Source of the DNA: Thermoanaerobaculales bacterium
GTDB lineage: Bacteria; Acidobacteriota; Thermoanaerobaculia; Thermoanaerobaculales; Sulfomarinibacteraceae
Direction of reading: 5' to 3'
NCBI GenBank assembly: GCA_035358815.1
Contig: DAOPQC010000001.1
Location: 22,100 to 86,099 of the forward strand
Length of the DNA stretch: 64,000 nucleotides
Shown here one piece after another: positions 1 to 64,000 of this stretch (within the stretch, counting starts at the first letter, position 1; each line of letters starts with the position of its first letter). The position numbers were made by a program, and so were the translations under genes. The notes below the pieces were generated by a model. That model saw only the letters and a program-made list of their open reading frames with translations, made no database searches and had not been told where the DNA came from.

Positions 1-414
1 GTGGGCACCGGCCCGCAGCTGCGCCGGCTTCGGCGGTTCGCCGGCAGTCACGTCCGCTTCCGCGGCTGGCTGCAGCGCGGCGAGCTGCGCGAGGCCTACC
101 GCAGCGCCGCGGCCGTGCTGGTGCCGAACATCGAGGACTTCGGCATGGCGTCGGTCGAGGCCCTGGCGTGCGGGACCCCGGTGGTCGGCATCGCGGCGTC
201 CGGGACGGCCGATGTTGTGCGCGACGGGATCGAGGGCCGGCTCGCCGGGGAGAACTCGGTCGACGCGCTGGTCGAGGCGACGGCGGGCGCCCTCGACCGG
301 GCGTGGGACCCGCTCGAGCTGCGCCAGCGCACCGAAGGGTTCTCGCGCACCGCCTTCCAGCTGAGGTTCCGCTATCTGCTCGACCGGCTCGAGCTCGGTG
401 GGGGACGGGGATGA
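1..414 (+). CDS. Glycosyltransferase family 1 (GT-B, GT4-like), C-terminal fragment; 5' end lies outside the window
   Basis: The ORF is open at the window start. It carries the C-terminal GT1 motif 'EDFGMASVEALACGTPVVG...DGIEG'. Its stop overlaps the next start (ATGA at 411-414). Confidence 0.8.
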   Translation: MGTGPQLRRLRRFAGSHVRFRGWLQRGELREAYRSAAAVLVPNIEDFGMASVEALACGTPVVGIAASGTADVVRDGIEGRLAGENSVDALVEATAGALDRAWDPLELRQRTEGFSRTAFQLRFRYLLDRLELGGGRG

Positions 415-1811
415 TCCAGCGGCGGCGCCAGATCGAGGCGCTGATCAAGCTCGCGGGCGACGTCGTCGCCACGGCGGCTGCCGTCATGGTGGCCTACTGG
501 CTGCGCTTCGAGGTCCAGGTCCAGCCGGTCACCAAGGGGCTGCCGCCGATCGAGCCATACCTGCGCCTGCTGCCGGCGGTGGTCGTGCTGTGGCCCGTCG
601 TCTTCTACTTCCAGGGCCTGTACCACAGGCGCCGCATGCTGTCGCGCGCGGACGAGGCGGTGCGGGTCGCGCTGGCGGTGCTGCTCGCGACCGTGCTGCT
701 GACCGCGGGCCTCACCTTCTACCGCGATTTCTCCTACTCGCGGCTGTTCCTGGCCATGTTCGCCGCCGTCGACGCCGTGCTGGTGACCGGCACCAGGCTG
801 GCGATCCGCGCCGCCCTCGGCCGCATCCGGCGCTCGGGCGGCAACCTGCAGCAGGTGCTGGTGGCGGGTGCCGGGGATCTCGGCCGCGAGGTCGTGGAGC
901 GCCTGCGCGAGCACCGGGAGCTCGGCTTCAAGGTGGTCGGGTTCCTCGACGACGACCCCGGCAAGCAGCAGCGGAAGATCCATGGGGTCCAGGTCCTCGG
1001 CACCATCCAGGATCTCGAGGCCGTGGTCGCGCAGCATGCGGTCGACCAGCTGTTGATCGCGCTGCCCCTGAGCGCCCACCAGCGCACGGTCCAGCTCATC
1101 CGGCAGGCCGGCCAGCTGCTGCTCGAGGTGAAGGTGGTGCCGGACCTGCTGCAGTACTACGTGCTGCGCGCCGGCGTCGAGGACCTCGACGGGCTGCCGG
1201 TCATCAACCTCAGCCAGATCCCGCTCGACGGCTGGAACCAGATCGTCAAGCGGACCTTCGACATCACCGTGGCCGTGCTCGCGCTGCTGCTCACCGGCTG
1301 GATGTTCCCGATCATCGCCTGGCTCATCAAGCGCGAGGACGGCGGGCCGGTGCTCTTCACCCAGGTCCGCACCGGCATGGACGGGCGCTCGTTCCGGCTC
1401 TACAAGTTCCGCTCGATGCGAGTCGACGCGTCGGCCAACGGGCAGGCGCAGTGGACGCGGGCGCGCGACCCCCGGATCACCCGGATCGGCGCGGTGCTGC
1501 GCCGCTTCAACCTCGACGAGCTGCCGCAGCTCCTCAACGTCGTGGTCGGCGACATGTCGCTGGTCGGCCCGCGGCCCGAGCAGCCGGAGTACGTCGAGCG
1601 GTTCCGCGCCCGCTACCCGGAGTACAACACGCGGCACCTGGTGCGGTCGGGCATCACCGGCTGGGCGCAGGTCAACGGCCTGCGCGGCGACACCTCGATC
1701 CGGCAGCGGATGGTGCACGACCTCTACTACATCCAGAACTGGAGCTTCGCGCTCGACCTGCGGATCCTGTGGCGGACGCTGCGGCTCGCGGTGGGCGATG
1801 CCAGGGGGTAG
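411..1811 (+). CDS. Polyprenyl-phosphate hexose-1-phosphate transferase (WbaP/EpsL-type priming sugar transferase)
   Basis: The ATG at 411 is within the 168..1811 ORF. The protein has N-terminal TM helices, a central 'VLVAGAGDLGREV' Rossmann-like segment, and bacterial sugar-transferase motifs 'FRLYKFRSM' and 'DELPQLLNVVVGDMSLVGPRP'. Confidence 0.9.
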   Translation: MIQRRRQIEALIKLAGDVVATAAAVMVAYWLRFEVQVQPVTKGLPPIEPYLRLLPAVVVLWPVVFYFQGLYHRRRMLSRADEAVRVALAVLLATVLLTAGLTFYRDFSYSRLFLAMFAAVDAVLVTGTRLAIRAALGRIRRSGGNLQQVLVAGAGDLGREVVERLREHRELGFKVVGFLDDDPGKQQRKIHGVQVLGTIQDLEAVVAQHAVDQLLIALPLSAHQRTVQLIRQAGQLLLEVKVVPDLLQYYVLRAGVEDLDGLPVINLSQIPLDGWNQIVKRTFDITVAVLALLLTGWMFPIIAWLIKREDGGPVLFTQVRTGMDGRSFRLYKFRSMRVDASANGQAQWTRARDPRITRIGAVLRRFNLDELPQLLNVVVGDMSLVGPRPEQPEYVERFRARYPEYNTRHLVRSGITGWAQVNGLRGDTSIRQRMVHDLYYIQNWSFALDLRILWRTLRLAVGDARG

Positions 1812-2175
1812 GGGATAAGATCGAGGATCTAGGATCTAGGATCTGGGGCGCCCACCCGCGCTTGTCACGGCGTAGTGCAGAGCACGAAGCCGGATCCGTT
1901 CCCGTTTCCGAGAAGACCCGCTTCCGCGCCCGCTTCCGCTTCCGCGCCCGAACCCCGCCCGAACGCCGCCCGACCAGCATCTGGGATTTGGGGGATAGAA
2001 TCTCGCCCCACCCGTCCGCTTCCGCTTCAGAACTCAACCCGAAGAAGCTCGCCTCAGCTCACGCCTCGCGTATCCCCAGCCAGCGGGATGCCTTGCTGTC
2101 GAGTCAGCTTCTGGACGGACCACGGCATCCGGGCGCGGGCGCGGAAGCGGGCACGGAAGCGGAAGCGGAAGAGGG
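1812..2175. repeat. Composite intergenic repeat block (convergent gene ends)
   Basis: (GGATCTA)3 at 1825-1848. The TGTCACGGCGTAGTGCAGAGCACGAAGCCGGATCCGTTCCCGTT box at 1863-1925 is about 95% identical to 5816-5877. The C-rich arm (CGCTTC/CGCGCC)n at 1917-1950 is inverted relative to the G-rich arm (GCGGAA/GCGGGC)n at 2131-2172. Confidence 0.85.
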
Positions 2176-3309
2176 TTATGCCCTGGCCGTTGCTTCCGCG
2201 ACGACCCGCGCGAGCACCGCATCCCACGCCTCGACGACCGGCTCCCAGCGCAGGGACGGGGCGCGGGCCGCGGCGCGCCGCCGCAGCTCGGCGGTGACCT
2301 CGGGCTCGAGCGCCCGGCCGATCGCCGCCGCCAGCGCCGCCGGGTCGCCCGGCGGCGTGAACAGCGCGGCGTCGCCTGCGGCCTCGCGCAGCGCCGGGAT
2401 GTCGGAGGCGACCGCCGGCGTGGAGCACGAGATCGCCTCGGCGAGCGGCAGGCCGAAGCCCTCGACCTCGGAGGCGAGCACGAAGGCCTCGGCGTGGCGC
2501 AGCAGCTCGCGCGCCTGCTCGCGGCTGACGTAGCCGGGAAGGTGGATGTGGCGCCGCGCGGGTGAGCTCTCGATGGCGGCCATGATCGGAGCGACGCCCC
2601 AGCCGGGCGCGCCGGCGATGACGAGCTCCGGCGGGTCGGAGAGCCGGCCGCGCAGCTGCTCATACGCGCGCACCAGGGTGCCGATGCCCTTGCGGGGCTC
2701 GAGCGTTCCCAAATGGAGGAGGTAGCGCAGTCCGCTCGCGAACCTCTCGCGGGCCGCCGAGCCGTCGTCGCCGCCGGCGGGCGGCGAGAAGGTCGCGTCG
2801 ACGCCGTACGAGATGTGTGCGAGCTTCGATCGCACGAACGGCAGGTGCTCGAGCAGCGCGGCCTCGGTGGCGGCCGAGCCGGCGACCACGACCGCGGCGC
2901 GCTCCAACGACTCCTCGAGGTAGGCGTTGAAGCAGAAGCGGTTGGCCAGGGTGTGGCGGTGGGGGTGGGTGCGGGGCGTGATGTCGTGGACCATCGCGAC
3001 CGCCGGCACCGGGCAACGCCGCGGGACCACCGCGAGGGAGGCGATGAACACGTCGGCGCCGCTGCGGGCGAGCTCGCGCGGCAGCAGGGTGTGGAGCCAG
3101 AGCGTGCCGGGAATCGGCGGCCGCGGCGGGGGCAGCTGCCGGACCCCGGCTGTGCGGAGCTCCTCCGGCAGCTCGAACGCCCGCGACGCGGCCAGGCTGA
3201 CGGTCCGTCCCTGGCGCCGCGCCAGGCCCGCGGCGACCTCGGTCAGCCAGGTGGCGACCCCGGTGCGGCGGCCGACCAGGGAGCGGGCGTCACACGCGAT
3301 ATTCATCAT
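2176..3309 (-). CDS. Glycosyltransferase family 1 (GT4-like)
   Basis: I chose the internal ATG pair at 3309/3306 (MMNIACDARSL...) of ORF 2176..3588. The GT1 motif 'EVEGFGLPLAEAISCSTPAVASDIPALRE' is present. The gene overlaps the upstream GT gene by 20 nt, which suggests an operon. Confidence 0.8.
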   Translation of the reverse strand: MMNIACDARSLVGRRTGVATWLTEVAAGLARRQGRTVSLAASRAFELPEELRTAGVRQLPPPRPPIPGTLWLHTLLPRELARSGADVFIASLAVVPRRCPVPAVAMVHDITPRTHPHRHTLANRFCFNAYLEESLERAAVVVAGSAATEAALLEHLPFVRSKLAHISYGVDATFSPPAGGDDGSAARERFASGLRYLLHLGTLEPRKGIGTLVRAYEQLRGRLSDPPELVIAGAPGWGVAPIMAAIESSPARRHIHLPGYVSREQARELLRHAEAFVLASEVEGFGLPLAEAISCSTPAVASDIPALREAAGDAALFTPPGDPAALAAAIGRALEPEVTAELRRRAAARAPSLRWEPVVEAWDAVLARVVAEATARA

Positions 3310-4609
3310 CGGCTCCGCTGTCGCGGCCTCCCGCCTGGAGAAGAGCCGCGCTGGTGGCAGCGGCCGCGCGGTTCCACGAGAACTTCGCGGCGCGCTCGCG
3401 GCCGAGCCGGACCAGGCGCTCACGCAGCTCGGGATCGCCGAGCAGCGAGGCGATTCCCGCTGCGATGTCGCGGGGGCTCGCCGGGTCGACGTAGACCGCG
3501 GCCGGTCCGGCGACCTCGGCCATCGCCGAGCAGCCCGAGGTGACCACCGGCGTGCCGCAGGCCATGGCCTCGAGCAGCGGCAGGCCAAAGCCCTCGATCC
3601 ACGACGGGAAGAGCAGCGCGTCGGCGCCCCGGTAGAGGCCGGGCAGCTCGCCGCGCTCGACGTAGTCGAGGTGCAGGATGCGGTCGCGCACCGGCGAGGA
3701 GTCGAGGGCGCGGCGGATCGCCTCGGTGCGCCACCCCCAGCGGCCGACCAGCACGAGGTGGCCGGCGTAGCCCGCCTGGGCGGCGAGCTCGAAGGCCCCG
3801 AGCACGCCCTCGACGTTCTTGCGCGGCTCCAGCGTGGACACGAACAGCAGGTAGCGAGCCGGCAGCTCGGGACCGGCGCCGGCAGCCTGATGCTCGCGGG
3901 CGAACGCAGGGTCGAGGCCCTCGTGGATGGTGTGGATCCGGCGCCGGTTTGCCGAGAGCCGGCTCGCGAGCTCGCCGGCGGTGGCCTCGGACACCGCGAT
4001 CAGCCGGTCGGCGCGGAACAGGGTCGCCGGGAGGTGGGCGTGGAGCAGGCGCAGCGTGTCCGGGGCCACCGTCTCCGGCATCGCCGCGAAGGCGAGGTCG
4101 TGGACCGTGGCGACTATGGCGCGGCCGAACGGCAGCTGGCGGGCGGGCATGAAGAAGTTGGGCGCCCACAGCACGTCGTTGCTGTCGAGCACCCGCAGCA
4201 CCGGCTCGACGAGGAAGCGCAGCGCGGCGAGCGTCGGCCCGACCGGCAGCAGCAGGTCGGGAGGCAGGTGGTGGGCGCGCAGGCGCAGGTTGCGGCGTCC
4301 CGGCGTCGCCGGCGCCGGCGGGTCGCCGGGCGCCAGGAAGGTGTGGGCGTAGAGGTTGAAGACGAGACTGTCGTCGCGGCGGTCGAGGGCCTCGAGCAGA
4401 TTCCACTCGTACCAGCCGACCCCGGTCAGGCGCTCGGTGAAGGGGAAGACGTCGACCCCGACCACGAGCTCGCCACCGCCCTCGGCGAGCCGGCGGTGGA
4501 AGCGCTGCCAGCGCGTCCGGAAGGTCCCGGCGAGGTCGCGAGCCACATGTCCGAAGAAGCGCAGTGTCGAGCGCAGCGAGCGCGACATGGCGAGGACATG
4601 GTAGCGCAC
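3290..4609 (-). CDS. Glycosyltransferase family 1 (GT4-like)
   Basis: 440-codon ORF with motif 'PSWIEGFGLPLLEAMACGTPVVTSGCSAMAEV'. The start could instead be the ATG at 4588. Confidence 0.8.
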   Translation of the reverse strand: MRYHVLAMSRSLRSTLRFFGHVARDLAGTFRTRWQRFHRRLAEGGGELVVGVDVFPFTERLTGVGWYEWNLLEALDRRDDSLVFNLYAHTFLAPGDPPAPATPGRRNLRLRAHHLPPDLLLPVGPTLAALRFLVEPVLRVLDSNDVLWAPNFFMPARQLPFGRAIVATVHDLAFAAMPETVAPDTLRLLHAHLPATLFRADRLIAVSEATAGELASRLSANRRRIHTIHEGLDPAFAREHQAAGAGPELPARYLLFVSTLEPRKNVEGVLGAFELAAQAGYAGHLVLVGRWGWRTEAIRRALDSSPVRDRILHLDYVERGELPGLYRGADALLFPSWIEGFGLPLLEAMACGTPVVTSGCSAMAEVAGPAAVYVDPASPRDIAAGIASLLGDPELRERLVRLGRERAAKFSWNRAAAATSAALLQAGGRDSGADDEYRV

Positions 4610-4639
4610 GCTCGTCGTGACTCGGTCGCCGGCTCACCG

Positions 4640-4930
4640 CCCGCTTGCGCGTGCGAAGGAGATCGCTGCGTCGGGGCGCGGGCGCGGAAGCGGGAGGGGA
4701 AGTGCGGAGTTCGGTGCCTGGCACCATTGTGCCCGGGAGTGGAAGAGCGGAGTTCGGTGCCTGGCACCATTGTGTGTGCTTCCGCCTCCGAGCCTGGATG
4801 AAGACTCCGAGGTCGTGTCGAATATCCGGGCGCCGGAGTTGATCGAGACATTTCGGGAGCGGGAACGGGAGCGGGAACGGGTGGGGGCTATCCCCCAAGC
4901 CCCAGCCCCTATCCCCTGGAAGGGAGGGCG
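4640..4930. repeat. Composite intergenic repeat block
   Basis: (GCGGGC/GCGGAA) run at 4676-4700. Two copies of GCGGAGTTCGGTGCCTGGCACCATTGTG (4704-4731 and 4747-4774). G3-tract hexamers at 4855-4887. Confidence 0.85.
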
Positions 4931-4945
4931 GCGTACCATTCCGTC

Positions 4946-5791
4946 ATGAGCGAGATCGTCCTCGAGCGGAGAGAAGGCCCGGTCCTGGTGCTCACCCTGA
5001 ACGATCCGGAGCGGGCCAACCCGCTGTCGGCGGCACTCGCCGATCGCCTGTACCGCGCCCTGGCGGAAGCGGCCGAAGACGCGACGGTGCGTGCGGTCGT
5101 GTTGACCGGAGCCGGCCGGCACTTCTCGGCCGGCGCCGACCTCGCGGCTCTCGAGCGGCTCGCCGAGGGCGGCACCGAGGCCGACAACCGGGAGGACTCG
5201 GAGCGGCTGGAGCGGCTCTACGCCGAGCTGCTCGACCACCCCAAGCTGACCGTGGCGGCGGTCCACGGCGCGGCGATCGGCGGCGGTTGCGGCCTGGCGA
5301 CGGCCTGCGACCTGGTGATCGCCGAACGGAGCGCGCGCTTCGGCTACACCGAGCTCACGATCGGTTTCATCCCGGCGCTGGTGTCGACCTTCCTGACCCG
5401 CCGGGTCCCAGGTCACGTGGCCCGCCGGCTGCTGCTCGACCCCGGGCTGGTGGACGGCGAGCGGGCCGTCGCGCTGGGGCTGGCGGACGAGCTGGTCGAC
5501 GACGGCGCAGCGATCGAGGCCGCGATCGAGCGCGCGCGGTCGATCGCGCACCGCAGTTCGGGTGCTGCCCTCGCCGCCACCAAGAGGCTGCTCAACCTGA
5601 CCGTCGGCATGGGCTGGCGGGACGCTCTCATGGCGGCGTCGCGGGCCAACGTCCAGCAGCGACGGCACCCGGACTGCCGGCACGGCGTGCGCACCTTCCT
5701 CGCCACCAAGTCGACGCCGGACTGGCTCGCGGAGGGGGGCGAGAAGGCGGAGTCGGTGCCGAAGGACGAGGATCTGGGATCTGGGGAATAG
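4946..5791 (+). CDS. Enoyl-CoA hydratase/isomerase (crotonase) family protein
   Basis: Crotonase motifs 'VVLTGAGRHFSAGADL' and 'AAVHGAAIGGGCGLATACD'. Confidence 0.85.
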   Translation: MSEIVLERREGPVLVLTLNDPERANPLSAALADRLYRALAEAAEDATVRAVVLTGAGRHFSAGADLAALERLAEGGTEADNREDSERLERLYAELLDHPKLTVAAVHGAAIGGGCGLATACDLVIAERSARFGYTELTIGFIPALVSTFLTRRVPGHVARRLLLDPGLVDGERAVALGLADELVDDGAAIEAAIERARSIAHRSSGAALAATKRLLNLTVGMGWRDALMAASRANVQQRRHPDCRHGVRTFLATKSTPDWLAEGGEKAESVPKDEDLGSGE

Positions 5792-6125
5792 GGTCCAGCC
5801 CCACCGGCCCGCTCGTGTCACGGCGTCGTGCAGAGCACGAAGCCGGATCCGTTCCCGTTCCCGAGACGACCCGCCCGCTTCCGCTTCCGCGGGCAGCCAG
5901 GATGGCTACCCCACAACGCCCGGGTGTCGTTCCCGTCCCCGTTCCCGTTCCCGCTCCCGTCCCCGTCTCTCACAGGAAACGGTGCCAGGCACCGAACTCC
6001 GCACCTCCGCTTCGGCCTCCGAAATGGTGCCAGGCACCGAACTCCGCACCTCCGCTTCGGCTTCCGGATCCGCTCCCGTTCCCGGGCGCGTCTCTTCTTG
6101 GAGCGGTCTCATGGTGTGGAGGTCA
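5792..6125. repeat. Composite intergenic repeat block, roughly the reverse complement of 4640-4930
   Basis: GATC heptamers at 5768-5785. TGTCACGGCGT box at 5816-5877. (CGTTCC/CGTCCC)n at 5928-5968. Two copies of GGTGCCAGGCACCGAACTCCGCACCTCCGCTTCGG (5981-6015 and 6026-6060). Confidence 0.85.
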
Positions 6126-6132
6126 AGTAACC

Positions 6133-6221
6133 GGACCGCGGAGGGCGCCGAGAACGCGGAGAAGGATCAACCGATTGTGCGCCCTGGCCTCAGCGCTCTC
6201 GGCGCTCTCAGCGGTTCACGT
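6133..6221 (-). repeat. ~90-nt hairpin-forming repeat element (GTGAACCGC...GCGGTTC type), copy 1
   Basis: Its reverse complement aligns along its length with 50297-50388 and 53482-53572. The termini GTGAACCGCTGAGAGCGC and GGCGCCCTCCGCGGT(T)C are inverted. Confidence 0.8.
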
Positions 6222-6320
6222 GGGGTGGGAGTGCGAGACGACCCGCGCCTGCCTCCGAGATCGTTCCCGAAGCGCCAGTCTGCTTGATGCCGCGATGCGG
6301 CGAGCATACAATCCGCCGCC

Positions 6321-6974
6321 ATGGCCGGCCGACCAGCACGTCCGCGTCGCGGCGAGGAGATCGCCAGCGCCGTCACCCACGGCCTCGGCGCCGCCGCGTC
6401 GGTCGCCGGCTTGGCCGTGCTCGTCGTGGCCGCGGCGGGGCGAGGCGACGCGTGGCACGTTGTGAGCGTCAGCGTCTTCGGTGCGACGCTGGTCCTGCTC
6501 TACGCCGCGTCCACCCTCTACCACGGCCTCCCGCTCGGCCGGGCCAAGGCGGTCTTCCGGGTGCTCGATCACAGCGCGATCTACCTGCTCATTGCCGGCA
6601 CCTACACCCCGTTCGCCCTGGTCAGCCTGCGCGGTCCGTGGGGCTGGTCCCTGTTCGGCGTGATCTGGGGCTGTGCGGTGGCCGGGATCGTGCTCAGGAC
6701 GACGTTCGGTGTGCGCTGGCGGGTCGCGCTGGTCGTCCTCTACGTGGCGATGGGTTGGGCGGGGGTTGTCGCGGTCAGGCCGATGATCGCCGCGATGCCC
6801 GCCCCCGGCATTGCCCTGGTGGCGATGGGGGGCCTGGCCTACACCTCGGGAATCGCGTTCTACGGCTGGCGCCGGCTGCCGTACCACCACGCGGTGTGGC
6901 ACCTGTTCGTGCTCGCGGGCAGCGCGCTCCACTTCCTCGCAGTGCTGCTCTACGTCGTCCCGCGAGGTACGTGA
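6321..6974 (+). CDS. Hemolysin III / PAQR family membrane protein
   Basis: Seven predicted TM segments. Family motifs 'EEIASAVTHGLG', 'YAASTLYH' and 'DHSAIYLLIAGTYTPF', plus the C-terminal 'HHAVWHLFVLAGSALHF'. Confidence 0.85.
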   Translation: MAGRPARPRRGEEIASAVTHGLGAAASVAGLAVLVVAAAGRGDAWHVVSVSVFGATLVLLYAASTLYHGLPLGRAKAVFRVLDHSAIYLLIAGTYTPFALVSLRGPWGWSLFGVIWGCAVAGIVLRTTFGVRWRVALVVLYVAMGWAGVVAVRPMIAAMPAPGIALVAMGGLAYTSGIAFYGWRRLPYHHAVWHLFVLAGSALHFLAVLLYVVPRGT

Positions 6975-7011
6975 GCCCTGACCGGCAGGATGGCCCGGGT
7001 GGCGCCGGCGT

Positions 7012-7728
7012 TCAGCCCAGCCGCCGCGGCCAGTCGAACTCCCGGATCTCGAGCCGCCAGCCGGCGCCCCGGATCGCGACTGCGCCCACCGCCGGCCCTG
7101 GCAGCCGTACCTCGAGCAGCGTCCAGTCGCCGGTGGCAACCGGGACGTCCGCGACGCGAACCAGCGCAGGCCGCTCGGGATCGACCTCGATCGCGGCCAG
7201 CGCCATCGCGATCCCGCTGCCGACCGCCTTGAGGTAGGCCTCCTTGAAGGTCCACAGCGACAGCACGCAGCGCTCACGCTTGTCGGCGGGCTTCGCCTGC
7301 AACCAGCGCTGCTCGGAGGGAGCGAAGAACCTGGCCGCGAAACGCTCGGCCCGCGGGAACGGCCGCAGCGCTTCCACGTCGACCCCGAGCTCACGGTCCG
7401 CGAAGGCGGCCACCGCGAGATCGCCGGAGTGCGCGAGGTTGAAGTGCGGCGCGGCTGCCGTTGGATCGATCAACGCGGGCTTGCCGTGCGGACCGGACGT
7501 GAACGCGAGACGCTGCGGCGGGACGCCGGTGCGCTCGGCGAGCAGGCCGCGCAGCATGGCGTGCGTGGCCACGAAACGCTGCCGCCCCTCCTCCACCCGG
7601 AAGCGATCGGCACGCCGTCTCTCATCGGCATCGAGCAGGCGGAGGAGATCCGGCAGGTCGGGACGCGCCGCGGACACCGAGCCCCACCACAGCTCGACGG
7701 TCGGTCGGGACGGCGGCTGGTCGGACAT
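7012..7728 (-). CDS. 4'-phosphopantetheinyl transferase (Sfp-type)
   Basis: Motifs 'FNLAHSGDLAVAA', 'GVDVE' and 'WTFKEAYLKAVG'. Confidence 0.85.
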   Translation of the reverse strand: MSDQPPSRPTVELWWGSVSAARPDLPDLLRLLDADERRRADRFRVEEGRQRFVATHAMLRGLLAERTGVPPQRLAFTSGPHGKPALIDPTAAAPHFNLAHSGDLAVAAFADRELGVDVEALRPFPRAERFAARFFAPSEQRWLQAKPADKRERCVLSLWTFKEAYLKAVGSGIAMALAAIEVDPERPALVRVADVPVATGDWTLLEVRLPGPAVGAVAIRGAGWRLEIREFDWPRRLG

Positions 7729-7772
7729 GCGGGGATGCTAGCAGAGGGCGGGAGGCTGCTACCCTGGCAGCC

Positions 7773-8195
7773 ATGGACGGCTATCCCTTCTCGTGCCCGA
7801 TCCAGGTCCGCTGGCGGGACGTCGACGCCCTCGGCCACGTCAACAACGCGGTGATCGTGACCTTCCTGGAGACCGCGCGGGCCGAGCTGTGGCGGGAGCG
7901 GTTCGGCGGCGGCACGGCGATCCCGTTCATGGTCGCCCGCCTCGAGGTCGACTACCGCCGGCAGATCTCGCTCGACGACCCGGTGCGGGTCGGCATCAAG
8001 GTCAGCGGCCTGCGCGGGGCCCGCTACAGCTTCGAGTACCGGGTCGAGGCGGGCGGCGAGCTGGCGGCCGAGGCGGTGACGGTGATGGCCCACGTCCGGG
8101 CCGGCGAGCGCCGGCCGTCGCGCATCCCCGACGAGCTGCGCGCCCGCCTCGCAGCCCTCGAGGAAGCTGCCAGCCCCCTGATCCCTGACCCCTGA
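7773..8195 (+). CDS. Acyl-CoA thioesterase, 4HBT/YbgC (hot-dog fold) family
   Basis: N-terminal 'VRWRDVDALGHVNNAVIVTFLETAR', typical of YbgC-like thioesterases. Confidence 0.85.
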   Translation: MDGYPFSCPIQVRWRDVDALGHVNNAVIVTFLETARAELWRERFGGGTAIPFMVARLEVDYRRQISLDDPVRVGIKVSGLRGARYSFEYRVEAGGELAAEAVTVMAHVRAGERRPSRIPDELRARLAALEEAASPLIPDP

Positions 8196-8214
8196 CCGCT
8201 GACCCCCGTCACCC

Positions 8215-9984
8215 TCAACCGAGATCCAGCCACGAGAACCAGATCGGGTGGTTCTCCTTGTACCAGCGCAGCACGTCCGCGATGAGCCGCTTCTTGTCCG
8301 CCGGCAGCACGGCGTCGTCGACCCGGTCGAGGCGGACCCGCATGCGGTTGTCCGCCGTGTACTCGATCGCCTCGGAGGCCAGGGTCTGCAGCTCGTTGCG
8401 GATCCGCCCGGAGTCCGAGATCTTGACCGCGCGGGTGCGGTAGTCCTGGCCGGCGTAGAAGCGGTCGAGCAACGGCGAGAACACCATCCGCATCTCGTCG
8501 ACCGGCTCCATCAGGCGCAGCGACATCGTGACCTGGAGCAGCCCGTTGCGGGTGCCGGCGCGGCAGGTGACGCGGTAGACGCCGTCGGCGACCTGCTCGA
8601 CGCCGGCGGCTCCGGTGTAGGGGTCCGGCAGCATGTACCCGGCGAGCGCGAGCACCCGCCACTCCTTCTCGGGGAAGAAGTCGTCGGCGACGATGGTCCG
8701 GCGCTGGAGCGGCATCAGCGCCTTCGCCGCCTCGCGCAGGATCTGCCGGTACTCGTCGACCTGGCGCTGTTCGAGCTCAATGCCGAGGACCTCGGTCAGC
8801 CGGGGGCCGAAGTCGGCGGCCTCGGGGTCGAGCCGCATGACGTGGCGCTCGCGCTCGTACGAGACCTTGAACTTCGACGAGAACACGCACATCGAGGTCC
8901 GGGTGCCGAGGACCGGGTCGAGGCTCGCCGCCTGCATCGCCTCGGCGGTGGCGGCGTAGCCGTCGCACAGGAACACGTGCTGGGCGCCGTCCTCGTCCAC
9001 GAACTGCCCGACCCTGAACACCGGCGCGTAGGTGCCGGACTCGGTGAACGCGGGCAGCCCGGTCTGCGGGATCATCCAGTCGTCCTCGACCAGGTGGACC
9101 CCGAGCTCGCGCCACTCGCTCCACAGCGTGCCCAGGCGGTGCTCCCGCGACGGGCCGCCCAGGGTCCAGACGTGGACGTTGGCGCGCGCGATCCCGGGGT
9201 AGGCGGCCTCGATCGCCCCCATCACCAGCGGCCGCGGGGTCAGGAAGTCGATCAGGATCGAGCGCTCGGCCGCCTTCTCGACCACCGCCCCGGGCAGCAC
9301 CAGGGTGCCCATGTAGCCCTCGTAGGGCTCCGCGACCTTGAGCGGCTGGTCGAAGAGGTGGACCACGGTCATCGCGCCGGTTGGGCTGCCCTTGGCGAAC
9401 CGCGATGTGTTCTCCAGGGTGTCCACCGCGGCGCCCCACACCGTGATCCCCTCGGCCTCCACCTCCCGGTAGAAGTCGGGCCAGTGGTAGTGGGGGTCGT
9501 TGACCAGGCGGTTGACCCGGCGGTCGAGGAAGCGCGCCACCTGCGGCCGCGCGTAGACCCGCCCGAAGCCGAGCAGCGGGTTGGAGCCCATCTCGGGGGT
9601 CTCGCCGGCCTTCGGCATCAGGCCCTCGCCGAGGCACACCATGACCGCGTGGTTCTCGGGCAGGCTGCGCGTCAGGTACCAGAGGGCCTCCGACAGCGCA
9701 TAGGCCGAGACCGCGTCGGCGTCCTTCTTCACCCGGTTGATGCCGGCCTTGTCGAGACCGGCGGCCTCGCCCCAGCGGCCGAACAGCCGGGTGCCGAGCG
9801 CGGTGACGCCGGCCGCCATGATGAACGCCCGGTCCAGCCCGTCGCCGGCGAACGAGAAGCCGCCCTTGCGGCCGCCCTGGATCCACTCTTCGTCGACGTC
9901 CTCGAGCCAGAGGTGGAAGCGGCCGAGAATGGCCCGGGTGTCGAACGCCCACTGCGCGATCCGGTTGCGCCGCATGCTGTCCAT
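8215..9984 (-). CDS. Large hypothetical protein with a divergent class II fructose-1,6-bisphosphatase (GlpX)-like core and a ~200-aa C-terminal extension
   Basis: The ATG at 9984 follows the SD-like 'GAGGGGGG'. By eye it aligns to GlpX blocks: 'LGEGL' vs GlpX 'IGEGE', 'AAVDTLENTS' vs 'AVDPIEGT', 'LCDGYAATAEAM' vs 'GIGGAPEGV'. It lies downstream of rfbD and the epimerase on the same strand. The CDS call is solid; the function is tentative. Confidence 0.55.
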   Translation of the reverse strand: MDSMRRNRIAQWAFDTRAILGRFHLWLEDVDEEWIQGGRKGGFSFAGDGLDRAFIMAAGVTALGTRLFGRWGEAAGLDKAGINRVKKDADAVSAYALSEALWYLTRSLPENHAVMVCLGEGLMPKAGETPEMGSNPLLGFGRVYARPQVARFLDRRVNRLVNDPHYHWPDFYREVEAEGITVWGAAVDTLENTSRFAKGSPTGAMTVVHLFDQPLKVAEPYEGYMGTLVLPGAVVEKAAERSILIDFLTPRPLVMGAIEAAYPGIARANVHVWTLGGPSREHRLGTLWSEWRELGVHLVEDDWMIPQTGLPAFTESGTYAPVFRVGQFVDEDGAQHVFLCDGYAATAEAMQAASLDPVLGTRTSMCVFSSKFKVSYERERHVMRLDPEAADFGPRLTEVLGIELEQRQVDEYRQILREAAKALMPLQRRTIVADDFFPEKEWRVLALAGYMLPDPYTGAAGVEQVADGVYRVTCRAGTRNGLLQVTMSLRLMEPVDEMRMVFSPLLDRFYAGQDYRTRAVKISDSGRIRNELQTLASEAIEYTADNRMRVRLDRVDDAVLPADKKRLIADVLRWYKENHPIWFSWLDLG

Positions 9985-10077
9985 CGTCCCCCCTCGCCGT
10001 TGACTCGGGCCGCGGCCCCACCGTCCCGGACGCACCAACTCTGACACGTCACCGGGCGGTTCTCAAGACGGCGGGGC

Positions 10078-11067
10078 TCACTCTTGCTGCCGCCACCACT
10101 CGAGGAGGTCGGCGAGCGTGCGCTCGATCGGGATCGTTGGCGCCCACCCGGTGGCCTCGCGGAACCGGCGCGGGTCGCCGATCAGGAGCGGGATGTCGGC
10201 CGGCCGCATGCGCTCCGGATCGGTGCGGACCGTGACCTCGCAGCGGGCGAGCCCGCGCAGCAGGTCGAGGACCTGGCGGATGCTGACCGCGCGGCCCGAG
10301 CAGACGTTGAAGACCTCGCCGCGGAGGTCGCGGCGGGCGGCCAGACGGTAGGCGCGGGCGACGTCGCGCACGTCGACGAAGTCGCGGCGGGCGTCGAGGT
10401 TGCCCACCCGGATGACCGGCTCCTGGAGGCCGCGCTCGATGCGCGCGATCTGGCGGGCGAACGACGACGCCACGAACTGCTCCGGGTGGCGCGGCCCGGT
10501 GTGGTTGAACAGCCGCAGCCGGATCACCCGCATGCCGTAGGCGCGCGGGTACTGGGCCGCCACCAGGTCCTGGGAGGCCTTGCTCGCGGCGTAGGGCGAC
10601 AGCGGCCGCAGCGGCGACTCCTCGGTCAGGGGGTGTGCCTCGTCGTCGGCGCTGCCGTAGACCTCGCCGGAGGAGGCCACCACCGTGGTTGCGTCGAGCC
10701 CGAGCCGGCGGACGCCCTCGAGCAGGCGCAGGGTCCCGAGGGCGTTGACCTCCAGGCACTCGGCCGGCCGGTGCCAGGCCGCCGCACCGGAGGAGGCGCC
10801 CGCCAGGTGGAAGACGACCTGGGGGCGCGCCGCCTCGAGCACGGTGCGGATCGAGCCGTCGTCCGTGATGTCGCCCTCGAGCGTCTCGAGGCCGGCGGGC
10901 AGCGCGCCGTTGGCCTTTGCGGCGCTCGCGTCAAGGGCCATTCCGAACAGCTCGGCGCCGGGCTCCCCAACCAGCTCGGCGGCGAGATACGGTCCGACGA
11001 AGCCGGTGACCCCGGTGATCAGGGCGCGCACGGGCCCTCCAGGTAGCGGGCGAGGGCGTCCTGCCAC
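10078..11067 (-). CDS. NAD-dependent sugar epimerase/dehydratase (GDP-mannose-4,6-dehydratase/reductase-like SDR)
   Basis: 'ALITGVTGFVGPYLA' Rossmann motif and 'YAASKA' (YxxxK). The start may be the GTG at 11031 instead of 11067. Confidence 0.8.
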   Translation of the reverse strand: MAGRPRPLPGGPVRALITGVTGFVGPYLAAELVGEPGAELFGMALDASAAKANGALPAGLETLEGDITDDGSIRTVLEAARPQVVFHLAGASSGAAAWHRPAECLEVNALGTLRLLEGVRRLGLDATTVVASSGEVYGSADDEAHPLTEESPLRPLSPYAASKASQDLVAAQYPRAYGMRVIRLRLFNHTGPRHPEQFVASSFARQIARIERGLQEPVIRVGNLDARRDFVDVRDVARAYRLAARRDLRGEVFNVCSGRAVSIRQVLDLLRGLARCEVTVRTDPERMRPADIPLLIGDPRRFREATGWAPTIPIERTLADLLEWWRQQE

Positions 11068-11870
11068 GGCGGCAGGTGGTGCCCGATTGCGGCCGCCATG
11101 AGCGAGGTGTCGAGGACCGAGTAGGCCGGCCGACGCGCCGGCCGCGGGAAGTCGGCGGTGGTGACCGCGTGGACCTCGACCTCGGCGCCGAGCCGGCGCA
11201 CGATCTCGACCGCGAAGCCGTGCCAGCTCGTGCTGCCGGAGTTGGCGGCGTGCACCACCCCACGCGCCTCGGCGTCGATGAGCTCGAGCAGCGCCCCCGC
11301 CAGATCGTCGCAGAAGGTCGGCGAGCCGACCTGGTCGGCGACCACCCGCAGCGAGGCCGCGCCGCCGTCGATCTGGCGGCGGATCGCCTCGACGAAGTTG
11401 GCGCCGCCGCGGCCATAGAGCCAGGCGGTGCGGACGATGAGGTGGCGATCGGCGGAGCGGGCGAGGCGCTCGCCCGCGAGCTTGCTGCGGCCGTAGGCGC
11501 TAGCCGGCGCCACCGGGTCGGTCTCGGTGTACGGGCGTGTGCCGTCGCCCGCGAACACGTAGTCGGTGGAGAGGTGGACGAGCAGGGCGCCGGCGACGTT
11601 GCACGCCGCCGCGAGGTGGCCGACCGCGGTGCCGTTGATCGCCGTCGCCGTGGCCTCGTCCGTCTCGCAGGCGTCGACCGCGGTGAAGGCCGCGCAGTTG
11701 ACCAGGACCCGCGGCCGGAGCCGGCCGATGAGCTGCGCCACCGCACCGTTGTCGCGGATGTCGAGGGTGTCGAGGTCATGGCCTTCGACGCTGAGCCCGC
11801 GCCGCCGCGCCAGCCCCTCGAGCGCGCGGCCGAGCTGGCCGTGGACCCCGGTGATCAGCAGGTCGATCAT
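11019..11870 (-). CDS. rfbD: dTDP-4-dehydrorhamnose reductase
   Basis: The ATG at 11870 (MIDLLITGVHGQLG) lies inside ORF 11019..12329. 'SAYGRSKLAGE' provides YxxxK. The RmlD-like length is 283 aa. Confidence 0.85.
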   Translation of the reverse strand: MIDLLITGVHGQLGRALEGLARRRGLSVEGHDLDTLDIRDNGAVAQLIGRLRPRVLVNCAAFTAVDACETDEATATAINGTAVGHLAAACNVAGALLVHLSTDYVFAGDGTRPYTETDPVAPASAYGRSKLAGERLARSADRHLIVRTAWLYGRGGANFVEAIRRQIDGGAASLRVVADQVGSPTFCDDLAGALLELIDAEARGVVHAANSGSTSWHGFAVEIVRRLGAEVEVHAVTTADFPRPARRPAYSVLDTSLMAAAIGHHLPPWQDALARYLEGPCAP

Positions 11871-12106
11871 CGCCGCGATCGTAGCAGAGGCAGACCGCTG
11901 CGGTTCACGCTGTTGCTTCCACTCGCTTCCGCGTCCGTGCCCGCTTCCGCACCGCGGTCCTTCGACCCATGAGCCACAGAGCCGTCCAGCCGTCATGGGC
12001 GTCCGGAGCATGGGAAACGTATGATTGATGTGATCCCCAGCGCATGTCCTGCGTGATCGCCTCACGTCTGCTTTCGTGGATCCGCTCCCTTTCGGGAGGT
12101 GTTGCC

Positions 12107-15100
12107 ATGTCTCGTCGGCGAACTGTCGCATGCGCCGCCGTGCTGCTCCTGGCTTGGATCGATCTCCAGGCCGACTGCCCGGAGCGGGTTGCACACTTGC
12201 CTGGGTACGTTTCCGCGGTTGCCGTCGTGGGTGGCTACGCCTATGTCGGCGGCGCGAACTCCTTCTGGATCGCTGACGTCTCGGATCCGTCGGCGCCGCT
12301 GGTGGTCGGCGAGGTGGTCGCGTTGTCACATGGGGTGGAGGACATTGCGGTTTCCGGCGAATATGCGTATGTCGGCACGTTCAATCGTCTCCACGTGTTC
12401 GACATCAGTGACCCCTCTGCGCCGGTCGAGGTCGGGTCGACGGGATTCGGAGTACCGTTCCACTCGCCACGGGCGGTAGCGGTTTCGGGCGGCTACGCCT
12501 ACGTCGCAGTCTGGGGTGTGGGCCTCAGCGTGATCGATGTGCGCACGCCGTCGGCGCCGGTCGAGGTGGGCTTTCTCGAAACGCCCGGCAGCCCCTCTGA
12601 CGTCGCTGTCTCGGACGGCTACGCCTACGTGGCTGACTCGTCGTCCGGCCTGCGAGTGATCGACATCTCCACTCCGTCCTCGCCGGTGGAGGTGGGTTTC
12701 ATCGACACGGGAGGCGATGCCCTTTCTGTTGCGGTGTCGGGTGAGTACGCCTACGTTGGAGTCCCACACCTTCTCTATGGTGACGCGGGGCTCATCGAGT
12801 TGATCGACGTGAGCAGGCCATCGGCGCCGGTGATGGTTAGCTACGTTTACACCGCGTCAGGCATCTCCGACGTCACGGTGGATGCAGGCTTCGTCTTCCT
12901 TCCTTGGGGCCGGAGCTATAGCGACAGAGGGGGCCTTCGCATCATCGACGTGAGAAACCCGTTCACGCCGGAACAGGTTGGCGTCCTCGATGCGCTGGGC
13001 AGGGCCTGGGACATCGCCGTGGAAGGCGGCATAGCCTATGTCGCGGGCAGCCACGGTCTTCGTGTCATCGACGTCAGTGACCAGTGGGCGCCGGCGGAGG
13101 TGGGGTTGCCGGGCGCAGCGGGCGGCGTCTTTGCCGGAAGCGTCGCGGTGTTGGGCAGCTTCGGGTACGTCGCAGGAGAGGAGTGGGGGATCAAGGTCAT
13201 TGATGTCAGCAGGCCCACGACGCCGCTGGTGGTGGGCCTTCTCGACGCGCCGTACTGGACCGTCAGCGTCGCGGTTTCGGGCAGCTATGCCTACGTTACC
13301 TGGAGTGACTACCACAGCGGAGGCTTGCGTGTCATCGACGTCAGCGCTCCCGCGGCGCCGGCGGAGGTCGGTTCCGTCGACGTCCCGAACCCGTATGCAG
13401 TCGCCTTGTCCGGCGGCTACGCCTACGTCACGTGGAATCACCTCGGCGGAGGCCTTAGCGTCATTGACGTCAGCGATCCCTCGGCACCGGTCGAGGTCGG
13501 CTCCATCGACACGCCACAGTATGCCGTGGATGTCGCCGTTGCGAGCGACTATGCGTACGTTGCCTGGGGCGATTGGGGTTCCAGTACAGGCGGTCTTCGC
13601 GTGATCGATGTGAGCAGACCGTCGGCGCCAGTTGAGGTGGGCTTCGTCGACACGCCAGGCTACGCAGCAGCTGTGGCCGTCGCGGGTGACTATGCATACG
13701 TTGCTGACAACGATGCCGGACTTCGAGTGATCGACGTGAGCTCGCCTTCCGCTCCGGTCGAGGTGGGCTTCGCCGACACGCCAGACTATGCCTGGGATGT
13801 CGCCGCTGCGGGTGACTATGCGTACGTTGCCTGGGGCAATTGGGGTCCCAGTACAGGCGGTCTTCGCGTCATCGATGTGAGCAGGCCGACGGAGCCGGTG
13901 GAGGTGGGATATGACAGCACCGCCTTGTCGAGCGCTGTCGCGGTCGCGGACGGAATCGTGATCCTCGCAGGCGATGGCTTGTACATCTACAGTGAGTGTG
14001 GCTCACTCGGGGACCCACGCGAGTCCTATATCCCGGCGGCGGCGTATGCGGCCGGCGCCGAGGGAAGTCACTTCCAGACCGACGTCGAGATCAACAACAC
14101 CGGGGCGGAGGACGCGCAGGTTGTCTTCAAGTGGCTCCCGCGCGGGGAGGACAACTCTGAGCCGGTCGAGTCCGAGCCGATCACGCTCGCTCCTGGCCAG
14201 AGCCTGCGCTACGAGAACGTGTTGGCAGAGCTCCTTGGCCTTGTGCCCGACTCCCTCGGCGCCCTCAAGCTGGTGGCGAGCACCCCCTCCGTGATCGGTA
14301 TGAGCAGGACCTACAACCTGCCTGCCGGAGCGGCTGCAGGCTCCTTCGGCCAGGGCCTGCCCGCCATCCGGGCGGTCGAGATGATCCAGGGCACCGAGCC
14401 GCGGCGCATGCTCTTTCTGAGCGAGAATGGCGACTTTCGAGCCAATGTCGGCTGTGTCAACGGCACGGACCGACCGCTCCGGGTCAACATCTGGGTCTTC
14501 GACGACGAAGGCTCGTTCCTCGAGGCGAAGGCCATGGACCTTGGTCCTTACTCCGACAACCAGGTCAACCGGGTCTTCCGAGACTGGTCGCCGGTCGATG
14601 GCTACGTCGACGTGTGGGCCGACCGCGACGACGCCCTCTATACCTGCTATGGCTCGCTGCTCGACAATATGACGTCCGACCCGACGACGATTCTGCCGCA
14701 GGTGCCGTCTGACGAGCGGACGTTCATCCCGGCCGCGGCGCTGAGCGCCGGGCTGGAGGGCTCGTTCTTCCAGACGGATGTCGAGCTCAACAACGTCGGA
14801 TCGAACGATGTCACCTACGAGCTGCTGTGGCTGCCGCGGGGGGCCGACAACAGCGAGCCCATCCACAGCGAGGGGTTCTCGCTCGCCTCTGGCGCCGGGG
14901 TGCGCTACGCCAACGTGCTCGACGAGGTATTCGGGCTAGAGGCCGACCAAGTTGGAGCGCTGGCGGTCGAGGCGAGCGGCGAGGAACTGCTGGCGATGAG
15001 CCGGACCTACAACCTGCCGTCGGCCAAGGTCGCGGCCACCTTCGGCCAAGGGCTGCCAGGCATCCCGGCTGGCCGGATGATCCGTTCGGGGGTGAAGAAG

Positions 15101-15403
15101 CGGATCCTCTTCATGAGTGAGAACGACGACGTCCGCTCAAACGTCGCCTGCCAGAACGGCTCGCGGCAGACGGTGCGGGTCCTCATCGAGCTCTTCAACG
15201 CTGAGGGCGAGTTGCTGAAAACCAGGACCATGTTCCTGGCGCCCTGGTCCAACAACCAGATCACCCGGGTGTTCCGCGACCATGCGCCGATCGAGGCCGG
15301 GTATGTCGACGTGTGGACGACCACCGCGGGCGCATCGATTGCCTGCTACGGCTCGGTCCTCGACAACGTCACCAACGACCCCACCACCGTGCTGCCGCAG
15401 TGA
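12107..15403 (+). CDS. Secreted LVIVD-repeat beta-propeller protein (~13-14 blades) with two tandem ~220-aa C-terminal domains of unknown function
   Basis: The ATG at 12107 follows 'GGGAGG'. A signal-like N-terminus is present. The motif '[LI][RS]VIDVSxPSAPVEVG' occurs 13 times. Two paralogous C-terminal modules each contain 'FQTDVE[IL]NN' and end in 'DPTT[IV]LPQ'. Confidence 0.85.
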   Translation: MSRRRTVACAAVLLLAWIDLQADCPERVAHLPGYVSAVAVVGGYAYVGGANSFWIADVSDPSAPLVVGEVVALSHGVEDIAVSGEYAYVGTFNRLHVFDISDPSAPVEVGSTGFGVPFHSPRAVAVSGGYAYVAVWGVGLSVIDVRTPSAPVEVGFLETPGSPSDVAVSDGYAYVADSSSGLRVIDISTPSSPVEVGFIDTGGDALSVAVSGEYAYVGVPHLLYGDAGLIELIDVSRPSAPVMVSYVYTASGISDVTVDAGFVFLPWGRSYSDRGGLRIIDVRNPFTPEQVGVLDALGRAWDIAVEGGIAYVAGSHGLRVIDVSDQWAPAEVGLPGAAGGVFAGSVAVLGSFGYVAGEEWGIKVIDVSRPTTPLVVGLLDAPYWTVSVAVSGSYAYVTWSDYHSGGLRVIDVSAPAAPAEVGSVDVPNPYAVALSGGYAYVTWNHLGGGLSVIDVSDPSAPVEVGSIDTPQYAVDVAVASDYAYVAWGDWGSSTGGLRVIDVSRPSAPVEVGFVDTPGYAAAVAVAGDYAYVADNDAGLRVIDVSSPSAPVEVGFADTPDYAWDVAAAGDYAYVAWGNWGPSTGGLRVIDVSRPTEPVEVGYDSTALSSAVAVADGIVILAGDGLYIYSECGSLGDPRESYIPAAAYAAGAEGSHFQTDVEINNTGAEDAQVVFKWLPRGEDNSEPVESEPITLAPGQSLRYENVLAELLGLVPDSLGALKLVASTPSVIGMSRTYNLPAGAAAGSFGQGLPAIRAVEMIQGTEPRRMLFLSENGDFRANVGCVNGTDRPLRVNIWVFDDEGSFLEAKAMDLGPYSDNQVNRVFRDWSPVDGYVDVWADRDDALYTCYGSLLDNMTSDPTTILPQVPSDERTFIPAAALSAGLEGSFFQTDVELNNVGSNDVTYELLWLPRGADNSEPIHSEGFSLASGAGVRYANVLDEVFGLEADQVGALAVEASGEELLAMSRTYNLPSAKVAATFGQGLPGIPAGRMIRSGVKKRILFMSENDDVRSNVACQNGSRQTVRVLIELFNAEGELLKTRTMFLAPWSNNQITRVFRDHAPIEAGYVDVWTTTAGASIACYGSVLDNVTNDPTTVLPQ

Positions 15404-15520
15404 CAGCCCCCACCCGCCCAGGATCCAGGATCTGGGGGCGAGGATCGAGCCCCGCCCGCCCGCTCTGGTCACGGTGTAGCCCGCTGGATGAAGCCGGCTC
15501 TTTGCGAAAGCGGTAGCGGG
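15404..15520. repeat. Divergent copy of the GATC-heptamer + GTCACGG(T/C)GTAG module
   Basis: 'CCCCCACCCGCCCAGGATCCAGGATCTGGGGGCGAGGATCGAG...CGCTCTGGTCACGGTGTAGCC' parallels 1825-1875 and 5768-5828. Confidence 0.6.
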
Positions 15521-15555
15521 GCAATGCTCAGCCCCGCTGATGCGGGACGAAGGTC

Positions 15556-15915
15556 TCAGTCGTCCAGCAAGCTCTCCAGAGTCGTCACGAGACCGGGGAG
15601 GTCGACCGCAGCTACGTCCCACACGATGTCGTGGTCGACCGCAGCATAGCCATGGACGAGGCGGTTCCGCATTCCGATGATCTCGCGCCAGGGGACCTGC
15701 GGCAGGTCTCTTCGCGTAGCTTCCGTGACCTTGCTCGCAGCCTCGCCGGTCACCTCGATGAACCGCTCAAGCGCAGCCGCCAGGACCGGATCGGCGTCGA
15801 GATCCTCTCTGCGGCAGTGAGCCACCGCGTTCACCGCACGCCGCGCGTGGTCGAGCATGTCGCGAAGGAGGACGTCGTCCTCAGCCGGCCTCATAAATCG
15901 GTAACGCGTCGACAA
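15556..15915 (-). CDS. hepT: HepT (DUF86, HEPN RNase) toxin of an MntA/HepT toxin-antitoxin pair
   Basis: HEPN Rx4H motif 'RNRLVHGY'. The gene overlaps the upstream nucleotidyltransferase gene. Confidence 0.85.
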   Translation of the reverse strand: MSTRYRFMRPAEDDVLLRDMLDHARRAVNAVAHCRREDLDADPVLAAALERFIEVTGEAASKVTEATRRDLPQVPWREIIGMRNRLVHGYAAVDHDIVWDVAAVDLPGLVTTLESLLDD

Positions 15916-16204
15916 GCACGCGCTGTCGGAAGTGCGGGCTCAGGAAACCCGGTGTGCTGAGGTCCACTTCGCGATCGAAGAGATGGGAGAGCTCATCCTG
16001 GAGGGTGATGAATCGGAGACCGACGCGTTGTCCTGGCAGGAACTCGACGAGCAGGTCGAGGTCACTCTCCGGATCGGAGTCCCCCCGCGCGACTGAGCCG
16101 AACACCGCGAGCCGACGGACGCCGTGCCGCCGGCAGAGCCGCGCCAGTCGCTCCTGATCAACTTTGAAATGCCGGATCGCCATGGCGTCATCATGATACC
16201 CCAT
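15881..16204 (-). CDS. mntA: MntA minimal nucleotidyltransferase antitoxin
   Basis: 'FGSVARGDSDPESDLDLLVEF' (GSxxRG..DxD NTase motif). Alternative start at 16183. Confidence 0.85.
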   Translation of the reverse strand: MGYHDDAMAIRHFKVDQERLARLCRRHGVRRLAVFGSVARGDSDPESDLDLLVEFLPGQRVGLRFITLQDELSHLFDREVDLSTPGFLSPHFRQRVLVDALPIYEAG

Positions 16205-16524
16205 GGCTCTGCGACGGTGGGTTATTGAGCAAGGCCTCGGGTCGCACTTTCGTCCGCTCAGGGGTTAGGGGAAGGGGAGTTGAGGGCAGGGCCCCCGCCC
16301 TCTGTTGTCGCGGCGGAGCCAACGGCGAAGCCGGGAAAACCGAGCCGGATGCCCCCGGTGCCGGGACCGACACATCGGCAATTCCTTTGGAATGGCCGAT
16401 GCTGCAACTGAGGAGCTCTGTGAGTCGTACTCTCGCTTTGGTGGAGTCGGGACGGCCGTGTTGACGACGGCAGCGAGAAATCCTGAGACTCGCACTGTTT
16501 CATCTACGGATGGGGGTTCGGGAT

Positions 16525-17844
16525 ATGAAGAGTACGGCCCTCCGCGGCATTCTCGTGCTTTCGCCGTTGCTGCCGCTGACGGCATGCCTCGCCCCTCAAC
16601 AAGGAACATCCGCCGACGAGAGGATCAGGAATGTCGAGAACGGGCTCGTCAGGTACACGTTTGACGAGAGCTTCACCATGGGCCAGATCGTTGACTTCAA
16701 ACGGATCGACGCCCTTCCGAGATTCAACATTCTGGAGAACATGCAGAACTACAAGGTGCCCGGGGTGAGCGTGGCGGTCATCGACAACTTCAAGATCGCC
16801 TGGACAAAGGCGTATGGAGTGATGGACGCTGGAACGAACAGAGCGGTCACCACGGAAACCATGTTCCAGTCCGGCTCGACCACGAAATTGCTGATGGCGA
16901 TCGTCATCCTGAGAATGGCTGAGGAGGGGAAGCTCGATCTCGACGCCAACATCAATACCTACTTGAAGACTTGGAAGGTCCCCCAGCATCCCTCTGGGAG
17001 GATGGTCACTCTCCGCTTGCTGCTGACCCATCGGGCGGGAATCAACCGTCCGGGAGACGGCTTCGAAACCGAGCCCGGGAGCTCGCCGACCCTCCTGCAG
17101 TTCTTGAAAGGGGAAAGACCGGTCCTCAGCGATGCCGTCTCTTTTGACAACCCGCCGGGGACACGACAGTCCTACTCCAATTTCGGGTACCTCATCATGC
17201 AGTACATGCTTGAGGACCGTTTTCAGACGTCCTTCGCCGAGCTGGTGGAACAGTACGTCTTCAGGCCCTTGAGGCTGGAATCGAGCTTCATCGAGTACCC
17301 CTTTCCACCCCAATACGCCGCCCGGGTCATTCGCCCGCACGATCGAGAGGGGAAGCCCTCTGCGGACGACGGTCTGTATTCGTCGGCACTGGCCCAGGCC
17401 GGAATGATCGCCACTCCGTCCGACTGGGCCAGAATCGCGTGCGAACTGATGCTGGCCTCTGCGGGCCGGTCGGACACTATGCTCTCGCAAGAGTCGGTCA
17501 GGGCCATGTTCCGGACGGAAGCAGATCTCAATCCCGCCGAATTCGAAGGAATCTCCGGCCAGGGGCTGGGCGTGTTCCTCTTCAGTGAGGGGCAACAGCA
17601 GTACTTCCTGCATCACGGGCACAACAGCCCAGGCGCGAATTGCGTCCTCATCGGCTCGCAGACCACGGGGCAGGGGGCCGTCATCATGACCAACGGGATG
17701 AGAGGGATCCCTTTGTCCTATCAGATCGTGTCGTCCATCTCGAAGGAATACGGCTGGGACCAGGACCACGAAGGGATGACGAGGACCGCCGCTTCTCGCC
17801 AGCACGAGTCAACCTCCGCAGACCGAACCTCCGCTGGAGCATGA
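16525..17844 (+). CDS. Beta-lactamase-family serine hydrolase (class C/esterase-like), probable lipoprotein
   Basis: Start at MKSTALRG. Lipobox-like 'LPLTAC'. The SxxK motif is 'SGSTTKLL'. Local GC is lower than in the flanks. Confidence 0.8.
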   Translation: MKSTALRGILVLSPLLPLTACLAPQQGTSADERIRNVENGLVRYTFDESFTMGQIVDFKRIDALPRFNILENMQNYKVPGVSVAVIDNFKIAWTKAYGVMDAGTNRAVTTETMFQSGSTTKLLMAIVILRMAEEGKLDLDANINTYLKTWKVPQHPSGRMVTLRLLLTHRAGINRPGDGFETEPGSSPTLLQFLKGERPVLSDAVSFDNPPGTRQSYSNFGYLIMQYMLEDRFQTSFAELVEQYVFRPLRLESSFIEYPFPPQYAARVIRPHDREGKPSADDGLYSSALAQAGMIATPSDWARIACELMLASAGRSDTMLSQESVRAMFRTEADLNPAEFEGISGQGLGVFLFSEGQQQYFLHHGHNSPGANCVLIGSQTTGQGAVIMTNGMRGIPLSYQIVSSISKEYGWDQDHEGMTRTAASRQHESTSADRTSAGA

Positions 17845-17939
17845 CCGCCGCAGGTGCCGGAACCGACATGTCGGAGTCCTCCGCCGTTCGAGCACAGGAA
17901 CGAAGCGGGAACGAGTGACGCGCGGGTACGACTCGGGCA

Positions 17940-18046
17940 TCCCACGCGCCCCCGCTCCCGCGCCCGCTTCCGCGCCCGTCTCCGATGATGGCCTCGTCGG
18001 TTTCTGAGCGCACTGTCGGGAACGGGGACGGGAACGAACAGGGGCG
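17940..18046. repeat. C-rich/G-rich inverted hexamer arms
   Basis: 'CCCCCGCTCCCGCGCCCGCTTCCGCGCCCGTCTCC' (17950-17985) faces 'GGGAACGGGGACGGGAACGAACAGGGG' (18018-18044). Confidence 0.7.
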
Positions 18047-18150
18047 CTGGGCACCACGCAAGCCGAGCGAGTGCGGGGTGTATGCTGCCTCGTCGATGGA
18101 ATAGGGGCGGCGAGGCGGGGCTTTCCCCGACCATGTGGCGAGGAGGCATC

Positions 18151-18801
18151 ATGCAACCGGTGAGAACGGTGGACGAGGGGCGCTCGTCGTTGATCGACAA
18201 GGACAGCAACTCGATTCCGAAGGGCAGCGAGGGCGCCATCGTCGAGCGCGTCGCCGGCCACGTGGCCGCGATGATGCAGGATCTGAACCTCGACCTCGCC
18301 GACCCCAACTTCGAGGACACGCCCCGGCGGGTCGCCGAGATGTACCTCGAGATGTTCCACGGGCTGCGCGAGGGCTCCGAGCCGAAGGTGACGAGCTTCC
18401 CCAACGACGGCGGCTACCACCACATGGTGATCGAGCGGGAGATCCCCTTCTACTCGATGTGCGCCCACCACTTCGTGCCGTTCTACGGGCATGCGCACAT
18501 CGCCTACATCCCGGAGTCGAGGATCGTCGGGCTGTCGAAGCTGCCCCGGATCCTCGAGTTCTACGCCAAGCGTCCGCAGCTGCAGGAGCGGCTGACCGAG
18601 CAGGTTGCCGAGTTCCTGTGGACGACGCTGCGGCCGCAGGGGGTGATGGTGGTGGTCGAGGCCCGGCACCTGTGCGTGGAGATGCGCGGGGTCAAGAAGC
18701 CCGGCGCGCTGACCACCACCTCCGCGCTGCGCGGCTGCTTTGCCGACCGCAAGGTGCGCGAGGAGTTCCTGGCGCTGCTGCGCCGCCAGACGTCGTGGTA
18801 G
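18151..18801 (+). CDS. folE: GTP cyclohydrolase I
   Basis: The ATG at 18151 lies 5 nt after 'GAGGAGG'. Motifs 'FYSMCAHHFVPFYGHAHIAYIP' and 'RPQLQERLT'. Confidence 0.9.
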   Translation: MQPVRTVDEGRSSLIDKDSNSIPKGSEGAIVERVAGHVAAMMQDLNLDLADPNFEDTPRRVAEMYLEMFHGLREGSEPKVTSFPNDGGYHHMVIEREIPFYSMCAHHFVPFYGHAHIAYIPESRIVGLSKLPRILEFYAKRPQLQERLTEQVAEFLWTTLRPQGVMVVVEARHLCVEMRGVKKPGALTTTSALRGCFADRKVREEFLALLRRQTSW

Positions 18802-18897
18802 GCGGCACGGTCGCGCGCGGGGCGGTGACCCGGCGACATCCGATGCGGCGACGGTGAGGCCGCGAAGCCCCGCCCGGTCCCGGGCCGCTGGCAGCGA

Positions 18898-19380
18898 TCA
18901 CTGAACCTGGAGGAAGAGGTAGACGCGGCGCGCCGCGAGCAGGTCGGCGCCGGGGGCCGTGAAGCTGTGCAGGAAGTCCCTGGTCTTGCCGCCGCCGAGG
19001 TGGACCTCGGGGCAGGCGAGGCGCTGGAGCCGGGCTCCGCTTTCGTCCTCGAGCAGCACGACGACCACCAGATCGACGCCGCGCTTGGACCGGTTCTCGA
19101 AGCGCAGGCTGACGAGGGCCGTGCTGTCGACGCCGGGCGCGGGCTGCTCTCCCTCGGGCACCGACACCCGGACGGCGGCCCACAGCACGCCCTCGACCTC
19201 GACGTTGACGGCGAGCTCCCGGCCGAGCTCGAAGGCGACGTCTTCCTGGTAGGGGTTCGGCGACCGCCGGGGGGCATCGTCCTGCGCCGCGAGCGGGACC
19301 GCACCGGCCAGAGCCATCACTGCGGCCACGACAGCACGCCAGCCACCCACGGCCAACATCCCCTGGGCGAGCCTCCCCAC
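18898..19380 (-). CDS. Hypothetical secreted protein
   Basis: 160-aa ORF with a signal-like N-terminus (AVVAAVMALAGAVPLAAQ), directly downstream of the CsgG-like gene. I recognise no family. Confidence 0.5.
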   Translation of the reverse strand: MGRLAQGMLAVGGWRAVVAAVMALAGAVPLAAQDDAPRRSPNPYQEDVAFELGRELAVNVEVEGVLWAAVRVSVPEGEQPAPGVDSTALVSLRFENRSKRGVDLVVVVLLEDESGARLQRLACPEVHLGGGKTRDFLHSFTAPGADLLAARRVYLFLQVQ

Positions 19381-19435
19381 CCATCATAGTACAGGCCGGC
19401 GGCGATGGCCGCCGCCGGCGAGCACCAGCCGTCCC

Positions 19436-20344
19436 CTACTTGATGTGGACCTTCATGCCCTTCTCGACCGCCGATGCGCTGCCGTCGACGACCGAGCAGA
19501 TGGTGACCTTCTCCTTGACCTCGCTGGCCTGGAGCCGGGCGAGCTCGGTCATGTCCTCGTCGAGGACCTCGCCGGTGTCGGGATCGCGGATGACCTCGAC
19601 CTCGCCGACCGCGAACTGCTGGCCGACCGACACCCCCTCGCGGCTGCCGCGGTTGATGTACACGTTGCCGTCCTTGACCATCACCACCGAGCCGGTCCAC
19701 GGCACGCTGGCCAGCTGGGCGGTCAGGAAGTCGACCGCCTGGGCGCAGGCGTCCTGCACCGCGAGCCCGACGTTGTCGTCCTTGTTGCCGCCGAAGGCCG
19801 CGCCCCAGCTCCCGGTGTCGTAGCCGACGTTCGCAGCCCGCTTCTTCGAGGTGCCGACCACGTTCGTCGAGGCCAGCACCTGGCCGGTGGTGGAGTCCAC
19901 CATGTAGATGGTGACGTTGATCTCGGACTTGCCGCCGCCGCCGCCGACCCGGAAGCCCTTGATCCGGACGCCGCCACCGCCGCTGGCGGTGTCGTCCTGG
20001 ACGTGGGTGATGGCGCCCTTGATGAGGATCTGCGCCGGGGTCATCTGCCCGGTGGCCGGCGCCTTGGCGCCGCCGGCGGTGCGGCCTGACGCCGCGAGGT
20101 CCTGCTCCGCCATCGCCTCGTACCGCATGTCGGTCTCGCCGAGCACGATGAAACGCCCGCTCTGGTTCAGCAGGTCGGTGAGGACCGTGCCCCAGGCGTT
20201 GCCGATGTCCCAGTGGCCGTACCAGCCGGCCTCGTTCTCGAACTGGCTGACCGTCACCGAGTACCTGAGCCCGCCGGTCTCGGCCGCTCCCAGGGGAGCC
20301 ACGGCGGCGGCGCAGACAGCGATCAAAAGGAGCGCGTGCTTCAT
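19436..20344 (-). CDS. CsgG/HfaB-family periplasmic or outer-membrane protein
   Basis: The ATG at 20344 (MKHALLLIAVCAAA) follows 'GGGAGGGAGAA'. CsgG-like core 'TVSQFENEAG...LTDLLNQSGRFIVLGE...ILIKGAITH'. Confidence 0.7.
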   Translation of the reverse strand: MKHALLLIAVCAAAVAPLGAAETGGLRYSVTVSQFENEAGWYGHWDIGNAWGTVLTDLLNQSGRFIVLGETDMRYEAMAEQDLAASGRTAGGAKAPATGQMTPAQILIKGAITHVQDDTASGGGGVRIKGFRVGGGGGKSEINVTIYMVDSTTGQVLASTNVVGTSKKRAANVGYDTGSWGAAFGGNKDDNVGLAVQDACAQAVDFLTAQLASVPWTGSVVMVKDGNVYINRGSREGVSVGQQFAVGEVEVIRDPDTGEVLDEDMTELARLQASEVKEKVTICSVVDGSASAVEKGMKVHIK

Positions 20345-20568
20345 TGTTCTCCCTCCCAACAGGGTCTCGCGTCGCGTGGATGATACTACCGGGAGCGTGT
20401 AGGGCATAGGCCCCTGAGCGCGCTCCTGATGTGGTGGTTGTGGTTGGCCTCCGCCCTCACGCTCCCCGGGATGCGTGCAGCGCATCCATGTCTAGAAGCG
20501 CGCAGGGCACCAGGCACCGACGTGAGCGGAGCTCGGCAGCCCGTGGAGGCTCCGGTGCCCAAGCGTTT

Positions 20569-21012
20569 CTAGACCGGGTACTTGCCGGTGATGTAGTTGA
20601 CGAGATCCTGGATGTGGTACTCGTGGTTTCGCGTGACCCAGTGGGTGAGGTCGCCGGCCGAGACCAGGCCCACGAGACGGCCTTCGTCGACCACCGGCAG
20701 GTGCCGGCAGCGCTTCTCGGAGACGACCGCCATCGCCTCGTTGACGGTGGCGGCGGCGGTCACCACCACCGGGTTTCCGGTCATCACCTCGGCGACGCGG
20801 GTGGTGCCCGGGTCGCGGGTCCGGTCGACGACCCTGGTGAGCACGTCGCGCTCGGTGAAGATCCCGACCAGGTCGTCGCCGTCCATCACGAGCAGCGCTC
20901 CGATCCGCTCCTGGTTCATCTTGCGCACGGCCTCGAGCACCGTCGCCTGCGGCGGCACCGAGTGCATGGTGTGGCCCTTCTTCTTGAGCAGCGCGCGGAG
21001 AGTCTCCCTCAC
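20569..21012 (-). CDS. CBS-domain pair protein
   Basis: Two CBS repeats ('GALLVMDGDDLVGIFTERDV' and 'HLPVVDEGRLVGLVSAGDL'). Confidence 0.8.
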   Translation of the reverse strand: MRETLRALLKKKGHTMHSVPPQATVLEAVRKMNQERIGALLVMDGDDLVGIFTERDVLTRVVDRTRDPGTTRVAEVMTGNPVVVTAAATVNEAMAVVSEKRCRHLPVVDEGRLVGLVSAGDLTHWVTRNHEYHIQDLVNYITGKYPV

Positions 21013-21134
21013 GTCGGCCTCCAGGGTTGCCGGTCGGGCACCGTTGCACCGCGCCAGGGTCGCTTGCGGCCCGATCGGAGCTCGGCCCGGCCGCGGAGCG
21101 GCCCTCGCTCGGCGGGTTCTCGCCCCCTACAACC

Positions 21135-23429
21135 TCAGCGAGGCGCGAGCTCTTCCGCCAGCTCCGCCATGTCCCGCTGCGCCTTGCGCACGCACATCGC
21201 GGTCATGTTGACGATGTCGGTGACCTCGACCCCGCGCTGCAGGACGTGGACCGGGGCGCCGATGCCGGACAGGATCGGCCCGATCGCCTCGACCTTGCCG
21301 AGCCGCCACAGCAGCTTGTAGGCGATGTTGGCCGACGCCAGGTCGGGGCAGACCAGGACGTTGGCGTCGCCGAAGATGCGCGAGCTCGGGAAGGTGTCGC
21401 GGGCGATGTTCGGATCGACCGCGGTGTCGGCCTGCATCTCGCCCTCGATGACCAGATCCGGCCACCTCTGCTCCGCGATCGCCACCGCCTCCTGGATCTT
21501 CCTGGTGTGCTCGTCGGAGTTGGAGCCGAAATTCGAGTAGGAGAGCATCGCCACCCGCGGCTGCTCGCCGAAGTAGGTCTGGGCGACCGCAGCCGCCATG
21601 TGGGCGATCTCGGCGAGGTCCTCGGCGGTCGGGTCCTGGTTGACCGTGGTGTCGGCGATGAACAGCATCCGGTCCTCGAAGAGCAGCAGGTAGACGCCGC
21701 ACGCCTTGCGGACGCCCTTCAGCGTCTTGTGGATCTGCAGCGCCGGCCGGATGGTCTCCGGGTACGACATGGTGAGCCCGGCGATCAGGCCGTCGGCGTC
21801 GCCCTCGTGGACCATCATGTTGCCGAAGTAGACCGGGTCCTGCATCAGCTTGGCGGCGGTGACCGCGGTGACGCCCTTGCGCCAGCGCATCTCGTGGAGC
21901 CGCTCGGCGTAGTGGGCAGCGCGCTCGTCGGTCGCCGGATCGACGACCTCGACCGAGTCCGCGCCGATCTCGTGCTCGGCCAGCATGCGGCCGATGGTCT
22001 CGCGCTGGCCGAGCAGCACCGGCCGACAGAGCCCCTCGTTGACCAGGATCTTGGCGGCACGCACGATCTTCTCGGCCTCGCCCTCGGGGAACACGATCCG
22101 CTTGGGGTTCAGCCGCGCCTGGTCGAAGACGAAGTGCATCACCTGGCGGGTGCGGGAGAGCCGGTTCTCGAGCTCGCGCACGTAGTCGGTCCGGGAGCTG
22201 TAGGGCGCGCGCGCCACGCCGGTGCGGATCGCGGCCTCGGCCACCGCCGGCGCCTCCCAGAGCAGGACGCGATAGTCGAAGGGCTTCGGGATGACGTAGT
22301 TGCGGCCGAACTTGAACGGTTGCCCGCCGTAGGCCCGGATCACGGAGTCGGGCACGTCCTCCTTGGCGAGCGCGGCCAGCGCGCGCGAGGCCGCGAGCTT
22401 CATCTCCTCGTTGATCGAGCTCGCGGCGACATCGAGGGCGCCGCGGAAGATGAACGGGAAGCCGAGCACGTTGTTGACCTGGTTCGGGTAGTCGGAGCGG
22501 CCGGTGGCCATGATCACGTCCTTGCGGACCGCGAACACCTCCTCGGGCGTGATCTCCGGGTCGGGGTTGGCCATCGCGAAGATGATGGCGTCCTTGGCCA
22601 TGGTCTTGACCATCTCCTGGGTCAGCATGCCCTTGGTGGAGACGCCGGCGAACACGTCGGCGCCGCGCATGGCGTCGGCCAGGGTGCGTGCGTCGGTGTC
22701 CTGCGCGAACTTCTCCTTGTAGGGGTTCATCCCCGCGGTGCGGCCCTTGTAGATGACGCCCTTGGTGTCCACCATCAGCAGGTTCTCGGGCTTCACGCCG
22801 AGCAGCAGGTAGAAGTTGGCGCAGGCGATGCCGGCAGCGCCGGCGCCGCAGAACACCACCTTGATCTTGTCGAGGGGCTTGCCCACGATCTCGCAGCCGT
22901 TGAGCAGGGCCGCGCCGGAGATGATGGCGGTCCCGTGCTGGTCGTCATGGAACACCGGGATGCCCATCGTGCGCTTGAGCTCCTCCTCGATCTCGAAGCA
23001 CTCGGGCGCCTTGATGTCCTCGAGGTTGATGCCGCCGAGCGTCGGCTCGAGCAGCTGGCAGAAGCGGATGATCTCCTTGGGGTCGTGGGACTCGACCTCG
23101 ATGTCGAACACGTCGATGTCGGCAAACCGCTTGAAGAGCACACCCTTGCCCTCCATCACCGGCTTGCCGGCAATGGCGCCGATGTCGCCCAGGCCGAGCA
23201 CGGCGGTGCCGTTCGAGACCACCGCGACCAGGTTGCCCTTGTTGGTGTACTCGTAGGCCAGCCGGGCATCCTTGGCGATGTCGAGGCACGGCTCGGCCAC
23301 CCCGGGCGTGTAGGCCAGCGACAGGTCGCGCTGGGTCACACAGGGCTTGGTGGCGATCACCGCCAGCTTGCCGTGCCGTTTCCCGGTGTGGTACTCGAGC
23401 GCCTCGGCGCGGGTGATCTTCTTCTGCAT
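21135..23429 (-). CDS. maeB: NADP-dependent malic enzyme with a C-terminal phosphotransacetylase-like domain
   Basis: 764 aa. Motifs 'SLAYTPGVA', '[15 protein letters not shown]', 'FHDDQHGTA' and 'FCGAGAAG', followed by a PTA-like C-terminal half. Confidence 0.9.
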
Positions 23430-23584
23430 GTGTCGACTCCCGGGTGTGTTGTCGGGTGGGTGCCGCGACTGGGCGGCCCACGACCATGGAACATAGACCC
23501 GTCACGGGAGAAGGTCAACTGAGCGCGCATGCAGCTCGCCAACTTGAGCCCCTCGGGAGAAGCCTGGCGATGAGAGTCGGTGCG

Positions 23585-23720
23585 GCTCACCCCCGTGCCC
23601 GTCTCCGTGCCCGTCTCCGTTTCCGGTCGGGGGGTGCCCGCCGGGAGCGTCCATTCGGGAACGGGAACGGGAACGGGATCGGGAACGGGTGGGCCTCGAA
23701 CCCCTGACCTCCAACCCCTC
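23585..23720. repeat. C-rich/G-rich inverted hexamer arms
   Basis: 'CCCCGTGCCCGTCTCCGTGCCCGTCTCCGTTTCC' (23590-23623) faces 'GGGAACGGGAACGGGAACGGGATCGGGAACGGGTGGG' (23657-23693). Confidence 0.8.
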
Positions 23721-24780
23721 ACCCCTTCTTCGCGCCGTGCCGCTCCTCCGCGAGGCGCACGAGCTCGTCGAGCAGGTCCGGGTAGGGCAGGCCGCTGAGC
23801 TGCCACAACCGCGGGTACATCGAGATCGCGGTGAAGCCGGGGATCGTGTTGGCCTCGTTGACCCACAGCGTGCCATCGCCGCGATCGAGAAAGTGGTCGA
23901 CCCGGGCCATGCCGGCGCAGCCGAGCGCGCGGTAGGCGGCCACCGCCATCCGCTGGACTTGCTCGATGGTCGCCCCGTCGAGAGGCGCCGGCGCGAGCAG
24001 CTGGCAGCTGTCGTCGAGGTACTTGTCGTCGTAGTCGTAGAACTCGTGCCCCGGCACGATCTCGCCAGGCAGAGAGGCGCGCGGTTCGAAGTTGCCGAGC
24101 ACCGCCACCTCAATCTCGCGCGCGTCGAGGCCGCGCTCCACGATCGCCAGGCGATCGTGGGCGAATGCCTCTGCGAGGGCCGGGTCGAGGCCGCTTTCGT
24201 CGGCGACCTTGGACACGCCCACCGAGGAGCCGAGCCGGGCGGGCTTGACGAACAGCGGCAGCCCGAGGGACAGGCAGCGGCGGCGGATGTCCCCGGCGTC
24301 GCGCGCCCACGCTTCGCGCTCCACCGCATGCCAGGGCGCCGTGGGCAGGCCGGCAGCCACCAGCAGCCGCTTGGTGATCGTCTTGTCCATGCACACCGCG
24401 GAGGCTGCGTGATCGCTGCCGACGTACGGGATGTCGAGCATCTCGAGCAGCCCCTGGATGGTGCCGTCCTCGCCGTACGGCCCGTGGAGCACCGGGAACG
24501 CGACGTCGATCGACCCGTCCAGGAGCCGGCCGTCGAGACGCGACGAGCCTTCGAACTCGAGCACGCGGTCGGTCCGGTCACCCGAGGCCTCGAGGACGCG
24601 GGCCGCCGTTTCGGGGTCGGCCCACCGGCCGCGGCGATCGATCGCCATGGCCACCACGTGGTAGCGGTCCCGGCGCAGCGCTCCGGCCACCGACCTCGCC
24701 GACACCACGCTCACCTGGTGCTCGCGGGAACGGCCTCCGAAGATCAGGGCGAGGGTCTTGCGGTCGGTCGTGCGCACCAT
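23719..24780 (-). CDS. ddl: D-alanine--D-alanine ligase
   Basis: The ATG at 24780 (MVRTTDRKTLALIFGGRSREHQVS) lies inside ORF 23719..24891. ATP-grasp motifs are present ('FPVLHGPYGEDGTIQG', 'EANTIPGFT'). Confidence 0.9.
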   Translation of the reverse strand: MVRTTDRKTLALIFGGRSREHQVSVVSARSVAGALRRDRYHVVAMAIDRRGRWADPETAARVLEASGDRTDRVLEFEGSSRLDGRLLDGSIDVAFPVLHGPYGEDGTIQGLLEMLDIPYVGSDHAASAVCMDKTITKRLLVAAGLPTAPWHAVEREAWARDAGDIRRRCLSLGLPLFVKPARLGSSVGVSKVADESGLDPALAEAFAHDRLAIVERGLDAREIEVAVLGNFEPRASLPGEIVPGHEFYDYDDKYLDDSCQLLAPAPLDGATIEQVQRMAVAAYRALGCAGMARVDHFLDRGDGTLWVNEANTIPGFTAISMYPRLWQLSGLPYPDLLDELVRLAEERHGAKKG

Positions 24781-24884
24781 CGGGACCTCCTCGGCGAACA
24801 CGGTAGCGCGGAATCGTGGCGGGGCGAAGGCGGCGGCGGGGCAGGGCAACCGCGCGACCGCCGGGACTGGGGTTGGCGGGAGAC

Positions 24885-25100
24885 GTATCACGTATCACCT
24901 ATCACCTCCTCGGGGACGGGAACGGGAACGGGAACGGGTGCGGGCACGGATCCGGCGTCGCCTTCGCATACCCCTTCACAATTGCGGGCGCGGGCGGGCA
25001 CGGAGACGGGCACGGGGCGGGCGGTATCACCTATCACGTATCAGTTCGTCGGGCGCGGAAGCGGAAGCGCGCGCGGAAGCGGGCGACCCGGCCCCGCCAC
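24885..25100. repeat. Heptamer-bounded G-rich repeat block in the ddl / DUF1343 divergent region
   Basis: GTATCAC-GTATCAC-CTATCAC (24885-24906) and GTATCAC-CTATCAC-GTATCAG (25024-25044) bracket the G3-tract arrays at 24912-24949 and 24985-25025. (GCGGAA)n follows at 25050-25085. Confidence 0.8.
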
Positions 25101-25125
25101 CCCCAGCCCGAGGTACGATGTCGGC

Positions 25126-26310
25126 ATGAGCCGCGTCATCACCGGCCTCGAGGTGCTGGCGGAATCGCCGGGCGTGATCGGCGGCCGCCCCTGGATCCTG
25201 CTCTCCAACCAGGCGGCGGTGACCCGCGATCTCGAGCCGGCGCGCGCCGTGCTGCGCCGTGCCGTGCCCGGCCCGTTGCTGCGCCTGCTCGCGCCCGAGC
25301 ACGGCCTCGAGGGCGTCGCGCAGGACATGGAGGCGGTCGAGGACACGCGGGACCCGCTGACCGGCTTGCCCGTCCGCTCGCTGTACGGCCGCGACGCCTC
25401 GACCCTCGAGCCGCGGCCCAGCGACCTCGACGGTGCGGACGTGGTCGTCGTCGACCTGCCGGACATCGGCTGCCGCTACTACACCTTCGCCGCGACCATG
25501 GACGCGGTGATGGCGGCGTGCGGCCGCGCCGGTCTTGAGGTGGTGGTGCTCGACCGGCCGAACCCGATCGGCGGGATCGCGCGCGAGGGCGGGCCGGTCC
25601 GGCCCGGCTTCTCCTCGTTCGTGTCCCGGCTGCCGACCCCGGTCCGCCACGGCCTGACGCTGGGCGAGCTGGCGCTGCTGCTGCAGCGCGAGCGGCATCC
25701 GGCGCTCGAGCTCACGGTGGTGACCTGCCGCGGCTGGAGGCGGGGTTGGTGGTGGGACGCCACCGGCCTGCCCTGGGTGCCCCCCTCGCCGAACATGCCG
25801 AGCCTCGAGACCGCCGCGCTGTACCCGGGGCTGTGCCTGGTCGAAGGGACGACCCTGTCCGAGGGGCGTGGCACCACGCGCCCGTTCCACCTGGTGGGGG
25901 CGCCCGGGCTCGACGCGGAGGCACTCAGGTGCGAGCTGCGGCGGCTGGCCCCGGCCGGCGCCGGCTTCCGCGCCGCCCGCTTCCGTCCCGCCTTCGGCAA
26001 GCACGCCGGCCAGCTGTGCGCGGGGATCGAGATCCATGTCGGCGACCGCGTGGCCATGCAGCCGCTCGCGCTCGGCCTCGCGCTGCTGCAGGCCGTGCGG
26101 ACGGTTGACCCGGAGCGCTTCGCGTGGCGGGCGGAGCCCTACGAGTTCGTCGGCGAGGTTCCGGCCATCGACCTCCTGACCGGCTCGGCCGAGGCGCGCG
26201 AGGCGATCGACGGCGGCCGGCCGCTCGAGCCCCTGCTCGAGGAGTGGCGCCGGTCGGTGGCTGACTTCGAGGCGTCGCTCGCCGGGGTGCTGCTGTACCA
26301 CGAGAGCTGA
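25126..26310 (+). CDS. DUF1343 family protein (NamZ/YbbC-like exo-beta-N-acetylmuramidase family)
   Basis: The ATG at 25126 lies inside the 873-aa ORF 23689..26310; only the 3' 395 codons look coding. Motifs 'VDLPDIGCRYYTF', 'VLDRPNPIGG' and 'PSPNMPS'. Confidence 0.8.
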   Translation: MSRVITGLEVLAESPGVIGGRPWILLSNQAAVTRDLEPARAVLRRAVPGPLLRLLAPEHGLEGVAQDMEAVEDTRDPLTGLPVRSLYGRDASTLEPRPSDLDGADVVVVDLPDIGCRYYTFAATMDAVMAACGRAGLEVVVLDRPNPIGGIAREGGPVRPGFSSFVSRLPTPVRHGLTLGELALLLQRERHPALELTVVTCRGWRRGWWWDATGLPWVPPSPNMPSLETAALYPGLCLVEGTTLSEGRGTTRPFHLVGAPGLDAEALRCELRRLAPAGAGFRAARFRPAFGKHAGQLCAGIEIHVGDRVAMQPLALGLALLQAVRTVDPERFAWRAEPYEFVGEVPAIDLLTGSAEAREAIDGGRPLEPLLEEWRRSVADFEASLAGVLLYHES

Positions 26311-26438
26311 GGCGGCCCCGGCGGCGGCAAGCAGCCTGCCGGCCGGCCCGCTTCCTGAGGGCAGAGGTTGCGGGCAAAGTCCCGCCGCGGCTACTATTCG
26401 GCTTCCGGCACGCCGCCGCCGGCGGCCAGAGGTGCTGC

Positions 26439-27665
26439 ATGGACTCAGGCCCGACACCGGACGACATCCTGATCTCGGTCGAGGAGGGCATCGCCCGCAT
26501 TGCGAGCGGCGAGGCGCTGATCGTGGTCGACGACGAGGACCGCGAGAACGAGGGCGACCTGATCGTGGCGGCTGACCTGGTGACGCCCGAGTCGATCAAC
26601 TTCATGGCGCGTCACGGCCGGGGCCTGATCTGCATCGCACTCACCCCGGAGCGCTGCGACGAGCTGGACCTGCCGCTGATGGTCGAGAGAAACACCTCGT
26701 CGCACGGCACCGCTTTCTGCGTCACGGTGGAGGCGCGGGACGGCACCACGACCGGGATCTCGGCCCACGACCGGGCAGCCACCGTGCGCGCCCTGGTCGA
26801 TCCCGCGACCCGCCCCGACGGGCTGCGGCGGCCCGGCCACATGTTCCCGCTGCGGGCCCAGCGGGGAGGGGTCCTGAAGCGCGCCGGGCACACCGAGGCC
26901 GCGGTGGATCTGACGCGGCTCGCCGGGCTGACACCGGCCGGGGTCCTGTGCGAGATCATGGACGACGACGGCGAGATGGCGCGGCTGCCGCGCCTGCGGC
27001 GGTTCGCCCGCGAGCACCGGCTCGGCATCATCACGGTCGCGGACCTGATCGCCTACCGGATGAGGACCGAGAAGCTGGTGGAGCGGGTCGCCGGACCGCT
27101 GCTGCCCACCGAGCACGGCAACTTCCGGATCTACGCCTACCGCAACCACGTCACCGGCGAGGAGCACGTGGCCCTCGTGATGGGCGACATCGAGCCTGAC
27201 GCGCCGGTCCTGGTGCGGGTGCACTCGCAGTGCCTGACCGGCGACATCTTCGCGTCGCGCCGCTGCGACTGCGGCCTCCAGCTCGAGGCCGCGATGGACC
27301 GGATCGCCCACGAGGGGCGCGGCATCCTGCTCTACCTGCTCCAGGAGGGGCGGGGCATCGGGCTGTTCAACAAGCTGCGGGCCTACGAGCTCCAGGACCG
27401 GGGTGCGGACACGGTTGACGCGAACCTCCACCTCGGGTTCAAGGCCGACTCCCGCGACTATGGGACCGGCGCCCAGATTCTGCACGACCTCGGCGTTCGC
27501 CGCCTGCGGCTGATGACCAACAACCCCAAGAAGTACGCGGCGTTGCGAGGGTTCGGGCTCGAGATCGTGGAACGGGTGCCGCTGGAGATGCCTCCCACCG
27601 ACGCCAACCGCAGCTACCTCGAGGCCAAGAAGAACAAGATGGGGCATCTGCTGAAGCTGGTCTAG
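26439..27665 (+). CDS. ribBA: Bifunctional 3,4-dihydroxy-2-butanone-4-phosphate synthase / GTP cyclohydrolase II
   Basis: 'VVDDEDRENEGDL' (RibB) and 'VRVHSQCLTGDIFASRRCDCGLQL' (RibA). Confidence 0.9.
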   Translation: MDSGPTPDDILISVEEGIARIASGEALIVVDDEDRENEGDLIVAADLVTPESINFMARHGRGLICIALTPERCDELDLPLMVERNTSSHGTAFCVTVEARDGTTTGISAHDRAATVRALVDPATRPDGLRRPGHMFPLRAQRGGVLKRAGHTEAAVDLTRLAGLTPAGVLCEIMDDDGEMARLPRLRRFAREHRLGIITVADLIAYRMRTEKLVERVAGPLLPTEHGNFRIYAYRNHVTGEEHVALVMGDIEPDAPVLVRVHSQCLTGDIFASRRCDCGLQLEAAMDRIAHEGRGILLYLLQEGRGIGLFNKLRAYELQDRGADTVDANLHLGFKADSRDYGTGAQILHDLGVRRLRLMTNNPKKYAALRGFGLEIVERVPLEMPPTDANRSYLEAKKNKMGHLLKLV

Positions 27666-27744
27666 GAGCTCGTACCGCAATGGCCTTCTCGGCGGACGTG
27701 GCTGACCGGAGTGTCGTCGGACGGCCACTGCCGCACCCGGAGCC

Positions 27745-31122
<3,378 letters not shown>

Positions 31123-31147
31123 GGGCGGCCGCGCTACCATCGGCGCA

Positions 31148-32404
31148 GTGAGCACCCCACGACGGCTCGACCTCGGCGCGGGCGTTGGCGTGACGCCGCT
31201 TCCCGACGCCAACCTGCTGGTGCGCAGCGCGCGGCTGCGCCTGCCGTGGTCGCCGCGCCGCGGGGCGGCCGCCGGCACCGCGGTGCTGGTCGACGGCACG
31301 CCGTTCGAGGCGGTGGAGCGCCAGCGCGCCGGCAGTGGCGAGGCGTGGACGCTGCGGCCGTGGCCCGAGGACGAGGCGATGCGGGTGGTCGTCACCCTCG
31401 ACGAGGCGTGGGTTGCCGGCCTCGAGCGGGAGCGCGCCGACGACCGCGCCGCGCGGCGGCGCTGGTGGCTGCTGCCGGTGGTGCCGTTGCTCGGGCTCGC
31501 GCCGGCTTCCCTGCAGTCGTCGTGGGAGCTGCGCTGGGGCTTCCCCGCGACGACCGCGACCCTGCTGTCGGCGCTCGCCGAGCTGGCGCTGTCCACGCTC
31601 GGGGTCGTCCACACGCTGGCGGCCGCCCTCGGCGGTGGTGGCGCCGCCTCGGGCCCGCTGGCGTGGCTCGGGCTGGCGTCGCCGCTGCTCCTGGTCGAGT
31701 CGATCGTGCGGCTCAAGCACGTCTCGGCGGCCCACGAGCCGATCGGGTCGGTTGTCGGCCTGCCGCTGTCGCTGCTGGCGACCACCGGTCAGCCGGCCGC
31801 CAGCGTTGCCGCCCCCGAGGTCCGCTGCCTCGACCGCGAGGCCGACACGCTCGAGCTGCGGTCCGGGATCCACCGCGCCGACTGGTCGGCCCAGGGCGTG
31901 CTGTGGTACCGCGACCAGCCCTACCGGCTGGCGTCGGTCGGCCGCGAGGGGCGGGATTGGATCTACCTCTTCAGCCGTGCCGACGCCACGATCGACGGGC
32001 CGGCCCTGCGGCTGCTGCCGCCGGCGGACCGGCCGCTGCCGGTGGCGCGGGAGCGGCCACCGAGCCTCGTCCGCTCGACCATCGCCACCGCGCTCGCGTG
32101 CCTCGCGCCGCGCGACCTCCAGGAGGCGTGGGCGGGCCGGATCGCCGTCCGACCGGTGCTGCTGACGGTGCTCGGCGCCGGCGTGGAGTGCTGCGGGGCG
32201 CTCGTCAACCTCCATTCGGGCGCAGCTGACGGCTCGCCGGTCGCGCTTGCCGTGAACCTCATGGTGCTGGTGGAGGGGGCGGTCCGATTCGCACTGCTGA
32301 TCGGCAGCGGCCGGCCGGCCGGCAGCCTGCTCGGCGTCGTGCTGCGCCGGCCCCTCGCCCGGCTCCTCGCTGCGAACCCCTCATCGCCGACCCCAAACCC
32401 CTAA
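31148..32404 (+). CDS. Hypothetical membrane protein
   Basis: GTG start. 418 aa with several hydrophobic segments. It sits between mfd and the PPIase genes. I recognise no family. Confidence 0.5.
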   Translation: MSTPRRLDLGAGVGVTPLPDANLLVRSARLRLPWSPRRGAAAGTAVLVDGTPFEAVERQRAGSGEAWTLRPWPEDEAMRVVVTLDEAWVAGLERERADDRAARRRWWLLPVVPLLGLAPASLQSSWELRWGFPATTATLLSALAELALSTLGVVHTLAAALGGGGAASGPLAWLGLASPLLLVESIVRLKHVSAAHEPIGSVVGLPLSLLATTGQPAASVAAPEVRCLDREADTLELRSGIHRADWSAQGVLWYRDQPYRLASVGREGRDWIYLFSRADATIDGPALRLLPPADRPLPVARERPPSLVRSTIATALACLAPRDLQEAWAGRIAVRPVLLTVLGAGVECCGALVNLHSGAADGSPVALAVNLMVLVEGAVRFALLIGSGRPAGSLLGVVLRRPLARLLAANPSSPTPNP

Positions 32405-32417
32405 CCGCTCAGCTCCC

Positions 32418-33290
32418 GTGCTACGCTTCGCCGTCATGGACGAGGGTCGCCGGTTCACCACTGCCGCGATCGCGGCCGTGGGCGCGCTCGCCGCGCTCGG
32501 CTGCGCAGTCGACGAAGGCGTGGTGGCGACCGTCGGCGGCCGCGAGGTCGAGGTCGCAGCCATCCAGGCCTACGTGGCGGCGGCGACCGGGGTGTCCTGG
32601 CAGTCGGTGGACGACCGGGTCGCGTCACGGCTCCTCGACCAGTTCCTCGACCAGGAGGTGATGGCGGCGTCGGCCGGACCGTCCCGGTGGCGCGAGATCC
32701 CCGGGGAGCCGGCCGCACGGTCGTCGCAGGTGCGGTCGCTGGTGGCCGAGGTCTGCGGCCCATCGCCGACGCCCACCCCCGACGAGCTCGAGCGCGCGCT
32801 CGAGCAGCGGCTCGAGAAGATCAGCCCGGCGCGGGCCCGCGTGCGCCAGCTGCTGCTTCCGACCGCGCAGGACGCCGCGGCCGCGCAGGCTCGTCTCGCC
32901 GCAGGTGAGCCATTCATCGAGGTGTCGCGCCAGATGTCGAGGGCGGCCAACGCGGCGACCGGCGGCGAGCTCGGCGTGCTGTCCCGCGGAACCCTGCCGG
33001 ACGAGCTCGACGAGGTCGTGTTCTCGCTCGCCGAGGGCGAGGTGTCGGCGGCGGTGGAGTCGCCGGCGGGGTACCACGTGTTCCAGGTGTTGGAGGTCGT
33101 GCCCGAGGGCCCGGTCAGTCGCCGGGAGCTCGAGTCGACGGTGCGGCGCGAGCTCGTCGACGAGCTCGCCCGCGTTCACGCGCGCCGCTGCATCGGCGAC
33201 CGCGCCGCCCGGGTCGGCGTCGCGGTGCGCGCGCAGAACCTGTGGTTTCACTACGAGGGCCGGTACGGTGCTTCATCCAACGCTTCGTAG
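32418..33290 (+). CDS. Peptidyl-prolyl cis-trans isomerase, parvulin (PpiC) type, probable lipoprotein
   Basis: 'LAALGC' lipobox. Parvulin-like C-terminal domain 'ARVRQLLL...GGELGVLSRGTLPDELDEVVFSL..GEVS..VESPAGYHVFQV'. Confidence 0.7.
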   Translation: MLRFAVMDEGRRFTTAAIAAVGALAALGCAVDEGVVATVGGREVEVAAIQAYVAAATGVSWQSVDDRVASRLLDQFLDQEVMAASAGPSRWREIPGEPAARSSQVRSLVAEVCGPSPTPTPDELERALEQRLEKISPARARVRQLLLPTAQDAAAAQARLAAGEPFIEVSRQMSRAANAATGGELGVLSRGTLPDELDEVVFSLAEGEVSAAVESPAGYHVFQVLEVVPEGPVSRRELESTVRRELVDELARVHARRCIGDRAARVGVAVRAQNLWFHYEGRYGASSNAS

Positions 33291-34260
33291 CCTGTCCGCC
33301 GCCGCCTTCGCCGCGGCGATCGGCGTCGCCTCGGTCGCGTGGTGCGGCGATCGCGAGCTGGTGGAGGCGATCCTGGTGCGGGTCAACGACCGCATCGTGA
33401 CGGTCTCCGACTTCCGCGAGCGGCTCACCGCAGAGCTGTCGCAGCTGCCATCGCCGCCCGAGGGCGCGGCTCGCGAGCGCTTCGCGCGCGAGCTCTTCAC
33501 CACCGTGGTCGACGAGCTGATCCTGCTCGAGCGGGCGCGCGAGAAGAAGCTGACGATCGACGACGAGATGGTCGACAAGGCGATCGGCGAGCTGCGCGAG
33601 CAGAACCAGCTCCAGGACGACGCGGCCTTCAAGGCGGCCCTCGCCAGCGCGGGGCTCACCGAGCAGGCGCTGCGCGAGCGTTACCGGCACAACATGCTGC
33701 TGCAGCGGGCGGTGCAGAGCGAGATCAAGCCGACCGAGATCACCGAGGAGGAGATCCGCCAGCGCTACGAGGCGGACAAGGAGCAGTTCCGGGTGCCAGC
33801 GAAGGCGGAGCTCGAGCAGGTCTTCCTGCCGGTCGCGGCCGACGGCTCGGATCGCCGCCAGGTGATGAGGACGGCGCAGGGGCTGGTGGAGCGGGTCCGC
33901 GGCGGCGCCGACCTGCGGGCCGAGGCGACGCTCGCCGGCGGAGAGGTCCAGGAGCTCGGCGCGATCCCGGTCGCCGACATGCGCGAGGACCTGCAGCGGG
34001 TCCTCGAGCCGCTCGCCGACAATGGGCTGACCGATCCGCTCGAGACCCCGGGCGGCGTGCAGATCGTCCGGCTCGTGCGGCGGATTCCGGCCGGGTACCA
34101 GCCCTTCGAAGAGGTCGAGGAGTCGATCCGTCGGCAGCTGTCGCAGGGCGCGTACCAGGATCAGACCAAAGGCATGGTCGACCGCCTCAAGGGCGAGTAC
34201 CTGGTCGAGATCCACGAAGACCGGCTCGAGATGATCATCGCGCAGCTGCGCGGCGCGTGA
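33268..34260 (+). CDS. SurA-like periplasmic chaperone / PPIase
   Basis: GTG at 33268 inside ORF 32905..34260. Signal peptide, SurA_N-like 'ILVRVNDRIVTVSDF', and a parvulin-like C-terminal half. Confidence 0.7.
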   Translation: MLHPTLRSLSAAAFAAAIGVASVAWCGDRELVEAILVRVNDRIVTVSDFRERLTAELSQLPSPPEGAARERFARELFTTVVDELILLERAREKKLTIDDEMVDKAIGELREQNQLQDDAAFKAALASAGLTEQALRERYRHNMLLQRAVQSEIKPTEITEEEIRQRYEADKEQFRVPAKAELEQVFLPVAADGSDRRQVMRTAQGLVERVRGGADLRAEATLAGGEVQELGAIPVADMREDLQRVLEPLADNGLTDPLETPGGVQIVRLVRRIPAGYQPFEEVEESIRRQLSQGAYQDQTKGMVDRLKGEYLVEIHEDRLEMIIAQLRGA

Positions 34261-34303
34261 CGCCGGCGCGGGCTCGCGCCCGCGCCGCCGCGAGGGTAGG
34301 ACG

Positions 34304-35293
34304 ATGACGACCGCATCCGACCGACGCTGGGTGAGGGACCTCAAGGCGGCGACTGACGTCGACGAGGTCTACGTGGTGCGCAGCAAGGACGTCCGCCAGC
34401 GCCGCGGCGGAGGCCCCTATCTCGCCCTGACCCTCGGCGACCGGACCGGAGAGGTGACCGGGCTGGTCTGGGAGAACGTCGAGCGGATCGGCAAGCTCTG
34501 CGAGGTCGGCCAGGTGCTGCGGGTCCACGGCCAGGTGCAGCGCTACAACCAGCGGCTGCAGGTCGTGGTGCGGGGCGTCGAGCCGTTGGCGGCCGGCGAG
34601 ATCGACCCGGCGCTCTTCGTGCGATCCTCCGAGGTGGATCCTGACATCCTCTGGCAGCAGCTGATGGCCCTGGTCGAGGAGGTCGCCGATCCACACCTCA
34701 AGCAGCTGCTGTTCAGGGTCTTCGCAGACCCGGAGGTGGCGCGACGCTACCGGGCCGCTCCGGCGGCGCGCGGCATGCATCACGCCTTCCGCTCCGGGCT
34801 GCTCGAGCACACGATCTCGATGACGACCACGGCGCGGGCGCTCGCCCGTCACTACCGGCTGCACGAGGACATGGTGGTCGCCGGGGCGCTGCTGCACGAC
34901 CTCGGCAAGATCTGGGAGCTCACCATCGATCCGTCGATCGAGTACACCGACGATGGCCGGCTGCTCGGGCACCTGGCGATGGAGGTGCTGCACGTCGACC
35001 GCACCATCGCGGAGCTGCCCTCGTTCCCCGCGGAGCACCGCCGCCACCTGCTGCACATCCTGCTCTCGCACCACGGGGAGTACGAGTTCGGGTCGCCCCG
35101 CCGTCCCAAGACGCCGGAGGCGCTGCTCGTGCACATGGCCGACAACCTGGACTCGAAGATGGCGGGCATGCTCGAGGCGATCGGAGCGGGAGGGGACGAC
35201 GAGGACGCCTGGTCGGAGTTCTCACGCATCCTCGACCGGTACGTCTACCGCCGCCGGCCGCCGGCGCCGGACAACGGCTCGTCCGGCTCCTGA
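34304..35293 (+). CDS. OB-fold + HD-domain phosphohydrolase (YhaM-like 3'-5' exoribonuclease family)
   Basis: N-terminal OB fold ('YLALTLGDRTGEVTGLVWE') and HD motif 'LLHDLGK ... SHHGEYEFGSP'. Confidence 0.75.
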   Translation: MTTASDRRWVRDLKAATDVDEVYVVRSKDVRQRRGGGPYLALTLGDRTGEVTGLVWENVERIGKLCEVGQVLRVHGQVQRYNQRLQVVVRGVEPLAAGEIDPALFVRSSEVDPDILWQQLMALVEEVADPHLKQLLFRVFADPEVARRYRAAPAARGMHHAFRSGLLEHTISMTTTARALARHYRLHEDMVVAGALLHDLGKIWELTIDPSIEYTDDGRLLGHLAMEVLHVDRTIAELPSFPAEHRRHLLHILLSHHGEYEFGSPRRPKTPEALLVHMADNLDSKMAGMLEAIGAGGDDEDAWSEFSRILDRYVYRRRPPAPDNGSSGS

Positions 35294-35319
35294 TCCGGCG
35301 CCCCCATCGCCGGGCCGTC

Positions 35320-35500
35320 CGCCCGTTCCCGTACCCGTTCCCGCTTCCGCTTCCGCGCCCGCTTCCGAGGAAGTGACCGGTGAGAGGTGATACGGCCCCC
35401 CCAGCCCGTGCCCCTGCTCGTCACGCCGGAGCCGAAGGCCGCGCCGGATTCCCGCCTGTCACGGCGTAGCCGAAGGCGAAGCCGGATTCCCGACCGGCGA
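35320..35500. repeat. Composite intergenic repeat block
   Basis: 'CCCGTTCCCGTACCCGTTCCCGCTTCCGCTTCCGCGCCCGCTTCC' (35322-35372). Two TCACG(C/G)CG(G/T)AGCCGAAGGC..GCCGGATTCCCG boxes follow (35425-35495). Confidence 0.75.
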
Positions 35501-35734
35501 TCAGGCCTTCGGCCGCAGCCCCCTGATCGCCGCCTCGACCTCGCCCGGTTCCGGGAAGCGCCCGAGGGTGCGCTTGGAGAACACCAGTTCGCCGTCGACC
35601 GTGACGTCGAAGACGCCGCCGCTGCCGCGGATCAGCTCGGCCTGCGCGCCGAGCTCTTTCTGAAGGTCGGCCGCCAGCCCGGCGGCCCGCGGGAGGTAGT
35701 TTCAGGACCCGCAGTACTCGATGGTGATGCGCAT
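35501..35734 (-). CDS. Rdx/SelW-like small thioredoxin-fold selenoprotein; the in-frame TGA at 35702-35704 is read as selenocysteine (CGSU redox motif)
   Basis: Hand translation of the minus strand gives ATG(35734) R I T I E Y C G S TGA N Y L P R A A G L A A D L Q K E L G A Q A E L I R G S G G V F D V T V D G E L V F S K R T L G R F P E P G E V E A A I R G L R P K A stop (35501). 'GGAGGGGAG' lies upstream of the ATG. The CxxU position and 'GGxFxVxVDGxLxxSK..GRFPE' match the Rdx family. The gene is absent from the ORF track because the TGA splits it. Confidence 0.75.
35669..35687 (-). promoter_or_regulatory. Candidate bacterial SECIS stem-loop downstream of the Sec-UGA
   Basis: The mRNA reads UGA-N14-GGCCGCC-GGGCU-GGCGGCC, a perfect 7-bp stem with a G-rich 5-nt apical loop. 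It starts 15 nt after the UGA. Confidence 0.55.
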
Positions 35735-35985
35735 GCTCCCCTCCACTTCGATCCAGACAACAGCGGACGGCGCCGATCCGTTCCCCGTCACGCGCGCCGC
35801 CGGTGGACATCGCAGGTGCTTTCTCATCATGGACTTGTGGCACACGGCCGAGGTGGGGTGCTACGATCGGGGCGGCGGTCCCAACGCCGATGCTCGGAGG
35901 TCCGTACACTCGATGGAGACAGGTGATGACGCCGGGAAAGCTGTGCGTCCTTCCCGCGGCGGGAGAGGACCGGACTGCGGCTGCG

Positions 35986-36561
35986 ATGGATGACCGCGAG
36001 GCGGTGCGTGCCGCGAGGGCCGGCGACGACGACGCGTTCGCTGCGCTGGTCCGGCGCTACTCGGGCGGTCTCCACCGGGCGATCGCCAGGATCCTCGCCG
36101 ACGATGCCGAGGCCTGGGACGTGGTCCAGATGGCCTTCGTGCGCGCCTGGCAGGGCCTCGACCGCTACGACGAGCGATGGAGCTTCTCCACCTGGCTGTA
36201 CCGCATCGGCACCAACCTCGCGATCGACCTGCTCCGCTCGCGGACCAGCCGCGAGAAGGCCCACCGGGCGGGCGCCGAGCACCGTTTCCGGGTCGTCGGT
36301 GAGATGCCTCCGGCCTCGGAGCTCGCCGACCATCGCGAGGTCGACCGCCTGTTCGACGAGCTGGTGGGCTGCTTGACACCGCAGCAGCGCAGCGCCTTCG
36401 TGCTGCGCGAGCTGCAGGGGCTCGACACCGCCGACGTCGCCAAGGCGCTCGGGTGCACGACGACGACGGTGCGCAACCACGTGTTCCAGGCACGCAAGCT
36501 CCTGCGCGAGGAGCTGGCCCGCAGGTTCCCGGAGTACCTGCCGCCGTCACGGAGAGCTTGA
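35986..36561 (+). CDS. ECF (sigma-70 group 4) RNA polymerase sigma factor
   Basis: Region 2 'FAALVRRYSGGLHRAIARIL..AWDVVQMAFVRAW' and region 4 'LTPQQRSAFVLRELQGLDTADVAKALGCTTTTVRNHVFQARKKL'-like. Alternative start at 35926. Confidence 0.85.
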   Translation: MDDREAVRAARAGDDDAFAALVRRYSGGLHRAIARILADDAEAWDVVQMAFVRAWQGLDRYDERWSFSTWLYRIGTNLAIDLLRSRTSREKAHRAGAEHRFRVVGEMPPASELADHREVDRLFDELVGCLTPQQRSAFVLRELQGLDTADVAKALGCTTTTVRNHVFQARKLLREELARRFPEYLPPSRRA

Positions 36562-36562
36562 T

Positions 36563-37069
36563 ATGCGCTGCACCGACATCCCCGATCTGCTCGACGCCTA
36601 CCTGGCGGACACCCTGGATGAGCCCCGCCGCAACGCGGTGCGCGGCCATCTGAGGGCATGCGAGCGCTGCCGGGCGGCGGCGGTCGACGCCGACCCGAGC
36701 CTGCTGTTCGTCGCCGCGGCGCCGGGCCCGCCCGACCCGGTCCGCGTCGAGGACACGGCCCGAGCGGTGATCGCCCAGGTCCGCCAGCAGCGGATGCAGC
36801 GGCGGCTCGGCCACCGCCGGCCCTGGCTGGCGGCCGCTGCCGCGGTGGTGCTGTCGCTGGTCACGGTCGCCGGATGGCGGCTGCTGGCGCCCGGCAGCGG
36901 CCCCGACGACGCGGGCCCGGACGCCGCCCGGGTGGCCGAGACTCCCAGCCCGCCGCCCCGGATCGAGGTCGACATGGCCGGCGAAGGGGTCCGCGTCTAC
37001 CAGTACGCAGACCAGCAGGACTCGGACACGGCAGTCACCTTCATCGTCAACCCCGAGCTGGAGCTGTGA
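36563..37069 (+). CDS. Anti-sigma factor (zf-HC2 type, single TM)
   Basis: It starts 2 nt after the sigma gene stop. N-terminal 'H-x3-C-x2-C' ('RGHLRACERCRAA') and one TM segment ('WLAAAAAVVLSLVTVAGW'). Confidence 0.7.
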   Translation: MRCTDIPDLLDAYLADTLDEPRRNAVRGHLRACERCRAAAVDADPSLLFVAAAPGPPDPVRVEDTARAVIAQVRQQRMQRRLGHRRPWLAAAAAVVLSLVTVAGWRLLAPGSGPDDAGPDAARVAETPSPPPRIEVDMAGEGVRVYQYADQQDSDTAVTFIVNPELEL

Positions 37070-37072
37070 TCC

Positions 37073-37789
37073 ATGGCCCGCCACCTGACAGTGCTGATGG
37101 TGCTTCTCTCGCTGGCCGCCGGGGCGCCGGCCCTGTGGGCGAGCGAGCCGACCACGGTCCGGGTCTTCCAGGTCCGCCACTGCGCGGTCACCGAGGTGGC
37201 GGCTGCCGTGCAGAAGCTCTTGACCGAGGACGGAAGCCTCACCGTCCACCCGCGCCAGTCGCGGATCACGGTCCAGGATCGTCCCGAGGTCGTGGCCGCC
37301 GCCGCCGAGATGATCGCGAAGATGGACCGCTCGCCGGACCGCTACCTGATCGAGGTGGTGCTGCTGCAGGGCGTGGCCCAGGAGCTCCCTCCCGGCCAGC
37401 AGGCGCCGGTCGACGCGCGGCTGAAGCGGATGTTCCCGTTCGTCGCCTACCGCCGCATCGGTGCCACGAGCTTCGACGGCGTCATGGGCGACCCGGCGTC
37501 CGCCGACCTCGGCGAGGGCCACCGAGTGTCCTTCCTGGCGAGCTCGCTGGGGATCAGCGACGACACCCCCTGGGGCATCCCCGACACCGCCAACCGGGTC
37601 CACCTGCAGTGGCTGACCCTGCATCGGCTCACGACCGATCGGACGGGCAAGCAGCGGTCGGTGGAGATCCTGAGAACGAGCGTGTTCCTGTCCGAGAAGC
37701 AGGAGGTGTTCATCGGCGCCGGCGCGTCCGAGGACTCGAGCCAGGGCCTGGTGCTGATCCTCCAGGCGCACGAGATCGGGGGCGACTAG
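37073..37789 (+). CDS. Periplasmic protein with a secretin N-domain-like module
   Basis: Signal peptide. 'VRVFQVRHCAVTEVAAAVQKLLTEDGSLTVHPRQSRITVQDRPEVVAAAAEMIAKMD' resembles secretin N1/STN-type domains. The gene is tightly packed between the anti-sigma gene and gspF. Confidence 0.5.
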   Translation: MARHLTVLMVLLSLAAGAPALWASEPTTVRVFQVRHCAVTEVAAAVQKLLTEDGSLTVHPRQSRITVQDRPEVVAAAAEMIAKMDRSPDRYLIEVVLLQGVAQELPPGQQAPVDARLKRMFPFVAYRRIGATSFDGVMGDPASADLGEGHRVSFLASSLGISDDTPWGIPDTANRVHLQWLTLHRLTTDRTGKQRSVEILRTSVFLSEKQEVFIGAGASEDSSQGLVLILQAHEIGGD

Positions 37790-38998
37790 TTGCCCGAGTT
37801 CCTCTGTCGGATCGGCTCCCCGGACGGCTCGGTGCTCGAGCTGCGACGGGTCGCCGTGTCGATGGAGGCTGTGCAGCGGGAGCTGGAGAGCGAGGGCTTC
37901 CACGTCTTCAGCGTCGGCCGCGCCAGGTCCCGGCTCCGCGTGCCGCTGGTGTCGCGGGCCGAGAAGGTCCCGTCGCAGGACTTCCTGCTCTTCAACACCC
38001 AGCTGCGCACCCTGCTTCGCGCCGGCCTGCCGCTCGCCCAGTCGCTCGAGCTGCTCAAGGCGCAGCAGACGCACCCCCACTTCCGCGTCCTGCTCGACAA
38101 GGTCCACCAGCAGGTGACGACCGGGGTGTCGCTGTCCGACGCCTTCCTGTCGCTGGGCGACGTCTTCCCGAAGCTCTACGCCAACTCGCTGCGCGCCGGC
38201 GAGCGGTCGGGCGACCTCGAGAGCGTGATCGGGCGCTTCGTCCAGTATCAGCGCCTGGTCGAGTCGGTCCGCAAGAAGATCGTCGCCGCCCTGACCTACC
38301 CGGCGGTCCTGGTCGCGCTCGCGGTGGCCCTGGTGGTGCTGCTGGTGGCCTACGTGATCCCGAGGTTCTCGGACTTCTACACCCAGTTCGGGTCCGAGCT
38401 CCCGCTGCCGACCCGGATCGTGCTCGGGGTCGCACACACGGTCGAGAGCAACCTGATCCTGATTATCGTCGGCGGGGGGCTGGCGATCTGGGGCTTCCGG
38501 GCCTGGAAGGCGTCGCCGGCCGGCCGGCGGGTGGTCGATCGCTGGACGCTCCGGCTGCCGCTCCTGGGACGGCTCGCCCAGCAGTTCGCCCTGTCCCAGT
38601 TCACGCGCTCGCTGGCGGTGCTGCTGCATGGCGGCACCCCGATGGTGCCGGCGCTCGAGACGGCGGCGACGTCGGTGAAGAACGTCTACATTTCCGAGCT
38701 GTTCCTCGGCTGCGTCCGGGAGGTGCAGGAGGGGCGGCCGCTGTCCGACGCGCTCGAGGACACCGGCCGGGCCCCGGGCCTCGCCCTGGCCATGATCCGG
38801 GTCGGCGAGTCCACCGGAGCGCTGCCCGAGATGCTCGAGCACACCTCCAACTTCTTCGACGAGGAGATCGAGTTCTCCCTGACCCGGATCACCACCCTGT
38901 TCGAGCCGATGATCCTGGTGTTCATGGGCATCGTCATTGCGGGCCTGCTGCTGGCCGTCTACTATCCGCTGCTCAGGCTCGTGTCGACGATCGCGTGA
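37790..38998 (+). CDS. gspF: Type II secretion / type IV pilus platform protein (GspF/PilC family)
   Basis: TTG start. 402 aa with two T2SSF repeats and three TM segments. Confidence 0.85.
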   Translation: MPEFLCRIGSPDGSVLELRRVAVSMEAVQRELESEGFHVFSVGRARSRLRVPLVSRAEKVPSQDFLLFNTQLRTLLRAGLPLAQSLELLKAQQTHPHFRVLLDKVHQQVTTGVSLSDAFLSLGDVFPKLYANSLRAGERSGDLESVIGRFVQYQRLVESVRKKIVAALTYPAVLVALAVALVVLLVAYVIPRFSDFYTQFGSELPLPTRIVLGVAHTVESNLILIIVGGGLAIWGFRAWKASPAGRRVVDRWTLRLPLLGRLAQQFALSQFTRSLAVLLHGGTPMVPALETAATSVKNVYISELFLGCVREVQEGRPLSDALEDTGRAPGLALAMIRVGESTGALPEMLEHTSNFFDEEIEFSLTRITTLFEPMILVFMGIVIAGLLLAVYYPLLRLVSTIA

Positions 38999-39005
38999 GG
39001 TAGCC

Positions 39006-40649
39006 ATGGCGACAGATCCCACACTGGACCGGACGCTGGTCATGCTCGATGAGCAGGACGCGACCGAGGTCCACGACGACGTGGCCGAGGCCCGCGCCCT
39101 GGCTGCGCGGATCGGCCTCCCGTTCGATCCCCTCGACGAGTTCCACATCGATCCCGAGCTGTTCCGCGCGATCCCGGTCGAGGTGATGCTGCGCTACCAG
39201 TTCCTGCCGCTCGCGTCGGACGGCGAGGTCCTGCGGGTGGTGATGGCGGACCCATCGAACGTGGTCCAGCTCAACGAGGTGGAGCTGGCGCTGGCGCGTC
39301 CGCTCGACGTGCTGGTGGGGCCGCCGACGCGGATCGCGGACATCCTCGAGAAGTCGGAGTCGACGCAGCGCGTGCTCGACGAGGCGACGGAAGGCTTCCA
39401 GCTGCAGCTGGTCCAGGAGGCGGAGGACGGCGAGGAGGTGCTGTCAATCGACCGGATCACCGCCGACTCGTCGCCGATCATCCGGCTGGTCGACTCGGTG
39501 CTCTTCAACGCCATCCAGCGCAGGGCCTCGGACATCCACATCGAGACCCAGGACCGCGAGGTGGTGGTCAAGTACCGGATCGACGGCGTGCTCTACCAGG
39601 CCATGAAGTCGATCGACAAGCGCCACCACTCGACCATCATCTCCCGGATCAAGGTGATGTCCGAGCTCGACATCGCCGAGAAGCGGATCCCCCAGGACGG
39701 CCGCTTCAAGGTGCGCTTCTCCGGCCGGACGATCGACTTCCGGGTGTCGATCATGCCCAACGTGCACGGCGAGGACGCGGTCATCCGGATCCTCGACAAG
39801 GAGTCCACCAACGCCGAGTTCCGGACCCTGAACCTGAGCGTGCTCGGGCTCGAGGAGGACACCAAGGCCCAGCTCCGGAAGTTCATCCGGGAGCCCTACG
39901 GAATGGTGCTGGTCACGGGGCCGACCGGGTCGGGCAAGACGACCACCCTCTACGCCTGCCTGTCCGAGATCCAGTCCTCCGAGGACAAGATCATCACCAT
40001 CGAGGACCCGGTCGAGTACCAGCTCAAGGGCATCACCCAGATCCCGGTGAACGAGAAGAAGGGGCTCACCTTCGCCCGCGGCCTGCGGTCGATCCTCCGC
40101 CATGACCCCGACAAGATCATGGTCGGAGAGATCCGTGACGAGGAGACGGCGGCGATCGCCGTGCAGTCGGCGCTGACCGGCCACCTGGTGTTCACCACGG
40201 TGCACGCCAACAACGTGGTCGATGTCATCGGCCGCTTCCTCAACATGAACGTCCACCTCTACAACTTCGTGTCCGCCCTGAACTGCGTGCTGGCGCAGCG
40301 GCTGGTGCGTCGAATCTGCGTCCACTGCAAGCGCCCGGCGACCGTTTCCGACCAGCTGCTCGACGACTCCGGGCTGGAGCCCGCCCGCTACCGCGACTTC
40401 GTCTTCTACGAGGGCGCCGGGTGCATCGAGTGCAACGGCACCGGCTACCGGGGGCGGCTCGCGATCGCCGAGCTGCTCAACCTGTCGGACAACATCCGGC
40501 AGCTGATCATCGACCACCGGTCGGCGGCCGAGATCAAGCGCGCCGCCAAGGCCGAGGGCATGCGCTTCCTGCGCGAGTCGGCGCTCCAGAAGGTCTTCGC
40601 CGGGGAAACCACGCTCCATGACATCAACAAGGTGACCTTCGTGGAATGA
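39006..40649 (+). CDS. gspE: Type II secretion / type IV pilus assembly ATPase (GspE/PilB family)
   Basis: The ATG at 39006 lies inside ORF 38937..40649. T2SSE_N domain, Walker A 'GPTGSGKTTT', a tetracysteine motif ('CVHCKRP...CIECNGTGYRGR') and 'TGHLVFTTVHAN'. Confidence 0.9.
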   Translation: MATDPTLDRTLVMLDEQDATEVHDDVAEARALAARIGLPFDPLDEFHIDPELFRAIPVEVMLRYQFLPLASDGEVLRVVMADPSNVVQLNEVELALARPLDVLVGPPTRIADILEKSESTQRVLDEATEGFQLQLVQEAEDGEEVLSIDRITADSSPIIRLVDSVLFNAIQRRASDIHIETQDREVVVKYRIDGVLYQAMKSIDKRHHSTIISRIKVMSELDIAEKRIPQDGRFKVRFSGRTIDFRVSIMPNVHGEDAVIRILDKESTNAEFRTLNLSVLGLEEDTKAQLRKFIREPYGMVLVTGPTGSGKTTTLYACLSEIQSSEDKIITIEDPVEYQLKGITQIPVNEKKGLTFARGLRSILRHDPDKIMVGEIRDEETAAIAVQSALTGHLVFTTVHANNVVDVIGRFLNMNVHLYNFVSALNCVLAQRLVRRICVHCKRPATVSDQLLDDSGLEPARYRDFVFYEGAGCIECNGTGYRGRLAIAELLNLSDNIRQLIIDHRSAAEIKRAAKAEGMRFLRESALQKVFAGETTLHDINKVTFVE

Positions 40650-41557
40650 GCTGGGCACGCTTCCTCATCAGTCCGCCGCCGACCACGAGCTGGATCCTCG
40701 ACGGCTCGGTGGTCGCGGCGATCCGGCGCGAGCCCAGGGGCGGCGTCCTGTGGGCCGCCGAGGCGACTCCGCCCGGGTCGTTCGAGGTCGGCCCGGTCGG
40801 CCTGCAAGCGGTCGACCGCCGCAAGCTGGTCGCGGCGCTCGGCTCGATCCACGGCCGCCTCGAGGGCGCGCGCCGTGCGGCCGTGGTGGTGCCCACCGGC
40901 TGGACGCGGAGCTACGTGCTCTCCTTCCAGGATCTGCCCCGCCGGCAGCGCGAGATCGAGCAGGTCGTGCAGTGGCGGCTGAAGAAGCTGCTGCCGGCGC
41001 CGCCGTCGGAGCTGAGGATGTCGCTCGTGAACCTGGCGCCGACCGACGGTGCCCGGCCCATGCTCGTGATGGTGGCGATGGAGCGCGCGCTGTCAGAGCT
41101 CGAGGCAGCGTTCCGGGAGGTCGGGGTCGAGCTCGGCCTGATCACCGGCCAGATCTTCGCGCTCGCCGCCGCCTCCGCACCGGGGACGCGGCTGCTGGTG
41201 CAGCAGGAGCAGGGCTTCCTGAGCCTGCACCTGTCCGAAGGCGACGACCTGCGGCTGATCAGGACCAAGCACCTCGCGTCGTCGGGCCGGGTGGGCGAGG
41301 CCGTCCGGCGGGAGCTCAACCTCACGCTGGGCTACATCCGCGAGACCCTCGGCGTGCCCGGGGAGCTCGGCATCGAGGTGTTCGCCGACAGCGCCGTGCT
41401 CGAGCGGGAGATCGAGGACTGGCGCTTGATGCAGCCCGGCGTGACGAGGCTGCCCGAGCGGCCGGCACCGCCCTTCACGGTGGCCGGTGCGGAGGGCCGC
41501 CTCGGCCAGGCGCGGATCCAGCCGCTGTGGGCGGTGATCGCGGAGGCCCACCCGTGA
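40646..41557 (+). CDS. PilM/GspL-like (actin-fold) assembly protein
   Basis: 4-nt overlap with gspE. Its position and ~300-aa size match PilM. The sequence similarity is only loosely PilM-like. Confidence 0.55.
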   Translation: MSWARFLISPPPTTSWILDGSVVAAIRREPRGGVLWAAEATPPGSFEVGPVGLQAVDRRKLVAALGSIHGRLEGARRAAVVVPTGWTRSYVLSFQDLPRRQREIEQVVQWRLKKLLPAPPSELRMSLVNLAPTDGARPMLVMVAMERALSELEAAFREVGVELGLITGQIFALAAASAPGTRLLVQQEQGFLSLHLSEGDDLRLIRTKHLASSGRVGEAVRRELNLTLGYIRETLGVPGELGIEVFADSAVLEREIEDWRLMQPGVTRLPERPAPPFTVAGAEGRLGQARIQPLWAVIAEAHP

Positions 41558-42126
41558 TGACGCCGAACCTCGCCGAGCGCCCCTTCCTCAACACCCGCCC
41601 GGTGTGGCTGGTCGCGGCGGCGGCCGGCGCGCTGGCGCTGGCGCTGATCGTCGCCAACGCCGTCTCCTTCGTGTACACCGGCAGCACCCTGGCGCCGCTC
41701 GTCGAGCGCCGCGACCAGCTGGTGGTCGAGGAGCGGGCGCTCGTCGCCAGGCTGTCGGGCCTGGTGACGGACCTGTCCAAGGTCCCCTGGAGATCGCTGG
41801 GGGCGCGGATCGACGCCACCAACGTCATCCTGCGCGAGCACAACTTCTCCTGGCTCGCGATGCTCGATGACGTGGAGCGGGTGATGCCGTACGACGTGCG
41901 GATCGTCCAGATCTCTCCCGACGTTGGTCCGGCCGAGGTCGACCTGAACCTGAGGGTGATCGCGAAGACCCGCGAGGCGATGATCGAGTTCCTGGAGAAC
42001 CTGGTCTCCGATCCGAGCTTCTCGAGGCCGACCCCACAGTCCGAGACCACGCCCGAGCAGTCGCAGTCGGGCTCGTATCAGATGTCACTCAGCGTGCGCT
42101 ACCACCCGCCGAAGGAGTCGTCGTGA
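41557..42126 (+). CDS. PilN-like bitopic inner-membrane protein
   Basis: The ATG overlaps the upstream stop (GTGATGA). N-terminal 'NLAERPF' followed by a TM segment, as in PilN/fimbrial assembly proteins. Confidence 0.65.
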   Translation: MTPNLAERPFLNTRPVWLVAAAAGALALALIVANAVSFVYTGSTLAPLVERRDQLVVEERALVARLSGLVTDLSKVPWRSLGARIDATNVILREHNFSWLAMLDDVERVMPYDVRIVQISPDVGPAEVDLNLRVIAKTREAMIEFLENLVSDPSFSRPTPQSETTPEQSQSGSYQMSLSVRYHPPKESS

Positions 42127-42878
42127 CCGTGGACCTGCGTCCGTGGCGGCGCCTGCTGCCGGTCTGGCTCCCGGCGGTCGGGCTGTGCCTGATCGCCGCC
42201 GCCGCCTACGTCTGGCAGAGCTCCGCGTCGGGAGGCCGCGCCGCTGGCGTGCGCGCCGAGATCGACGAGCTCGAGACCGAGATCGGCCGCCTGCAGGGCC
42301 TCCTCGCCCAGGTTGAGGGCGAGCGGGCGACGGTGGCGAGCGTCAACGAGACCTTCGACCTGCTGTACGGCAAGGTCTTCCGGAGCCTCGACGATCGTCT
42401 GACCAACATCCTCCGGGAGGTCGGCCTGGCGACCAGGAGCGCCGGCCTGCTGCCGGGCGCCTACAAGTACCAGGCCGAGGAGGACAAGAAGACCGGGTAC
42501 GTGAGGTTCTCGATCGTGTTCTCGGTGAACGGCCAGTACGCGCAGATGCGGCAGCTGATCGCCGCGATCCAGTCGAGCCCGGAGTTCCTGGTCGTCGAGG
42601 GGATCGCGTTTTCCGGGGATGAGCAGGCGGCCACCCAGGAGCTGATGATCGCGGTGAGGGTCGCCACCTATCTCTCCGAGGCCAGCCGGGAGACGCTCGA
42701 CCGACTGACGGGGGGCATTCGCCAGGCGGCCGCCGCCGATGCCGCGGCGACGCCTGACGGTGATGCCCAGGCGGCGCCGGGTGGCGAGCCGCCCGCGGCC
42801 GGCGGCGGTGATGCCCGGGTGACCCCAGATGGCGAAGCTCAAGTGACCGGGGAAGTCGATGCCGAATCCGAAGGATAG
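42123..42878 (+). CDS. PilO/GspM-like bitopic inner-membrane protein
   Basis: 4-nt overlap. TM segment, then a coiled coil 'EIDELETEIGRLQGLLAQVE', then a ferredoxin-like C-terminal part. Confidence 0.6.
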   Translation: MTVDLRPWRRLLPVWLPAVGLCLIAAAAYVWQSSASGGRAAGVRAEIDELETEIGRLQGLLAQVEGERATVASVNETFDLLYGKVFRSLDDRLTNILREVGLATRSAGLLPGAYKYQAEEDKKTGYVRFSIVFSVNGQYAQMRQLIAAIQSSPEFLVVEGIAFSGDEQAATQELMIAVRVATYLSEASRETLDRLTGGIRQAAAADAAATPDGDAQAAPGGEPPAAGGGDARVTPDGEAQVTGEVDAESEG

Positions 42879-43449
42879 CCGGGGCCGCGTGGCGCTGCTG
42901 GTCGGCCTGATGGTCGTCCTGGGGGCGGTGGTCGTCGTGCAGCTGCTGCGCGATCGCAGCGCGGTCAGCCGCGGCCTGTCGGACAAGCGGATCACCTACG
43001 AGGCCCACTCCCTGTCGCCGTTGGAGCCGCTCGAGCCTCGCGGCGACACCGGCAGTGCGGAGTTCCGCAGGAACCCGTTCATCTATGGGGTGCCGCCGAC
43101 CGCCACGCCGCGGCCGGTCACGCCGCTGCCGACGCGACCCCCGGTGCAGAGGACGCCACAGCCGACGCCGACGCCGCGCATGGCTCGCGGCGCTGACGGC
43201 AGGCCCAAGCCGCCGCCGCCGCCGTTCGATCGTGAGTTCCTCGGCCACTTCGGCCCCCTGAGGATGCAGGTCGCTGCGTTCCGCAGGCCGGGGCTGTCGC
43301 CGGAGCTCTCCGAGATCGAGGTCGCGAAGGTGGGCGACGTGCTCGACGGCATCTTCATCGTTCGCGAGATAGGATTGGAGTCGGTCAAGATCGGCTTCGT
43401 GGGCTATGACCCGTCGGAGGACACCCGTGTTCCGTTGTCTGAGAACTGA
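42859..43449 (+). CDS. PilP/GspC-like membrane-anchored, proline-rich periplasmic protein
   Basis: TM segment, Pro-rich linker and a small C-terminal beta domain. Its position is immediately before the secretin gene. Confidence 0.45.
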   Translation: MPNPKDSRGRVALLVGLMVVLGAVVVVQLLRDRSAVSRGLSDKRITYEAHSLSPLEPLEPRGDTGSAEFRRNPFIYGVPPTATPRPVTPLPTRPPVQRTPQPTPTPRMARGADGRPKPPPPPFDREFLGHFGPLRMQVAAFRRPGLSPELSEIEVAKVGDVLDGIFIVREIGLESVKIGFVGYDPSEDTRVPLSEN

Positions 43450-45850
43450 CGCTCCGGCGTTCCGGATCGCCGTCCTTGGCGCGCTGCTGGCCGCCGCCGT
43501 CGGCTGCTCGACCCAGCAGGCCGCGCAGGCCAGCAAGGAGGCGGTCAAACACGAGAACTGGGACGCCGCCGTCTACCACTACCTCGAGCTGGTGGCGAAG
43601 GAGCCGGAGAACCTCGAGTACCGGATCGGGCTCCGGCGCGCCCGCCAGAACGCCGCCCACGTCCACTTCCAGCGCGGCGTTGCCCTCCGCGACGCCGGTC
43701 GGGTGGTCGAGGCTCGCGACGAGGTCCAGATGGCGGTCCAGCTCGACCCGACCCACCAGTTCGCGGAGCAGGTCCTCGACGGCCTCAACAAGGAGATCGA
43801 GATCCTCTCCGGTCCCGGCGGCAAGGGCGAGCTCGAGGACCTGAAGCGCCAGGCCCGCGAGGCGAAGGTGAAGCCGCCGGTCCTCGACCCGGCGTCCAAG
43901 GAGCCGGTCACCCTGGTGTTCCCCAGCCCGAAGCCGGTCAAGGAGATCTACGACGCCATCGGCAAGGCGTACGGCTTCAACGTGATCTTCGATCCCAAGC
44001 TGAAGGACGACCGGCTCCCGGTCGAGCTGCGCGACGTCACCGCCGAGCGGGCGCTCGAGATCGTGATGCAGGCGGCCGGCCACTTCTACAAGGTGCTCGA
44101 CCCGAAGACGATCATCGTCGCCGAGGACAACCCGCAGAACCGGCGCGACTACGAGGACCTGGTCATCAAGACCTTCTTCCTGTCGAACGCCGACGTCAAG
44201 GAGGTCGACAAGCTGCTGCGCTCCTTGATCGAGGCGCGGCGGCTCTCGACCAACGAGCAGCTCAACGCGATCACGCTGCGCGACACCGCCGACAAGGTCG
44301 CGATCGCCGAGAAGCTGATCACGGTCAACGACAAGGCCAAGGCCGAGGTGCTGGTGGATGTCGAGCTGATGGAGGTCGACACCGGGGACCAGTCCGAGAT
44401 CGGGATGAGCCTCTCCACCTACAGCTTCATCCTGGCCGCCGACACGGCGCAGACCAGCCCGGACGCGCCGGAGGGCAGTTCCTTCCTGGACGACCTGTCG
44501 AACATCGCCCGCGAGAACGTGTTCATCAACGTGCCGTCGGTGACCATCAACCTCGTCAAGTCGAGCGGCAAGGCGTCGATCCTCGCCCAGCCGCAGCTGC
44601 GGATCACCGAGGGCGAGAAGGCCTCGCTGCACCTCGGCGACCGGGTGCCGATCCCGGTGACCTCTTTCAACACCTCGAACACCATCGGCGGCAACGTGGT
44701 GCCGATCACCTCCTTCCAGTACCAGGACATCGGCATCAAGATCGAGGTCGAGCCGCGGGTCCACCACAACCGTGAGGTCACGCTCAAGCTGACGGTCGAG
44801 GTCTCGCAGCTCGGCGACACCGTGCAGGTCGGTCCGGGTCAGGAGGCGGTGACGATCGGGACCCGCACCATCACCTCGGTGATCCGGCTGCGCAGCGGCG
44901 AGTCGAGCCTGCTGGCCGGCCTGATCCGCAAGGACACGACCTCCGGCTCGACCGAGATCCCGCTGCTGTCGGACATCCCGTACCTCGGCCGGCTGTTCAC
45001 CAACACCAAGAAGCAGACCAAGACCACCGATCTGGTGCTGACCCTGACCCCGCACATCATCCGCTTCCCGGCGATCGAGGAGGAGGACCTGGCGCCGGTC
45101 TGGGTGGGCACCGAGAGCCGGATCTCCTTCTTCGGCTCGAGCTCGCCGCGCGTGCAGTCCGGGACCTCGCCGCAGGGGCCGTTCGACTCGGGCGGTGAGG
45201 ACTACCAGGGCGACCAGGGCGAGAAGCCGTCCGAGGGCTCGGGGGAGGACGCGCCGGCGCCCTACGGCGTCCGCGGCCGGTCGGTCAGCCCGCGGCGGGT
45301 GACGCCGCCAACCGGTGACACCGGGGGCGTCGAGCTGGTTCCCAGGGGCGACAGCCGCGACACCTGGCCCGGGGATGACGGCGCGCCGCAGCAGCAGGCC
45401 GAGGAGACCAAGGCAGCGGCCGTGGTCGATGACAGCCGGCCACCGCTCATCATCGGCCTCGAGCCGGCGGTGGCGGCGCTGCCCAGCGGGAGCGAGATCG
45501 TGCTCCAGCTGGTGGTGAAGGGCGCGCCGGGCTCGTACCGGCTGCCGCTGGGCCTGTCGTTCGATCCGGGACGGGTGACCGTGCAGTCTTTCGAGCCGGC
45601 GCCCGGCGTCAACGTCATGGAGGGCAGCATCGAGCTCGACAACGGCTGGATGTCTCTCGACCTGGTGGTGCCGGCGGCCGACGACGGCGCTCGTGCCATC
45701 GGTGCGATCACGGTGCGGGCAGAGGCGCCCGGCCCGGTTCCCCTGGCCTTCACCTCGCCCGGCGCGACCATGTCCGACGGCACGGTGCTGCCGGTGGCGG
45801 CGAGCGACGGCGCGGTCTTCGTGTCCGCGGCCGGGGAGGGCGGGGGCTGA
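43406..45850 (+). CDS. Secretin (GspD/PilQ family) with an N-terminal lipoprotein-TPR module and a C-terminal cohesin-like extension
   Basis: 'LLAAAVGCS' lipobox. TPR-like helices occupy residues ~40-130. The canonical secretin C-domain runs 'ILAQPQLRITEGEKASLHLGDRVPIP...IPLLSDIPYLGRLF'. A ~250-aa tail follows. The start is uncertain because it overlaps the upstream gene. Confidence 0.85.
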   Translation: MTRRRTPVFRCLRTDAPAFRIAVLGALLAAAVGCSTQQAAQASKEAVKHENWDAAVYHYLELVAKEPENLEYRIGLRRARQNAAHVHFQRGVALRDAGRVVEARDEVQMAVQLDPTHQFAEQVLDGLNKEIEILSGPGGKGELEDLKRQAREAKVKPPVLDPASKEPVTLVFPSPKPVKEIYDAIGKAYGFNVIFDPKLKDDRLPVELRDVTAERALEIVMQAAGHFYKVLDPKTIIVAEDNPQNRRDYEDLVIKTFFLSNADVKEVDKLLRSLIEARRLSTNEQLNAITLRDTADKVAIAEKLITVNDKAKAEVLVDVELMEVDTGDQSEIGMSLSTYSFILAADTAQTSPDAPEGSSFLDDLSNIARENVFINVPSVTINLVKSSGKASILAQPQLRITEGEKASLHLGDRVPIPVTSFNTSNTIGGNVVPITSFQYQDIGIKIEVEPRVHHNREVTLKLTVEVSQLGDTVQVGPGQEAVTIGTRTITSVIRLRSGESSLLAGLIRKDTTSGSTEIPLLSDIPYLGRLFTNTKKQTKTTDLVLTLTPHIIRFPAIEEEDLAPVWVGTESRISFFGSSSPRVQSGTSPQGPFDSGGEDYQGDQGEKPSEGSGEDAPAPYGVRGRSVSPRRVTPPTGDTGGVELVPRGDSRDTWPGDDGAPQQQAEETKAAAVVDDSRPPLIIGLEPAVAALPSGSEIVLQLVVKGAPGSYRLPLGLSFDPGRVTVQSFEPAPGVNVMEGSIELDNGWMSLDLVVPAADDGARAIGAITVRAEAPGPVPLAFTSPGATMSDGTVLPVAASDGAVFVSAAGEGGG

Positions 45851-45851
45851 G

Positions 45852-46325
45852 ATGATCCGCCACCTGCACCGCCGCCGCAGCGAGAGGGGCTTCACGCTCG
45901 CTGAGCTGGTGATGGTCGCGGCGCTGATCGCGGTCCTCTCAACGATGGCCCTGCCGGTGGCCAAGTTCACCGTCAAGCGCCGCAAGGAGGCCGAGCTGCG
46001 GCTCGCGCTGCGGCTGATGCGCAACGCCATCGACGAGCACAAGCGCCTGTCCGACCAGGGCTTGATCCCGTTGACCCTGGGTGGCGAGGGCTACCCGGAG
46101 GACCTCGACGTGCTGGTGGAGGGCGTCGACCTGGTGGGGCAGGAGACCAAGCGCCGCTTCCTGCGCCGCATCCCGTGGGACCCGATGACCGGAGAGCAGG
46201 AGTGGGGCAAGCGGTCCTACCAGGACGACCCCGACTCTGACAGCTGGGGGAGCGAGAACCTCTACGACGTGTACTCGTTGTCGGACGGCACCGCCATCGA
46301 CGGCACGAAGTACAAGGACTGGTGA
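45852..46325 (+). CDS. GspG-like pseudopilin (prepilin-type N-terminal cleavage/methylation domain)
   Basis: ATG at 45852. The leader is 'MIRHLHRRRSERG|FTLAELVMVAALIAVL'. Confidence 0.8.
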   Translation: MIRHLHRRRSERGFTLAELVMVAALIAVLSTMALPVAKFTVKRRKEAELRLALRLMRNAIDEHKRLSDQGLIPLTLGGEGYPEDLDVLVEGVDLVGQETKRRFLRRIPWDPMTGEQEWGKRSYQDDPDSDSWGSENLYDVYSLSDGTAIDGTKYKDW

Positions 46326-46861
46326 GCATGAACATCCCGGATATCGGACTCGGGACCGCGGCCCTCCGCCGGGCGACCGCGAGCGAGCCCTGGGGCCCCG
46401 CCTCCGCCGGTCGCGGGCCGTCCGTCAGTCCGCGGCCCCCCGCCCGCGGCCGCCGGGCCGGCGGGTTCACGCTGATCGAGCTGATGGTCGTGGTCGCGAT
46501 CATCGGCATCCTCGCGGTGGTGGCGCTGCCGGCGATGCGGACGGCGCCCCTCAAGGCCCGCGAGGCGGTGCTCAAGGCCGACCTCTACCAGATCCGGTCA
46601 TGCATCGACCAGTACCTCGGCGACAAGGGCGAGTACCCGGAGTCGCTGCAGGGCCTGGTCGATGCCGGGTACCTGCGCTTCGTGCCGGTCGACCCGATCA
46701 CCCGGTCGGCCGACACCTGGGTCGAGCTCGAGGCCACGCCGACCGAGACCGAGGACCTCGAGCCGATCGAGGAGGACCTCGGCGGCACGGTGGGCATCAT
46801 CGACGTCAAGTCGGGGGCCGACGGAGTCGCCCTTGACGGCACGCTCTACTCGGACTGGTAA
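46322..46861 (+). CDS. gspG: GspG-like major pseudopilin with an unusually long predicted leader
   Basis: 'G|FTLIELMVVVAIIGILA' lies 46-48 codons after the only upstream in-frame starts (GTG 46322, ATG 46328). The C-terminal part, 'YPESLQGLVDAGYLRFVPVDPIT', is GspG-like. Confidence 0.7.
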   Translation: MSMNIPDIGLGTAALRRATASEPWGPASAGRGPSVSPRPPARGRRAGGFTLIELMVVVAIIGILAVVALPAMRTAPLKAREAVLKADLYQIRSCIDQYLGDKGEYPESLQGLVDAGYLRFVPVDPITRSADTWVELEATPTETEDLEPIEEDLGGTVGIIDVKSGADGVALDGTLYSDW

Positions 46862-46865
46862 CGGA

Positions 46866-47756
46866 ATGTCGTCGGGCGTGCGGGAACCGCGGATCGCTGA
46901 GAGCCAGCCGGGATCGGCGTCGTTCCCGCTCCCGTGCCCGTTCCCGCTCCCGGATGTGACATCGATCCGGTCGGCAGCGGCCTCGCGGTCGGGGCCCGTG
47001 GACACGGCACGGACTGGCCACCGGCGAGAAGTTGGGAACGGGGACGGGAACGGGAACGGGAACGCGGAGGGGGGCTACACCCTGGTCATCGTGGTGCTGG
47101 TGGTCGCCATCATGTCGATCATGATGGCGGTGGCGGTGCAGACCGTGGAGTTCCAGATGCGCCGCGAGCGGGAGGCCGAGCTGATCTTCCGCGGCCAGCA
47201 GTACGTCGAGGCGATCCGGCTGTACCGGATGAAGTACGGCCGCTACCCGATGCGGATGAAGGAGATCTGGGAGGCCAACCCGAGGGTCGTCCGCAAGCGG
47301 TGGAAGGACCCGATGACCGACTCCGAGAGCTGGGGCCTGATCTTCCTCGGCCAAGAGGGCCGGCGGATCGGCGCCGACAACCCGCTCGGGAACACCCCGA
47401 ACGCCACCCGGACCGTCACCTACGACGGCAGCGGCCTCGATGAAGGCGGGCGGGACGATGGGACGACGATGGGGCCGGACGGCGAGAAGATCGGGCCGAT
47501 CGTCGGCGTCCACTCCACCTCGTGCGAGGAGAGCATCAAGGTCTACGAGGGGCGGACCACCTACTGCGAGTGGCAGTTCGTGTTCCGTGAGGTGCGCGGG
47601 GTCGGCGGCGGCCGCCCCCCGTCGGGCGGCTACCATCCCGGCAAGACCCCCGTCGTGCCCGGTGGGGGCGAGGGCGGCGGGAGCGGCGGCGGCGGTGGCG
47701 GCGGTGGCGGCGGCGGGAGTCCGCCGCCGGGCTACACGCCGACCATCTACCCGTAA
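46866..47756 (+). CDS. Pseudopilin-like protein (no Glu5) with a Gly-rich C-terminal tail; the 5' leader is built from intergenic-repeat sequence
   Basis: 'GG|YTLVIVVLVVAIMSIMMAVAV' hydrophobic helix. The only in-frame starts upstream are ATG 46866 and GTGs at 46878, about 46956 and 46998. The tail reads 'GGGEGGGSGGGGGGGGGGGSPPPGY'. Confidence 0.6.
   Translation: MSSGVREPRIAESQPGSASFPLPCPFPLPDVTSIRSAAASRSGPVDTARTGHRREVGNGDGNGNGNAEGGYTLVIVVLVVAIMSIMMAVAVQTVEFQMRREREAELIFRGQQYVEAIRLYRMKYGRYPMRMKEIWEANPRVVRKRWKDPMTDSESWGLIFLGQEGRRIGADNPLGNTPNATRTVTYDGSGLDEGGRDDGTTMGPDGEKIGPIVGVHSTSCEESIKVYEGRTTYCEWQFVFREVRGVGGGRPPSGGYHPGKTPVVPGGGEGGGSGGGGGGGGGGGSPPPGYTPTIYP
46915..47066. repeat. C-rich/G-rich inverted hexamer arms lying inside the 5' region of a pseudopilin ORF
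   Basis: 'CGTTCCCGCTCCCGTGCCCGTTCCCGCTCCCGG' (46921-46952) faces 'GGGAACGGGGACGGGAACGGGAACGGGAACG' (47034-47064). Confidence 0.8.
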
Positions 47757-47785
47757 GGTCCCTCTGGTACACTCCGCGGCTGGAA

Positions 47786-49015
47786 ATGCGTAGACGAGGT
47801 CTCGATTCCCCGGCCCTCCTGGTCCACCCGACGCCCGGACGCAGCACCGTCACGGCCGGGGTCTGGCTCGCCGCCGGCTCGGCCCACGAGCCGCGGGCGC
47901 TGGCCGGGGCCACCCACATGGTGGAGCACCTGACGCTGCGCCGGTGCGGTGCCCGCGACCGCTTCGCCCTCGCCCGGCTCGTCGACCGCCTCGGCGGCGA
48001 CGTCGACGCGTGGACCAGCTCCGAGCTGATGGGCGTCACTGTGCAGACCACCGTCGACGCGATCGACGAGGGCCTCGCGCTGCTGGTGGACGCGATCCTC
48101 GAGCCCAGCTTCGACGCCGACGACTTCGATCTGGAGCGGCGGATCGCGCTGGCCGAGCTCGAGCTGCTGCAGGACGATCCGGCGGAGCGGGTCGAGGAGG
48201 ACCTGCTGCGCGCGGCGTGGGGGGACCACCCGCTGGCCCGGCCGGTGATCGGGACGGCGCGCTCGCTCGCGGCGCTGACGCCGCAGGCGCTGCGCCGCCA
48301 TCACGCCGCAATGGTGCAGCCGGGCCGCGTGCTGGCGGCGGTCACCGGCGACATTGACCGGGCGCAGCTTCAGGACCGGCTGCGGCGCCTGCCGCTGGCC
48401 GAGTCGGTGTCGCCGCCGAGCCTGCCGCCGCTGCGCTGGCGGGGCCGGGACCAGGTCGTGCGGCGGCCGGCAGCCGATCAGGCGCATTGCCGGCTCGCCT
48501 TCCCGGCAGTGGCAGCGGCCAGCCCCGACGCCACCGCGGTCGGCGTGCTCAATCGGATTCTCGGCGTCGGCGCGTCGAGCCGCCTGTTCCAGCGGCTGCG
48601 CGAGGTCGAGGGCCTCACCTACGACATCTGGTCGAGCGCGATGCTGCGCCGCGGCGGCGGCCTGCTCGAGATCGGCTGGGCGTGTGCGCCGGCGGTCCTC
48701 GACCAGGTGCGCACGCTGGTCAACGAGGAGCTGCGACGGATCGCGGTCGACCTCGTCGACGACGAGGTCGAGGTGGCGCGGGAGGGCCTGGCGCGCGGGC
48801 TCGCGATGGAGGTCGAGCTGCCGGCCGCCTACTGCGCGATGGACGTGGCCGAGCTGCTCGACCGTGGGCGCCGTTTCGACCTCGAGGTCGCCCGGGCGGA
48901 GATCGCGGCGGTCACCGCGCCGCAGGTGCAGCGGATCGCGGCCGAGCTGCTGCGGCCGGAGCGGATGGCGACGGCGCTGTGCGGCCCCGACGGGGTCTCG
49001 GCGCGGGTCGCGTGA
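47786..49015 (+). CDS. M16 (pitrilysin/insulinase) family zinc peptidase
   Basis: Inverted zinc motif HxxEH is present as '[11 protein letters not shown]'. Confidence 0.8.
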
Positions 49016-49458
49016 TGGTCGAGGTCCGGGTCCGCCGGCTCGCCCACGCCCAGGGGCTGCCCCTGCCCGACTACGCCACCGCCGGATCCGCCGGCGCCGA
49101 CCTGAGGAGCGCCGAGGCCGGAGACGTCGCGCTGGTGCCCGGCGGCCGGCTGGCGGTGGCGACCGGTCTGGTCGTCGAGATCCCACCCGGCTACGAGGCG
49201 CAGGTGAGACCCCGCTCCGGCCTCGCCCTCCACCACGGGCTGACGGTGGTCAACGCGCCGGGCACGATCGACGCCGACTACCGGGGCGAGGTCAAGGTGC
49301 TGCTCATCAACCTCGGCAGCGAGCCGGTGGTGATCCGGCGCGGCGACCGGATCGCCCAGCTCGTGGTCGCGCCGGTGACCCGCGCCGCCTTCCGCGACGC
49401 GGACGAGCTCGCCGGCAGCGACCGCGGGGCCGACGGCTTCGGCTCGACCGGGAGGTAG
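49015..49458 (+). CDS. dut: dUTP diphosphatase
   Basis: The ATG overlaps the upstream stop (GTGATG). Motifs 'GSAGADLRS' and '[26 protein letters not shown]'. Confidence 0.9.
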
Positions 49459-49461
49459 CGG

Positions 49462-50256
49462 GTGGAGGCGCTGGTGCTCGCCTCGGGGTCGTCGGGCAAC
49501 GCGGTGCTGCTGCGCTCCGGCCCCACCTCGCTGCTGGTGGACGCCGGGATCTCCGCTCTCCAGGTCCGCCGCCGGCTCGAGGTCTTCGCGCGCCGGATCG
49601 AGGACGTCACCGCGGTGCTGCTGACTCACGAGCACTCGGACCACGTGCGCGGCGTCGAGGTGCTGGCCAGGCGCCACCGGCTGCCGGTCTGGGCGACCGC
49701 CGGCACCTGGTCGGCGTTGTCAACGCGCAGCGAGGGCGGCGGCGAGCTGGCCACAGGCCGGACGACCGCGTTCGGCGCGATCCGGGTGACGCCCGTCTCG
49801 ACCAGCCACGACGCCCTCGAACCGGTCGCGATGGTCTTCGACGACGGCCGCCACCGGGTCGCGCTGTGCACCGACACCGGGACCTTCACCGCGCTCCTCG
49901 AGCACCGGCTGGCCGGCTGCGATCTGCTGCTGCTCGAGGCCAACCACGACGCCGACCTGCTGCGCGCCGGCCCTTACCCGTGGGAGCTCAAGCAGCGCAT
50001 CCTGTCGCGGCACGGGCACCTCGGCAACCACCAGGCGGCCGAGGCGGTCGAGCGGCTGGGATCGGCCGCGCTGCGCGCGGTGGTCGGCCTCCACCTCTCG
50101 GCCGAGAACAACCAGCCGGAGATGGTGCTCGAGGCCCTGCACGAGGGCGTCGGCGGCGCGGTGCCGGTGCACTGCGTGCCGCGCACCGAGATGCTGCGGA
50201 TCTCCCTCGAGGACACCCTGGTCTTCGAGCGCCGCGAGCTGCCGCTCGGGCAGTGA
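49462..50256 (+). CDS. MBL-fold metallo-hydrolase
   Basis: GTG start after 'GGGAGG'. 'LLTHEHSDHVRG' is the HxHxDH motif. Confidence 0.8.
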   Translation: MEALVLASGSSGNAVLLRSGPTSLLVDAGISALQVRRRLEVFARRIEDVTAVLLTHEHSDHVRGVEVLARRHRLPVWATAGTWSALSTRSEGGGELATGRTTAFGAIRVTPVSTSHDALEPVAMVFDDGRHRVALCTDTGTFTALLEHRLAGCDLLLLEANHDADLLRAGPYPWELKQRILSRHGHLGNHQAAEAVERLGSAALRAVVGLHLSAENNQPEMVLEALHEGVGGAVPVHCVPRTEMLRISLEDTLVFERRELPLGQ

Positions 50257-50296
50257 GATGGGGGACGGCCACGGAGGCGGACCGTCCTCCCGCCCG

Positions 50297-50388
50297 ACGT
50301 GAACCGCTGAGCGCGCAGAGAGCGCTGAGACCAGGGCCGCGCACTTCCAATGACCCTTCACCGCGTTCTCGGCGCCCTCCGCGGTTCG
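50297..50388 (+). repeat. ~90-nt hairpin-forming repeat element, copy 2
   Basis: 'ACGTGAACCGCTGAGCGCGCAGAGAGCGCTGAGACCAGGG...CACCGCGTTCTCGGCGCCCTCCGCGGTTCG'. Confidence 0.8.
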
Positions 50389-50446
50389 ATCGCTCCGCCC
50401 CTACGTGATGAAACCGTGCCACGAAGAAGAGAGCCCGGGCACGGAG

Positions 50447-50825
50447 GCGGGCGCGGAAGCGGGCGCGGAAGCGGGCGGGGGAGCAAGTCCACAACGGTGG
50501 CAGGTACCGCCATTGCGGTCATGATCAGTGGCGGAGCCAACCGAGCTTCACGGCAGGGCGGGAACGGGAACGGGAACGGGAACGGCTGGAGCCCCTATCC
50601 CCCAGATCCAAGATCCTCGTCGGAAGCGGGCGCGGAAGCGGGCGCGGAAGCGGGCGAGGGAGCAAGTCCACAACGGTGGCAGGTACCGCCATTGCGGTCA
50701 TGATCAGTGGCGGAGCCAACCGAGCTTCACGGCAGGGCGGGAACGGGAACGGGAACGGGAACGGCTGGAGCCCCTATCCCCCAGATCCAAGATCCTCGTC
50801 GGAAGCGGGCGCGGAAGCGGGCGAG
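50447..50825. repeat. Tandem direct repeat, 179-bp unit x ~2.1
   Basis: 'GAGCAAGTCC...' starts at 50481 and again at 50660. The units are near-identical and each contains (GCGGAAGCGGGC)n, GGTGGCAGGTACCGCCATTGCGG, (GGGAAC)4 and CAGATCCAAGATCC. Confidence 0.9.
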
Positions 50826-50907
50826 AGTCCTGGCGTTCTTCAACGCCTTGGCCGGCCTGCAGTCGAAAAGCGGTATCATGGAGGAACAGACGACGGAGGA
50901 GCGAGCC

Positions 50908-51675
50908 ATGACAACGGCGCGCCGGGTGACGTTGGTGGCGATCGTGGCGCTGGGCGTGGCGACTGCCGGCGCGGCCCAGACCGCGAGCCAGAAGTGTGTC
51001 GGCGCGGTGCACACGGCCTATCCCGAGGAGCCGGCGGTGTGGGTGGTCGCGGCCCACAGCGCGGCCGACCACAGCGAGCTCGAGTGGCGCTCGGCATCAG
51101 GCCGGGTCGGGGTGTGCCGGCTGGAGCCGGACGGCCGGATCTCGGACGTGAAGGCCACCGGGTTCGCGCAGCCGGCGGCCCCGGCGGCGGTGGAGCCGCA
51201 GGCCTTCGAGCCCTACCAGCTCACCTGCGAGTCCGAGCACGGCGGCCGCCACGAGTGCGAGATCGAGGGACCGGCAATCGTGGTCATGGTCGAGCAGCTC
51301 GGCGACGTCGACTGCATCGAGAACCTCAGCTGGGGCCAGGGCGAGGGCGCGATCTGGGTCGACGGCGGCTGCCGGGCGGTGTTCGAGGTGAGGCCCCGGC
51401 CGCCCAAGCTTGATCCGGGCACGCTACGCGGCCCGGCCGCCGGCGAGCCCGCGGCGGCCGAAGGGATGGCCCACCCCCGCTTCCGCGAGGCCCGTGCCCA
51501 GGACCGCTGCCGGGCCGCTGCCGCCGCCGGCGGGATGATGGTGCAGCGCGTGCTCGGCACCCGGATCGACGGGGCCGCGGTGGTCGTGTTGATGGAGGTC
51601 GCAAGCTGGAGCCAGCGCGGGGAGGTGACCTGCCGCTGGGACTCCGCCACCGACCAGGCGGTCATCGCGAGGTAG
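50908..51675 (+). CDS. DUF3011-domain secreted protein
   Basis: The ATG at 50908 lies 7 nt after 'GGAGGA'. Signal peptide. 'CESEHGGRHECEI...VEQLGDVDCIENLSWGQGEGAIWVDGGCRAVFEV' matches the DUF3011 cysteine pattern. Confidence 0.7.
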   Translation: MTTARRVTLVAIVALGVATAGAAQTASQKCVGAVHTAYPEEPAVWVVAAHSAADHSELEWRSASGRVGVCRLEPDGRISDVKATGFAQPAAPAAVEPQAFEPYQLTCESEHGGRHECEIEGPAIVVMVEQLGDVDCIENLSWGQGEGAIWVDGGCRAVFEVRPRPPKLDPGTLRGPAAGEPAAAEGMAHPRFREARAQDRCRAAAAAGGMMVQRVLGTRIDGAAVVVLMEVASWSQRGEVTCRWDSATDQAVIAR

Positions 51676-51823
51676 GGGGGACGAGAGGGGAGAGGGTCCC
51701 GGGACCCGTGGGTGGAGGGTCACGACCCGCCCGCTACCGCGCCCGCTTCCGTGCCCGCGCCCGCTCGTTCGTTCCGTCCTCGAGATCGCTTCGCGCCGAT
51801 GCTCTGGAGGCGCTCCCCGAGGG

Positions 51824-51898
51824 AGCCACCTTTGGCGATTTCGGGCCTCGAGCGATTCTTCAGAAGGCCCCCCGCCCCCGAAATCGCCAAAGATGGCA
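51824..51898. repeat. 22-bp inverted repeat (21/22 matches) with a 31-nt spacer, between convergent genes
   Basis: GCCACCTTTGGCGATTTCGGG (51824-51845) pairs with CCCGAAATCGCCAAAGATGGC (51877-51898). It occurs once in the window. Confidence 0.8.
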
Positions 51899-51939
51899 CG
51901 CCCGCGGGACGCGCACCCCTCGTGCTCGCCTGGCCTCCC

Positions 51940-52185
51940 GGGATCGGGAACGGGGACGGGAACGGGGACGGGAACGGGGACGGGAACGGGAGCGGGAACG
52001 AGGTACGGTACGGGCGGGGCGCTCTATTCCCGAGATCTCAGATCCCAGATCCTGGTCGGACGCGGAAGCGGATCCGACTTCCGGCTTCGCTCGAAGCTTC
52101 GCCGGGACGAGTCGCCTCCGGCTTCGCCGTGACAGGAGCGGGAGGGGGGCCTACCCCCTAGATCCTAGATCCTAGATCCTGCCCG
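51940..52185. repeat. Longest G3-tract hexamer array plus GATC heptamers
   Basis: 11 G3-4 tracts (GGGATCGGGAACGGGGACGGGAAC...) at 51940-52000. GATCTCA-GATCCCA-GATCCTG at 52033-52053. (TAGATCC)3 at 52157-52178. The reverse of the GTCACGGCG box lies at 52108-52125. Confidence 0.85.
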
Positions 52186-53394
52186 GGCCGGGAGGTGGTC
52201 CCCGACACGGCACACCAACCCCTTCAGGTACTCGGACTCCGGGAACGAGAGCAGCACCGGGTGGTCGGCAGGCTGGCCGAGCCGCTCCACCACCTGCGCC
52301 TCGACGCCGGCGTCCAGGGCGGCACCGGCGACGATGCTCTGGAACAGCTCGCCGCCGATCGCGCCCGAGCACGAGAAGGTCGCCAGCACGCCGCCCGCCT
52401 CGAGCAGCTTGAAGGCGAGCAGGTTGATGTCCTTGTAGCCGCGGGCCGCGCGCTCGCGCTGGCTGGCGGTGGCCGCGAACTTGGGCGGGTCGAGCACGAT
52501 CAGGTCGAAGGTGCGGCCGCGGTCGCGCAGGCCGCGCAGCACCTCGAACACGTTGCCCTCGACCAGCTCGCAGGTCTCCGCGGCGAGGCCGTTCAGCTCG
52601 AGGTTGGCGCGGGTCATCGCCAGCGCGTCGGCCGAGGCGTCGACCGCCAGCACCGAGGCAGCGCCGCCGGCCAGGGCGTGGACCGTGAAGCCGCCGCTGT
52701 AGCAGAAGGCGTCGAGCACCCTCCGTCCGGCCGCCAGCTCGCCGACGCGGCCGCGGTTGTTCCGCTGGTCGAGGTAGAGGCCGGTCTTGTGGCCGTGGTG
52801 GACGTCGACCCACAGCCGCAGGCCGCCCTCGCGGACCGCGATCCGGGGTGGCGGCTCCTCGCCGGCGAGCGGTCCGACCCGCGGCTCGAGGCCCTCGAGG
52901 GCGCGCACCTCGACGTCCGAGCGCTCCCACACCCGCTGCACCCCGGTCACGGCCGGCAGCAGGTTCGCGATCGGTGAGCGCCAGCGCTCGGCGCCGGCGG
53001 TGGCGAGCTGGATCACCAGGGTGTCGGCGTACCGGTCGACAATCACGCCGGGCAGGCCGTCGGCCTCGGCGTAGACCAGCCGGCAGGCGCCCTCAGGCCC
53101 GCCGGCCGCGGGCCCGCCGCGGGCTGCGATCGCGGCCTCGAGCCGGCGCGCGATCAGCGCCTCGTCGACCGGCTCGTCACGGAAGGTCCAGGCGCGGGCG
53201 CGGATCTGCGAGTGAGGGCTGTAGGCGGCGCGGGCGAGCAGCTCGCCGTCGGCCGACCGCACGTCGACCGTGTCGCCGGGGCCGGGGTCGCCCACGACCC
53301 GCGCGATCGCGCCGGAGAACACCCAGGGGTGGCGGCGCTTCAGCGACCGCTCGCGGCCGCGCCGCAGCCAGAGGGTGGGTGTGGGTGTCGACAT
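52165..53394 (-). CDS. rlmI: 23S rRNA (cytosine-C5) methyltransferase RlmI-like (PUA + class I SAM MTase)
   Basis: 'RRHPWVFSGAI' N-terminus and the SAM-binding segment 'VLDAFCYSGGFT'. 409 aa. Confidence 0.8.
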   Translation of the reverse strand: MSTPTPTLWLRRGRERSLKRRHPWVFSGAIARVVGDPGPGDTVDVRSADGELLARAAYSPHSQIRARAWTFRDEPVDEALIARRLEAAIAARGGPAAGGPEGACRLVYAEADGLPGVIVDRYADTLVIQLATAGAERWRSPIANLLPAVTGVQRVWERSDVEVRALEGLEPRVGPLAGEEPPPRIAVREGGLRLWVDVHHGHKTGLYLDQRNNRGRVGELAAGRRVLDAFCYSGGFTVHALAGGAASVLAVDASADALAMTRANLELNGLAAETCELVEGNVFEVLRGLRDRGRTFDLIVLDPPKFAATASQRERAARGYKDINLLAFKLLEAGGVLATFSCSGAIGGELFQSIVAGAALDAGVEAQVVERLGQPADHPVLLSFPESEYLKGLVCRVGDHLPARAGSRI

Positions 53395-53481
53395 CAGCGC
53401 TCTCCGTGCGTCCGGAGTCTACACCTCGGGTGACGGACTTCGGGGCTTGGAGCTTGGGGTTCGGGACACCGCCAGCTCGGC

Positions 53482-53572
53482 GTGAACCGCCGAGAGCGCT
53501 GAGAGCGCAGAGGAGTCGCGAGGAAACGGTGAGACGACCTTACTCCGCGTTTTTGGCGCCCCCCGCGGTTCA
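53482..53572 (+). repeat. ~90-nt hairpin-forming repeat element, copy 3 (most divergent)
   Basis: 'GTGAACCGCCGAGAGCGCTGAGAGCGCAGAGG...CTCCGCGTTTTTGGCGCCCCCCGCGGTTCA'. Confidence 0.7.
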
Positions 53573-53722
53573 ATTCCAACGCGCCCACCCCCCGAGGCCT
53601 CACCACGACGACGCCTGAACGCCACGGGTGGGGAAGGGGAGGTGCACCGACGGACGTGGAGCGGTCAACCTGACTCGGGAACGGGAACGGGGACGGGAAC
53701 GGGCAGCGACACTCGACCGTGG

Positions 53723-56700
53723 TCAGCCGCGCTCGCACCACTCCCTGGCGTTCTGGAACAGCTTGAGCCACGGCGAGGCGGCGAGCGTGCGCTGCCAGTC
53801 GCGCGGCATCCACCCCCATTGCCAAGTCAAGAAGGTCCGCTCCGGATGGGGCATCAGGGCGAGGTGGCGGCCGTCCGGCGAGGTCAGGGCCGCGATCCCG
53901 TGCGGCGAGCCGTTGGGGTTGAGCGGGTAGGCCTCGGTCGGCGCGCCGCCGTCGTCCGCGAAGCGGATCGGCGCCAGGTGATCGGCGAGCACCCGCTCGA
54001 GCACCGCCTGCTCAGGGAAGCAGGCGCGGCCCTCGCCGTGCTGCACCCAGATGCCGAGCGTCGAGCCGGCCATGCCGCGCAGCATCACCGCCGGGCTGTC
54101 GAGGATGGTGACGGTGGCGAAGCGCGACTCGAAGCGGCCGGAGGCGTTCTGGATGAAGCGCGGCTGCGCGGTGTCCGGCAGCCCGCGCCAGGGCAGCCAG
54201 CCGAGCAGCGCGAACAGCTGGCAGCCGTTGCAGACGCCGAGCGAGAAGGTGTCGGGCCGCTCGTAGAAGGCGTCGAACTGGCCGCGCAGGCCGTCGTTGA
54301 AGCGGATCACCCCGGCCCAGCCCTTGGCCGAGTCAAGGACGTCGGCGTAGGAGAAGCCGCCGACCGCCGCGAGGCCGCGGAACCGCTCGAGCGTCACCCG
54401 GCCGGCCAGCAGATCGGACATCGTGACGTCCCACGGCTCGAAGCCGGCGAGGTGGAAGGCGGCAGCCATCTCGCGGTCGCCGTTGGAGCCCTCCTCGCGC
54501 AGGATCGCCACCGGCAGCTTGCGGCGGCGGCGCAGCACCGCCGGCGGGGTCGGCACGGGCGAGAAGGCGAGGGCGTAGGCCGGCGGCCGCCGGTGGCGCA
54601 GCCCCGCCCGTTCCTCGGCGACGCAGACCGGGTCGGCCTGCAGCCGGTCGAGCTCGAAGGAGGTCGCTTCCCAGAGTCCGCGCAGCTCGCGCATCTGCTC
54701 CTCGAGCACGAGCTCGCCGGCAACGCCGATCCGGATGACGGGCGCGGCCAGCGTGCGCCCGATGGCGACGCACGGCACGTCGCGGCCGGCGAACGCGGCC
54801 AGCGCCTCGTCGAGGTCGCCGGGGTCGACCTCGAGGACGAGGCCCAGCTCCTCGGCGAACAGCACCGCGATCGGGTCGGCCCCGGCGGGCTCGGTGCGGA
54901 GGTCGACCTCGATCCCGCAGTCGCCGGCGAAGGCCATCTCGAGCAGGGTCGTGACCAGGCCGCCGTCGGAGCGGTCGTGGCCGGCGCTGACCAGCCCGCC
55001 GGCGATCAGCTCCTGGACCGCGGCGAAGGCCCGGGCGAGCAGGCCGGAGTCGTCGACGTCGGGCGGCTCCTCGCCGACCTGGCCGAAGACCTGGGCCAGC
55101 GCCGAGCCGCCGAGCCGGCGCCGCCCGCCGCCGAGGTCGACCCAGAGCAGCACGCCGCAGCCGGGCAGCTTGAGGTCCGGGGTCACGGTGGCGGTGATGT
55201 CCGGGCAGCCGACGTAGGCCGAGACGACGAGCGAGCCGGGCGCCTTGACGACCTCGCCGTCGGGTGCGAGCGCGGCCATCGAGATCGAGTCCTTGCCGCC
55301 GTCGACGGCGATGCCCAGCGTGATCATCAGGTCGCGCATGGCGACCGCCGCATCGTGGAGCGCCGCGCCCTCGCCGGGCAGCTTGGCCGCCCACATCCAG
55401 TTCGCCGAGCAGCGCACGTCGGGCAGCGCGCTGACCCGCGCCCAGACCAGGTTGGTGAGCGCCTCGCCGACCGTGAGGCGGGCCATCGCCGCCGGGTCGA
55501 GCAGGCCCTTGATCGGCTGCTCACCGATCGCGGTCGCGCCGCCGGTCGTACCGAGGTGGGAGTGGGCGATGACCGCGACGTCGGCGACCGTGAGCTGGAG
55601 CGGGCCGGCGCAAGGCTGGCGCGCGATCAGGCCGGTCACCGCGCGGTCGACCTTGGTGGTGAGGAAGCGCTTGGATCCCACCGACAGCAGCCGCAGCACC
55701 CGCTCGAGCGCGGCGCGCACGGTCAGGCCCTCGGGCAGCGCGAGCGGCGCGGGCCGCGGTTGCACGCGATCGAGCGCGAAGGTCTTCTGGGGCATGTCGC
55801 CGAGCACGTCGGCGAGGGCGAGGTCGACCGGGGTCGAGCCGTCGCGCTCGTCGTGGACCACCACCCGGCCGTCGCCGGTGACGCGGCCGACGAGGGCGAC
55901 CGGGACCTTCTCGCGCTCGCACAGGGCGCGGAAGGCCGCGGCGTGCTCGGGCTTGAGCAGCAGGGCGTCGTTCTCCTGGTACTCGGCGCCCCAGATCTCG
56001 AGCACCGACAGGGTGTCGTCGCCGACCGGCATCGAGCGGATCTCGATCGTGGCTCCGGCCGGGTCGACGATTTCCTTGAGGACGTTGCAGTTGCCGCCGG
56101 CGCCCTGGTCGTGGATGCTGACGATCGGGTTGTCGTCGCCGAGCTCGGAGCAGGCGCGGATGACGCGGTTGAGCTTCTGCTCCATCTCGGCGTCGCCGCG
56201 CTGCACGGCGTTGAAGTCGAGCTCGGCCGCGTTCTCGCCCTGCACCATGCTCGAGGCGGCGCCGCCGCCCATGCCGATCCGGTAGGCCGGACCGCCGACC
56301 TTGACCACCAGCATGCCGGGCTCGGGCGGCTGCTTGGCGGCGTGGCGCGCGTCGAGGCGGCCGATGCCGCCCGAGAACATGATCGGCTTGATCCACTCGC
56401 GGCGCTCGCCATTCGGCAGCCGCAGCCCGAACGAGCGGGTGTAGCCGGCGATCACCGGCTCGCCGAACTTGTTGCCGTAGTCCGAGGCGCCGTTGGAGGC
56501 CTCGATCTCGATTTGGAGCGGCGGCGCCAGGTTGGAAGGGTAGGGGAACCCGGGGTCCTCCCACGGCAGCTGGTAGCCCGGGATGCGCAGGTTGCCGACG
56601 CAGTAGGCGGCGGTCCCGGCCGTGAACAGCGACCCGCGGCCGGTGGCGTGGGTGTCGCGCAGGCGGCCGCCGGTGCCGGTCTCCGCGCCCGGGAAGGGCG

Positions 56701-57640
56701 CCACCCCGGACGGGAAGTTGTGAGTCTCGGCCGTGAACAGCAGGTGCTCGTCGATGCTGCGCGGGACGAGCGGCGAGGGCGCTCCGGCCGTGGCCGGGTG
56801 GAGGACGCGAACCCGGTGGCCGCGGATCGCGCTCGAGTTGTCGGCAAACGCGATGACGCTGTTGTTGGGGTTGGCCTCGAGCGTCTGCCGCACGACGCCG
56901 ATCAGGTGGTCGGGGGCGGCGGCGCCGTCGATGACGAGCCGGCCCTTGAAGAACCAGTGCCGCGAGTGCTCGCTGTTGGACTGGGCGATGTCGAAGCACT
57001 CGACGCTGGTCGGGTTGCGGCCGAGCCGGCGGGCGAACAGCTCGGTGTAGTAGTCGAGGTCGCGGTCGTCGAAAGCGAGCCCGAGCTCGCGGTTGATGCG
57101 CGCGAGCGCCGCGCGGCCCTGCTCGAGCACCGGCACCTCGACCACCGGGTCCGGCTCGACGCCGGTCGCGAACGAGCGCAGCGGCTCGGGGTACCGGCAC
57201 TCGGTCATCCGGTCGTGGATCGAGGACAGGAACGCAGCGGGCTGGTGGTCGGCGAGCGGGCGCGAGCTGCGCAGCAGGTAGCGCCGGGAGCGCTCGATGC
57301 GGAGGACGTCGGCGAGGCCGCAGGCATGGCAAACCGCGACCGCGTTGGTCGACCAGGCTGTGGTGAAGCTGAGGCGCGGCCCCACCTCGAGAATCGGGCC
57401 GGCCGCCTCCTCGAGGAAGCTCGTCGGCCGGCAGCGCTCGGGCTCGAAGGTTTCGGCGAGCAGCCACCTCAGGGCCTCGAGCTCGGCGGCGGACAGCGGG
57501 CGACGGAGCGCGATGTTGAAGCAGTGCTCGGTGTCGACCGCCGTGACCTCGGGTCCGATCAGCGTGCGGGCGGTGTCGAGCAGCGTCCGGCGCTGGCCCT
57601 CGGGCACGCCCGGCGCCCGATAGAGGTGCTGCAGCTCCAT
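53723..57640 (-). CDS. purL: Phosphoribosylformylglycinamidine synthase, single-chain large form
   Basis: The ATG at 57640 (MELQHLYR) lies inside ORF 53723..57775. 1305 aa. AIRS-like repeats and a C-terminal glutaminase domain ('GVCNGCQ'). Confidence 0.9.
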   Translation of the reverse strand: MELQHLYRAPGVPEGQRRTLLDTARTLIGPEVTAVDTEHCFNIALRRPLSAAELEALRWLLAETFEPERCRPTSFLEEAAGPILEVGPRLSFTTAWSTNAVAVCHACGLADVLRIERSRRYLLRSSRPLADHQPAAFLSSIHDRMTECRYPEPLRSFATGVEPDPVVEVPVLEQGRAALARINRELGLAFDDRDLDYYTELFARRLGRNPTSVECFDIAQSNSEHSRHWFFKGRLVIDGAAAPDHLIGVVRQTLEANPNNSVIAFADNSSAIRGHRVRVLHPATAGAPSPLVPRSIDEHLLFTAETHNFPSGVAPFPGAETGTGGRLRDTHATGRGSLFTAGTAAYCVGNLRIPGYQLPWEDPGFPYPSNLAPPLQIEIEASNGASDYGNKFGEPVIAGYTRSFGLRLPNGERREWIKPIMFSGGIGRLDARHAAKQPPEPGMLVVKVGGPAYRIGMGGGAASSMVQGENAAELDFNAVQRGDAEMEQKLNRVIRACSELGDDNPIVSIHDQGAGGNCNVLKEIVDPAGATIEIRSMPVGDDTLSVLEIWGAEYQENDALLLKPEHAAAFRALCEREKVPVALVGRVTGDGRVVVHDERDGSTPVDLALADVLGDMPQKTFALDRVQPRPAPLALPEGLTVRAALERVLRLLSVGSKRFLTTKVDRAVTGLIARQPCAGPLQLTVADVAVIAHSHLGTTGGATAIGEQPIKGLLDPAAMARLTVGEALTNLVWARVSALPDVRCSANWMWAAKLPGEGAALHDAAVAMRDLMITLGIAVDGGKDSISMAALAPDGEVVKAPGSLVVSAYVGCPDITATVTPDLKLPGCGVLLWVDLGGGRRRLGGSALAQVFGQVGEEPPDVDDSGLLARAFAAVQELIAGGLVSAGHDRSDGGLVTTLLEMAFAGDCGIEVDLRTEPAGADPIAVLFAEELGLVLEVDPGDLDEALAAFAGRDVPCVAIGRTLAAPVIRIGVAGELVLEEQMRELRGLWEATSFELDRLQADPVCVAEERAGLRHRRPPAYALAFSPVPTPPAVLRRRRKLPVAILREEGSNGDREMAAAFHLAGFEPWDVTMSDLLAGRVTLERFRGLAAVGGFSYADVLDSAKGWAGVIRFNDGLRGQFDAFYERPDTFSLGVCNGCQLFALLGWLPWRGLPDTAQPRFIQNASGRFESRFATVTILDSPAVMLRGMAGSTLGIWVQHGEGRACFPEQAVLERVLADHLAPIRFADDGGAPTEAYPLNPNGSPHGIAALTSPDGRHLALMPHPERTFLTWQWGWMPRDWQRTLAASPWLKLFQNAREWCERG

Positions 57641-57687
57641 GGCGGTGGTTGTAGCAGGTCGCTGGCGCTTGTGCCAGACCCGGTGTC

Positions 57688-57731
57688 CCTCCGTTCCCGT
57701 TCCCGTTCCCGTTCCCGTTCCCGAACTCCCC
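57688..57731. repeat. (GTTCCC)5 array in the purL/purM divergent promoter region
   Basis: 'CCCTCCGTTCCCGTTCCCGTTCCCGTTCCCGTTCCCGAACTCCCC'. Confidence 0.85.
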
Positions 57732-57848
57732 GTCCATTTGATTCCGCTCGGGCGCCACCCGTGACTGGTTGTCATCGTCGCCCCGGGCGGCTATGTTCGA
57801 GTAGGCTCGTGGGCGCACGAGCTCATCGAACGGGGGGCACGAGGCCGC

Positions 57849-58907
57849 ATGACGACGTATCGCGATTCGGGGGTGGACATCGACGCCCAGGACCAGGCGC
57901 TGGCCCGGGTCAAGGAGCTGGTGCGGTCGACCTACACCGACGGCGTGCTGTCGGACCAGGGCTCGTTCGGCGGCATGTTCCGGCTCCCGACCAAAGGCCT
58001 CAAGGAGCCGGTCCTGGTGGCCTCGGCTGACGGGGTCGGCACCAAGCTCAAGGTGGCGTTCGCCGCCGGCCGCCACGACACGGTCGGCCAGGACCTCGTC
58101 AACCACTGCGTCAACGACATCCTGGTCCTGGGCGCGCGGCCGCTCTTCTTCCTCGATTACCTGGCGACCGGCCGGCTCGACCCTGCGGTCGCGGCGTCGG
58201 TGATCGGCGGCGTCGCGACCGCCTGCAAGGAGCGCGGGATCGCGCTGCTCGGCGGCGAGACCGCCGAGATGCCGGGCTTCTACGCCGACGGCGAGTACGA
58301 CCTCGCCGGCTTCATCGTCGGGGTCGTCGACCGCAAGCGGATCCTCGACGGCTCGGCGGTCGAGGAGGGCGACGTGCTGGTCGGGCTGCCGTCGACCGGC
58401 CTCCACACCAACGGCTACTCGCTCGCGCGCAAGGTGCTGTTCGAGGTCCTCGGCTGCCGGCCGGACCAGGTCCTGCCCGAGCTCGGCGTGAGTGTGGCCG
58501 ACGAGCTGCTGAAGGTCCATCGCAGCTACCTCGAGCCGGTGTGGCCGCTGCTCGAGGAGGGGTGGGTGCACGCCGCCGCGCACGTCACCGGCGGCGGCAT
58601 CACCGACAACCTGCCGCGGGTGCTGCCCGAGGGCGCGCGGGCGCGGATCAAGGTCGGCGCCTGGGAGGTCCCGCCGGTGTTCCGGCTGCTCGCCGAGCGC
58701 GGCGAGGTTCCCGAGGACGACATGTGGCGGACCTTCAACCTCGGCGTCGGCATGGTCCTGGTGGTGCCGCCCAAGGTCCTCGGCAAGGTGCTCGAGTCGC
58801 TCAAGCGCGACGGCTGCCCTGGTTTCCCCATGGGCAACGTCATCGCCGGCGCGCGCGGCGTCGAGTACGACCACCCCCCGGCCGGTTTCCCGAGCGGCTG
58901 GCGGTAG
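57849..58907 (+). CDS. purM: Phosphoribosylformylglycinamidine cyclo-ligase (AIR synthetase)
   Basis: 'YRDSGVDIDA', 'DGVGTKL' and 'VNDILVLGARPLFFLDY'. Confidence 0.9.
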   Translation: MTTYRDSGVDIDAQDQALARVKELVRSTYTDGVLSDQGSFGGMFRLPTKGLKEPVLVASADGVGTKLKVAFAAGRHDTVGQDLVNHCVNDILVLGARPLFFLDYLATGRLDPAVAASVIGGVATACKERGIALLGGETAEMPGFYADGEYDLAGFIVGVVDRKRILDGSAVEEGDVLVGLPSTGLHTNGYSLARKVLFEVLGCRPDQVLPELGVSVADELLKVHRSYLEPVWPLLEEGWVHAAAHVTGGGITDNLPRVLPEGARARIKVGAWEVPPVFRLLAERGEVPEDDMWRTFNLGVGMVLVVPPKVLGKVLESLKRDGCPGFPMGNVIAGARGVEYDHPPAGFPSGWR

Positions 58908-59028
58908 GCCTTCGTCCCGCATCGGCCTGTTCGCCGGTTGTGCTGGGACGGCCGGCGGGCACAAACAATAGTGCAGGCCGCCAGCGCGGCCGTCGTCGAC
59001 GGGCCCAACGACTGAAGGGCGGGAGCGT

Positions 59029-59077
59029 GTGGTCGGCGTTCTGCCGGAACATCAACCACCGTGCCTGGCACCATTAC
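59029..59077 (+). repeat. Left copy of the direct repeat flanking the hicA/hicB-HEPN cassette
   Basis: GTGGTCGGCG..CCGGAACATCAACCACC-GTGCCTGGCACCA. The core CCGGAACATCAACCACC at 59044-59060 recurs at 60544-60560. Confidence 0.75.
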
Positions 59078-59138
59078 TGGCACCATTACAGAAGAAAACG
59101 AAAGACTTGGTGGTCATGGTCTTGACATTCGGACAAAA

Positions 59139-59378
59139 ATGTCCGAGATTGTTGATGTGACCGGGGCGGAGTTCATCAAGAAGGTCAAGAAGCTGGGGCG
59201 GCGACGTGGAGTGTCGGTCGAGTTCATCGTCGAGCGAGGGAAAGGCAGCCACGGAACCCTCTACTTCGGCGGCCGTTTCACGGTCGTCAAGCACAGAGCT
59301 GCCGAGCTGACGCCGGGACTGCTCCACGCGATGCTGAAGCAGCTCGGCCTGGCGCTCGATGACCTCCGCGGTGAGTAG
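59139..59378 (+). CDS. hicA: HicA-family mRNA interferase toxin
   Basis: The ATG at 59139 lies inside ORF 59061..59378. 'GKGSHGTLYFGGRFTVVKHRAAELTPGLLHAMLKQLGL' is typical of HicA (YcfA-like). Confidence 0.8.
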   Translation: MSEIVDVTGAEFIKKVKKLGRRRGVSVEFIVERGKGSHGTLYFGGRFTVVKHRAAELTPGLLHAMLKQLGLALDDLRGE

Positions 59379-59387
59379 GAGCGAGAC

Positions 59388-60449
59388 ATGACGCACGAGT
59401 TTGCATACCCGGTGGTTCTGGCGACGGACGCGTCCGGAGGTTACGTCGTGAGCTGCCCGGACCTGCCCGAGCTGCTCACCCAGGGTGAGGACCGCGCAGA
59501 CGCCGTCGCCAGCGCCATCGACGCTCTCGAGGAGGCAATCGCGGGTCGAGTCCGCCGGGGCGACGACATCCCGGATCCGTCGGAGCCTCCCGAGGACCTG
59601 GATGTCGAGCTCATCCGGTTGCCGCCGATCATGGCAGCCAAGGCCGCGCTCGCGATCGCGCTCCGGGAGAGCGGGCTGAGCCAATCTGCGTTCGCCCGCG
59701 AGACCGGAGTTGACGAGAAGGAGGTCCGTCGGCTCCTCGACCCTCGGCACCCGTCGAAGCTCCCGCGGCTCCAGAAAGCTCTCCTGTCCGTCGGCAGGGA
59801 GGTGGAGATACGGGTCGTGCCCGTGGCGCGCCCGTCATCTCCCCGTGAATTCGACCAAGTGCCAAGCCAACCTTGTCGAGTCCGGGAAGCCAAACAGCCC
59901 GGATACTCGACCATGGCACGATCAACCGACAGGCGCGCTGATGAGAAGCTGCGATTCGCGAAGGTGCACCTCCGCGAACTCATCGACCACGCCCAGGTTG
60001 GAGGCCACGACAAATGGGAGACCGCTCATCAGGAGAGCTGCTTCTATCACCTCGCCGGGGCGGTGGAGGCTGTCCTGCACGAGATCAACGCCGGCTATGG
60101 GTTGAACCTCGGGCTCAAGGACATCGACTGGAACACTGTTCGCGCCAAGCTCACCACGTCGAACCAGTCGTCGCCAGCGTTCGATCTCCTTTTGGCCACG
60201 AAGACGGACAAGTCGAGCTGGCTTTGGCAGCTGTTCGAGTGGCGCAATCACGGAGCTCATCGTGGGCGAGTCGGGGAAATGATCCACCTGTCGACCAGCA
60301 GGGTGGTGGACAACGAGTTCAAGGACCCCAGGACCGGCGAGGTGCAGTCGGTATACCCAGAGCTGGGCTGCCTGGACGTGCTCAGGAGATTGACTGTGGA
60401 CGTCGAGCACCTGATCGATCGCTGCCGCATCATCGACCCCAGTCTCTGA
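59388..60449 (+). CDS. hicB: HicB-family antitoxin (HicB fold + HTH) fused in frame to a ~190-aa C-terminal HEPN-like domain
   Basis: N-terminus 'YPVVLATDASGGYVVSCPDLPELLTQGEDRADAVASAIDALEEAI' is HicB-like. 'SQSAFARETGVDEKEVRRLL' is the HTH. A Pro/Ser linker follows. The helical C-terminal domain carries 'EWRNHGAHRG', which fits the HEPN R-N-x3-H motif. There is no stop between the parts. Confidence 0.7.
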   Translation: MTHEFAYPVVLATDASGGYVVSCPDLPELLTQGEDRADAVASAIDALEEAIAGRVRRGDDIPDPSEPPEDLDVELIRLPPIMAAKAALAIALRESGLSQSAFARETGVDEKEVRRLLDPRHPSKLPRLQKALLSVGREVEIRVVPVARPSSPREFDQVPSQPCRVREAKQPGYSTMARSTDRRADEKLRFAKVHLRELIDHAQVGGHDKWETAHQESCFYHLAGAVEAVLHEINAGYGLNLGLKDIDWNTVRAKLTTSNQSSPAFDLLLATKTDKSSWLWQLFEWRNHGAHRGRVGEMIHLSTSRVVDNEFKDPRTGEVQSVYPELGCLDVLRRLTVDVEHLIDRCRIIDPSL

Positions 60450-60450
60450 G

Positions 60451-60575
60451 GTGGTCGGCGGACACTCCGCGGTCGGCGCACCGAAGCGCAAACCGCACAG
60501 TCGGTGGCGTATCTTGCCAACCCTCTGGTTGGAACGGCCGTGACCGGAACATCAACCACCTCACCCGGCACCACC
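60451..60575 (+). repeat. Right copy of the direct repeat flanking the hicA/hicB-HEPN cassette
   Basis: GTGGTCGGCG (60451-60460, immediately after the hicB stop), a 78-nt extra segment, then CCGGAACATCAACCACC-TCACCCGGCACCA (60544-60573). Confidence 0.75.
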
Positions 60576-60654
60576 TTCGCGAATGCTCGACGTTGCGGCG
60601 GCCGGTTTGAGCTGCACACGCATCATCGCCCGCTGGTCAGTGCGCGCCTTGACC

Positions 60655-61179
60655 CTACTTGCGAAGGCTGCTGGCTTTTTCGGCTCTTGCCGCCTTGATC
60701 TTGAAACGGTTGACGATGGCGTCTGTGATGAACGCCCTGTTGGTCCGCTGGATCGCCATCGCTACCTCGATCGCGTCGCGGCTGGACAGCACGGAGCTCG
60801 CCACCAGCCGCAGCATGATTTCGAGTCCCCACTGCACGCTGACGTCGGATGCTCTGCACGCTGCACGCAGCGCTCGGTCGTTTGTCACGCAGCACCAACC
60901 GTTGTCCCTGGCCATGACCAGGCACACGACGTCGTCGAACGCGAGCCCCGGCCTCCTCACCGCCGCTTCCAGGAGCTGGCTGAGCGAGGGCACAGCAATC
61001 GATAAGCCGAGCTCCTCGCAGACCGTGACGTCAAGCTGATCGACTTTGGCGAGGACTTCCGTGGCGACGAACAGGGGCCCCGCTTCTCTCGCCACAAGCG
61101 CGAGCACCGAAGGCTCTGTATCCAGATAGTCGATCAGCACATTCGCGTCTACGATCAGCGGACGGTAGTCGCTGATCAA
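60655..61179 (-). CDS. PIN-domain nuclease (DUF4411-like)
   Basis: The TTG start comes immediately after the stop of the upstream Xre-ImmA gene. 'LIVDANVLIDYL' is the first PIN acidic motif. Later 'CVTNDRALR' resembles the PIN C-terminal D motif. Confidence 0.7.
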   Translation of the reverse strand: MISDYRPLIVDANVLIDYLDTEPSVLALVAREAGPLFVATEVLAKVDQLDVTVCEELGLSIAVPSLSQLLEAAVRRPGLAFDDVVCLVMARDNGWCCVTNDRALRAACRASDVSVQWGLEIMLRLVASSVLSSRDAIEVAMAIQRTNRAFITDAIVNRFKIKAARAEKASSLRK

Positions 61180-62322
61180 CTACAAGCTTCCGACCCAGGT
61201 GTTTGCGACCGCACGCATTTCCCTCAACGGGACGCCGAGAACTTCTGCTCCTCGCGACATGGTGATGTGTCCGCCCTCGATTCCCCGCCGAACGAGCAGA
61301 GCCAGGCGATCTTCGCGGAAGTCATGAGGCGACAGCTCGTGCGGCTCATGCCCGCGGGAGTATTCCGGGAAGCTCGCCTGATATGCGTCGGCAGCGAGAG
61401 CTTCGGGTTCATCCTCCCGCAGAAGGGTTCGACCGTACCTCCGCTCGTACTCCTGCTGGAAGAGCCTCCAGATGTTGACTGACGCGCCGGCCGACTGCGA
61501 AAGCCGATAGAGAACAGTCTTGTAGCTCACGCGGAAGATCCGCTTGACCTTCAGCACGCGGTCGACCAGCGCCATCCCCGCGGTCTCGGCCCACTCCTGT
61601 TGGAATACCGCTTCTGGCATGAGGAAATAGGACGCGAACGCGTTCGCCTCCTGCTCGCGGCTTCTCTCCTCTCTGATTTGCACCACGTCATAGTCGCCGG
61701 GGTGGAGCGCGAGATGGCCCAGCTCGTGGGCCGCAGTGAAGATCCAACGCTCGACCGAGATGCGCTCCCAGGTGTTGACTGCCAGGGCCGGCCCCCCATC
61801 CCCCGGACCCACGGACAGCCCGAAGAAGTCGCTCGATGCCCTTTTCGTCGACAGGACCTTCAGCCCCTTTGACTCGAGTCGGCCACAGATGTCACGAATA
61901 GGCTCTCGTTCATCGATCCCAAGGATCGACCTCACGCGTGCGGCCGCCGCTTTTGCACCTTCGGACCGCTTCGATCCGAGATCCGGACACTCGACGCGGT
62001 CATTCAGCAGCCCCTCGAGCTCATTGAACGCCTCGAGCCACCCCGCAACGTCGGCGAGGATCGCGTCTCTGGTGTTGAGGCGCTTGAGCGATCGGAACCT
62101 CACCTGTCGGAGTTGACGCACCGGCACGATCAGGTCCTGCAGTGGAATGGAGAGTGATTCCGCCAGAGCGTGGAGGGTGTCGACACGCGGAAGCGACTTG
62201 CCAGCCTCGAGGTTGCGATAACCCACCCGAGACAGGCCCGCGGCTTCCGCCACCGCGGCCTGAGTCAGCCCTTTGGCCACCCGAACCCGCCGCAGGTTTG
62301 CAGCAAGTGCGTTTGCTTCCAT
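61180..62322 (-). CDS. Xre-family HTH fused to an ImmA/IrrE (COG2856, DUF955) zinc metallopeptidase
   Basis: I prefer the ATG at 62322 because it follows 'GAGGGGGGAG'. HTH 'GLTQAAVAEAAGLSRVGYRNLEAG'. HEXXH motif 'AAHELGHLALH'. Confidence 0.8.
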   Translation of the reverse strand: MEANALAANLRRVRVAKGLTQAAVAEAAGLSRVGYRNLEAGKSLPRVDTLHALAESLSIPLQDLIVPVRQLRQVRFRSLKRLNTRDAILADVAGWLEAFNELEGLLNDRVECPDLGSKRSEGAKAAAARVRSILGIDEREPIRDICGRLESKGLKVLSTKRASSDFFGLSVGPGDGGPALAVNTWERISVERWIFTAAHELGHLALHPGDYDVVQIREERSREQEANAFASYFLMPEAVFQQEWAETAGMALVDRVLKVKRIFRVSYKTVLYRLSQSAGASVNIWRLFQQEYERRYGRTLLREDEPEALAADAYQASFPEYSRGHEPHELSPHDFREDRLALLVRRGIEGGHITMSRGAEVLGVPLREMRAVANTWVGSL

Positions 62323-62342
62323 GGCTCCCCCCCTCGATGAAG

Positions 62343-62371
62343 AAGATAAGTCTTGTGACAATTTCTGTCAA
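62343..62371 (-). promoter_or_regulatory. Candidate sigma-70 promoter of the Xre-ImmA/PIN operon, overlapped by a TGACA-N5-TGTCA operator-like palindrome
   Basis: The minus strand reads TTGACA (62371-62366), a 17-nt spacer, TATCTT (62348-62343), 20 nt including the SD, then ATG 62322. The palindrome TGACA(62356-60)/TGTCA(62366-70) overlaps the -35 element and spacer. Confidence 0.4.
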
Positions 62372-62557
62372 GCTGATAACTTTAGAATCGTGGCCGCCAT
62401 CGCCGAACGAACACCCTTCGATCGCCGAGCGACTTTGAATGTGGTCAGCGTGCCTCTCGTTGGGGATCCGGTGGTTTCCTCGACAAACTCCGCTCAGCCC
62501 GCGCGTCGTCAATGGCTTAGAGCGTGGCCCTGAAGCCCCGTGGCGGGAGGCGCTAAG

Positions 62558-64000
62558 ATGGTCAATGCAATGGCCGAGCAGAAGACACCTGAGCAAGAAG
62601 CGCGGGAACTCATCGACGCCCAGCTTGCCGAGTCGGGTTGGGTCGTCCAGAGCCGTGACGGAATCAACCTCTCGGCCGGGCAGGGCGTCGCGATCCGCGA
62701 GTTCCCGCTCAAGTCCGGGCACGGCTTCGCGGACTACCTGCTCTTCATCGACGGCCAGGCGGTCGGCGTCCTCGAGGCCAAGAAGGTCGGCTTCCCCCTG
62801 ACCGGCGTCGAGGTGCAGGCGCAAAGGTACTCCGAGGGTCTGCCCGATCACCTTGACGCTCCGTACCGGCCGCTTCCATTCTGCTACCTCAGCACGGGCG
62901 CGGTGACCATGTTCTCGAACGGCTTCGACCCACATCCTCGAAGCCGCCGCATCTTCCAGTTCCACCGGCCGACGACCCTGGCGGAGTGGCTCCGGATGGA
63001 TACCCTCGACGCCTGGGTCCGCAGCACCCTGCCCGACGGAGGGTTCTTCACCGGCGCGGACGACACAAAGCCCTCATCTCTCCGGTCCCGCCTCCAGACC
63101 CTCCCGCCGCTCCAGCCGTCCTTCCTCTACCCGAACCAGATCAAGGCCGTCACCAACCTCGATCAGTCGCTCAAGGAGGATCGCCCCCGCGCCCTCATCC
63201 AGATGGCGACCGGCTCGGGCAAGACCATCATGGCGGTCACGGCGATCTACCGCCTCATCAAGTTCGGCGGCGCACGGCGGGTCCTCTTCCTGGTGGATCG
63301 AGGCAACCTCGGCGAGCAGGCCGAGAAGGAGTTCGCCAACTTCCGCTCCCCGGATGACAACCGAAAGTTCACCGAGCTCTATAACGTCCAGCGCCTCGCC
63401 TCAAACAACATCGGCGCCTCGTCCAAGGTGGTGATCTCCACCATCCAGCGCCTCTACTCCATGCTCAAGGGCGAGGAGGAGCTCGACCCGACGGCCGAGG
63501 AGACCTCGCTCTTCGAGCTCGAGGCCGCCGTTCCGAAAGAGCCGCTGCCGGTCGTCTACAACCCGGCCATCCCGCCCGAGCACTTCGATGTCATCGTCGT
63601 CGACGAGTGCCACCGCTCCATCTACTCGCTCTGGCGGCAGGTGCTGGAGTACTTCGACGCCTACCTGATTGGACTGACGGCCACACCCGCCAAGCACACC
63701 TTTGGCTTCTTCAACCAAAACCTGGTGATGGAGTACGGCCACGAGGAGGCGGTCGCCGACGGCGTGAACGTGGACTTCGAGCTCTACCGCATCCGCACCA
63801 GGATCACGGCCGACGGCTCCACCATCGAGGCCGAGGACGGCACGATGGTCGGCATCCGCGACCGCCAGACCCGCCAGACGCGCTGGGAGCAGCCGGACGA
63901 GGACGTGATCTACGACGCGGACGAGCTCGACCGCCGCGTCGTCGCCAAGGACCAGATCCGGCTCATTGTCCAGACCTTCAAGCAGCGGCTCCCAATTGAC
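62558..64000 (+). CDS. hsdR: Type I restriction enzyme R subunit (HsdR, COG4096-like), 5' part; it runs off the window end
   Basis: This ORF is not in the supplied track because it has no stop in the window. My hand translation from the ATG at 62558 is open to 64000. PD-(D/E)xK motif 'ADYLLFIDGQAVGVLEAKK', Walker A 'QMATGSGKT', 'VVVDECHRS' and 'GLTATP'. Confidence 0.85.
   Translation, partial: MVNAMAEQKTPEQEARELIDAQLAESGWVVQSRDGINLSAGQGVAIREFPLKSGHGFADYLLFIDGQAVGVLEAKKVGFPLTGVEVQAQRYSEGLPDHLDAPYRPLPFCYLSTGAVTMFSNGFDPHPRSRRIFQFHRPTTLAEWLRMDTLDAWVRSTLPDGGFFTGADDTKPSSLRSRLQTLPPLQPSFLYPNQIKAVTNLDQSLKEDRPRALIQMATGSGKTIMAVTAIYRLIKFGGARRVLFLVDRGNLGEQAEKEFANFRSPDDNRKFTELYNVQRLASNNIGASSKVVISTIQRLYSMLKGEEELDPTAEETSLFELEAAVPKEPLPVVYNPAIPPEHFDVIVVDECHRSIYSLWRQVLEYFDAYLIGLTATPAKHTFGFFNQNLVMEYGHEEAVADGVNVDFELYRIRTRITADGSTIEAEDGTMVGIRDRQTRQTRWEQPDEDVIYDADELDRRVVAKDQIRLIVQTFKQRLPID

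Follow-up and report, generated by a model that had tools for sequence, protein, structure and literature searches.

In-frame repeat DNA as the apparent source of unusually long pseudopilin signal peptides in Thermoanaerobaculia

Introduction

The closest described counterparts of the locus analyzed here are the class III (prepilin) signal peptides that type IV pilins share with T2SS pseudopilins, among them the long-leader groups type IVb, Flp and Geobacter PilA. Cited leaders comprise 6-26 aa and reach up to ~30 aa in type IVb (PMC4471445). The two genes at issue, pseudopilin 2 (pp2) and pseudopilin 3 (pp3), share with these systems the Gly at position -1, the F/Y-T-L motif and the ~20-residue hydrophobic helix, as well as the arrangement of tandem pilin-like genes beside GspE, GspF, PilO and secretin machinery. 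They differ in the length of the leader, which is at least 41-46 aa in pp2 and 26-70 aa in pp3 compared to the cited 6-30 aa, in that this leader would be translated repeat DNA instead of a dedicated hydrophilic peptide, and in that pp3 lacks the Glu at position +5 (Glu5). This residue is missing in some minor subunits, such as GspK.

In-frame palindromic insertions in protein-coding genes are documented for the Rickettsia palindromic elements (RPEs; PMC10969869). As with RPE- and MITE-type repeats, the DNA described here is a palindrome of ~100-200 nt within an open reading frame, keeps the frame, adds a peptide that appears to be tolerated, and is missing from orthologues with short leaders. 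In contrast to them, only its simple-repeat arms are dispersed while the core is locus-specific, so that the complete element cannot be called a dispersed mobile unit, and the insertions are restricted to a segment predicted to be cleaved off later, at the same two junctions in most Thermoanaerobaculia. Furthermore, the palindromic character is clear for the pp3 element (87% complementary arms, z = -3.7) but not for the pp2 leader in the sequence analyzed (z = +1.0).

Tandem repeats of short units form another point of reference. Intergenic heptamers of the GGGNATC type are described in Xanthomonas and Nostoc (PMC4692102), and TAACTGA repeats, for which a post-transcriptional role was proposed, in Beggiatoaceae and cyanobacteria (PMC4679880). 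The repeats found here resemble both in having 3-10 copies of 6-7 nt units that occur genome-wide, mostly between same-strand genes and tens of nucleotides from starts or stops, and their G-rich versions are, like the GGGNATC class, G-quadruplex capable by motif. In this case, however, two inverted arrays form a long hairpin that would be read through as a signal peptide and not left untranslated. REP/REPIN-type intercistronic hairpins set differential expression within operons, for instance in malEFG of E. coli. The pp3 hairpin is likewise a stable stem-loop between cistrons of one operon, located after the gene for the first and probably most abundant subunit, and is not a terminator (no U-tract), but its arms are tandem simple repeats instead of the REP consensus and the hairpin lies inside the downstream open reading frame. 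Literature searches returned nothing directly relevant on long prepilin leaders, and no paper was found that deals with Thermoanaerobaculia and pilins together.

Results

The sequence under study, referred to as the window, is a stretch of 64,000 nucleotides from a Thermoanaerobaculales bacterium. Both the window, which comes from an uncultured member of this order, and its relatives derive from metagenome-assembled genomes, and the comparison set consisted of more than 80 related loci. Pfam matches identified type IV filament (T2SS/MSH-like) machinery at 37790..45850 (+), directly 5′ of the pseudopilin genes (Table 1), and an ECF sigma/anti-sigma pair stands at the head of the cluster. The first pseudopilin gene, pp1, which probably encodes the major pseudopilin, has a conventional leader of 13 aa, MIRHLHRRRSERG↓FTLAELV (the arrow marks the cleavage position), and served as an internal control. 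In the related loci in which pp1 was found, its minimal leader comprises 7-17 aa (7-13 aa except at one locus), and none of ~60 related loci carries a repeat element in this leader. Glu is present at +5 in pp1 and pp2, and its place is taken by Val in pp3.

Table 1. Features of the type IV filament cluster and of the pseudopilin leaders, in window coordinates
Feature	Coordinates	Strand	Evidence or remarks
GspF/PilC platform	37790-38998	+	Pfam T2SSF 1.7e-56
GspE-type ATPase with MshEN domain	38937-40649	+	Pfam T2SSE 9.9e-131, MshEN 2.7e-17
ORF in PilM position	40646-41557	+	no Pfam match
PilO-like	42123-42878	+	Pfam PilO 2.8e-5
TPR-secretin	43406-45850	+	Pfam Secretin 8.3e-41
Pseudopilin 1 (pp1)	45852..46325	+	Pfam N_methyl 25.7 bits
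Pseudopilin 2 (pp2)	46322/46328-46861	+	TIGR01710 GspG 1.3e-13, Pfam N_methyl
pp2 leader-coding region	46328..46465	+	46 codons, 83% G+C
Pseudopilin 3 (pp3), minor-pseudopilin-like	46866..47756	+	homologues, conserved cleavage motif
pp3 leader 5′ part, stop-adjacent ATG to first arm	46866..46920	+	alignments to relatives
C-rich hexamer arm, GTTCCC/GCTCCC units	46921..46951	+	FPLPCPFPLP in pp3 frame; GC3 1.0
Locus-specific spacer (core), 82 nt, contains GTG 46998	46952..47033	+	extends stem
Conserved in-frame GTG, closest possible pp3 start (26-aa leader)	46998..47000	+	in 5/5 aligned relatives
G-rich hexamer arm, GGGAAC/GGGGAC units	47034..47064	+	GNGDGNGNGN; inverted to C-rich arm
pp3 E-G-G↓Y codons, prepilin-peptidase-type cleavage site	47067..47078	+	[ES][GA]G↓[YF]T[LM] in ~110/120 homologues

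The pp2 gene has two possible start codons at the end of pp1: GTG 46322 shares bases with the stop codon of pp1 (GTGA), while ATG 46328 lies 2 nt past that stop. These are the only in-frame NTG codons upstream of the cleavage site G↓FTLIE (Gly(-1) codon 46463-46465, Phe(+1) codon 46466) and give leaders of 48 and 46 aa; the only in-frame ATN near-cognates are ATC 46334 (44 aa) and ATC 46343 (41 aa), with no further NTG or ATN codon in this frame from 46343 to 46465. The pilin-like character of the product is evident from matches to Pfam N_methyl (PF07963) at residues 44-69 (34.0 bits, cut-off 21.2) and to TIGR02532 (30.2, cut-off 16.3), and from the motif G↓FTLIELMVVVAIIGILAVVALPA followed by a hydrophobic helix. 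Moreover, mature pp2 and the solved structures of PilE, PilA and GspG line up at their N-termini from the first residue. Compared to the related locus L083, the pp2 leader shows 17% divergence with zero indels, spread evenly over the three codon positions (7, 6 and 11 differences), whereas the mature part differs at 4, 1 and 21 positions, respectively. The divergence of the leader is that of synonymous sites (17% versus 16% at mature third positions). In the window this leader has no significant fold compared to shuffled sequence, but alignment to close relatives reveals clear heptamer-armed palindromes at the same site. This occupancy of the pp2 site by repeats had been missed in the initial annotation.

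The ATG 46866 of pp3 lies 4 nt past the pp2 stop codon, and the in-frame starts ATG 46866, GTG 46878, GTG 46956 and GTG 46998 give leaders of 70, 66, 40 and 26 aa upstream of the cleavage site GG↓YTLVIV (Gly(-1) codon 47073-47075, Tyr(+1) codon 47076; motif G↓YTLVIVVLVVAIMSIMMAVAV). No NTG or ATN codon was found in the pp3 frame closer than 26 codons to that site. NCBI annotates the gene from GTG 46998 (P0001, 252 aa); the Shine-Dalgarno for this codon is weak, with GGGG only 3 nt before it. ATG 46866 is retained, in frame, by each of the five close relatives. The searches yielded 542 pp3 homologues, many of them labelled PulG-type by JGI. Gly-1 and Thr+2 are invariant across 32 of them, and the codons of the cleavage motif vary synonymously among relatives (e.g., ACC/ACG). 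The protein falls below cut-off in the curated N-terminal methylation models (PF07963, TIGR02532) and gives only weak GspG, GspK and PilX_N matches (E ~0.01-0.06), and a profile of its homologues matches pilin N-termini weakly (E = 0.005). Its C-terminal tail is Gly-rich, and an AlphaFold model built from a 32-sequence alignment (mean pLDDT 46) was credible only for the long N-terminal helix.

In mature pp3, 5, 13 and 30 differences fall on first, second and third codon positions; this pattern, together with that of mature pp2, indicates that both genes are under purifying selection. The analysis shows pp2 and pp3 to encode functional, pilin-like components of a type IV filament system. The 5′ part of the pp3 leader (46866..46920) behaves differently. 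Close relatives differ in it by 17-37%, with the changes spread evenly over the three codon positions and no indel that shifts the frame, which fits an unconstrained but in-frame sequence. The initial annotation had placed both cleavage motifs far from any usable start codon, and this holds (48 or 46 aa in pp2, at least 41 aa if ATC is admitted, and at least 26 aa in pp3), with the features at the coordinates it had given. Its figure of 62 aa for the leader from ATG 46866 was a miscount, since (47076-46866)/3 = 70. The non-canonical start that it had offered as one explanation is not supported: no NTG or ATN codon is nearer than 41 (pp2) or 26 (pp3) codons, which excludes a short leader from codons of these kinds, and the invariance of Gly-1 and Thr+2 requires that translation start upstream of both.

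The pp3 leader contains two arms of 31 nt each that are 87% complementary and 82 nt apart. Folding of 46900-47080 predicted a stable hairpin of -102.7 kcal/mol (z = -3.7), with 0/200 shuffles as stable; the stem comprises ~50 base pairs, and the consensus fold of 53 pairs includes GTG 46998 in paired form. The arms belong to a dispersed family. A degenerate hexamer-tract pattern matched 24 times in the window compared to 0.1 expected by chance, and GGGNNC/GNNCCC tracts occur in 14 places, nearly all outside likely coding regions. Most of these tracts are single, and only 2 of the ~14 sites hold inverted pairs. The 82-nt spacer, on the other hand, matches orthologous pp3 loci alone and is absent from the rest of the window and from unrelated loci. 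The earlier proposal that the leader was built from repeat-family DNA is thus borne out for the arms but not for the core, which is locus-specific.

The conservation of this spacer is pronounced. Among L001, L082, L083 and L128 it shows 0-3 differences in 81 nt, against 14-23% at mature third codon positions. The window and L001 are separated here by 6 synonymous and 2 non-synonymous codon changes. One base pair of the core has changed in a compensatory manner. Its GC3 is 0.70 compared to 0.96 in mature pp3, and since the spacer lacks the GC3 bias, its conservation may act on RNA or DNA and not on protein. The C-rich arm varies in copy number among relatives in steps of 6 nt. A canonical motif for a potential G-quadruplex, with at least four G3 tracts and short loops between them, is present at 47034-47060. 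A scan of 45700-47900 for intrinsic terminators returned no terminator-like site; GCGGAGGGGGGCTAC follows the 3′ arm, a sigma-70 promoter scan found none, and Rfam gave no match at E <= 1 on either strand of 45500-47800. Alignments of pp2 and pp3 to their relatives show no evident target-site duplication, and no terminal inverted repeat or link to a transposase was noticed. Two candidate roles for the arms were considered and rejected. As ECF-sigma -35 boxes, the GGAAC motifs misfit the spacing to a -10-like GTC, and the resulting transcript would lack the leader; as CsrA-type sites, the GGA motifs give no consistent picture, because the GGA arm is 3′ here and 5′ in heptamer lineages.

A comparison across the related loci revealed that long leaders go together with repeats and short ones with their absence. 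Equally long but repeat-free leaders in orthologues would have contradicted the initial annotation, so that this check came out in its favor. Distant orthologues and outgroups, as well as loci without repeats, have leaders of 10-13 aa with a start 1-10 nt past the upstream stop, indicating that short leaders are ancestral. In most Thermoanaerobaculia, by contrast, inverted repeats with hexamer or heptamer arms lie within the stretch from the upstream stop codon to the cleavage site, at pp2 as well as at pp3, and 100-320 nt of repeat-armed DNA separate the ancestral start position from the cleavage site. The pp2 leader is invaded in 22 loci and the pp3 leader in 44, while pp1 never carries the element, which argues against random insertion. 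In relatives, the stems begin 3-10 nt past the stop codon and finish ~12 nt before the cleavage codon. The arm units vary by lineage (GGGAAC, GGAAGC, ATTTCGG, AATTCGG, AGGAATT), yet the complementarity of the arms is kept. A hairpin with z < -2 was found in 48% of the pp2-pp3 junctions, down to z = -10, and about half of them are unremarkable. The loops of heptamer-type loci often hold a G-rich Shine-Dalgarno-like motif with a GTG or ATG at -17 to -22.

The earlier suggestion of a repeat that had inserted into the 5′ end and was tolerated or exploited is supported by short leaders in distant orthologues and repeat-armed leaders with an open frame in most Thermoanaerobaculia, and now extends to the pp2 site. 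Of its two suggested modes of control, hairpin potential is recurrent at the pp2-pp3 junction, but the G-quadruplex is not conserved: most relatives have A/T-rich heptamer arms without G-runs, and loci of the heptamer type lack the motif. Canonical in-frame starts were lacking in L007 (pp2), L043 (pp3) and L058 (pp3), which may reflect assembly or sequencing indels, or something not understood. A metagenome scan with the spacer pattern degenerate at third codon positions was too unspecific for G+C-rich DNA and returned one true homologue (L128) among 118 loci. Tract density was 5.5-5.8 per kb in the pilin junctions and 0.11 per kb elsewhere in the loci, but we place no weight on this difference, because most of the sequence elsewhere is coding and several of the tracts there are pp1-pp2 junctions with pp1 undetected.

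We also analyzed whether the inserted DNA is kept in frame, counting stop codons in loci with a junction of at least 100 nt. In the pp1-pp2 junction there were 5 stops in the pilin frame compared to 21 and 33 in the other frames, and 20/22 loci were stop-free in frame (binomial p = 8e-6); in the pp2-pp3 junction the numbers were 19 compared to 57 and 69, with 26/44 loci stop-free in frame (p = 2e-8), all of these statistics ignoring kinship. The depletion was unchanged once near-duplicates were removed, and it persisted upstream of the closest start (3/9/23 for pp2 and 16/35/50 for pp3, the pilin frame given first). In 18/21 pp2 loci, the stop-adjacent ATG shares its frame with the cleavage codon. 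The junctions there measure 101-226 nt and their length differences are not multiples of 7, so that slippage of heptamer units by itself would disrupt the frame. In the window, the arms consist of hexamers, and changes in copy number therefore preserve the frame automatically. At pp3, only 16-17/32 loci have their stop-adjacent ATG in phase, and an in-frame stop occurs in 18/44 junctions, indicating that many lineages must start inside the element. With a G+C content of 73-83%, stops are rare by chance, and the window alone thus cannot show translation of the 5′ half of the pp3 leader.

Discussion

The comparative data indicate that the class III signal peptides of pp2 and pp3 have been lengthened by repeat DNA located between the ancestral start and the last ~4 codons before the cleavage site, and the long leaders apparently come from repeat DNA able to form hairpins that lies in frame within the segment predicted to be removed. 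The explanation that we consider probable is an in-frame repeat insertion in a disposable, translated leader that is removed after Gly-1, with a role in expression proposed for the RNA hairpin. The stop-codon and phase statistics suggest that the inserted DNA is translated in frame, so that pp2 would be made with a leader of 46-48 aa and pp3 with one of 70 aa from ATG 46866, of 26 aa from GTG 46998, or with both. Going by what is known of class III signal peptides, the leader would remain cytoplasmic and be cut by prepilin peptidase after Gly-1, which would explain both the tolerated insertion and the neutral drift of most of the leader sequence. The hairpin might act on the mRNA, either by limiting or coupling the translation of minor subunits encoded further downstream or as a site for RNase III or for mRNA stability, and in this way could set subunit ratios after the first, probably major, pseudopilin. 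Since the pp2 leader in the window lacks a significant fold, such a function cannot be general.

Against this explanation stands the possibility, which we regard as rather less likely, that the hairpin is a non-coding intercistronic RNA and that pp3 starts at GTG 46998 in its apical part. The 26-aa leader would then fall in the type IVb range, only the G-rich arm would be translated, the 5′ arm, like the region from 46866 onward, would not be translated, and the hairpin would hide or expose the start. Consistent with this, all five close relatives share GTG 46998, which NCBI annotates as the start, many heptamer-type relatives have a Shine-Dalgarno-like motif and start codon in the loop, an in-frame stop precedes such a start in 18/44 pp2-pp3 junctions, and 46866-46920 evolves without a codon-position pattern. 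The idea does not apply to pp2, however, which has no internal start. For pp3, frame-0 stops are depleted even upstream of the proximal start (16 compared to 35 and 50), ATG 46866 is kept in frame in 5/5 relatives, where at 17-37% divergence not one indel shifts the frame, and the window and L001 differ in two codons upstream of GTG 46998, both of them synonymously, while GTG 46998 itself has a weak Shine-Dalgarno and is paired in the consensus fold. A start closer to the cleavage site, at a non-canonical codon, or inside the helix (GTG 47091, GTG 47094 or ATG 47112), which would yield a conventional or unprocessed protein and mean that the long leaders are never made, is very improbable. There is a strong GGAGGGGGG run at 47066-47074, and some gene callers begin homologues inside the helix (P0034, P0054, P0083); but no NTG or ATN codon lies within 26 (pp3) or 41 (pp2) codons of Gly-1, and the invariant Gly-1 and Thr+2, with [ES][GA]G↓[YF]T[LM] kept under synonymous variation, indicate that these codons are translated. 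In addition, GTG 47091 and the GGAGG run are separated by 16-20 nt, too wide a spacing, GAG-GGN-GGN is equally conserved where an ATG is only 6-7 codons upstream (P0014, P0017), and a product started within the helix would lack the N-terminal charged region.

The inserted DNA might also be neutral junk, with simple-repeat tracts spreading to tolerant sites, the cleavable leader being the sole such site in a tight pilin operon, and hairpin and leader both functionless. We consider this unlikely, although the same hexamer tracts are found in many other intergenic regions of the window, the leader sequence drifts at a neutral rate, the pp2 leader in the window has lost any significant fold, and about half of the junctions show no remarkable hairpin z-score. 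Neutral spreading is difficult to reconcile with a pp1 leader that was never invaded in ~60 loci compared to 22 invaded pp2 and 44 invaded pp3 leaders, with arms that stay complementary while the unit sequence turns over, with an 82-nt core conserved beyond the coding rate, or with the fact that most tracts in the window are single and only 2 of ~14 sites are inverted pairs. An assembly artefact or a set of pseudogenes is scarcely credible. The source is a metagenome-assembled genome and some related assemblies have broken frames (L002, L007, L043, L058), but the same architecture recurs in independent NCBI, ENA and JGI assemblies and the mature parts are under clear purifying selection.

Beyond the favored explanation of an in-frame insertion in a disposable leader, we tentatively raise a wider possibility, which we hold to be somewhat doubtful. 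Across Thermoanaerobaculia, tandem hexa- or heptamer-armed hairpins could have been recruited as a translated control module in the signal peptides of pp2 and pp3. A ribosome arriving from the upstream cistron or from a start in the loop would melt the hairpin and thereby set stoichiometry or tie synthesis of the minor subunits to that of the major one, and the resulting junk leader of 26-70 aa would be discarded by prepilin peptidase. If true, this would be a new way to hide an mRNA regulatory element in a disposable part of a protein, and the range of the peptidase would extend well beyond 30-residue leaders.

Obligatory leaders of at least 41-46 residues would widen the range assumed for prepilin peptidases and for SRP/Sec insertion. 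Pilin-finding tools and start-codon annotation would need to be adjusted, and gene callers indeed disagree at these genes. The locus would also provide a natural example of repeat DNA colonizing a discarded part of a protein, where selfish or structural DNA coexists with coding constraint, and it brings to attention the abundant hexa- and heptamer repeat families of Thermoanaerobaculia. If the hairpins regulate expression, they would represent a mechanism that sets pilin subunit ratios throughout the lineage and is open to testing, in a phylum about which little is known.

Start codons and leader lengths in the filament cluster

The window, from an uncultured Thermoanaerobaculales bacterium (Acidobacteriota), carries a type IV filament cluster that closes with three tandem pseudopilin genes, pp1, pp2 and pp3, the first of which has an ordinary leader of 13 aa (MIRHLHRRRSERG|FTLAELV). 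The cleavage motif of pp2 is G|FTLIELMVV, with Phe at 46466; the protein passes the Pfam N_methyl cut-off (34 bits against 21.2), and residue 1 of its mature end aligns with residue 1 of the solved PilE, PilA and GspG. A script enumerating all in-frame NTG and ATN codons found only GTG 46322, ATG 46328, ATC 46334 and ATC 46343 upstream of this motif, giving leaders of 48, 46, 44 or 41 aa, respectively. The abnormally long pp2 leader that the initial annotation had reported is thus real, and one shorter than 41 aa is impossible because there is no nearer codon of either type. For pp3, with the motif GG|YTLVIV and Tyr at 47076, the leader is 70 aa from ATG 46866, 66 from GTG 46878, 40 from GTG 46956 and 26 from GTG 46998. 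The minimum of 26 aa proposed initially therefore stands, while the 62 aa assigned to ATG 46866 was a miscount; the same enumeration rejected, for near-cognate codons, the suggestion of a non-canonical start. Cited prepilin leaders are 6-26 aa long, and reach about 30 aa in type IVb (PMC4471445), so that the pp2 leader lies well beyond this range, and that of pp3 is at its edge if 26 aa long and far outside it if 70 aa long.

The protein read from GTG 46998 is 100% identical to the NCBI MAG protein PLV66_07675. NCBI calls pp3 from this codon and JGI/ENA from the stop-adjacent ATG or an internal GTG, and one pp2 start was placed by JGI within the mature protein (discordant calls affect the window and the related loci L081 1661 and L082 1656). 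Given these discordant gene callers, automatically assigned pilin starts cannot be relied on in this clade. At the other end of pp3, a (GGC)n tract (47673-47716) codes for a Gly/Pro-rich C-terminal tail (47630-47756; GGGEGGGSGGGGGGGGGGGSPPPGYTPTIYP) whose length differs between homologues. The ECF sigma/anti-sigma pair and the MshEN domain of the ATPase provide a hint as to how the filament system is controlled.

Genes of the filament cluster and hexamer tracts in the window
Feature	Coordinates	Remarks
ECF sigma factor and zf-HC2 anti-sigma factor	35803-37066	head of pilus gene cluster
Secretin_N protein		type IV filament cluster
GspF/PilC platform protein	37790-38998	type IV filament cluster
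GspE-type ATPase with MshEN domain	38937-40649	MshEN of c-di-GMP-binding type
ORF at PilM position		type IV filament cluster; no Pfam match
PilO-like gene		type IV filament cluster
TPR-secretin	43406-45850	
pp1 pilin-like gene	45852-46325	first of three in tandem after TPR-secretin
pp2 pilin-like gene	46322/46328-46861	second in tandem
pp3 pilin-like gene	46866-47756	third in tandem
(GGGAAC)n / (GTTCCC)n tracts	4854-4881, 5928-5966, 17947-18035, 23656-23689, 24911-24949, 35325-35342, 50559-50585, 50738-50764, 51939-52008, 53677-53700, 57691-57723	

Repeats at the pp2 and pp3 junctions of relatives

Searches with pp3 and pp2 returned homologues in the hundreds, for the most part from MAGs of Thermoanaerobaculia, Holophagae or Sulfomarinibacteraceae. 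Their called N-termini were of two kinds, conventional short leaders (MGGEGG|YTLV, MKTENRPREAG|FTLV and W*TMKSRKRPEVG|FTLIEL, for instance) and evident translations of tandem repeats. The latter were derived from hexamers (GNGNGNG, GHGHGHG) or from heptamers (IQNSKFKIQNS, IRNPKSEIRNPKS, IPNSEFRIPNS, RIANCGLRIAN), and heptamer units such as ATTCAAA, ATCCGAA and CGAATTG were read through in all three phases.

At each of 80 genome loci and five metagenome loci we mapped where the preceding gene stops and where the cleavage codons lie, the DNA between the two being the junction. Repeat-free loci and outgroups have a stop-to-cleavage distance of 28-66 nt and a start 1-12 nt past the upstream stop, which we take as the ancestral state. 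At 22 pp2 loci and 44 pp3 loci the distance is 100-323 nt, and these long junctions are filled with repeat tracts, usually as an inverted pair. The minimal leader of pp1 is 7-17 aa (7-13 aa except at one locus), with repeats in none. In most Thermoanaerobaculia the DNA coding for the pp2 and pp3 leaders is taken up by repeats, which is never so for pp1. This orthologue comparison, suggested with the initial annotation, supports and widens its proposal that a repeat had inserted into the 5′ end of the gene, and we infer that repeats were inserted or expanded inside an ancestrally short leader.

The pp3 element and its spacer

The inverted C-rich and G-rich hexamer arms described initially at pp3 (46921-46951 and 47034-47064) were confirmed, with 87% complementarity, and RNA folding, also proposed at that stage, gave an energy of -102.7 kcal/mol for the 181-nt region (z = -3.7). 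The idea that this 5′ end was built from repeat-family DNA holds for the arms and fails for the 82-nt spacer, which matches orthologous pp3 loci only. Among four such loci (L001, L082, L083 and L128) the spacer shows 0-3 differences in 81 nt, the mature pp3 codons differ by 14-23% at third and 2-8% at first and second positions, and the 5′ segment of the leader diverges by 4-27% (17-37% against the window). Between the window and these loci, 9-12 of 81 spacer sites differ, and the pp3-frame codon changes relative to L001 comprise six synonymous and two non-synonymous ones. Since the spacer lacks the GC3 bias of the mature gene (0.70 versus 0.96), the constraint on it may concern RNA or DNA structure, the peptide, or both.

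In a consensus fold of four sequences (53 pairs), the arms are paired, the stem continues into the spacer, and there is one compensatory change, from C-G to G-C; the conserved GTG 46998 is located in a small apical stem. A G-quadruplex motif at 47034-47060 is restricted to lineages with G+C-rich hexamers. The element does not qualify as an intrinsic terminator and matches no Rfam family.

The hexamer-tract pattern has 24 matches at 14 sites in the window (0.1 matches expected by chance), nearly all intergenic apart from the pp3 element; one of them, for example, precedes a GTP cyclohydrolase-like gene (at about 18150) whose ribosome-binding site and ATG are normal. The dispersed (GGGAAC)n / (GTTCCC)n family has 3-10 copies per tract, almost always intergenic and near gene starts or ends, and the majority of the G-rich tracts satisfy the G-quadruplex motif. 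The only other inverted pair resembling the pp3 element (17948-17965/18018-18035) is upstream of the GTP cyclohydrolase-like gene. At 50442-50823, upstream of an ORF at about 50860-51675, a 179-bp unit consisting of (CGGAAGCGGGCG)n, a unique stretch, (GGGAAC)4 and AGATCC heptamers is present in 2.1 tandem copies of 99% identity, which looks like a composite intergenic repeat of recent amplification. Tracts of (AGATCCT/AGATCCA)n (50597-50612, 52036-52052 and 52150-52180) are similar to the heptamer arms by which relatives replace the hexamer ones; read as the reverse complement, they also resemble the Xanthomonas and Nostoc GGGNATC repeats. The motif GTGAACCGC(C/T)GAG(A/C)GCGC...GAGAGCGC, shared by 50297-50335 and 53484-53520, both intergenic and beside other repeat tracts, may represent a further repeat family. 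In addition, two 43-45-nt tandem duplications (4691-4774 and 5976-6066), both with the palindrome GGTGCCTGGCACC, sit on opposite strands either side of the ORF at 4802-5791.

Reading frame across the repeats

The long pp2 junctions are strongly depleted of stops in the pilin frame (5, versus 21 and 33 in the other two), and 20 of the 22 loci are stop-free; in the long pp3 junctions there are 19 versus 57 and 69, and 26 of 44 loci are stop-free. This depletion (binomial p = 8e-6 for pp2 and 2e-8 for pp3, in tests that ignore phylogeny) was unchanged when near-duplicates were removed, and was also found in the stretch preceding the nearest possible start (3/9/23 for pp2 and 16/35/50 for pp3, pilin frame first). 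At 18 of 21 pp2 loci, the ATG beside the upstream stop shares its phase with the cleavage codon; junction lengths there (101, 121, 125, 127, 130, 131, 133, 134, 136, 140, 148, 149, 152 and 226 nt) differ by amounts that would break the frame under heptamer slippage. The pp3 loci give a weaker phase signal (16-17 of 32). Compared with L083, its nearest pp2 relative, the window carries 24 substitutions in the 46-codon pp2 leader, spread evenly over the codon positions (7, 6 and 11), and no indel; the counts for mature pp2 are 4, 1 and 21. The leader peptide is therefore free to drift, at a rate close to the synonymous one, but keeps its frame. We regard this as good evidence for translation of the pp2-type long leaders from the ancestral start beside the upstream stop.

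The evidence for pp3 in the window is thinner, since hexamers can slip without changing the frame and stops are rare at high G+C. All five close relatives retain ATG 46866 in frame and have no indel that shifts it, and the differences in segment 46866-46920 (7, 4 and 7) follow no codon-position pattern. The minimal leaders are long, their frame is preserved and pp2 and pp3 are under purifying selection; the inserted repeats are probably translated. Their tolerance would follow from the leader remaining in the cytoplasm and being removed after Gly-1, the residue before the cleavage site, as established for class III signal peptides (PMC4471445).

Three MAG loci, L007 (pp2), L043 and L058 (both pp3), have no canonical start between the in-frame stop and the cleavage site, and at L002 (pp3) the conserved ATG is not in phase. 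Indel errors in assembly or sequencing are a plausible cause, since G/A homopolymers lie near the start-less pilin frame of L043; real frameshifts or unusual initiation may instead account for these four loci.

Hairpins and their possible role

Each long junction was folded and compared with dinucleotide shuffles. Of the pp2-pp3 junctions (median z -1.8, extreme -10.2), 48% gave a z below -2, as did 23% of the pp1-pp2 junctions. The clearest hairpins (L046, L043, L037, L052 and L056) have near-perfect stems of 25-30 bp. These start 3-10 nt past the upstream stop, and about 12 nt (four codons, x-E-x-G) separate their ends from the cleavage codon; the loops often hold a G-rich Shine-Dalgarno-like run and, at -17 to -22, a GTG or ATG in frame. 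A G-rich motif (GGGGGTGGGTGG, GGGGAGGGTGG and similar) recurs in the heptamer-armed loops of these five loci and of L047, immediately ahead of the GTG or ATG; the two look like a Shine-Dalgarno site and start codon presented in the loop. The arm units vary by lineage, and the complementarity of the two arms is kept. No significant fold was obtained for the pp2 leader of the window (z = +1.0), which aligns poorly with the heptamer-armed element at the same site in L001, L002, L003 and L082 and keeps only weak CGGAC-type inverted remnants.

Such a hairpin would act on the mRNA, by throttling or coupling translation; alternatively, it would act through RNase III processing or would stabilise the upstream cistron. 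Action at the mRNA level is speculative. It is favoured by the exclusion of hairpins from pp1, by arm complementarity that outlasts the turnover of repeat units, and by the highly conserved core, and is opposed by the fact that about half of the junctions, including that of pp2 in the window, are unstructured.

The closest analogue for the mechanism is the in-frame palindromic insertion of Rickettsia palindromic elements (PMC10969869), although, unlike these, the pp3 element as a whole is not a dispersed unit. Repeats similar to the tracts are GGGNATC in Xanthomonas and Nostoc (PMC4692102) and TAACTGA in Beggiatoaceae (PMC4679880). Our literature searches found no paper treating Thermoanaerobaculia and pilins together and no description of prepilin leaders of comparable length. 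Long repeat-built leaders are a variant of already known kinds of feature, and their interest would grow if the hairpin proves regulatory.

Follow-up and report, generated by a model that had tools for sequence, protein, structure and literature searches.

Polar, pairing arrays of CGG-anchored hexamers in the intergenic spacers of a Thermoanaerobaculales bacterium

We analyze a family of tandem hexamer arrays that occupies the intergenic spacers of a 64,000-nt stretch of a Thermoanaerobaculales genome (hereafter, the window), and the main new observation of this work is the polarity and the pairing of these arrays. C-type arrays, which read CCGNNN on the plus strand, lie toward the left-hand gene of a gap and G-type arrays toward the right-hand gene, regardless of the orientation of either gene. 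The fixed polarity of the arrays causes the spacers to read as long imperfect palindromes. The description with the best support is that of a mosaic of spacer microsatellites that is polar, is driven by slippage and forms palindromes. The ability of many of these arrays to form G-quadruplexes (G4), which had drawn attention to them in a sequence-only reading of the window, is a sequence property of the dominant repeat unit that does not define the family, and it may be subject to some constraint.

The purM and malic-enzyme proteins encoded in the window show full identity to those of MAGs assigned to Thermoanaerobaculales (Acidobacteriota), and the organism is uncultured. To delimit the spacers, a gene map was derived from codon usage and checked against public gene calls. 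The window has a GC content of about 71% and contains 19 canonical G4 motifs (G3+N1-7), about 12 of which stem from hexamer arrays. All 19 are intergenic, with intergenic DNA making up 13% of the window. In 300 dinucleotide-preserving shuffles the spacers held 2.65 ± 1.6 motifs, with a maximum of 8, versus the 19 observed, and coding DNA, which contains none, held 7.2 ± 2.5. Within the window, intergenic G4-motif density therefore exceeds what composition predicts, and the refuting condition set in the sequence-only reading does not hold there. The arrays listed there are all present, at most a few bases from where it had placed them, and 12 hexamer arrays, with 4-10 tracts each, satisfy the canonical pattern it had assigned to them. 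No G3N3 arrays were detected in 80 purM loci of other Acidobacteriota (1.29 Mb), and tandem repeats with periods of 5-12 nt occur at 0.59 per kb in the window versus 0.10 per kb in 80 related loci. The array observation is confirmed as real and highly non-random.

The repeat family was compiled by searching for (CGGNNN) in at least three units, and 30 genuine spacer arrays were kept. Their units comprise CGGGAA (46), CGGAAG (28), CGGGCG (22), CGGGCA (11), CGGGAG (9), CGGGGA (9) and others. Type I arrays, made up of CGGGAA and its loop variants CGGGGA, CGGGAG and CGGGAT, are G4-capable. Type II arrays follow the pattern (CGGAAG·CGGGCG)n, with GGG every 12 nt, and roughly half of the arrays in the family, (CGGAAG/CGGGCG/CGGGCA/CGGAGA)n, carry GGG every 12 nt or lack it, and are not G4-capable. 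A Ca. Sulfomarinibacteraceae MAG (L001), the nearest relative among the genomes collected (76% purM identity), contains arrays (CGGAGA)5.5 and (CCGCGT)4.5 that share the same period and the same CGG anchor without a G3 tract. Given that roughly half of the arrays in the window and those in L001 are not G4-capable, the family is not defined by G4 capacity. The earlier proposal of a repeat family that carries G4 motifs to spacers hence holds for the intergenic restriction of the motifs and fails for the definition of the family. The sequence (GGGAAC)4 was found in at least 120 metagenome stretches with GC contents of 33-75%, which indicates that the unit is not unique to this organism, while the density of its arrays is. 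A further sequence, (CGGAAGCGGGCG)3, was named beside (GGGAAC)4 and the focal 10-unit array. A literature string search for the repeat returned no bacterial report.

The focal array (51939-51998, plus strand) is a G-type array of 10 units (CGGGAT, CGGGAA, CGGGGA and CGGGAG) that forms a canonical G4 motif on the plus strand. From 51940 to 51996 it reads GGGATC GGGAAC (GGGGAC GGGAAC)x3 GGGAGC GGG, with 10 G3-4 tracts, instead of the 11 previously counted, loops of 2-3 nt and a G4Hunter score of 1.81. The gap that contains it is convergent, with a DUF3011 gene on one side and a PUA/SAM methyltransferase gene on the other. Its inverted partner, a C-type (type II) array on the minus strand (51728-51763), lies 53 nt past the DUF3011 stop codon, and both arrays are paired with each other in the MFE and centroid folds. 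The spacer core between them (51764-51938) is a dispersed element that recurs with 78.6% identity in another convergent gap (L095:3189-3402) and partially in L096. It encloses an inner hairpin (51810-51914; L095:3250-3350) with a 17-bp stem, CCACCTTTGGCGATTTC / GAAATCGCCAAAGATGG, that is identical in both copies, the loops having diverged. This hairpin is a candidate bidirectional 3'-end structure, both copies being in convergent gaps. The hexamer arrays at the ends of the core differ among copies, with 10 units here, about 3 in L095 and 8 in L096. The fold of the entire focal gap modestly outperforms shuffled sequences (z = -1.7). On the right edge of the gap, C-rich heptamer arrays (TCCCAGA and CCTAGAT; 52028-52180, minus strand) overlap the methyltransferase stop codon.

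Hexamer arrays elsewhere in the window occur both singly and in pairs. Single G-type arrays on the plus strand are found at 4854-4887 (6 G-tracts, about 60 nt upstream of the enoyl-CoA hydratase start, predicted to form G4), at 24911-24958, where ddl and NamZ (formerly DUF1343) diverge, and at 53676-53705, 18 nt from the purL stop and C-rich on the purL sense strand. On the minus strand, an array that is C-rich on the plus strand lies 139 nt past the enoyl-CoA hydratase stop (5930-5965; G4 predicted on the minus strand), a hybrid array of type I and type II units, also C-rich on the plus strand, lies 27 nt past a stop codon (35320-35367), and a (GTTCCC)5.5 array in the divergent purL/purM gap (57688-57731), G-rich on the purL sense strand, sits 48 nt upstream of the purL ATG. 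The assignment of two arrays to the divergent ddl/NamZ and purL/purM gaps was correct. Inverted pairs combine a C-type array at 23590-23625 with a G-type array at 23656-23691, just past the ddl stop and 30 nt apart, and a C-type array at 46921-46952 with a G-type array at 47034-47064. The former (23590-23691) is predicted to form a hairpin of -70.4 kcal/mol (z = -3.4) and the latter (46921-47064) shows hairpin z-scores of -4.3 on the plus strand and -5.3 on the minus strand; one strand among these two pairs stands at -1.9. A third pair, at 17949-18034, joins a C-type type II array (17949-17984) to a G-type array with 3 tracts (18017-18034) in a weak predicted hairpin (z = -0.5 and -1.8), and a convergent gap (1887-2171) has C-type arrays on its left (1887-1950) and a G-type type II array on its right (2130-2171). 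A complete spacer module is tandemly duplicated at 50442-50823 (plus strand) in two 179-bp copies with 99% identity, each containing a 12-mer array, a unique core, a (CGGGAA)4.5 array and C-rich heptamers. The genes flanking arrays encode glycosyltransferases, enoyl-CoA hydratase, ddl, malic enzyme, folE, purL and purM, and have no functional theme in common.

The polarity rule is followed by 24 of the 30 arrays and, when evaluated by gap, 11 gaps fit the rule, none contradict it and two are tied (p about 0.001). Whenever arrays of both types share a gap in the window, the order is C-then-G (5:0). The same order predominates (8:1) in independent metagenome contigs of other organisms recovered with (GGGAAC)4, for a combined ratio of 13:1 (13 of 14 adjacent pairs, p = 0.002). 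Arm spacing in these contigs goes down to 6-46 nt, which amounts to plain hairpins with microsatellite stems. A gene-edge test on 80 metagenome loci containing (GGGAAC)4, using crude ORF calls, yielded 10 of 15 cases in agreement with the rule, which is not significant; for metagenome loci it was replaced by the C/G order test, which needs no gene calls. The possibility that the polarity reflects Rho loading (rut sites) was considered and rejected, as GC skew at spacer edges is close to zero (mean -0.03, with 25 of 44 edges negative). It follows that polarity belongs to the arrays and not to spacer composition.

All inverted pairs are in gaps where at least one gene ends (2 convergent and 3 co-directional). 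When folded with ViennaRNA using G4 energies, paired arrays, including the focal array with 51728-51763, are predicted to form long hairpins on both strands. Among the 12 G4-capable arrays, 4 (the focal array among them) are predicted to fold as hairpins and the 8 isolated ones as G4. The spacers also contain 9-mers, small dispersed elements and G-rich heptamers, with units such as GGATCTA, GGATCTG, GGGGATA, GGGGCTG and TCAGGGG at 1819-1844, 5770-5790, 8175-8206, 23694-23723 and 4892-4916, and further sites at 50591-50617, 52028-52052, 52157-52180, L213:495-530 and L214:3893-3940. The polarity of the heptamers is opposite to that of the hexamers: where they adjoin or overlap stop codons, the sense strand is the G-rich one (1819, 5770, 8175, 23694, 52157, the purL stop in L213, and L214:3892), and as a result the full spacer reads as a nested palindrome. 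Several heptamer arrays are themselves G4 motifs.

Comparison among assemblies indicates that arrays change by whole units. The same sequence is present in many metagenome assemblies, the organism having been assembled many times from anaerobic-digester metagenomes (among them JGI 3300025730, 3300010346 and ENA ERZ795025). Assemblies L081 and L083 show no mismatches to the window over 16 kb, yet they have 6-nt unit insertions at the arrays in 50559 and 50738, and array indels of 6 or 12 nt are the sole differences between assemblies with no mismatches over this length. Within the 50442-50823 duplication, hexamer counts range from 4.5 to 5.5 among assemblies, with each copy varying independently. 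The focal array is two units (12 nt) shorter in assembly L082, which also lacks the junction between the 179-bp copies and hence perhaps has a single copy. Eight other arrays are unchanged in length at 0.2% divergence; the arrays are slippage-prone, yet not hypermutable. Array density is much lower in a relative (L213) that shares a 90%-identity purM protein cluster with the window. The purL/purM array retains there its place and orientation, with different units and exactly 4 tracts, and the array after the purL stop is absent, with heptamers in its stead. Tract counts in the window run 4, 5, 5, 5, 5, 5, 6, 6, 6, 7, 10 and so on, over only 16 type I arrays. All 12 variant sites inside type I arrays fall in the loop A's (positions 5-6), and none in CGGG, across 56 internal units. 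AT-to-GC bias accounts in part for this loop-only variation, which is unlikely to have arisen by chance even when that bias and the non-independence of events are taken into account; we estimate its probability at about 0.01 to 0.001.

The hexamer arrays are one module of a lineage-specific mosaic, composed of period-6/12 CGG units, G-rich heptamers and small hairpin elements, that occupies nearly all long intergenic gaps and is kept out of coding DNA. A dispersed element of about 130-180 nt is present in three copies with 74-90% similarity (6100-6231 on the minus strand, and 50287-50420 and 53480-53590 on the plus strand); it contains the 9-mer repeat GTGAACCGCTGAG(A/C)GCGCAGAGAGCGCTGAG, and its copies adjoin hexamer arrays. 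Another element, GTCACGGCGT.GTGCAGAGCACGAAGCCGGATCCGTTCCCG, occurs in two copies with 93% identity (1855-1921 and 5808-5874), and a related 38-mer is doubled at 35420-35492. Tandem units of 43-45 nt with the palindrome GGTGCC(T/A)GGCACC (4691-4774 and 5976-6066) lie on both sides of the enoyl-CoA hydratase gene in inverted orientation, with 85% complementarity. A related sequence, CTGGCACCATTA, is doubled upstream of hicA; further sites in this group are 59065-59089 and 20515-20530. The TGGCAC...TGC hairpin motif (4691-4774, 59065-59089 and upstream of purL) resembles the -24 box of sigma-54 promoters; it was rejected as such a promoter because its GG-to-GC spacing is one base off the consensus.

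Scans for conventional signals returned little. No match to Rfam families at gathering score and no tRNA genes were found in the entire 64-kb window. In the 40 kb comprising positions 1-20000 and 44001-64000, hairpin-plus-T sites resembling terminators were not more frequent than in shuffled sequences, which suggests that termination in this organism is non-canonical. The strong array hairpins are not followed by a T-run and do not qualify as intrinsic terminators. Sigma-70 promoters were also at chance level in the same 40 kb; among the three matches obtained, TTGTCA-17-TATGTT (57769-57797) sits between the purL/purM hexamer array and purM, about 50 nt ahead of the purM start. Two regions of lower GC content were also noted. 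At 12044-15403 (GC 62-66%), diverged 126-nt DNA repeats encode the 12 LVIVD repeats of a 1,119-aa protein; next comes, in the opposite orientation, a HepT/nucleotidyltransferase toxin-antitoxin pair (15556-16204, minus strand). A second region (59139-64000, continuing in L081) is a lower-GC island (58-68%) with hicA/hicB, an HTH/peptidase M78 pair and a type I restriction-modification system (HsdR-like helicase and HsdM); its spacers have no hexamer arrays.

The role that we prefer for the arrays, tentatively and at a level that falls somewhat short of probable, is that of structured elements that bound transcription units at their ends. The arrays are (CGGGAA)n microsatellites, with loop variants, that gain and lose whole units and turn over between relatives. 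Upon unwinding or transcription of the DNA, paired arrays, such as the focal array and 51728-51763, would zip into hairpins or cruciforms that tolerate shifts in register, and such hairpins could provide 3'-end structure, termination or RNA stabilization at transcription-unit ends. In a region without canonical hairpin-plus-U terminators, array hairpins may act as such boundaries, and the unpaired arrays (8 of 12) would stay free to form G4 on the G-rich strand. Several observations weigh against a boundary role. The array hairpins have no U-tract, the predicted folds of the whole focal gap (z = -1.7) and of the 17949-18034 pair stand little above shuffles, 4 of the 8 unpaired G4-capable arrays lie in divergent promoter gaps, in which a terminator would serve no purpose, and variation restricted to loops (12 of 12) is more readily accounted for by a G4-type constraint than by pure hairpins or neutrality. 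An extension of this reading, in which hexamers and heptamers form a strand-symmetric boundary system that insulates neighbouring transcription units in both directions, with a hairpin/G4 switch in the transcript and a strength tuned by slippage, would follow the nested-palindrome order (stop codon, G-heptamers, C-hexamers, core, G-hexamers, C-heptamers, next gene), and we consider it a long shot.

Other explanations can be weighed against the same data. If the arrays were simply neutral or selfish microsatellites, with slippage-prone units expanding where tolerated and any structure being incidental, one would expect the whole-unit indels between clonal assemblies, the many unit variants with adjoining periods of 6, 7, 9 and 12, the quick gain and loss between relatives and the presence of (GGGAAC)4 in those at least 120 metagenome stretches, unrelated and spanning 33-75% GC. 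We deem this reading unlikely, as neutral slippage does not predict gene-edge polarity, the 13:1 C-then-G order or the absence of tract mutations, and a hexamer, which preserves the reading frame, is nonetheless absent from coding DNA. The invariance of the G-tracts, with variable loops, is better accommodated if the arrays are kept as G4 regulators, whose G-rich strand would fold to modulate transcription, translation or replication of neighbouring genes. In support of this view, the motif is canonical, with G4Hunter scores of 1.2-1.9, the 19 motifs are all intergenic and depleted from coding DNA, 12 of the 16 type I arrays have at least four tracts, polymorphic arrays keep at least four tracts in both length variants, the orthologous purL/purM array of L213 has exactly 4, isolated arrays are predicted as G4 and related heptamer repeats form G4 in vitro (PMC4692102). 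Furthermore, in all four array-bearing divergent gaps the array nearest to the start (those of enoyl-CoA hydratase, an rmlD-like gene, NamZ and purL) is G-rich on the sense strand and lies 47-62 nt upstream. Against it, half of the family arrays and those of L001 lack canonical G4 capacity, hairpin pairing is predicted to sequester 4 of the 12 G4-capable arrays (the focal array among them), the adjacent genes have no function in common and no function has been found for the Xanthomonas repeats either (PMC4692102). Polarity, moreover, tracks the gene edge and not the direction of transcription, so that the G-rich strand is sense upstream of genes and template downstream of them, which a single G4 mechanism cannot explain. 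We view the G4 interpretation as partly supported at the sequence level, and a regulatory role as unlikely.

Polarity and closeness to gene edges would follow automatically if C-type and G-type arrays were the inverted ends of foldback or MITE-like mobile elements dispersed between genes, since a fixed end sequence yields the C-then-G order in both insertion orientations. The focal core and its flanking arrays do recur in L095 (78.6%, convergent gap) and partly in L096, inverted 55-nt copies of composite modules, 85% complementary, lie on either side of the enoyl-CoA hydratase gene, and other dispersed spacer elements exist in 2-3 copies. Yet most of the stretches that separate paired arrays, 6 to 180 nt long, are unrelated in sequence, no target-site duplication or transposase was identified, and some gaps have only G-type arrays in direct orientation. 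Judged as a MITE, the focal element has one further core copy (L095, 78.6%) with array ends of unequal length, and most cores are unrelated. We regard a mobile mosaic as distinctly unlikely. The invariance of CGG in all units, and the presence of GGA in most, could also be read as the signature of binding-site arrays for a protein recognizing CGG or GGA at 6-bp/6-nt spacing, such as a nucleoid protein or an RNA-binding regulator. No candidate binding protein was identified, the arrays adjoin unrelated housekeeping genes and their units differ between close relatives, and this explanation appears very improbable. The boundary role is our preferred, if tentative, reading.

The organization of these spacers has parallels in several known systems. 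The REP/BIME elements of enterobacteria are based on an imperfect palindromic unit of about 35 nt that is mobilized by a RAYT transposase; they are located at gene 3' ends, form hairpins and have been proposed to stabilize mRNA 3' ends and to contribute to termination. As in REP/BIME, spacers in the window are assembled from a few short repeats, in variable combinations and both orientations, that form hairpins at gene 3' ends. They differ in being made of tandem hexamers, with palindromy arising only between separate arrays. The closest precedent, which runs counter to the suggestion that such a family would be unusual in bacteria, is found in the G4-forming intergenic repeats of Xanthomonas and Nostoc. 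Rehm et al. (2015) reported GGGAATC repeats in Xanthomonas and GGGGA(C/T)T repeats in Nostoc that form G4 in vitro (PMC4692102). These repeats are about 90% intergenic, vary in unit number, frequently appear as inverted pairs and lie near one neighbouring ORF whatever its orientation, and their function was not identified (PMC4692102). Like them, the hexamer arrays consist of a G-rich tandem unit with a conserved G-tract and a variable loop, are strongly non-coding, sit beside unrelated housekeeping genes, turn over between close relatives and often form inverted pairs capable of adopting stem-loops. In contrast, the unit is here a hexamer, CGGGAA, instead of the heptamer GGGNATC, the G-rich strand is near the 3' neighbour (10 of 12 arrays, as counted from distances) instead of the 5' neighbour, non-G4 12-mer arrays are co-resident and the host belongs to the Acidobacteriota. 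Over only 16 arrays, a preference for exactly four units is not evident. The Xanthomonas polarity is nevertheless seen in the heptamers of the genome studied here (such as GGATCTA and GGGGATA). We conclude that the arrays are of the same kind as the Xanthomonas and Nostoc repeats, and that they differ from them in their 6-nt unit, their reversed polarity, their non-G4 sub-family and their phylum.

Cyanobacterial STRR heptamers (cited in PMC4692102) and the long SSRs of large high-GC genomes (PMC4060949) have been described in compositional surveys. They resemble the present arrays in that an excess of 6-9-nt tandem units in spacers is confined to particular lineages, and differ in that CGG-anchored hexamers, a polarity rule and a nested palindrome are not reported there (PMC4692102, PMC4060949). 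Across 1,424 prokaryotic chromosomes, G-patterns are generally at normal representation (PMC4060949), which makes an enrichment of this sort uncommon, though precedented. The Neisseria pilE G4, like other bacterial G4 regulators known from one locus, is a single conserved site whose mechanism has been demonstrated (cited in PMC4692102). The arrays share with the pilE G4 the presence of a canonical G3 motif in non-coding DNA beside a gene, and depart from it in being tandem, variable and present by the dozens.

G4-capable tandem repeats that fill bacterial spacers have been characterized in very few lineages. To these, the present analysis adds a system from a different phylum, with a different unit length and with a non-G4 sub-family in the same register, whose polarity is opposite both to that of the Xanthomonas repeats and to that of the heptamers in the same genome. 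This contrast allows one to ask whether the selected property is G4 folding, the formation of hairpins between inverted arrays, or neither.

Follow-up and report, generated by a model that had tools for sequence, protein, structure and literature searches.

A hicAB module whose antitoxin is fused in frame to a HEPN-like domain in an uncultured species of Thermoanaerobaculales

Within a 64,000-nt stretch of Thermoanaerobaculales contig DAOPQC010000001.1 (hereafter the window), a hicA toxin gene is followed by a single ORF of 353 codons in which a HicB antitoxin reads in frame into a HEPN-like domain (Table 1). This layout is confirmed and corresponds to what the initial annotation had described from the sequence alone: hicA and then a 353-aa ORF with no internal stop, opening with about 150 residues of standard HicB (fold plus HTH) and running through a Pro/Ser-rich linker into a helical domain with the signature R-[NHD]-x3-H. 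The linker is flexible, residues 145-178 being predicted to be disordered (pLDDT <50). The 'LFEWRNHGAHRGRV' string quoted in that annotation is found exactly in the C-terminal domain, and the hepT gene with RNRLVH that it mentioned is present elsewhere in the window. Sequence comparisons indicate that the fusion is restricted to one species of uncultured soil/sediment Thermoanaerobaculales (Acidobacteriota). The best explanation, to which we give about an even chance of being right, is that a conditional HEPN effector has been placed under HicAB control in this species.

Table 1. Features of the hicA and hicB::HEPN cassette, its flanking repeats and the hepT gene, in window positions
Feature	Position	Strand	Remarks
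hicA	59139..59378	+	79-aa HicA toxin, mRNA interferase family
HicB::HEPN single ORF	59388..60449	+	353 aa; no internal stops (0)
HicB part, aa 1-144	59388..59819	+	HicB N-fold (HicA-binding) and Xre-type HTH (~aa 79-144)
Linker, aa 145-175	59820..59912	+	Predicted disordered, pLDDT <50
HEPN-like domain, aa 176-353	59913..60449	+	Pfam DUF6586 / Cthe_2314-like HEPN; begins at Met176
R286-N-H-G-A-H291 codons	60243..60260	+	Rx4H HEPN signature, end of predicted core helix 3
30-nt repeat, upstream copy	59044..59073	+	Exact over 17 nt; sister lineage L012 keeps it at the corresponding site
30-nt repeat, downstream direct copy	60544..60573	+	The copies bracket the cassette; spacing exactly 1500 nt
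hepT gene with RNRLVH	15556-15939	-	Pfam HepT-like, 78 bits

The two genes follow the hicA-then-hicB order of HicAB type II toxin-antitoxin operons, separated by 9 nt, and a strong Shine-Dalgarno sequence (AGGAG) lies 6 nt before the start of the 353-aa ORF. The hicA product matches Pfam HicA_toxin over residues 29-71 (28.4 bits, gathering threshold 27), retains the G-S-H motif of the family, which holds the catalytic His, as GKGSHG and shares 84% identity with the HicA adjoining the closest full-length HicB (L010); a sequence search against the PDB gave no match. Residues 1-144 of the fusion protein have 579 homologues, named HicB and, among those listed, nearly all 145-147 residues long. This part carries the HicB N-fold together with a DNA-binding domain, as expected for the antitoxin of a HicAB pair. 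It matches E. coli HicB (6hpb_B/6u0i) with an E-value of 2e-17 in sequence searches, and its structural model (pLDDT >90) does so in Foldseek with E-values of 3e-10 to 1e-9, TM scores of 0.88-0.89 and an rmsd of 2.0-2.2 Å. Pfam HicB_lk_antitox scores 25.8 bits on the fusion ORF, narrowly below its gathering threshold of 27. NCBIfam and PADLOC returned nothing useful for hicA, the fusion or the isolated HEPN domain, and the NCBI entries for the fusion protein (HOC41430.1 / HQN95952.1) bear "HicB family antitoxin" as sole annotation. The module thus resembles E. coli K-12 HicAB (PDB 6hpb, 6u0i) in gene order and in the N-domain plus Xre-HTH layout of the antitoxin (35% identity over 139 columns, TM 0.89), from which it differs by about 210 additional C-terminal residues that make up the linker and the HEPN domain.

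The fusion of hicB to the HEPN gene is real. Seventeen independent Thermoanaerobaculales contigs, from metagenomes or MAGs in JGI, NCBI, Logan and ENA samples (the NCBI MAG GCA_035422585.1 among them), encode an identical 353-aa protein, and variants of 94-99% identity are either 353 aa long or cut by contig ends, as are the 12 members of the protein cluster. A stop or frameshift parting the two halves, an eventuality raised in the initial annotation, occurs in none of more than 20 independent contigs. That two genes had been merged through faulty sequencing or assembly, by loss of a stop or by a frameshift, could have been suspected from the stand-alone state of all C-terminal homologues, which start at the position of the internal Met176, and from one cluster member called as 178 aa (P0308), but that call comes from a contig that breaks off 115 nt before Met176 and still encodes the linker in the stretch that remains, and the same in-frame junction recurs in the 17 exact-protein contigs and in the 94-99% variants from unrelated samples and assemblers, so that this reading is rejected as vanishingly improbable.

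The domain at residues 176-353 is mostly helical and contains the motif EWRNHGAHR (R286 to H291). The isolated domain matches Pfam DUF6586 (PF20227) with 27.2 bits for a gathering threshold of 27, the full-length fusion protein giving 24.4 bits, and all 30 homologues of the domain hit the same family (best E-value 4e-12). DUF6586 overlaps the Cthe_2314-like HEPN family. On the corresponding profile, HEPN_Cthe2314 (PF18730), the window domain reaches 12.7 bits against a threshold of 27.1, while 26 of the 30 homologues touch it, relatives P0006 and P0010 score 24-26.6 bits, the more distant P0165 passes the threshold with 35.3 bits, and a protein encoded next to the homologue in locus L015 scores 36.4 bits. 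The domain is thus, as judged from these profiles, related to Cthe_2314-like HEPN proteins and a non-member by score; the guess made at the outset that it belongs near this family was right. The 31 close homologues of the HEPN part are all 116-193 aa long, and in each of the 29 that align at full length the start falls at the position of Met176. The arginine and histidine of the motif, whose conservation had been named as a point to check, are invariant in 30/30 close homologues and both retained in 107 of 111 distant cluster representatives, with N, D or H at position 2; H/E residues of helix 2 are likewise conserved in the window domain and across the family.

The AlphaFold2 model of the domain (pLDDT 86, pTM 0.84) has helices at residues 4-25, 34-61, 103-117 and 153-174 in domain numbering, with an inserted hairpin of helices 73-82 and 88-98. 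R111-N-H-G-A-H116 sits at the C-terminal end of helix 103-117, in keeping with the Rx4-6H pattern of HEPN proteins, and the predicted arrangement agrees with the fold described for the superfamily (PMC3710099): H1, H2, a helical-hairpin insert, H3 ending in Rx4H, a loop and H4. Foldseek against the PDB returned HEPN structures (HepT/sacsin) for all of the top 13 matches, with probabilities up to 0.97, matches that are weak in absolute terms (E 0.2-1, TM 0.4-0.6). The same search against viral structures gave nothing meaningful, and the family profile found only chance matches (E >0.5) among PDB sequences. Sequence and model together indicate a HEPN-like domain in which the R-[NDH]-x3-H signature is conserved, as first proposed. 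The literature searched contained no paper mentioning DUF6586 and no biochemical or genetic data for DUF6586 or Cthe_2314-family proteins.

The best structural matches are HepT proteins of HepT-MntA systems (PDB 5yep, 6m6u, 7bxo, 7ae8), with which the domain shares a four-helix core and an Rx4H ending helix 3; it differs in being larger, with the helical-hairpin insert and a beta-hairpin loop. Neither the cassette nor 13 other loci of the family have an adjacent MNT nucleotidyltransferase gene, the hallmark of HEPN-MNT pairs, and Pfam HepT-like (DUF86) has no match in the domain. A profile-level link to DUF86-type HEPN proteins was rejected: the HepT encoded in the window showed no similarity to the family by sequence, and hhalign between the two gave only an 11-column match with a probability of 1%.

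The cassette lies in an islet of lower GC content downstream of purM (72% falling to 60-65%), where its neighbours are a RosmerTA-like pair and an ORF resembling type I HsdR. Relatives of the HEPN gene neighbour type IIG or type I restriction-modification genes, SIR2_2 or a second Cthe_2314 HEPN, and the setting has, from its gene content, the character of a defence islet. A 30-nt repeat found on both sides of the cassette (two matches for about 0 expected) has a 94% identical counterpart of its upstream copy in sister lineage L012 (241-274), where the downstream copy is inverted (869-892). Scans of 58800-60800 for Rfam families, tRNAs, promoters and terminators revealed nothing accounting for the repeats, leaving a tRNA-derived att site unsupported. 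Flanking repeats are missing around 10 other solo HEPN genes, hence they are not a family-wide signature of mobile elements. An apparent third copy in L030 was discarded as an assembly gap (run of N) with duplicated edges.

The HEPN family comprises about 315 clusters at 50% identity, mostly stand-alone proteins of about 180 aa and a few with other extensions. No HicB was found in the rest of the family, be it among the 31 close homologues or the ~315 clusters, and no neighbouring gene of any kind recurs across 13 non-redundant loci. The search for the same fusion that the initial annotation had called for therefore succeeded only within one species, in the 17 contigs mentioned above. A scan of GTDB species genomes gave 53 pattern matches and 0 true relatives, the family and the source organism both being missing from that collection, and a 352-aa protein with another N-terminus (P0155) was dismissed as a second architecture because its copy of the domain is truncated. 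The domain shares its family assignment and its Rx4H with the Cthe_2314-like/DUF6586 proteins at large, which are mostly stand-alone and lack a conserved operon, the window protein being the sole HicB fusion among the members found; the superfamily survey lists "None detected" for the architectures and operons of Cthe_2314 (Anantharaman et al. 2013, PMC3710099). Since relatives mostly stand alone without a conserved neighbour, the domain evidently needs, as a family trait, no dedicated antitoxin.

In sister lineage L012, purM and the repeat are accompanied by a solo HEPN gene, which occupies the corresponding place downstream of purM, and hicAB is missing. Because the family otherwise lacks HicB and L012 keeps the solo gene at the same locus, the fusion is derived and local, a recent accident of gene order rather than a conserved architecture. 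The solo gene of L012 has a GGAG Shine-Dalgarno sequence and a GTG start, and most solo homologues have a Shine-Dalgarno sequence, while none is recognisable before Met176 in the window. Homology of hicB to L009 stops at 59834 and nucleotide homology of the HEPN part to L012 begins at 59943. The linker sequence from 59835 on (26 codons, 78 nt) matches neither the hicB relatives, whose tails were searched for its origin, nor the region upstream of the solo HEPN gene in the sister lineage, and the closest HicB relatives share RVVPVA[RT]P, beyond which their C-terminal tails are unrelated. A hicAB cassette has thus arrived directly ahead of a solo HEPN gene that was already in place. The 3' end of hicB was lost together with its stop codon, and the 78 nt now found there encode some of the roughly 30 disordered residues of the linker, so that translation of HicB runs on into the HEPN ORF through Met176, the former start.

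Co-existing alleles give dN/dS values of 0.18 for hicA (against the L013 allele), 0.12 for HicB residues 1-72 and 0.17 for residues 121-178 of the HEPN domain, showing that hicA, the HicB N-domain and the C-terminal third of HEPN are under purifying selection. The block around the junction (HicB residues 73-147, the linker and HEPN residues 1-120) is nearly identical across strains, so these values bear on the ends of the cassette and not on the fused state itself. Divergent N-terminal and C-terminal allele types occur in all four combinations, and the fused gene therefore persists in a recombining population.

We favour the hypothesis that HicAB controls a conditional HEPN effector. As in E. 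coli HicAB, the N-domain of HicB would neutralise HicA in trans, and autorepression of the operon would act through an HTH dimer. Since the HEPN part has no recognisable Shine-Dalgarno sequence of its own, it is probably made only in a 1:1 ratio with the antitoxin, from the hicAB promoter; internal initiation at Met176 may be an alternative. Because the flexible linker ties it to a scaffold that is itself dimeric, the HEPN part should more readily form its homodimer, whose composite site would provide the metal-independent RNase activity of the superfamily, and the dose, location and turnover of HEPN would be coupled to a labile antitoxin. The domain would then be a conditional RNase effector, probably related to defence like its relatives adjacent to restriction-modification and SIR2 genes, rather than a classical toxin with its own antidote.

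The fusion, confined as it is to one uncultured species, may also be functionally neutral: a deletion would have taken away the end of hicB with its stop codon, along with the HEPN ribosome-binding site, leaving two halves that each carry on with their earlier, separate task within a single polypeptide, in a state that may be transient. Its occurrence in a single species, the solo gene that the sister lineage has at this position, the tolerance of this HicB subclade for arbitrary C-terminal tails and the predicted independence of the domains all fit such an accident, as does the junction block, which has almost no divergence and hence is young. Yet the fused ORF is intact in all of the more than 20 contigs, and its presence in all four combinations of 5' and 3' divergent alleles means that it survived recombination and spread; moreover, a dimer-dependent enzyme placed on a dimeric DNA-binding scaffold would hardly keep its activity and dosage unchanged. 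We consider neutrality rather unlikely on balance.

The initial annotation had suggested a three-part toxin-antitoxin system with HEPN as a second toxin under HicB. One labile antitoxin would govern two RNases from unrelated families, HicA in trans and HEPN in cis, the tethered HEPN being inert, occluded or kept from its active dimer in the HicA-HicB complex. Once phage infection or stress led to proteolysis of the antitoxin or of the exposed linker, HicA would be released together with HEPN in its active dimeric form. The catalytic signature, intact and under purifying selection, would suit such a switch, as would the long disordered linker, which would be accessible to proteases, the defence-island setting and the restraint that partners generally exert on HEPN toxins, HepT-MntA providing the top fold matches. 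Against it, the HEPN domain is evidently tolerated without an antitoxin, being mostly solo in its ~315 clusters and lacking a conserved neighbour in the 13 loci; the fusion is limited to one species; and the full-length model (pTM 0.55) has independently folded domains with no sign of docking. The suggestion is thus unsupported and in our judgement improbable, and HicAB control of a conditional effector is the more likely of the two; were the switch real, it would be a naturally evolved chimeric toxin-antitoxin or abortive-infection system observed as it arises, its unfused ancestor living on in a sister lineage. A role of HEPN as a non-catalytic sensor or RNA/nucleotide-binding module tuning HicB, for instance by releasing HicA or the operator upon binding a phage or stress signal, would suit its place at the C-terminus of a regulator and has precedents in several non-catalytic or ligand-binding HEPN families (PMC3710099), but window and family keep the full R-N-x3-H and the helix-2 H/E typical of active HEPN RNases, making this role very unlikely.

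Other proteins join comparable activities on one chain. EzeT and fused CapRel combine a toxin-type domain and an antitoxin-type domain that acts in cis, the antitoxin domain neutralising a toxin domain of its own family. In the fusion described here, by contrast, the domains come from unrelated families and neutralisation in cis is only putative. The HEPN-RHH fusions of the paREP1 family (Makarova et al. 2009, PMC2701414) likewise unite HEPN and a DNA-binding module of toxin-antitoxin type on one polypeptide. They belong to the MNT-HEPN world and have RHH as partner, whereas the partner here is a complete HicB, with HicA-binding and HTH parts, whose own toxin gene lies upstream.

HicAB and HEPN systems have been described as strictly unique pairs that do not combine with components of other toxin-antitoxin systems (PMC2701414). 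If our interpretation holds, the fusion would be a natural counter-example to this rule, made by a simple deletion, and a first functional lead for the rare DUF6586/Cthe_2314-like HEPN family. It offers a compact test case of a dimer-dependent RNase tethered to a dimeric, labile repressor, possibly with new regulatory logic, and the existence of fused and unfused states in close relatives makes a clean comparison possible. The family itself looks, from its sequences, catalytically competent, solo, lodged in defence islands and capable of being wired to a toxin-antitoxin module.

The cassette downstream of purM starts with hicA and continues, after a 9-nt gap and behind a strong AGGAG Shine-Dalgarno sequence, with the single fused ORF hicB::HEPN. 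Residues 1 to ~144 of the fusion protein are a standard HicB with 579 homologues in a collection of 5.8 billion proteins, nearly all 145-147 amino acids long and named HicB. E. coli HicB (6hpb, 6u0i) matches this part in sequence searches (E 2e-17) and superposes on its AlphaFold model with TM-scores of 0.88-0.89 (rmsd 2.0-2.2 Å, ~140 columns). The full-length AlphaFold model (pLDDT 87, pTM 0.55) has two well-folded domains joined by residues 145-178, a disordered linker with pLDDT below 50. The hicA-hicB pair shows every testable hallmark of HicAB modules, and the ORF, the homologues and the structural model agree with the order HicA, HicB, linker and C-terminal helical domain of the initial annotation.

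The HicB-HEPN fusion is real and unique to one species. Its uninterrupted reading frame, with no stop separating two genes, is confirmed by 17 contigs that encode the identical 353-residue protein and come from unrelated samples of JGI, NCBI, Logan and ENA, and the alternative of an artefact is refuted. The host is an uncultured Thermoanaerobaculales bacterium, for which NCBI names the protein only 'HicB family antitoxin'. The 12 members of its 90% cluster are all 353 residues long or cut by a contig end. The 178-residue call P0308 was rejected as an unfused variant: the contig ends 115 nt away and the upstream sequence still encodes the linker. No other HicB fusion was detected among 31 close homologues of the C-terminal domain or, except for the window's own, among about 315 family clusters, and no earlier report was found in the literature. 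P0155, a 352-residue protein from the search that yielded 315 relatives, has an unrelated amino terminus of ~210 residues followed by a truncated domain (profile positions 46-178) and could reflect a further fusion or an error in gene calling.

A search with the segment from Met176 to the end retrieved 31 proteins (E down to 3e-80) of 116-193 residues, mostly exactly 178, and all 29 full-length aligned homologues start at the Met176 position. Pfam DUF6586 is matched by all 30 aligned members and HEPN_Cthe2314 is also touched by 26 of them; the window domain reaches the DUF6586 threshold and falls below that of Cthe_2314, which is passed by more distant relatives (P0165, 35.3 bits; the tandem neighbour in contig L015, 36.4 bits). 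All 30 aligned homologues share R, G, the second H and the last R of the motif EWRNHGAHR, and at least 90% of them have its N and first H. When 1.84 billion cluster representatives were searched exhaustively with HMMER, 315 relatives emerged; among the best 149, the motif region is covered in 111, and 107 of these keep both R and H. The second motif position is N in 59, D in 31 and H in 17, a pattern that is the canonical HEPN R-[NDH]-x3-H. Conservation is equally high at helix-2 residues H39, E41 and E57. In its AlphaFold model (pLDDT 86, pTM 0.84), the domain consists of helices 1 and 2, an inserted helical hairpin, helix 3 with the motif at its end, a loop holding a small β-hairpin, and helix 4. 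Its best 13 Foldseek matches among PDB structures are without exception HEPN domains, from Shewanella HepT (5yep, 6m6u, 7bxo, 6m6w) and sacsin (3o10), with probabilities up to 0.97 yet weak E-values (0.2-1) and TM-scores of 0.4-0.6. Fold and motif are thus those of HEPN proteins, as first annotated. Sequence-profile searches of the PDB with the domain family found nothing. A genuine HepT-like toxin gene is indeed present in the window, as had been noted; hhalign found no match between its product and the domain family, and a DUF86-type HepT identity was rejected. We conclude that the C-terminal domain belongs to the Cthe_2314-like/DUF6586 branch of HEPN and looks catalytically competent. A 2013 survey gives no architecture or operon for the Cthe_2314 branch (PMC3710099), and no mention of DUF6586 was found in the literature.

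The origin of the fusion can be read from L012, a contig of a sister lineage syntenic with the window. It encodes P0001, the closest homologue of the HEPN domain (69% identical). Its purM ends with the same C-terminal peptide as that of the window and is followed by the repeat also found there (33 nt), 20 nt, then a GGAG Shine-Dalgarno sequence and a GTG-initiated stand-alone HEPN gene. No hicAB lies between this repeat and the HEPN gene; therefore, hicAB was inserted at this place in the window. One of the two closest HicB relatives, in L010, has 216 aa and is 69% identical; the other, in L009 (88% identical), is a pseudogene interrupted in frame by a stop behind 'LLDPRHP', with no hicA and an M78 fragment following it. 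Both have their own extensions of 40-70 residues past the usual HicB end, starting after 'RVVPVA[RT]PE.TETRP.SY'. The window hicB homology ends exactly after 'RVVPVA[RT]P' (nt 59834), nucleotide homology to L012 restarts at 59943, and a 78-nt segment in between matches neither the HicB relatives nor L012. The ancestral start codon Met176 is kept without the Shine-Dalgarno sequence that most solo homologues have. GC content is about 72% in purL/purM versus 60-65% throughout the islet 58900-62600, consistent with horizontally acquired DNA.

Features of the cassette, its surroundings and compared loci
Feature	Locus	Position	Strand	Characteristics
hepT	window	15556-15939	-	Pfam HepT-like 78 bits; RNRLVH
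Repeat, upstream copy	window	59044-59073	+	30 nt, 17 nt exact; CCGGAACATCAACCACC...GGCACCA
hicA	window	59139-59378	+	79 aa; Pfam HicA_toxin 28.4 bits (cut-off 27 bits); G-S-H motif kept
hicB::HEPN	window	59388-60449	+	353 codons; 0 internal stops
Repeat, downstream copy	window	60544-60573	+	spacing exactly 1500 nt; copies bracket hicA-hicB::HEPN
PIN-like ORF	window	60655-61179	-	174 aa; Pfam PIN E 0.0016
Xre-HTH + M78 Zn-peptidase	window	61180-62361	-	393 aa; PADLOC RmrA E 5e-36
Type I restriction R-subunit-like ORF	window	62558-64000	+	runs off window; ResIII 134 bits, HSDR_N 25.9 bits, PADLOC REase_I
Repeat	L012	241-274	+	upstream of solo HEPN gene
Repeat, inverted	L012	869-892	-	40 nt downstream of solo HEPN gene
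hicB pseudogene	L009	6001-6560		C-terminal extension
hicB	L010	401-1051		C-terminal extension
Solo DUF6586 gene	L015	4001-4513		
HEPN paralogue	L015	4649-5419		256 aa; Cthe_2314-like, 36.4 bits
DUF5677 proteins	L026	1737-2669, 3029-3931		

The two repeat copies at the window cassette compare with about 0 expected. The repeat is absent around other HEPN-family members and has no Rfam or tRNA match; its candidate roles are those of an operator, a REP-like element or a recombination site. Directly after the upstream copy, TGGCACCATTAC is tandemly duplicated (59070-59092), as also in contig L030. The strain variants L013 (1336-1352) and L014 carry it once, with a spacer 6 nt shorter, a small-scale difference in what is putatively the promoter of hicA.

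Immediately downstream of the fusion gene, the PIN-like and Xre-HTH/M78 genes abut in the layout of RosmerTA, a Zn-peptidase antitoxin with a toxin of unknown function. The PIN-like product has no PADLOC match and is possibly a new PIN-type toxin. Homology with L013 and L014 stops at 62660-62663, therefore islet content differs between strains beyond this point. No neighbouring gene is common to 13 non-redundant loci of the HEPN family. Solo members neighbour a type IIG R-M enzyme (L021), a type I R C-terminal domain (L020), a SIR2_2 protein (L003) and a second Cthe_2314 HEPN (L015), and the family has the appearance of an accessory gene of defence islands. The L015 metagenome contig carries its two related HEPN genes directly in tandem, and in L026 a distant DUF6586 homologue is directly preceded by genes for two DUF5677 proteins.

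Differences between the window and its 97% identical variants L013 and L014 are mosaic. Two stretches diverge, 59137-59599 and 60276-60471. Nucleotide difference is 19% in hicA (dS 0.63, dN/dS 0.18), 8% in HicB residues 1-72 (dS 0.26, dN/dS 0.12) and 11.5% in HEPN residues 121-178 (dS 0.375, dN/dS 0.17), with 0-2 differences from HicB residues 73-147 through the linker to HEPN residue 120, and 0-3% in flanking genes. Among the 12 cluster members, each of the two N-terminal allele types is found with each of the two C-terminal types; therefore, recombination inside the cassette shuffles divergent alleles and the fused gene persists in a recombining population. Purifying selection acts on both variable ends of the gene. 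These dN/dS values cover the variable segments, the junction being too young for a measure of selection on the fused state, and a functionally neutral fusion keeps a minor share of probability.

HicAB and HEPN-MNT were described as strictly unique pairs, with exceptions for certain domain fusions, HEPN-RHH among them (PMC2701414). The HicB-HEPN fusion combines two known kinds and is confined to one uncultured species. Its HEPN domain differs from HEPN-MNT modules in having neither an MNT neighbour nor a HepT-like sequence match. We regard it as a conditional effector, not as a toxin in need of an antidote, because its relatives live without any partner. The three-part switch of the initial annotation, with the HEPN domain as second toxin neutralised in cis, is unlikely. 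A non-catalytic sensor is very improbable given the conserved R and H. For the conditional effector we infer the following mechanism. By analogy with E. coli HicAB, the N-domain of HicB would neutralise HicA and the HTH dimer would autorepress the operon. The HEPN domain would now be translated only within HicB, hence 1:1 with the antitoxin, and a flexible linker of ~30 residues would tether it to a dimeric scaffold, which should favour the HEPN homodimer that makes a composite RNase site. The dose and turnover of HEPN would thus follow those of the labile antitoxin.
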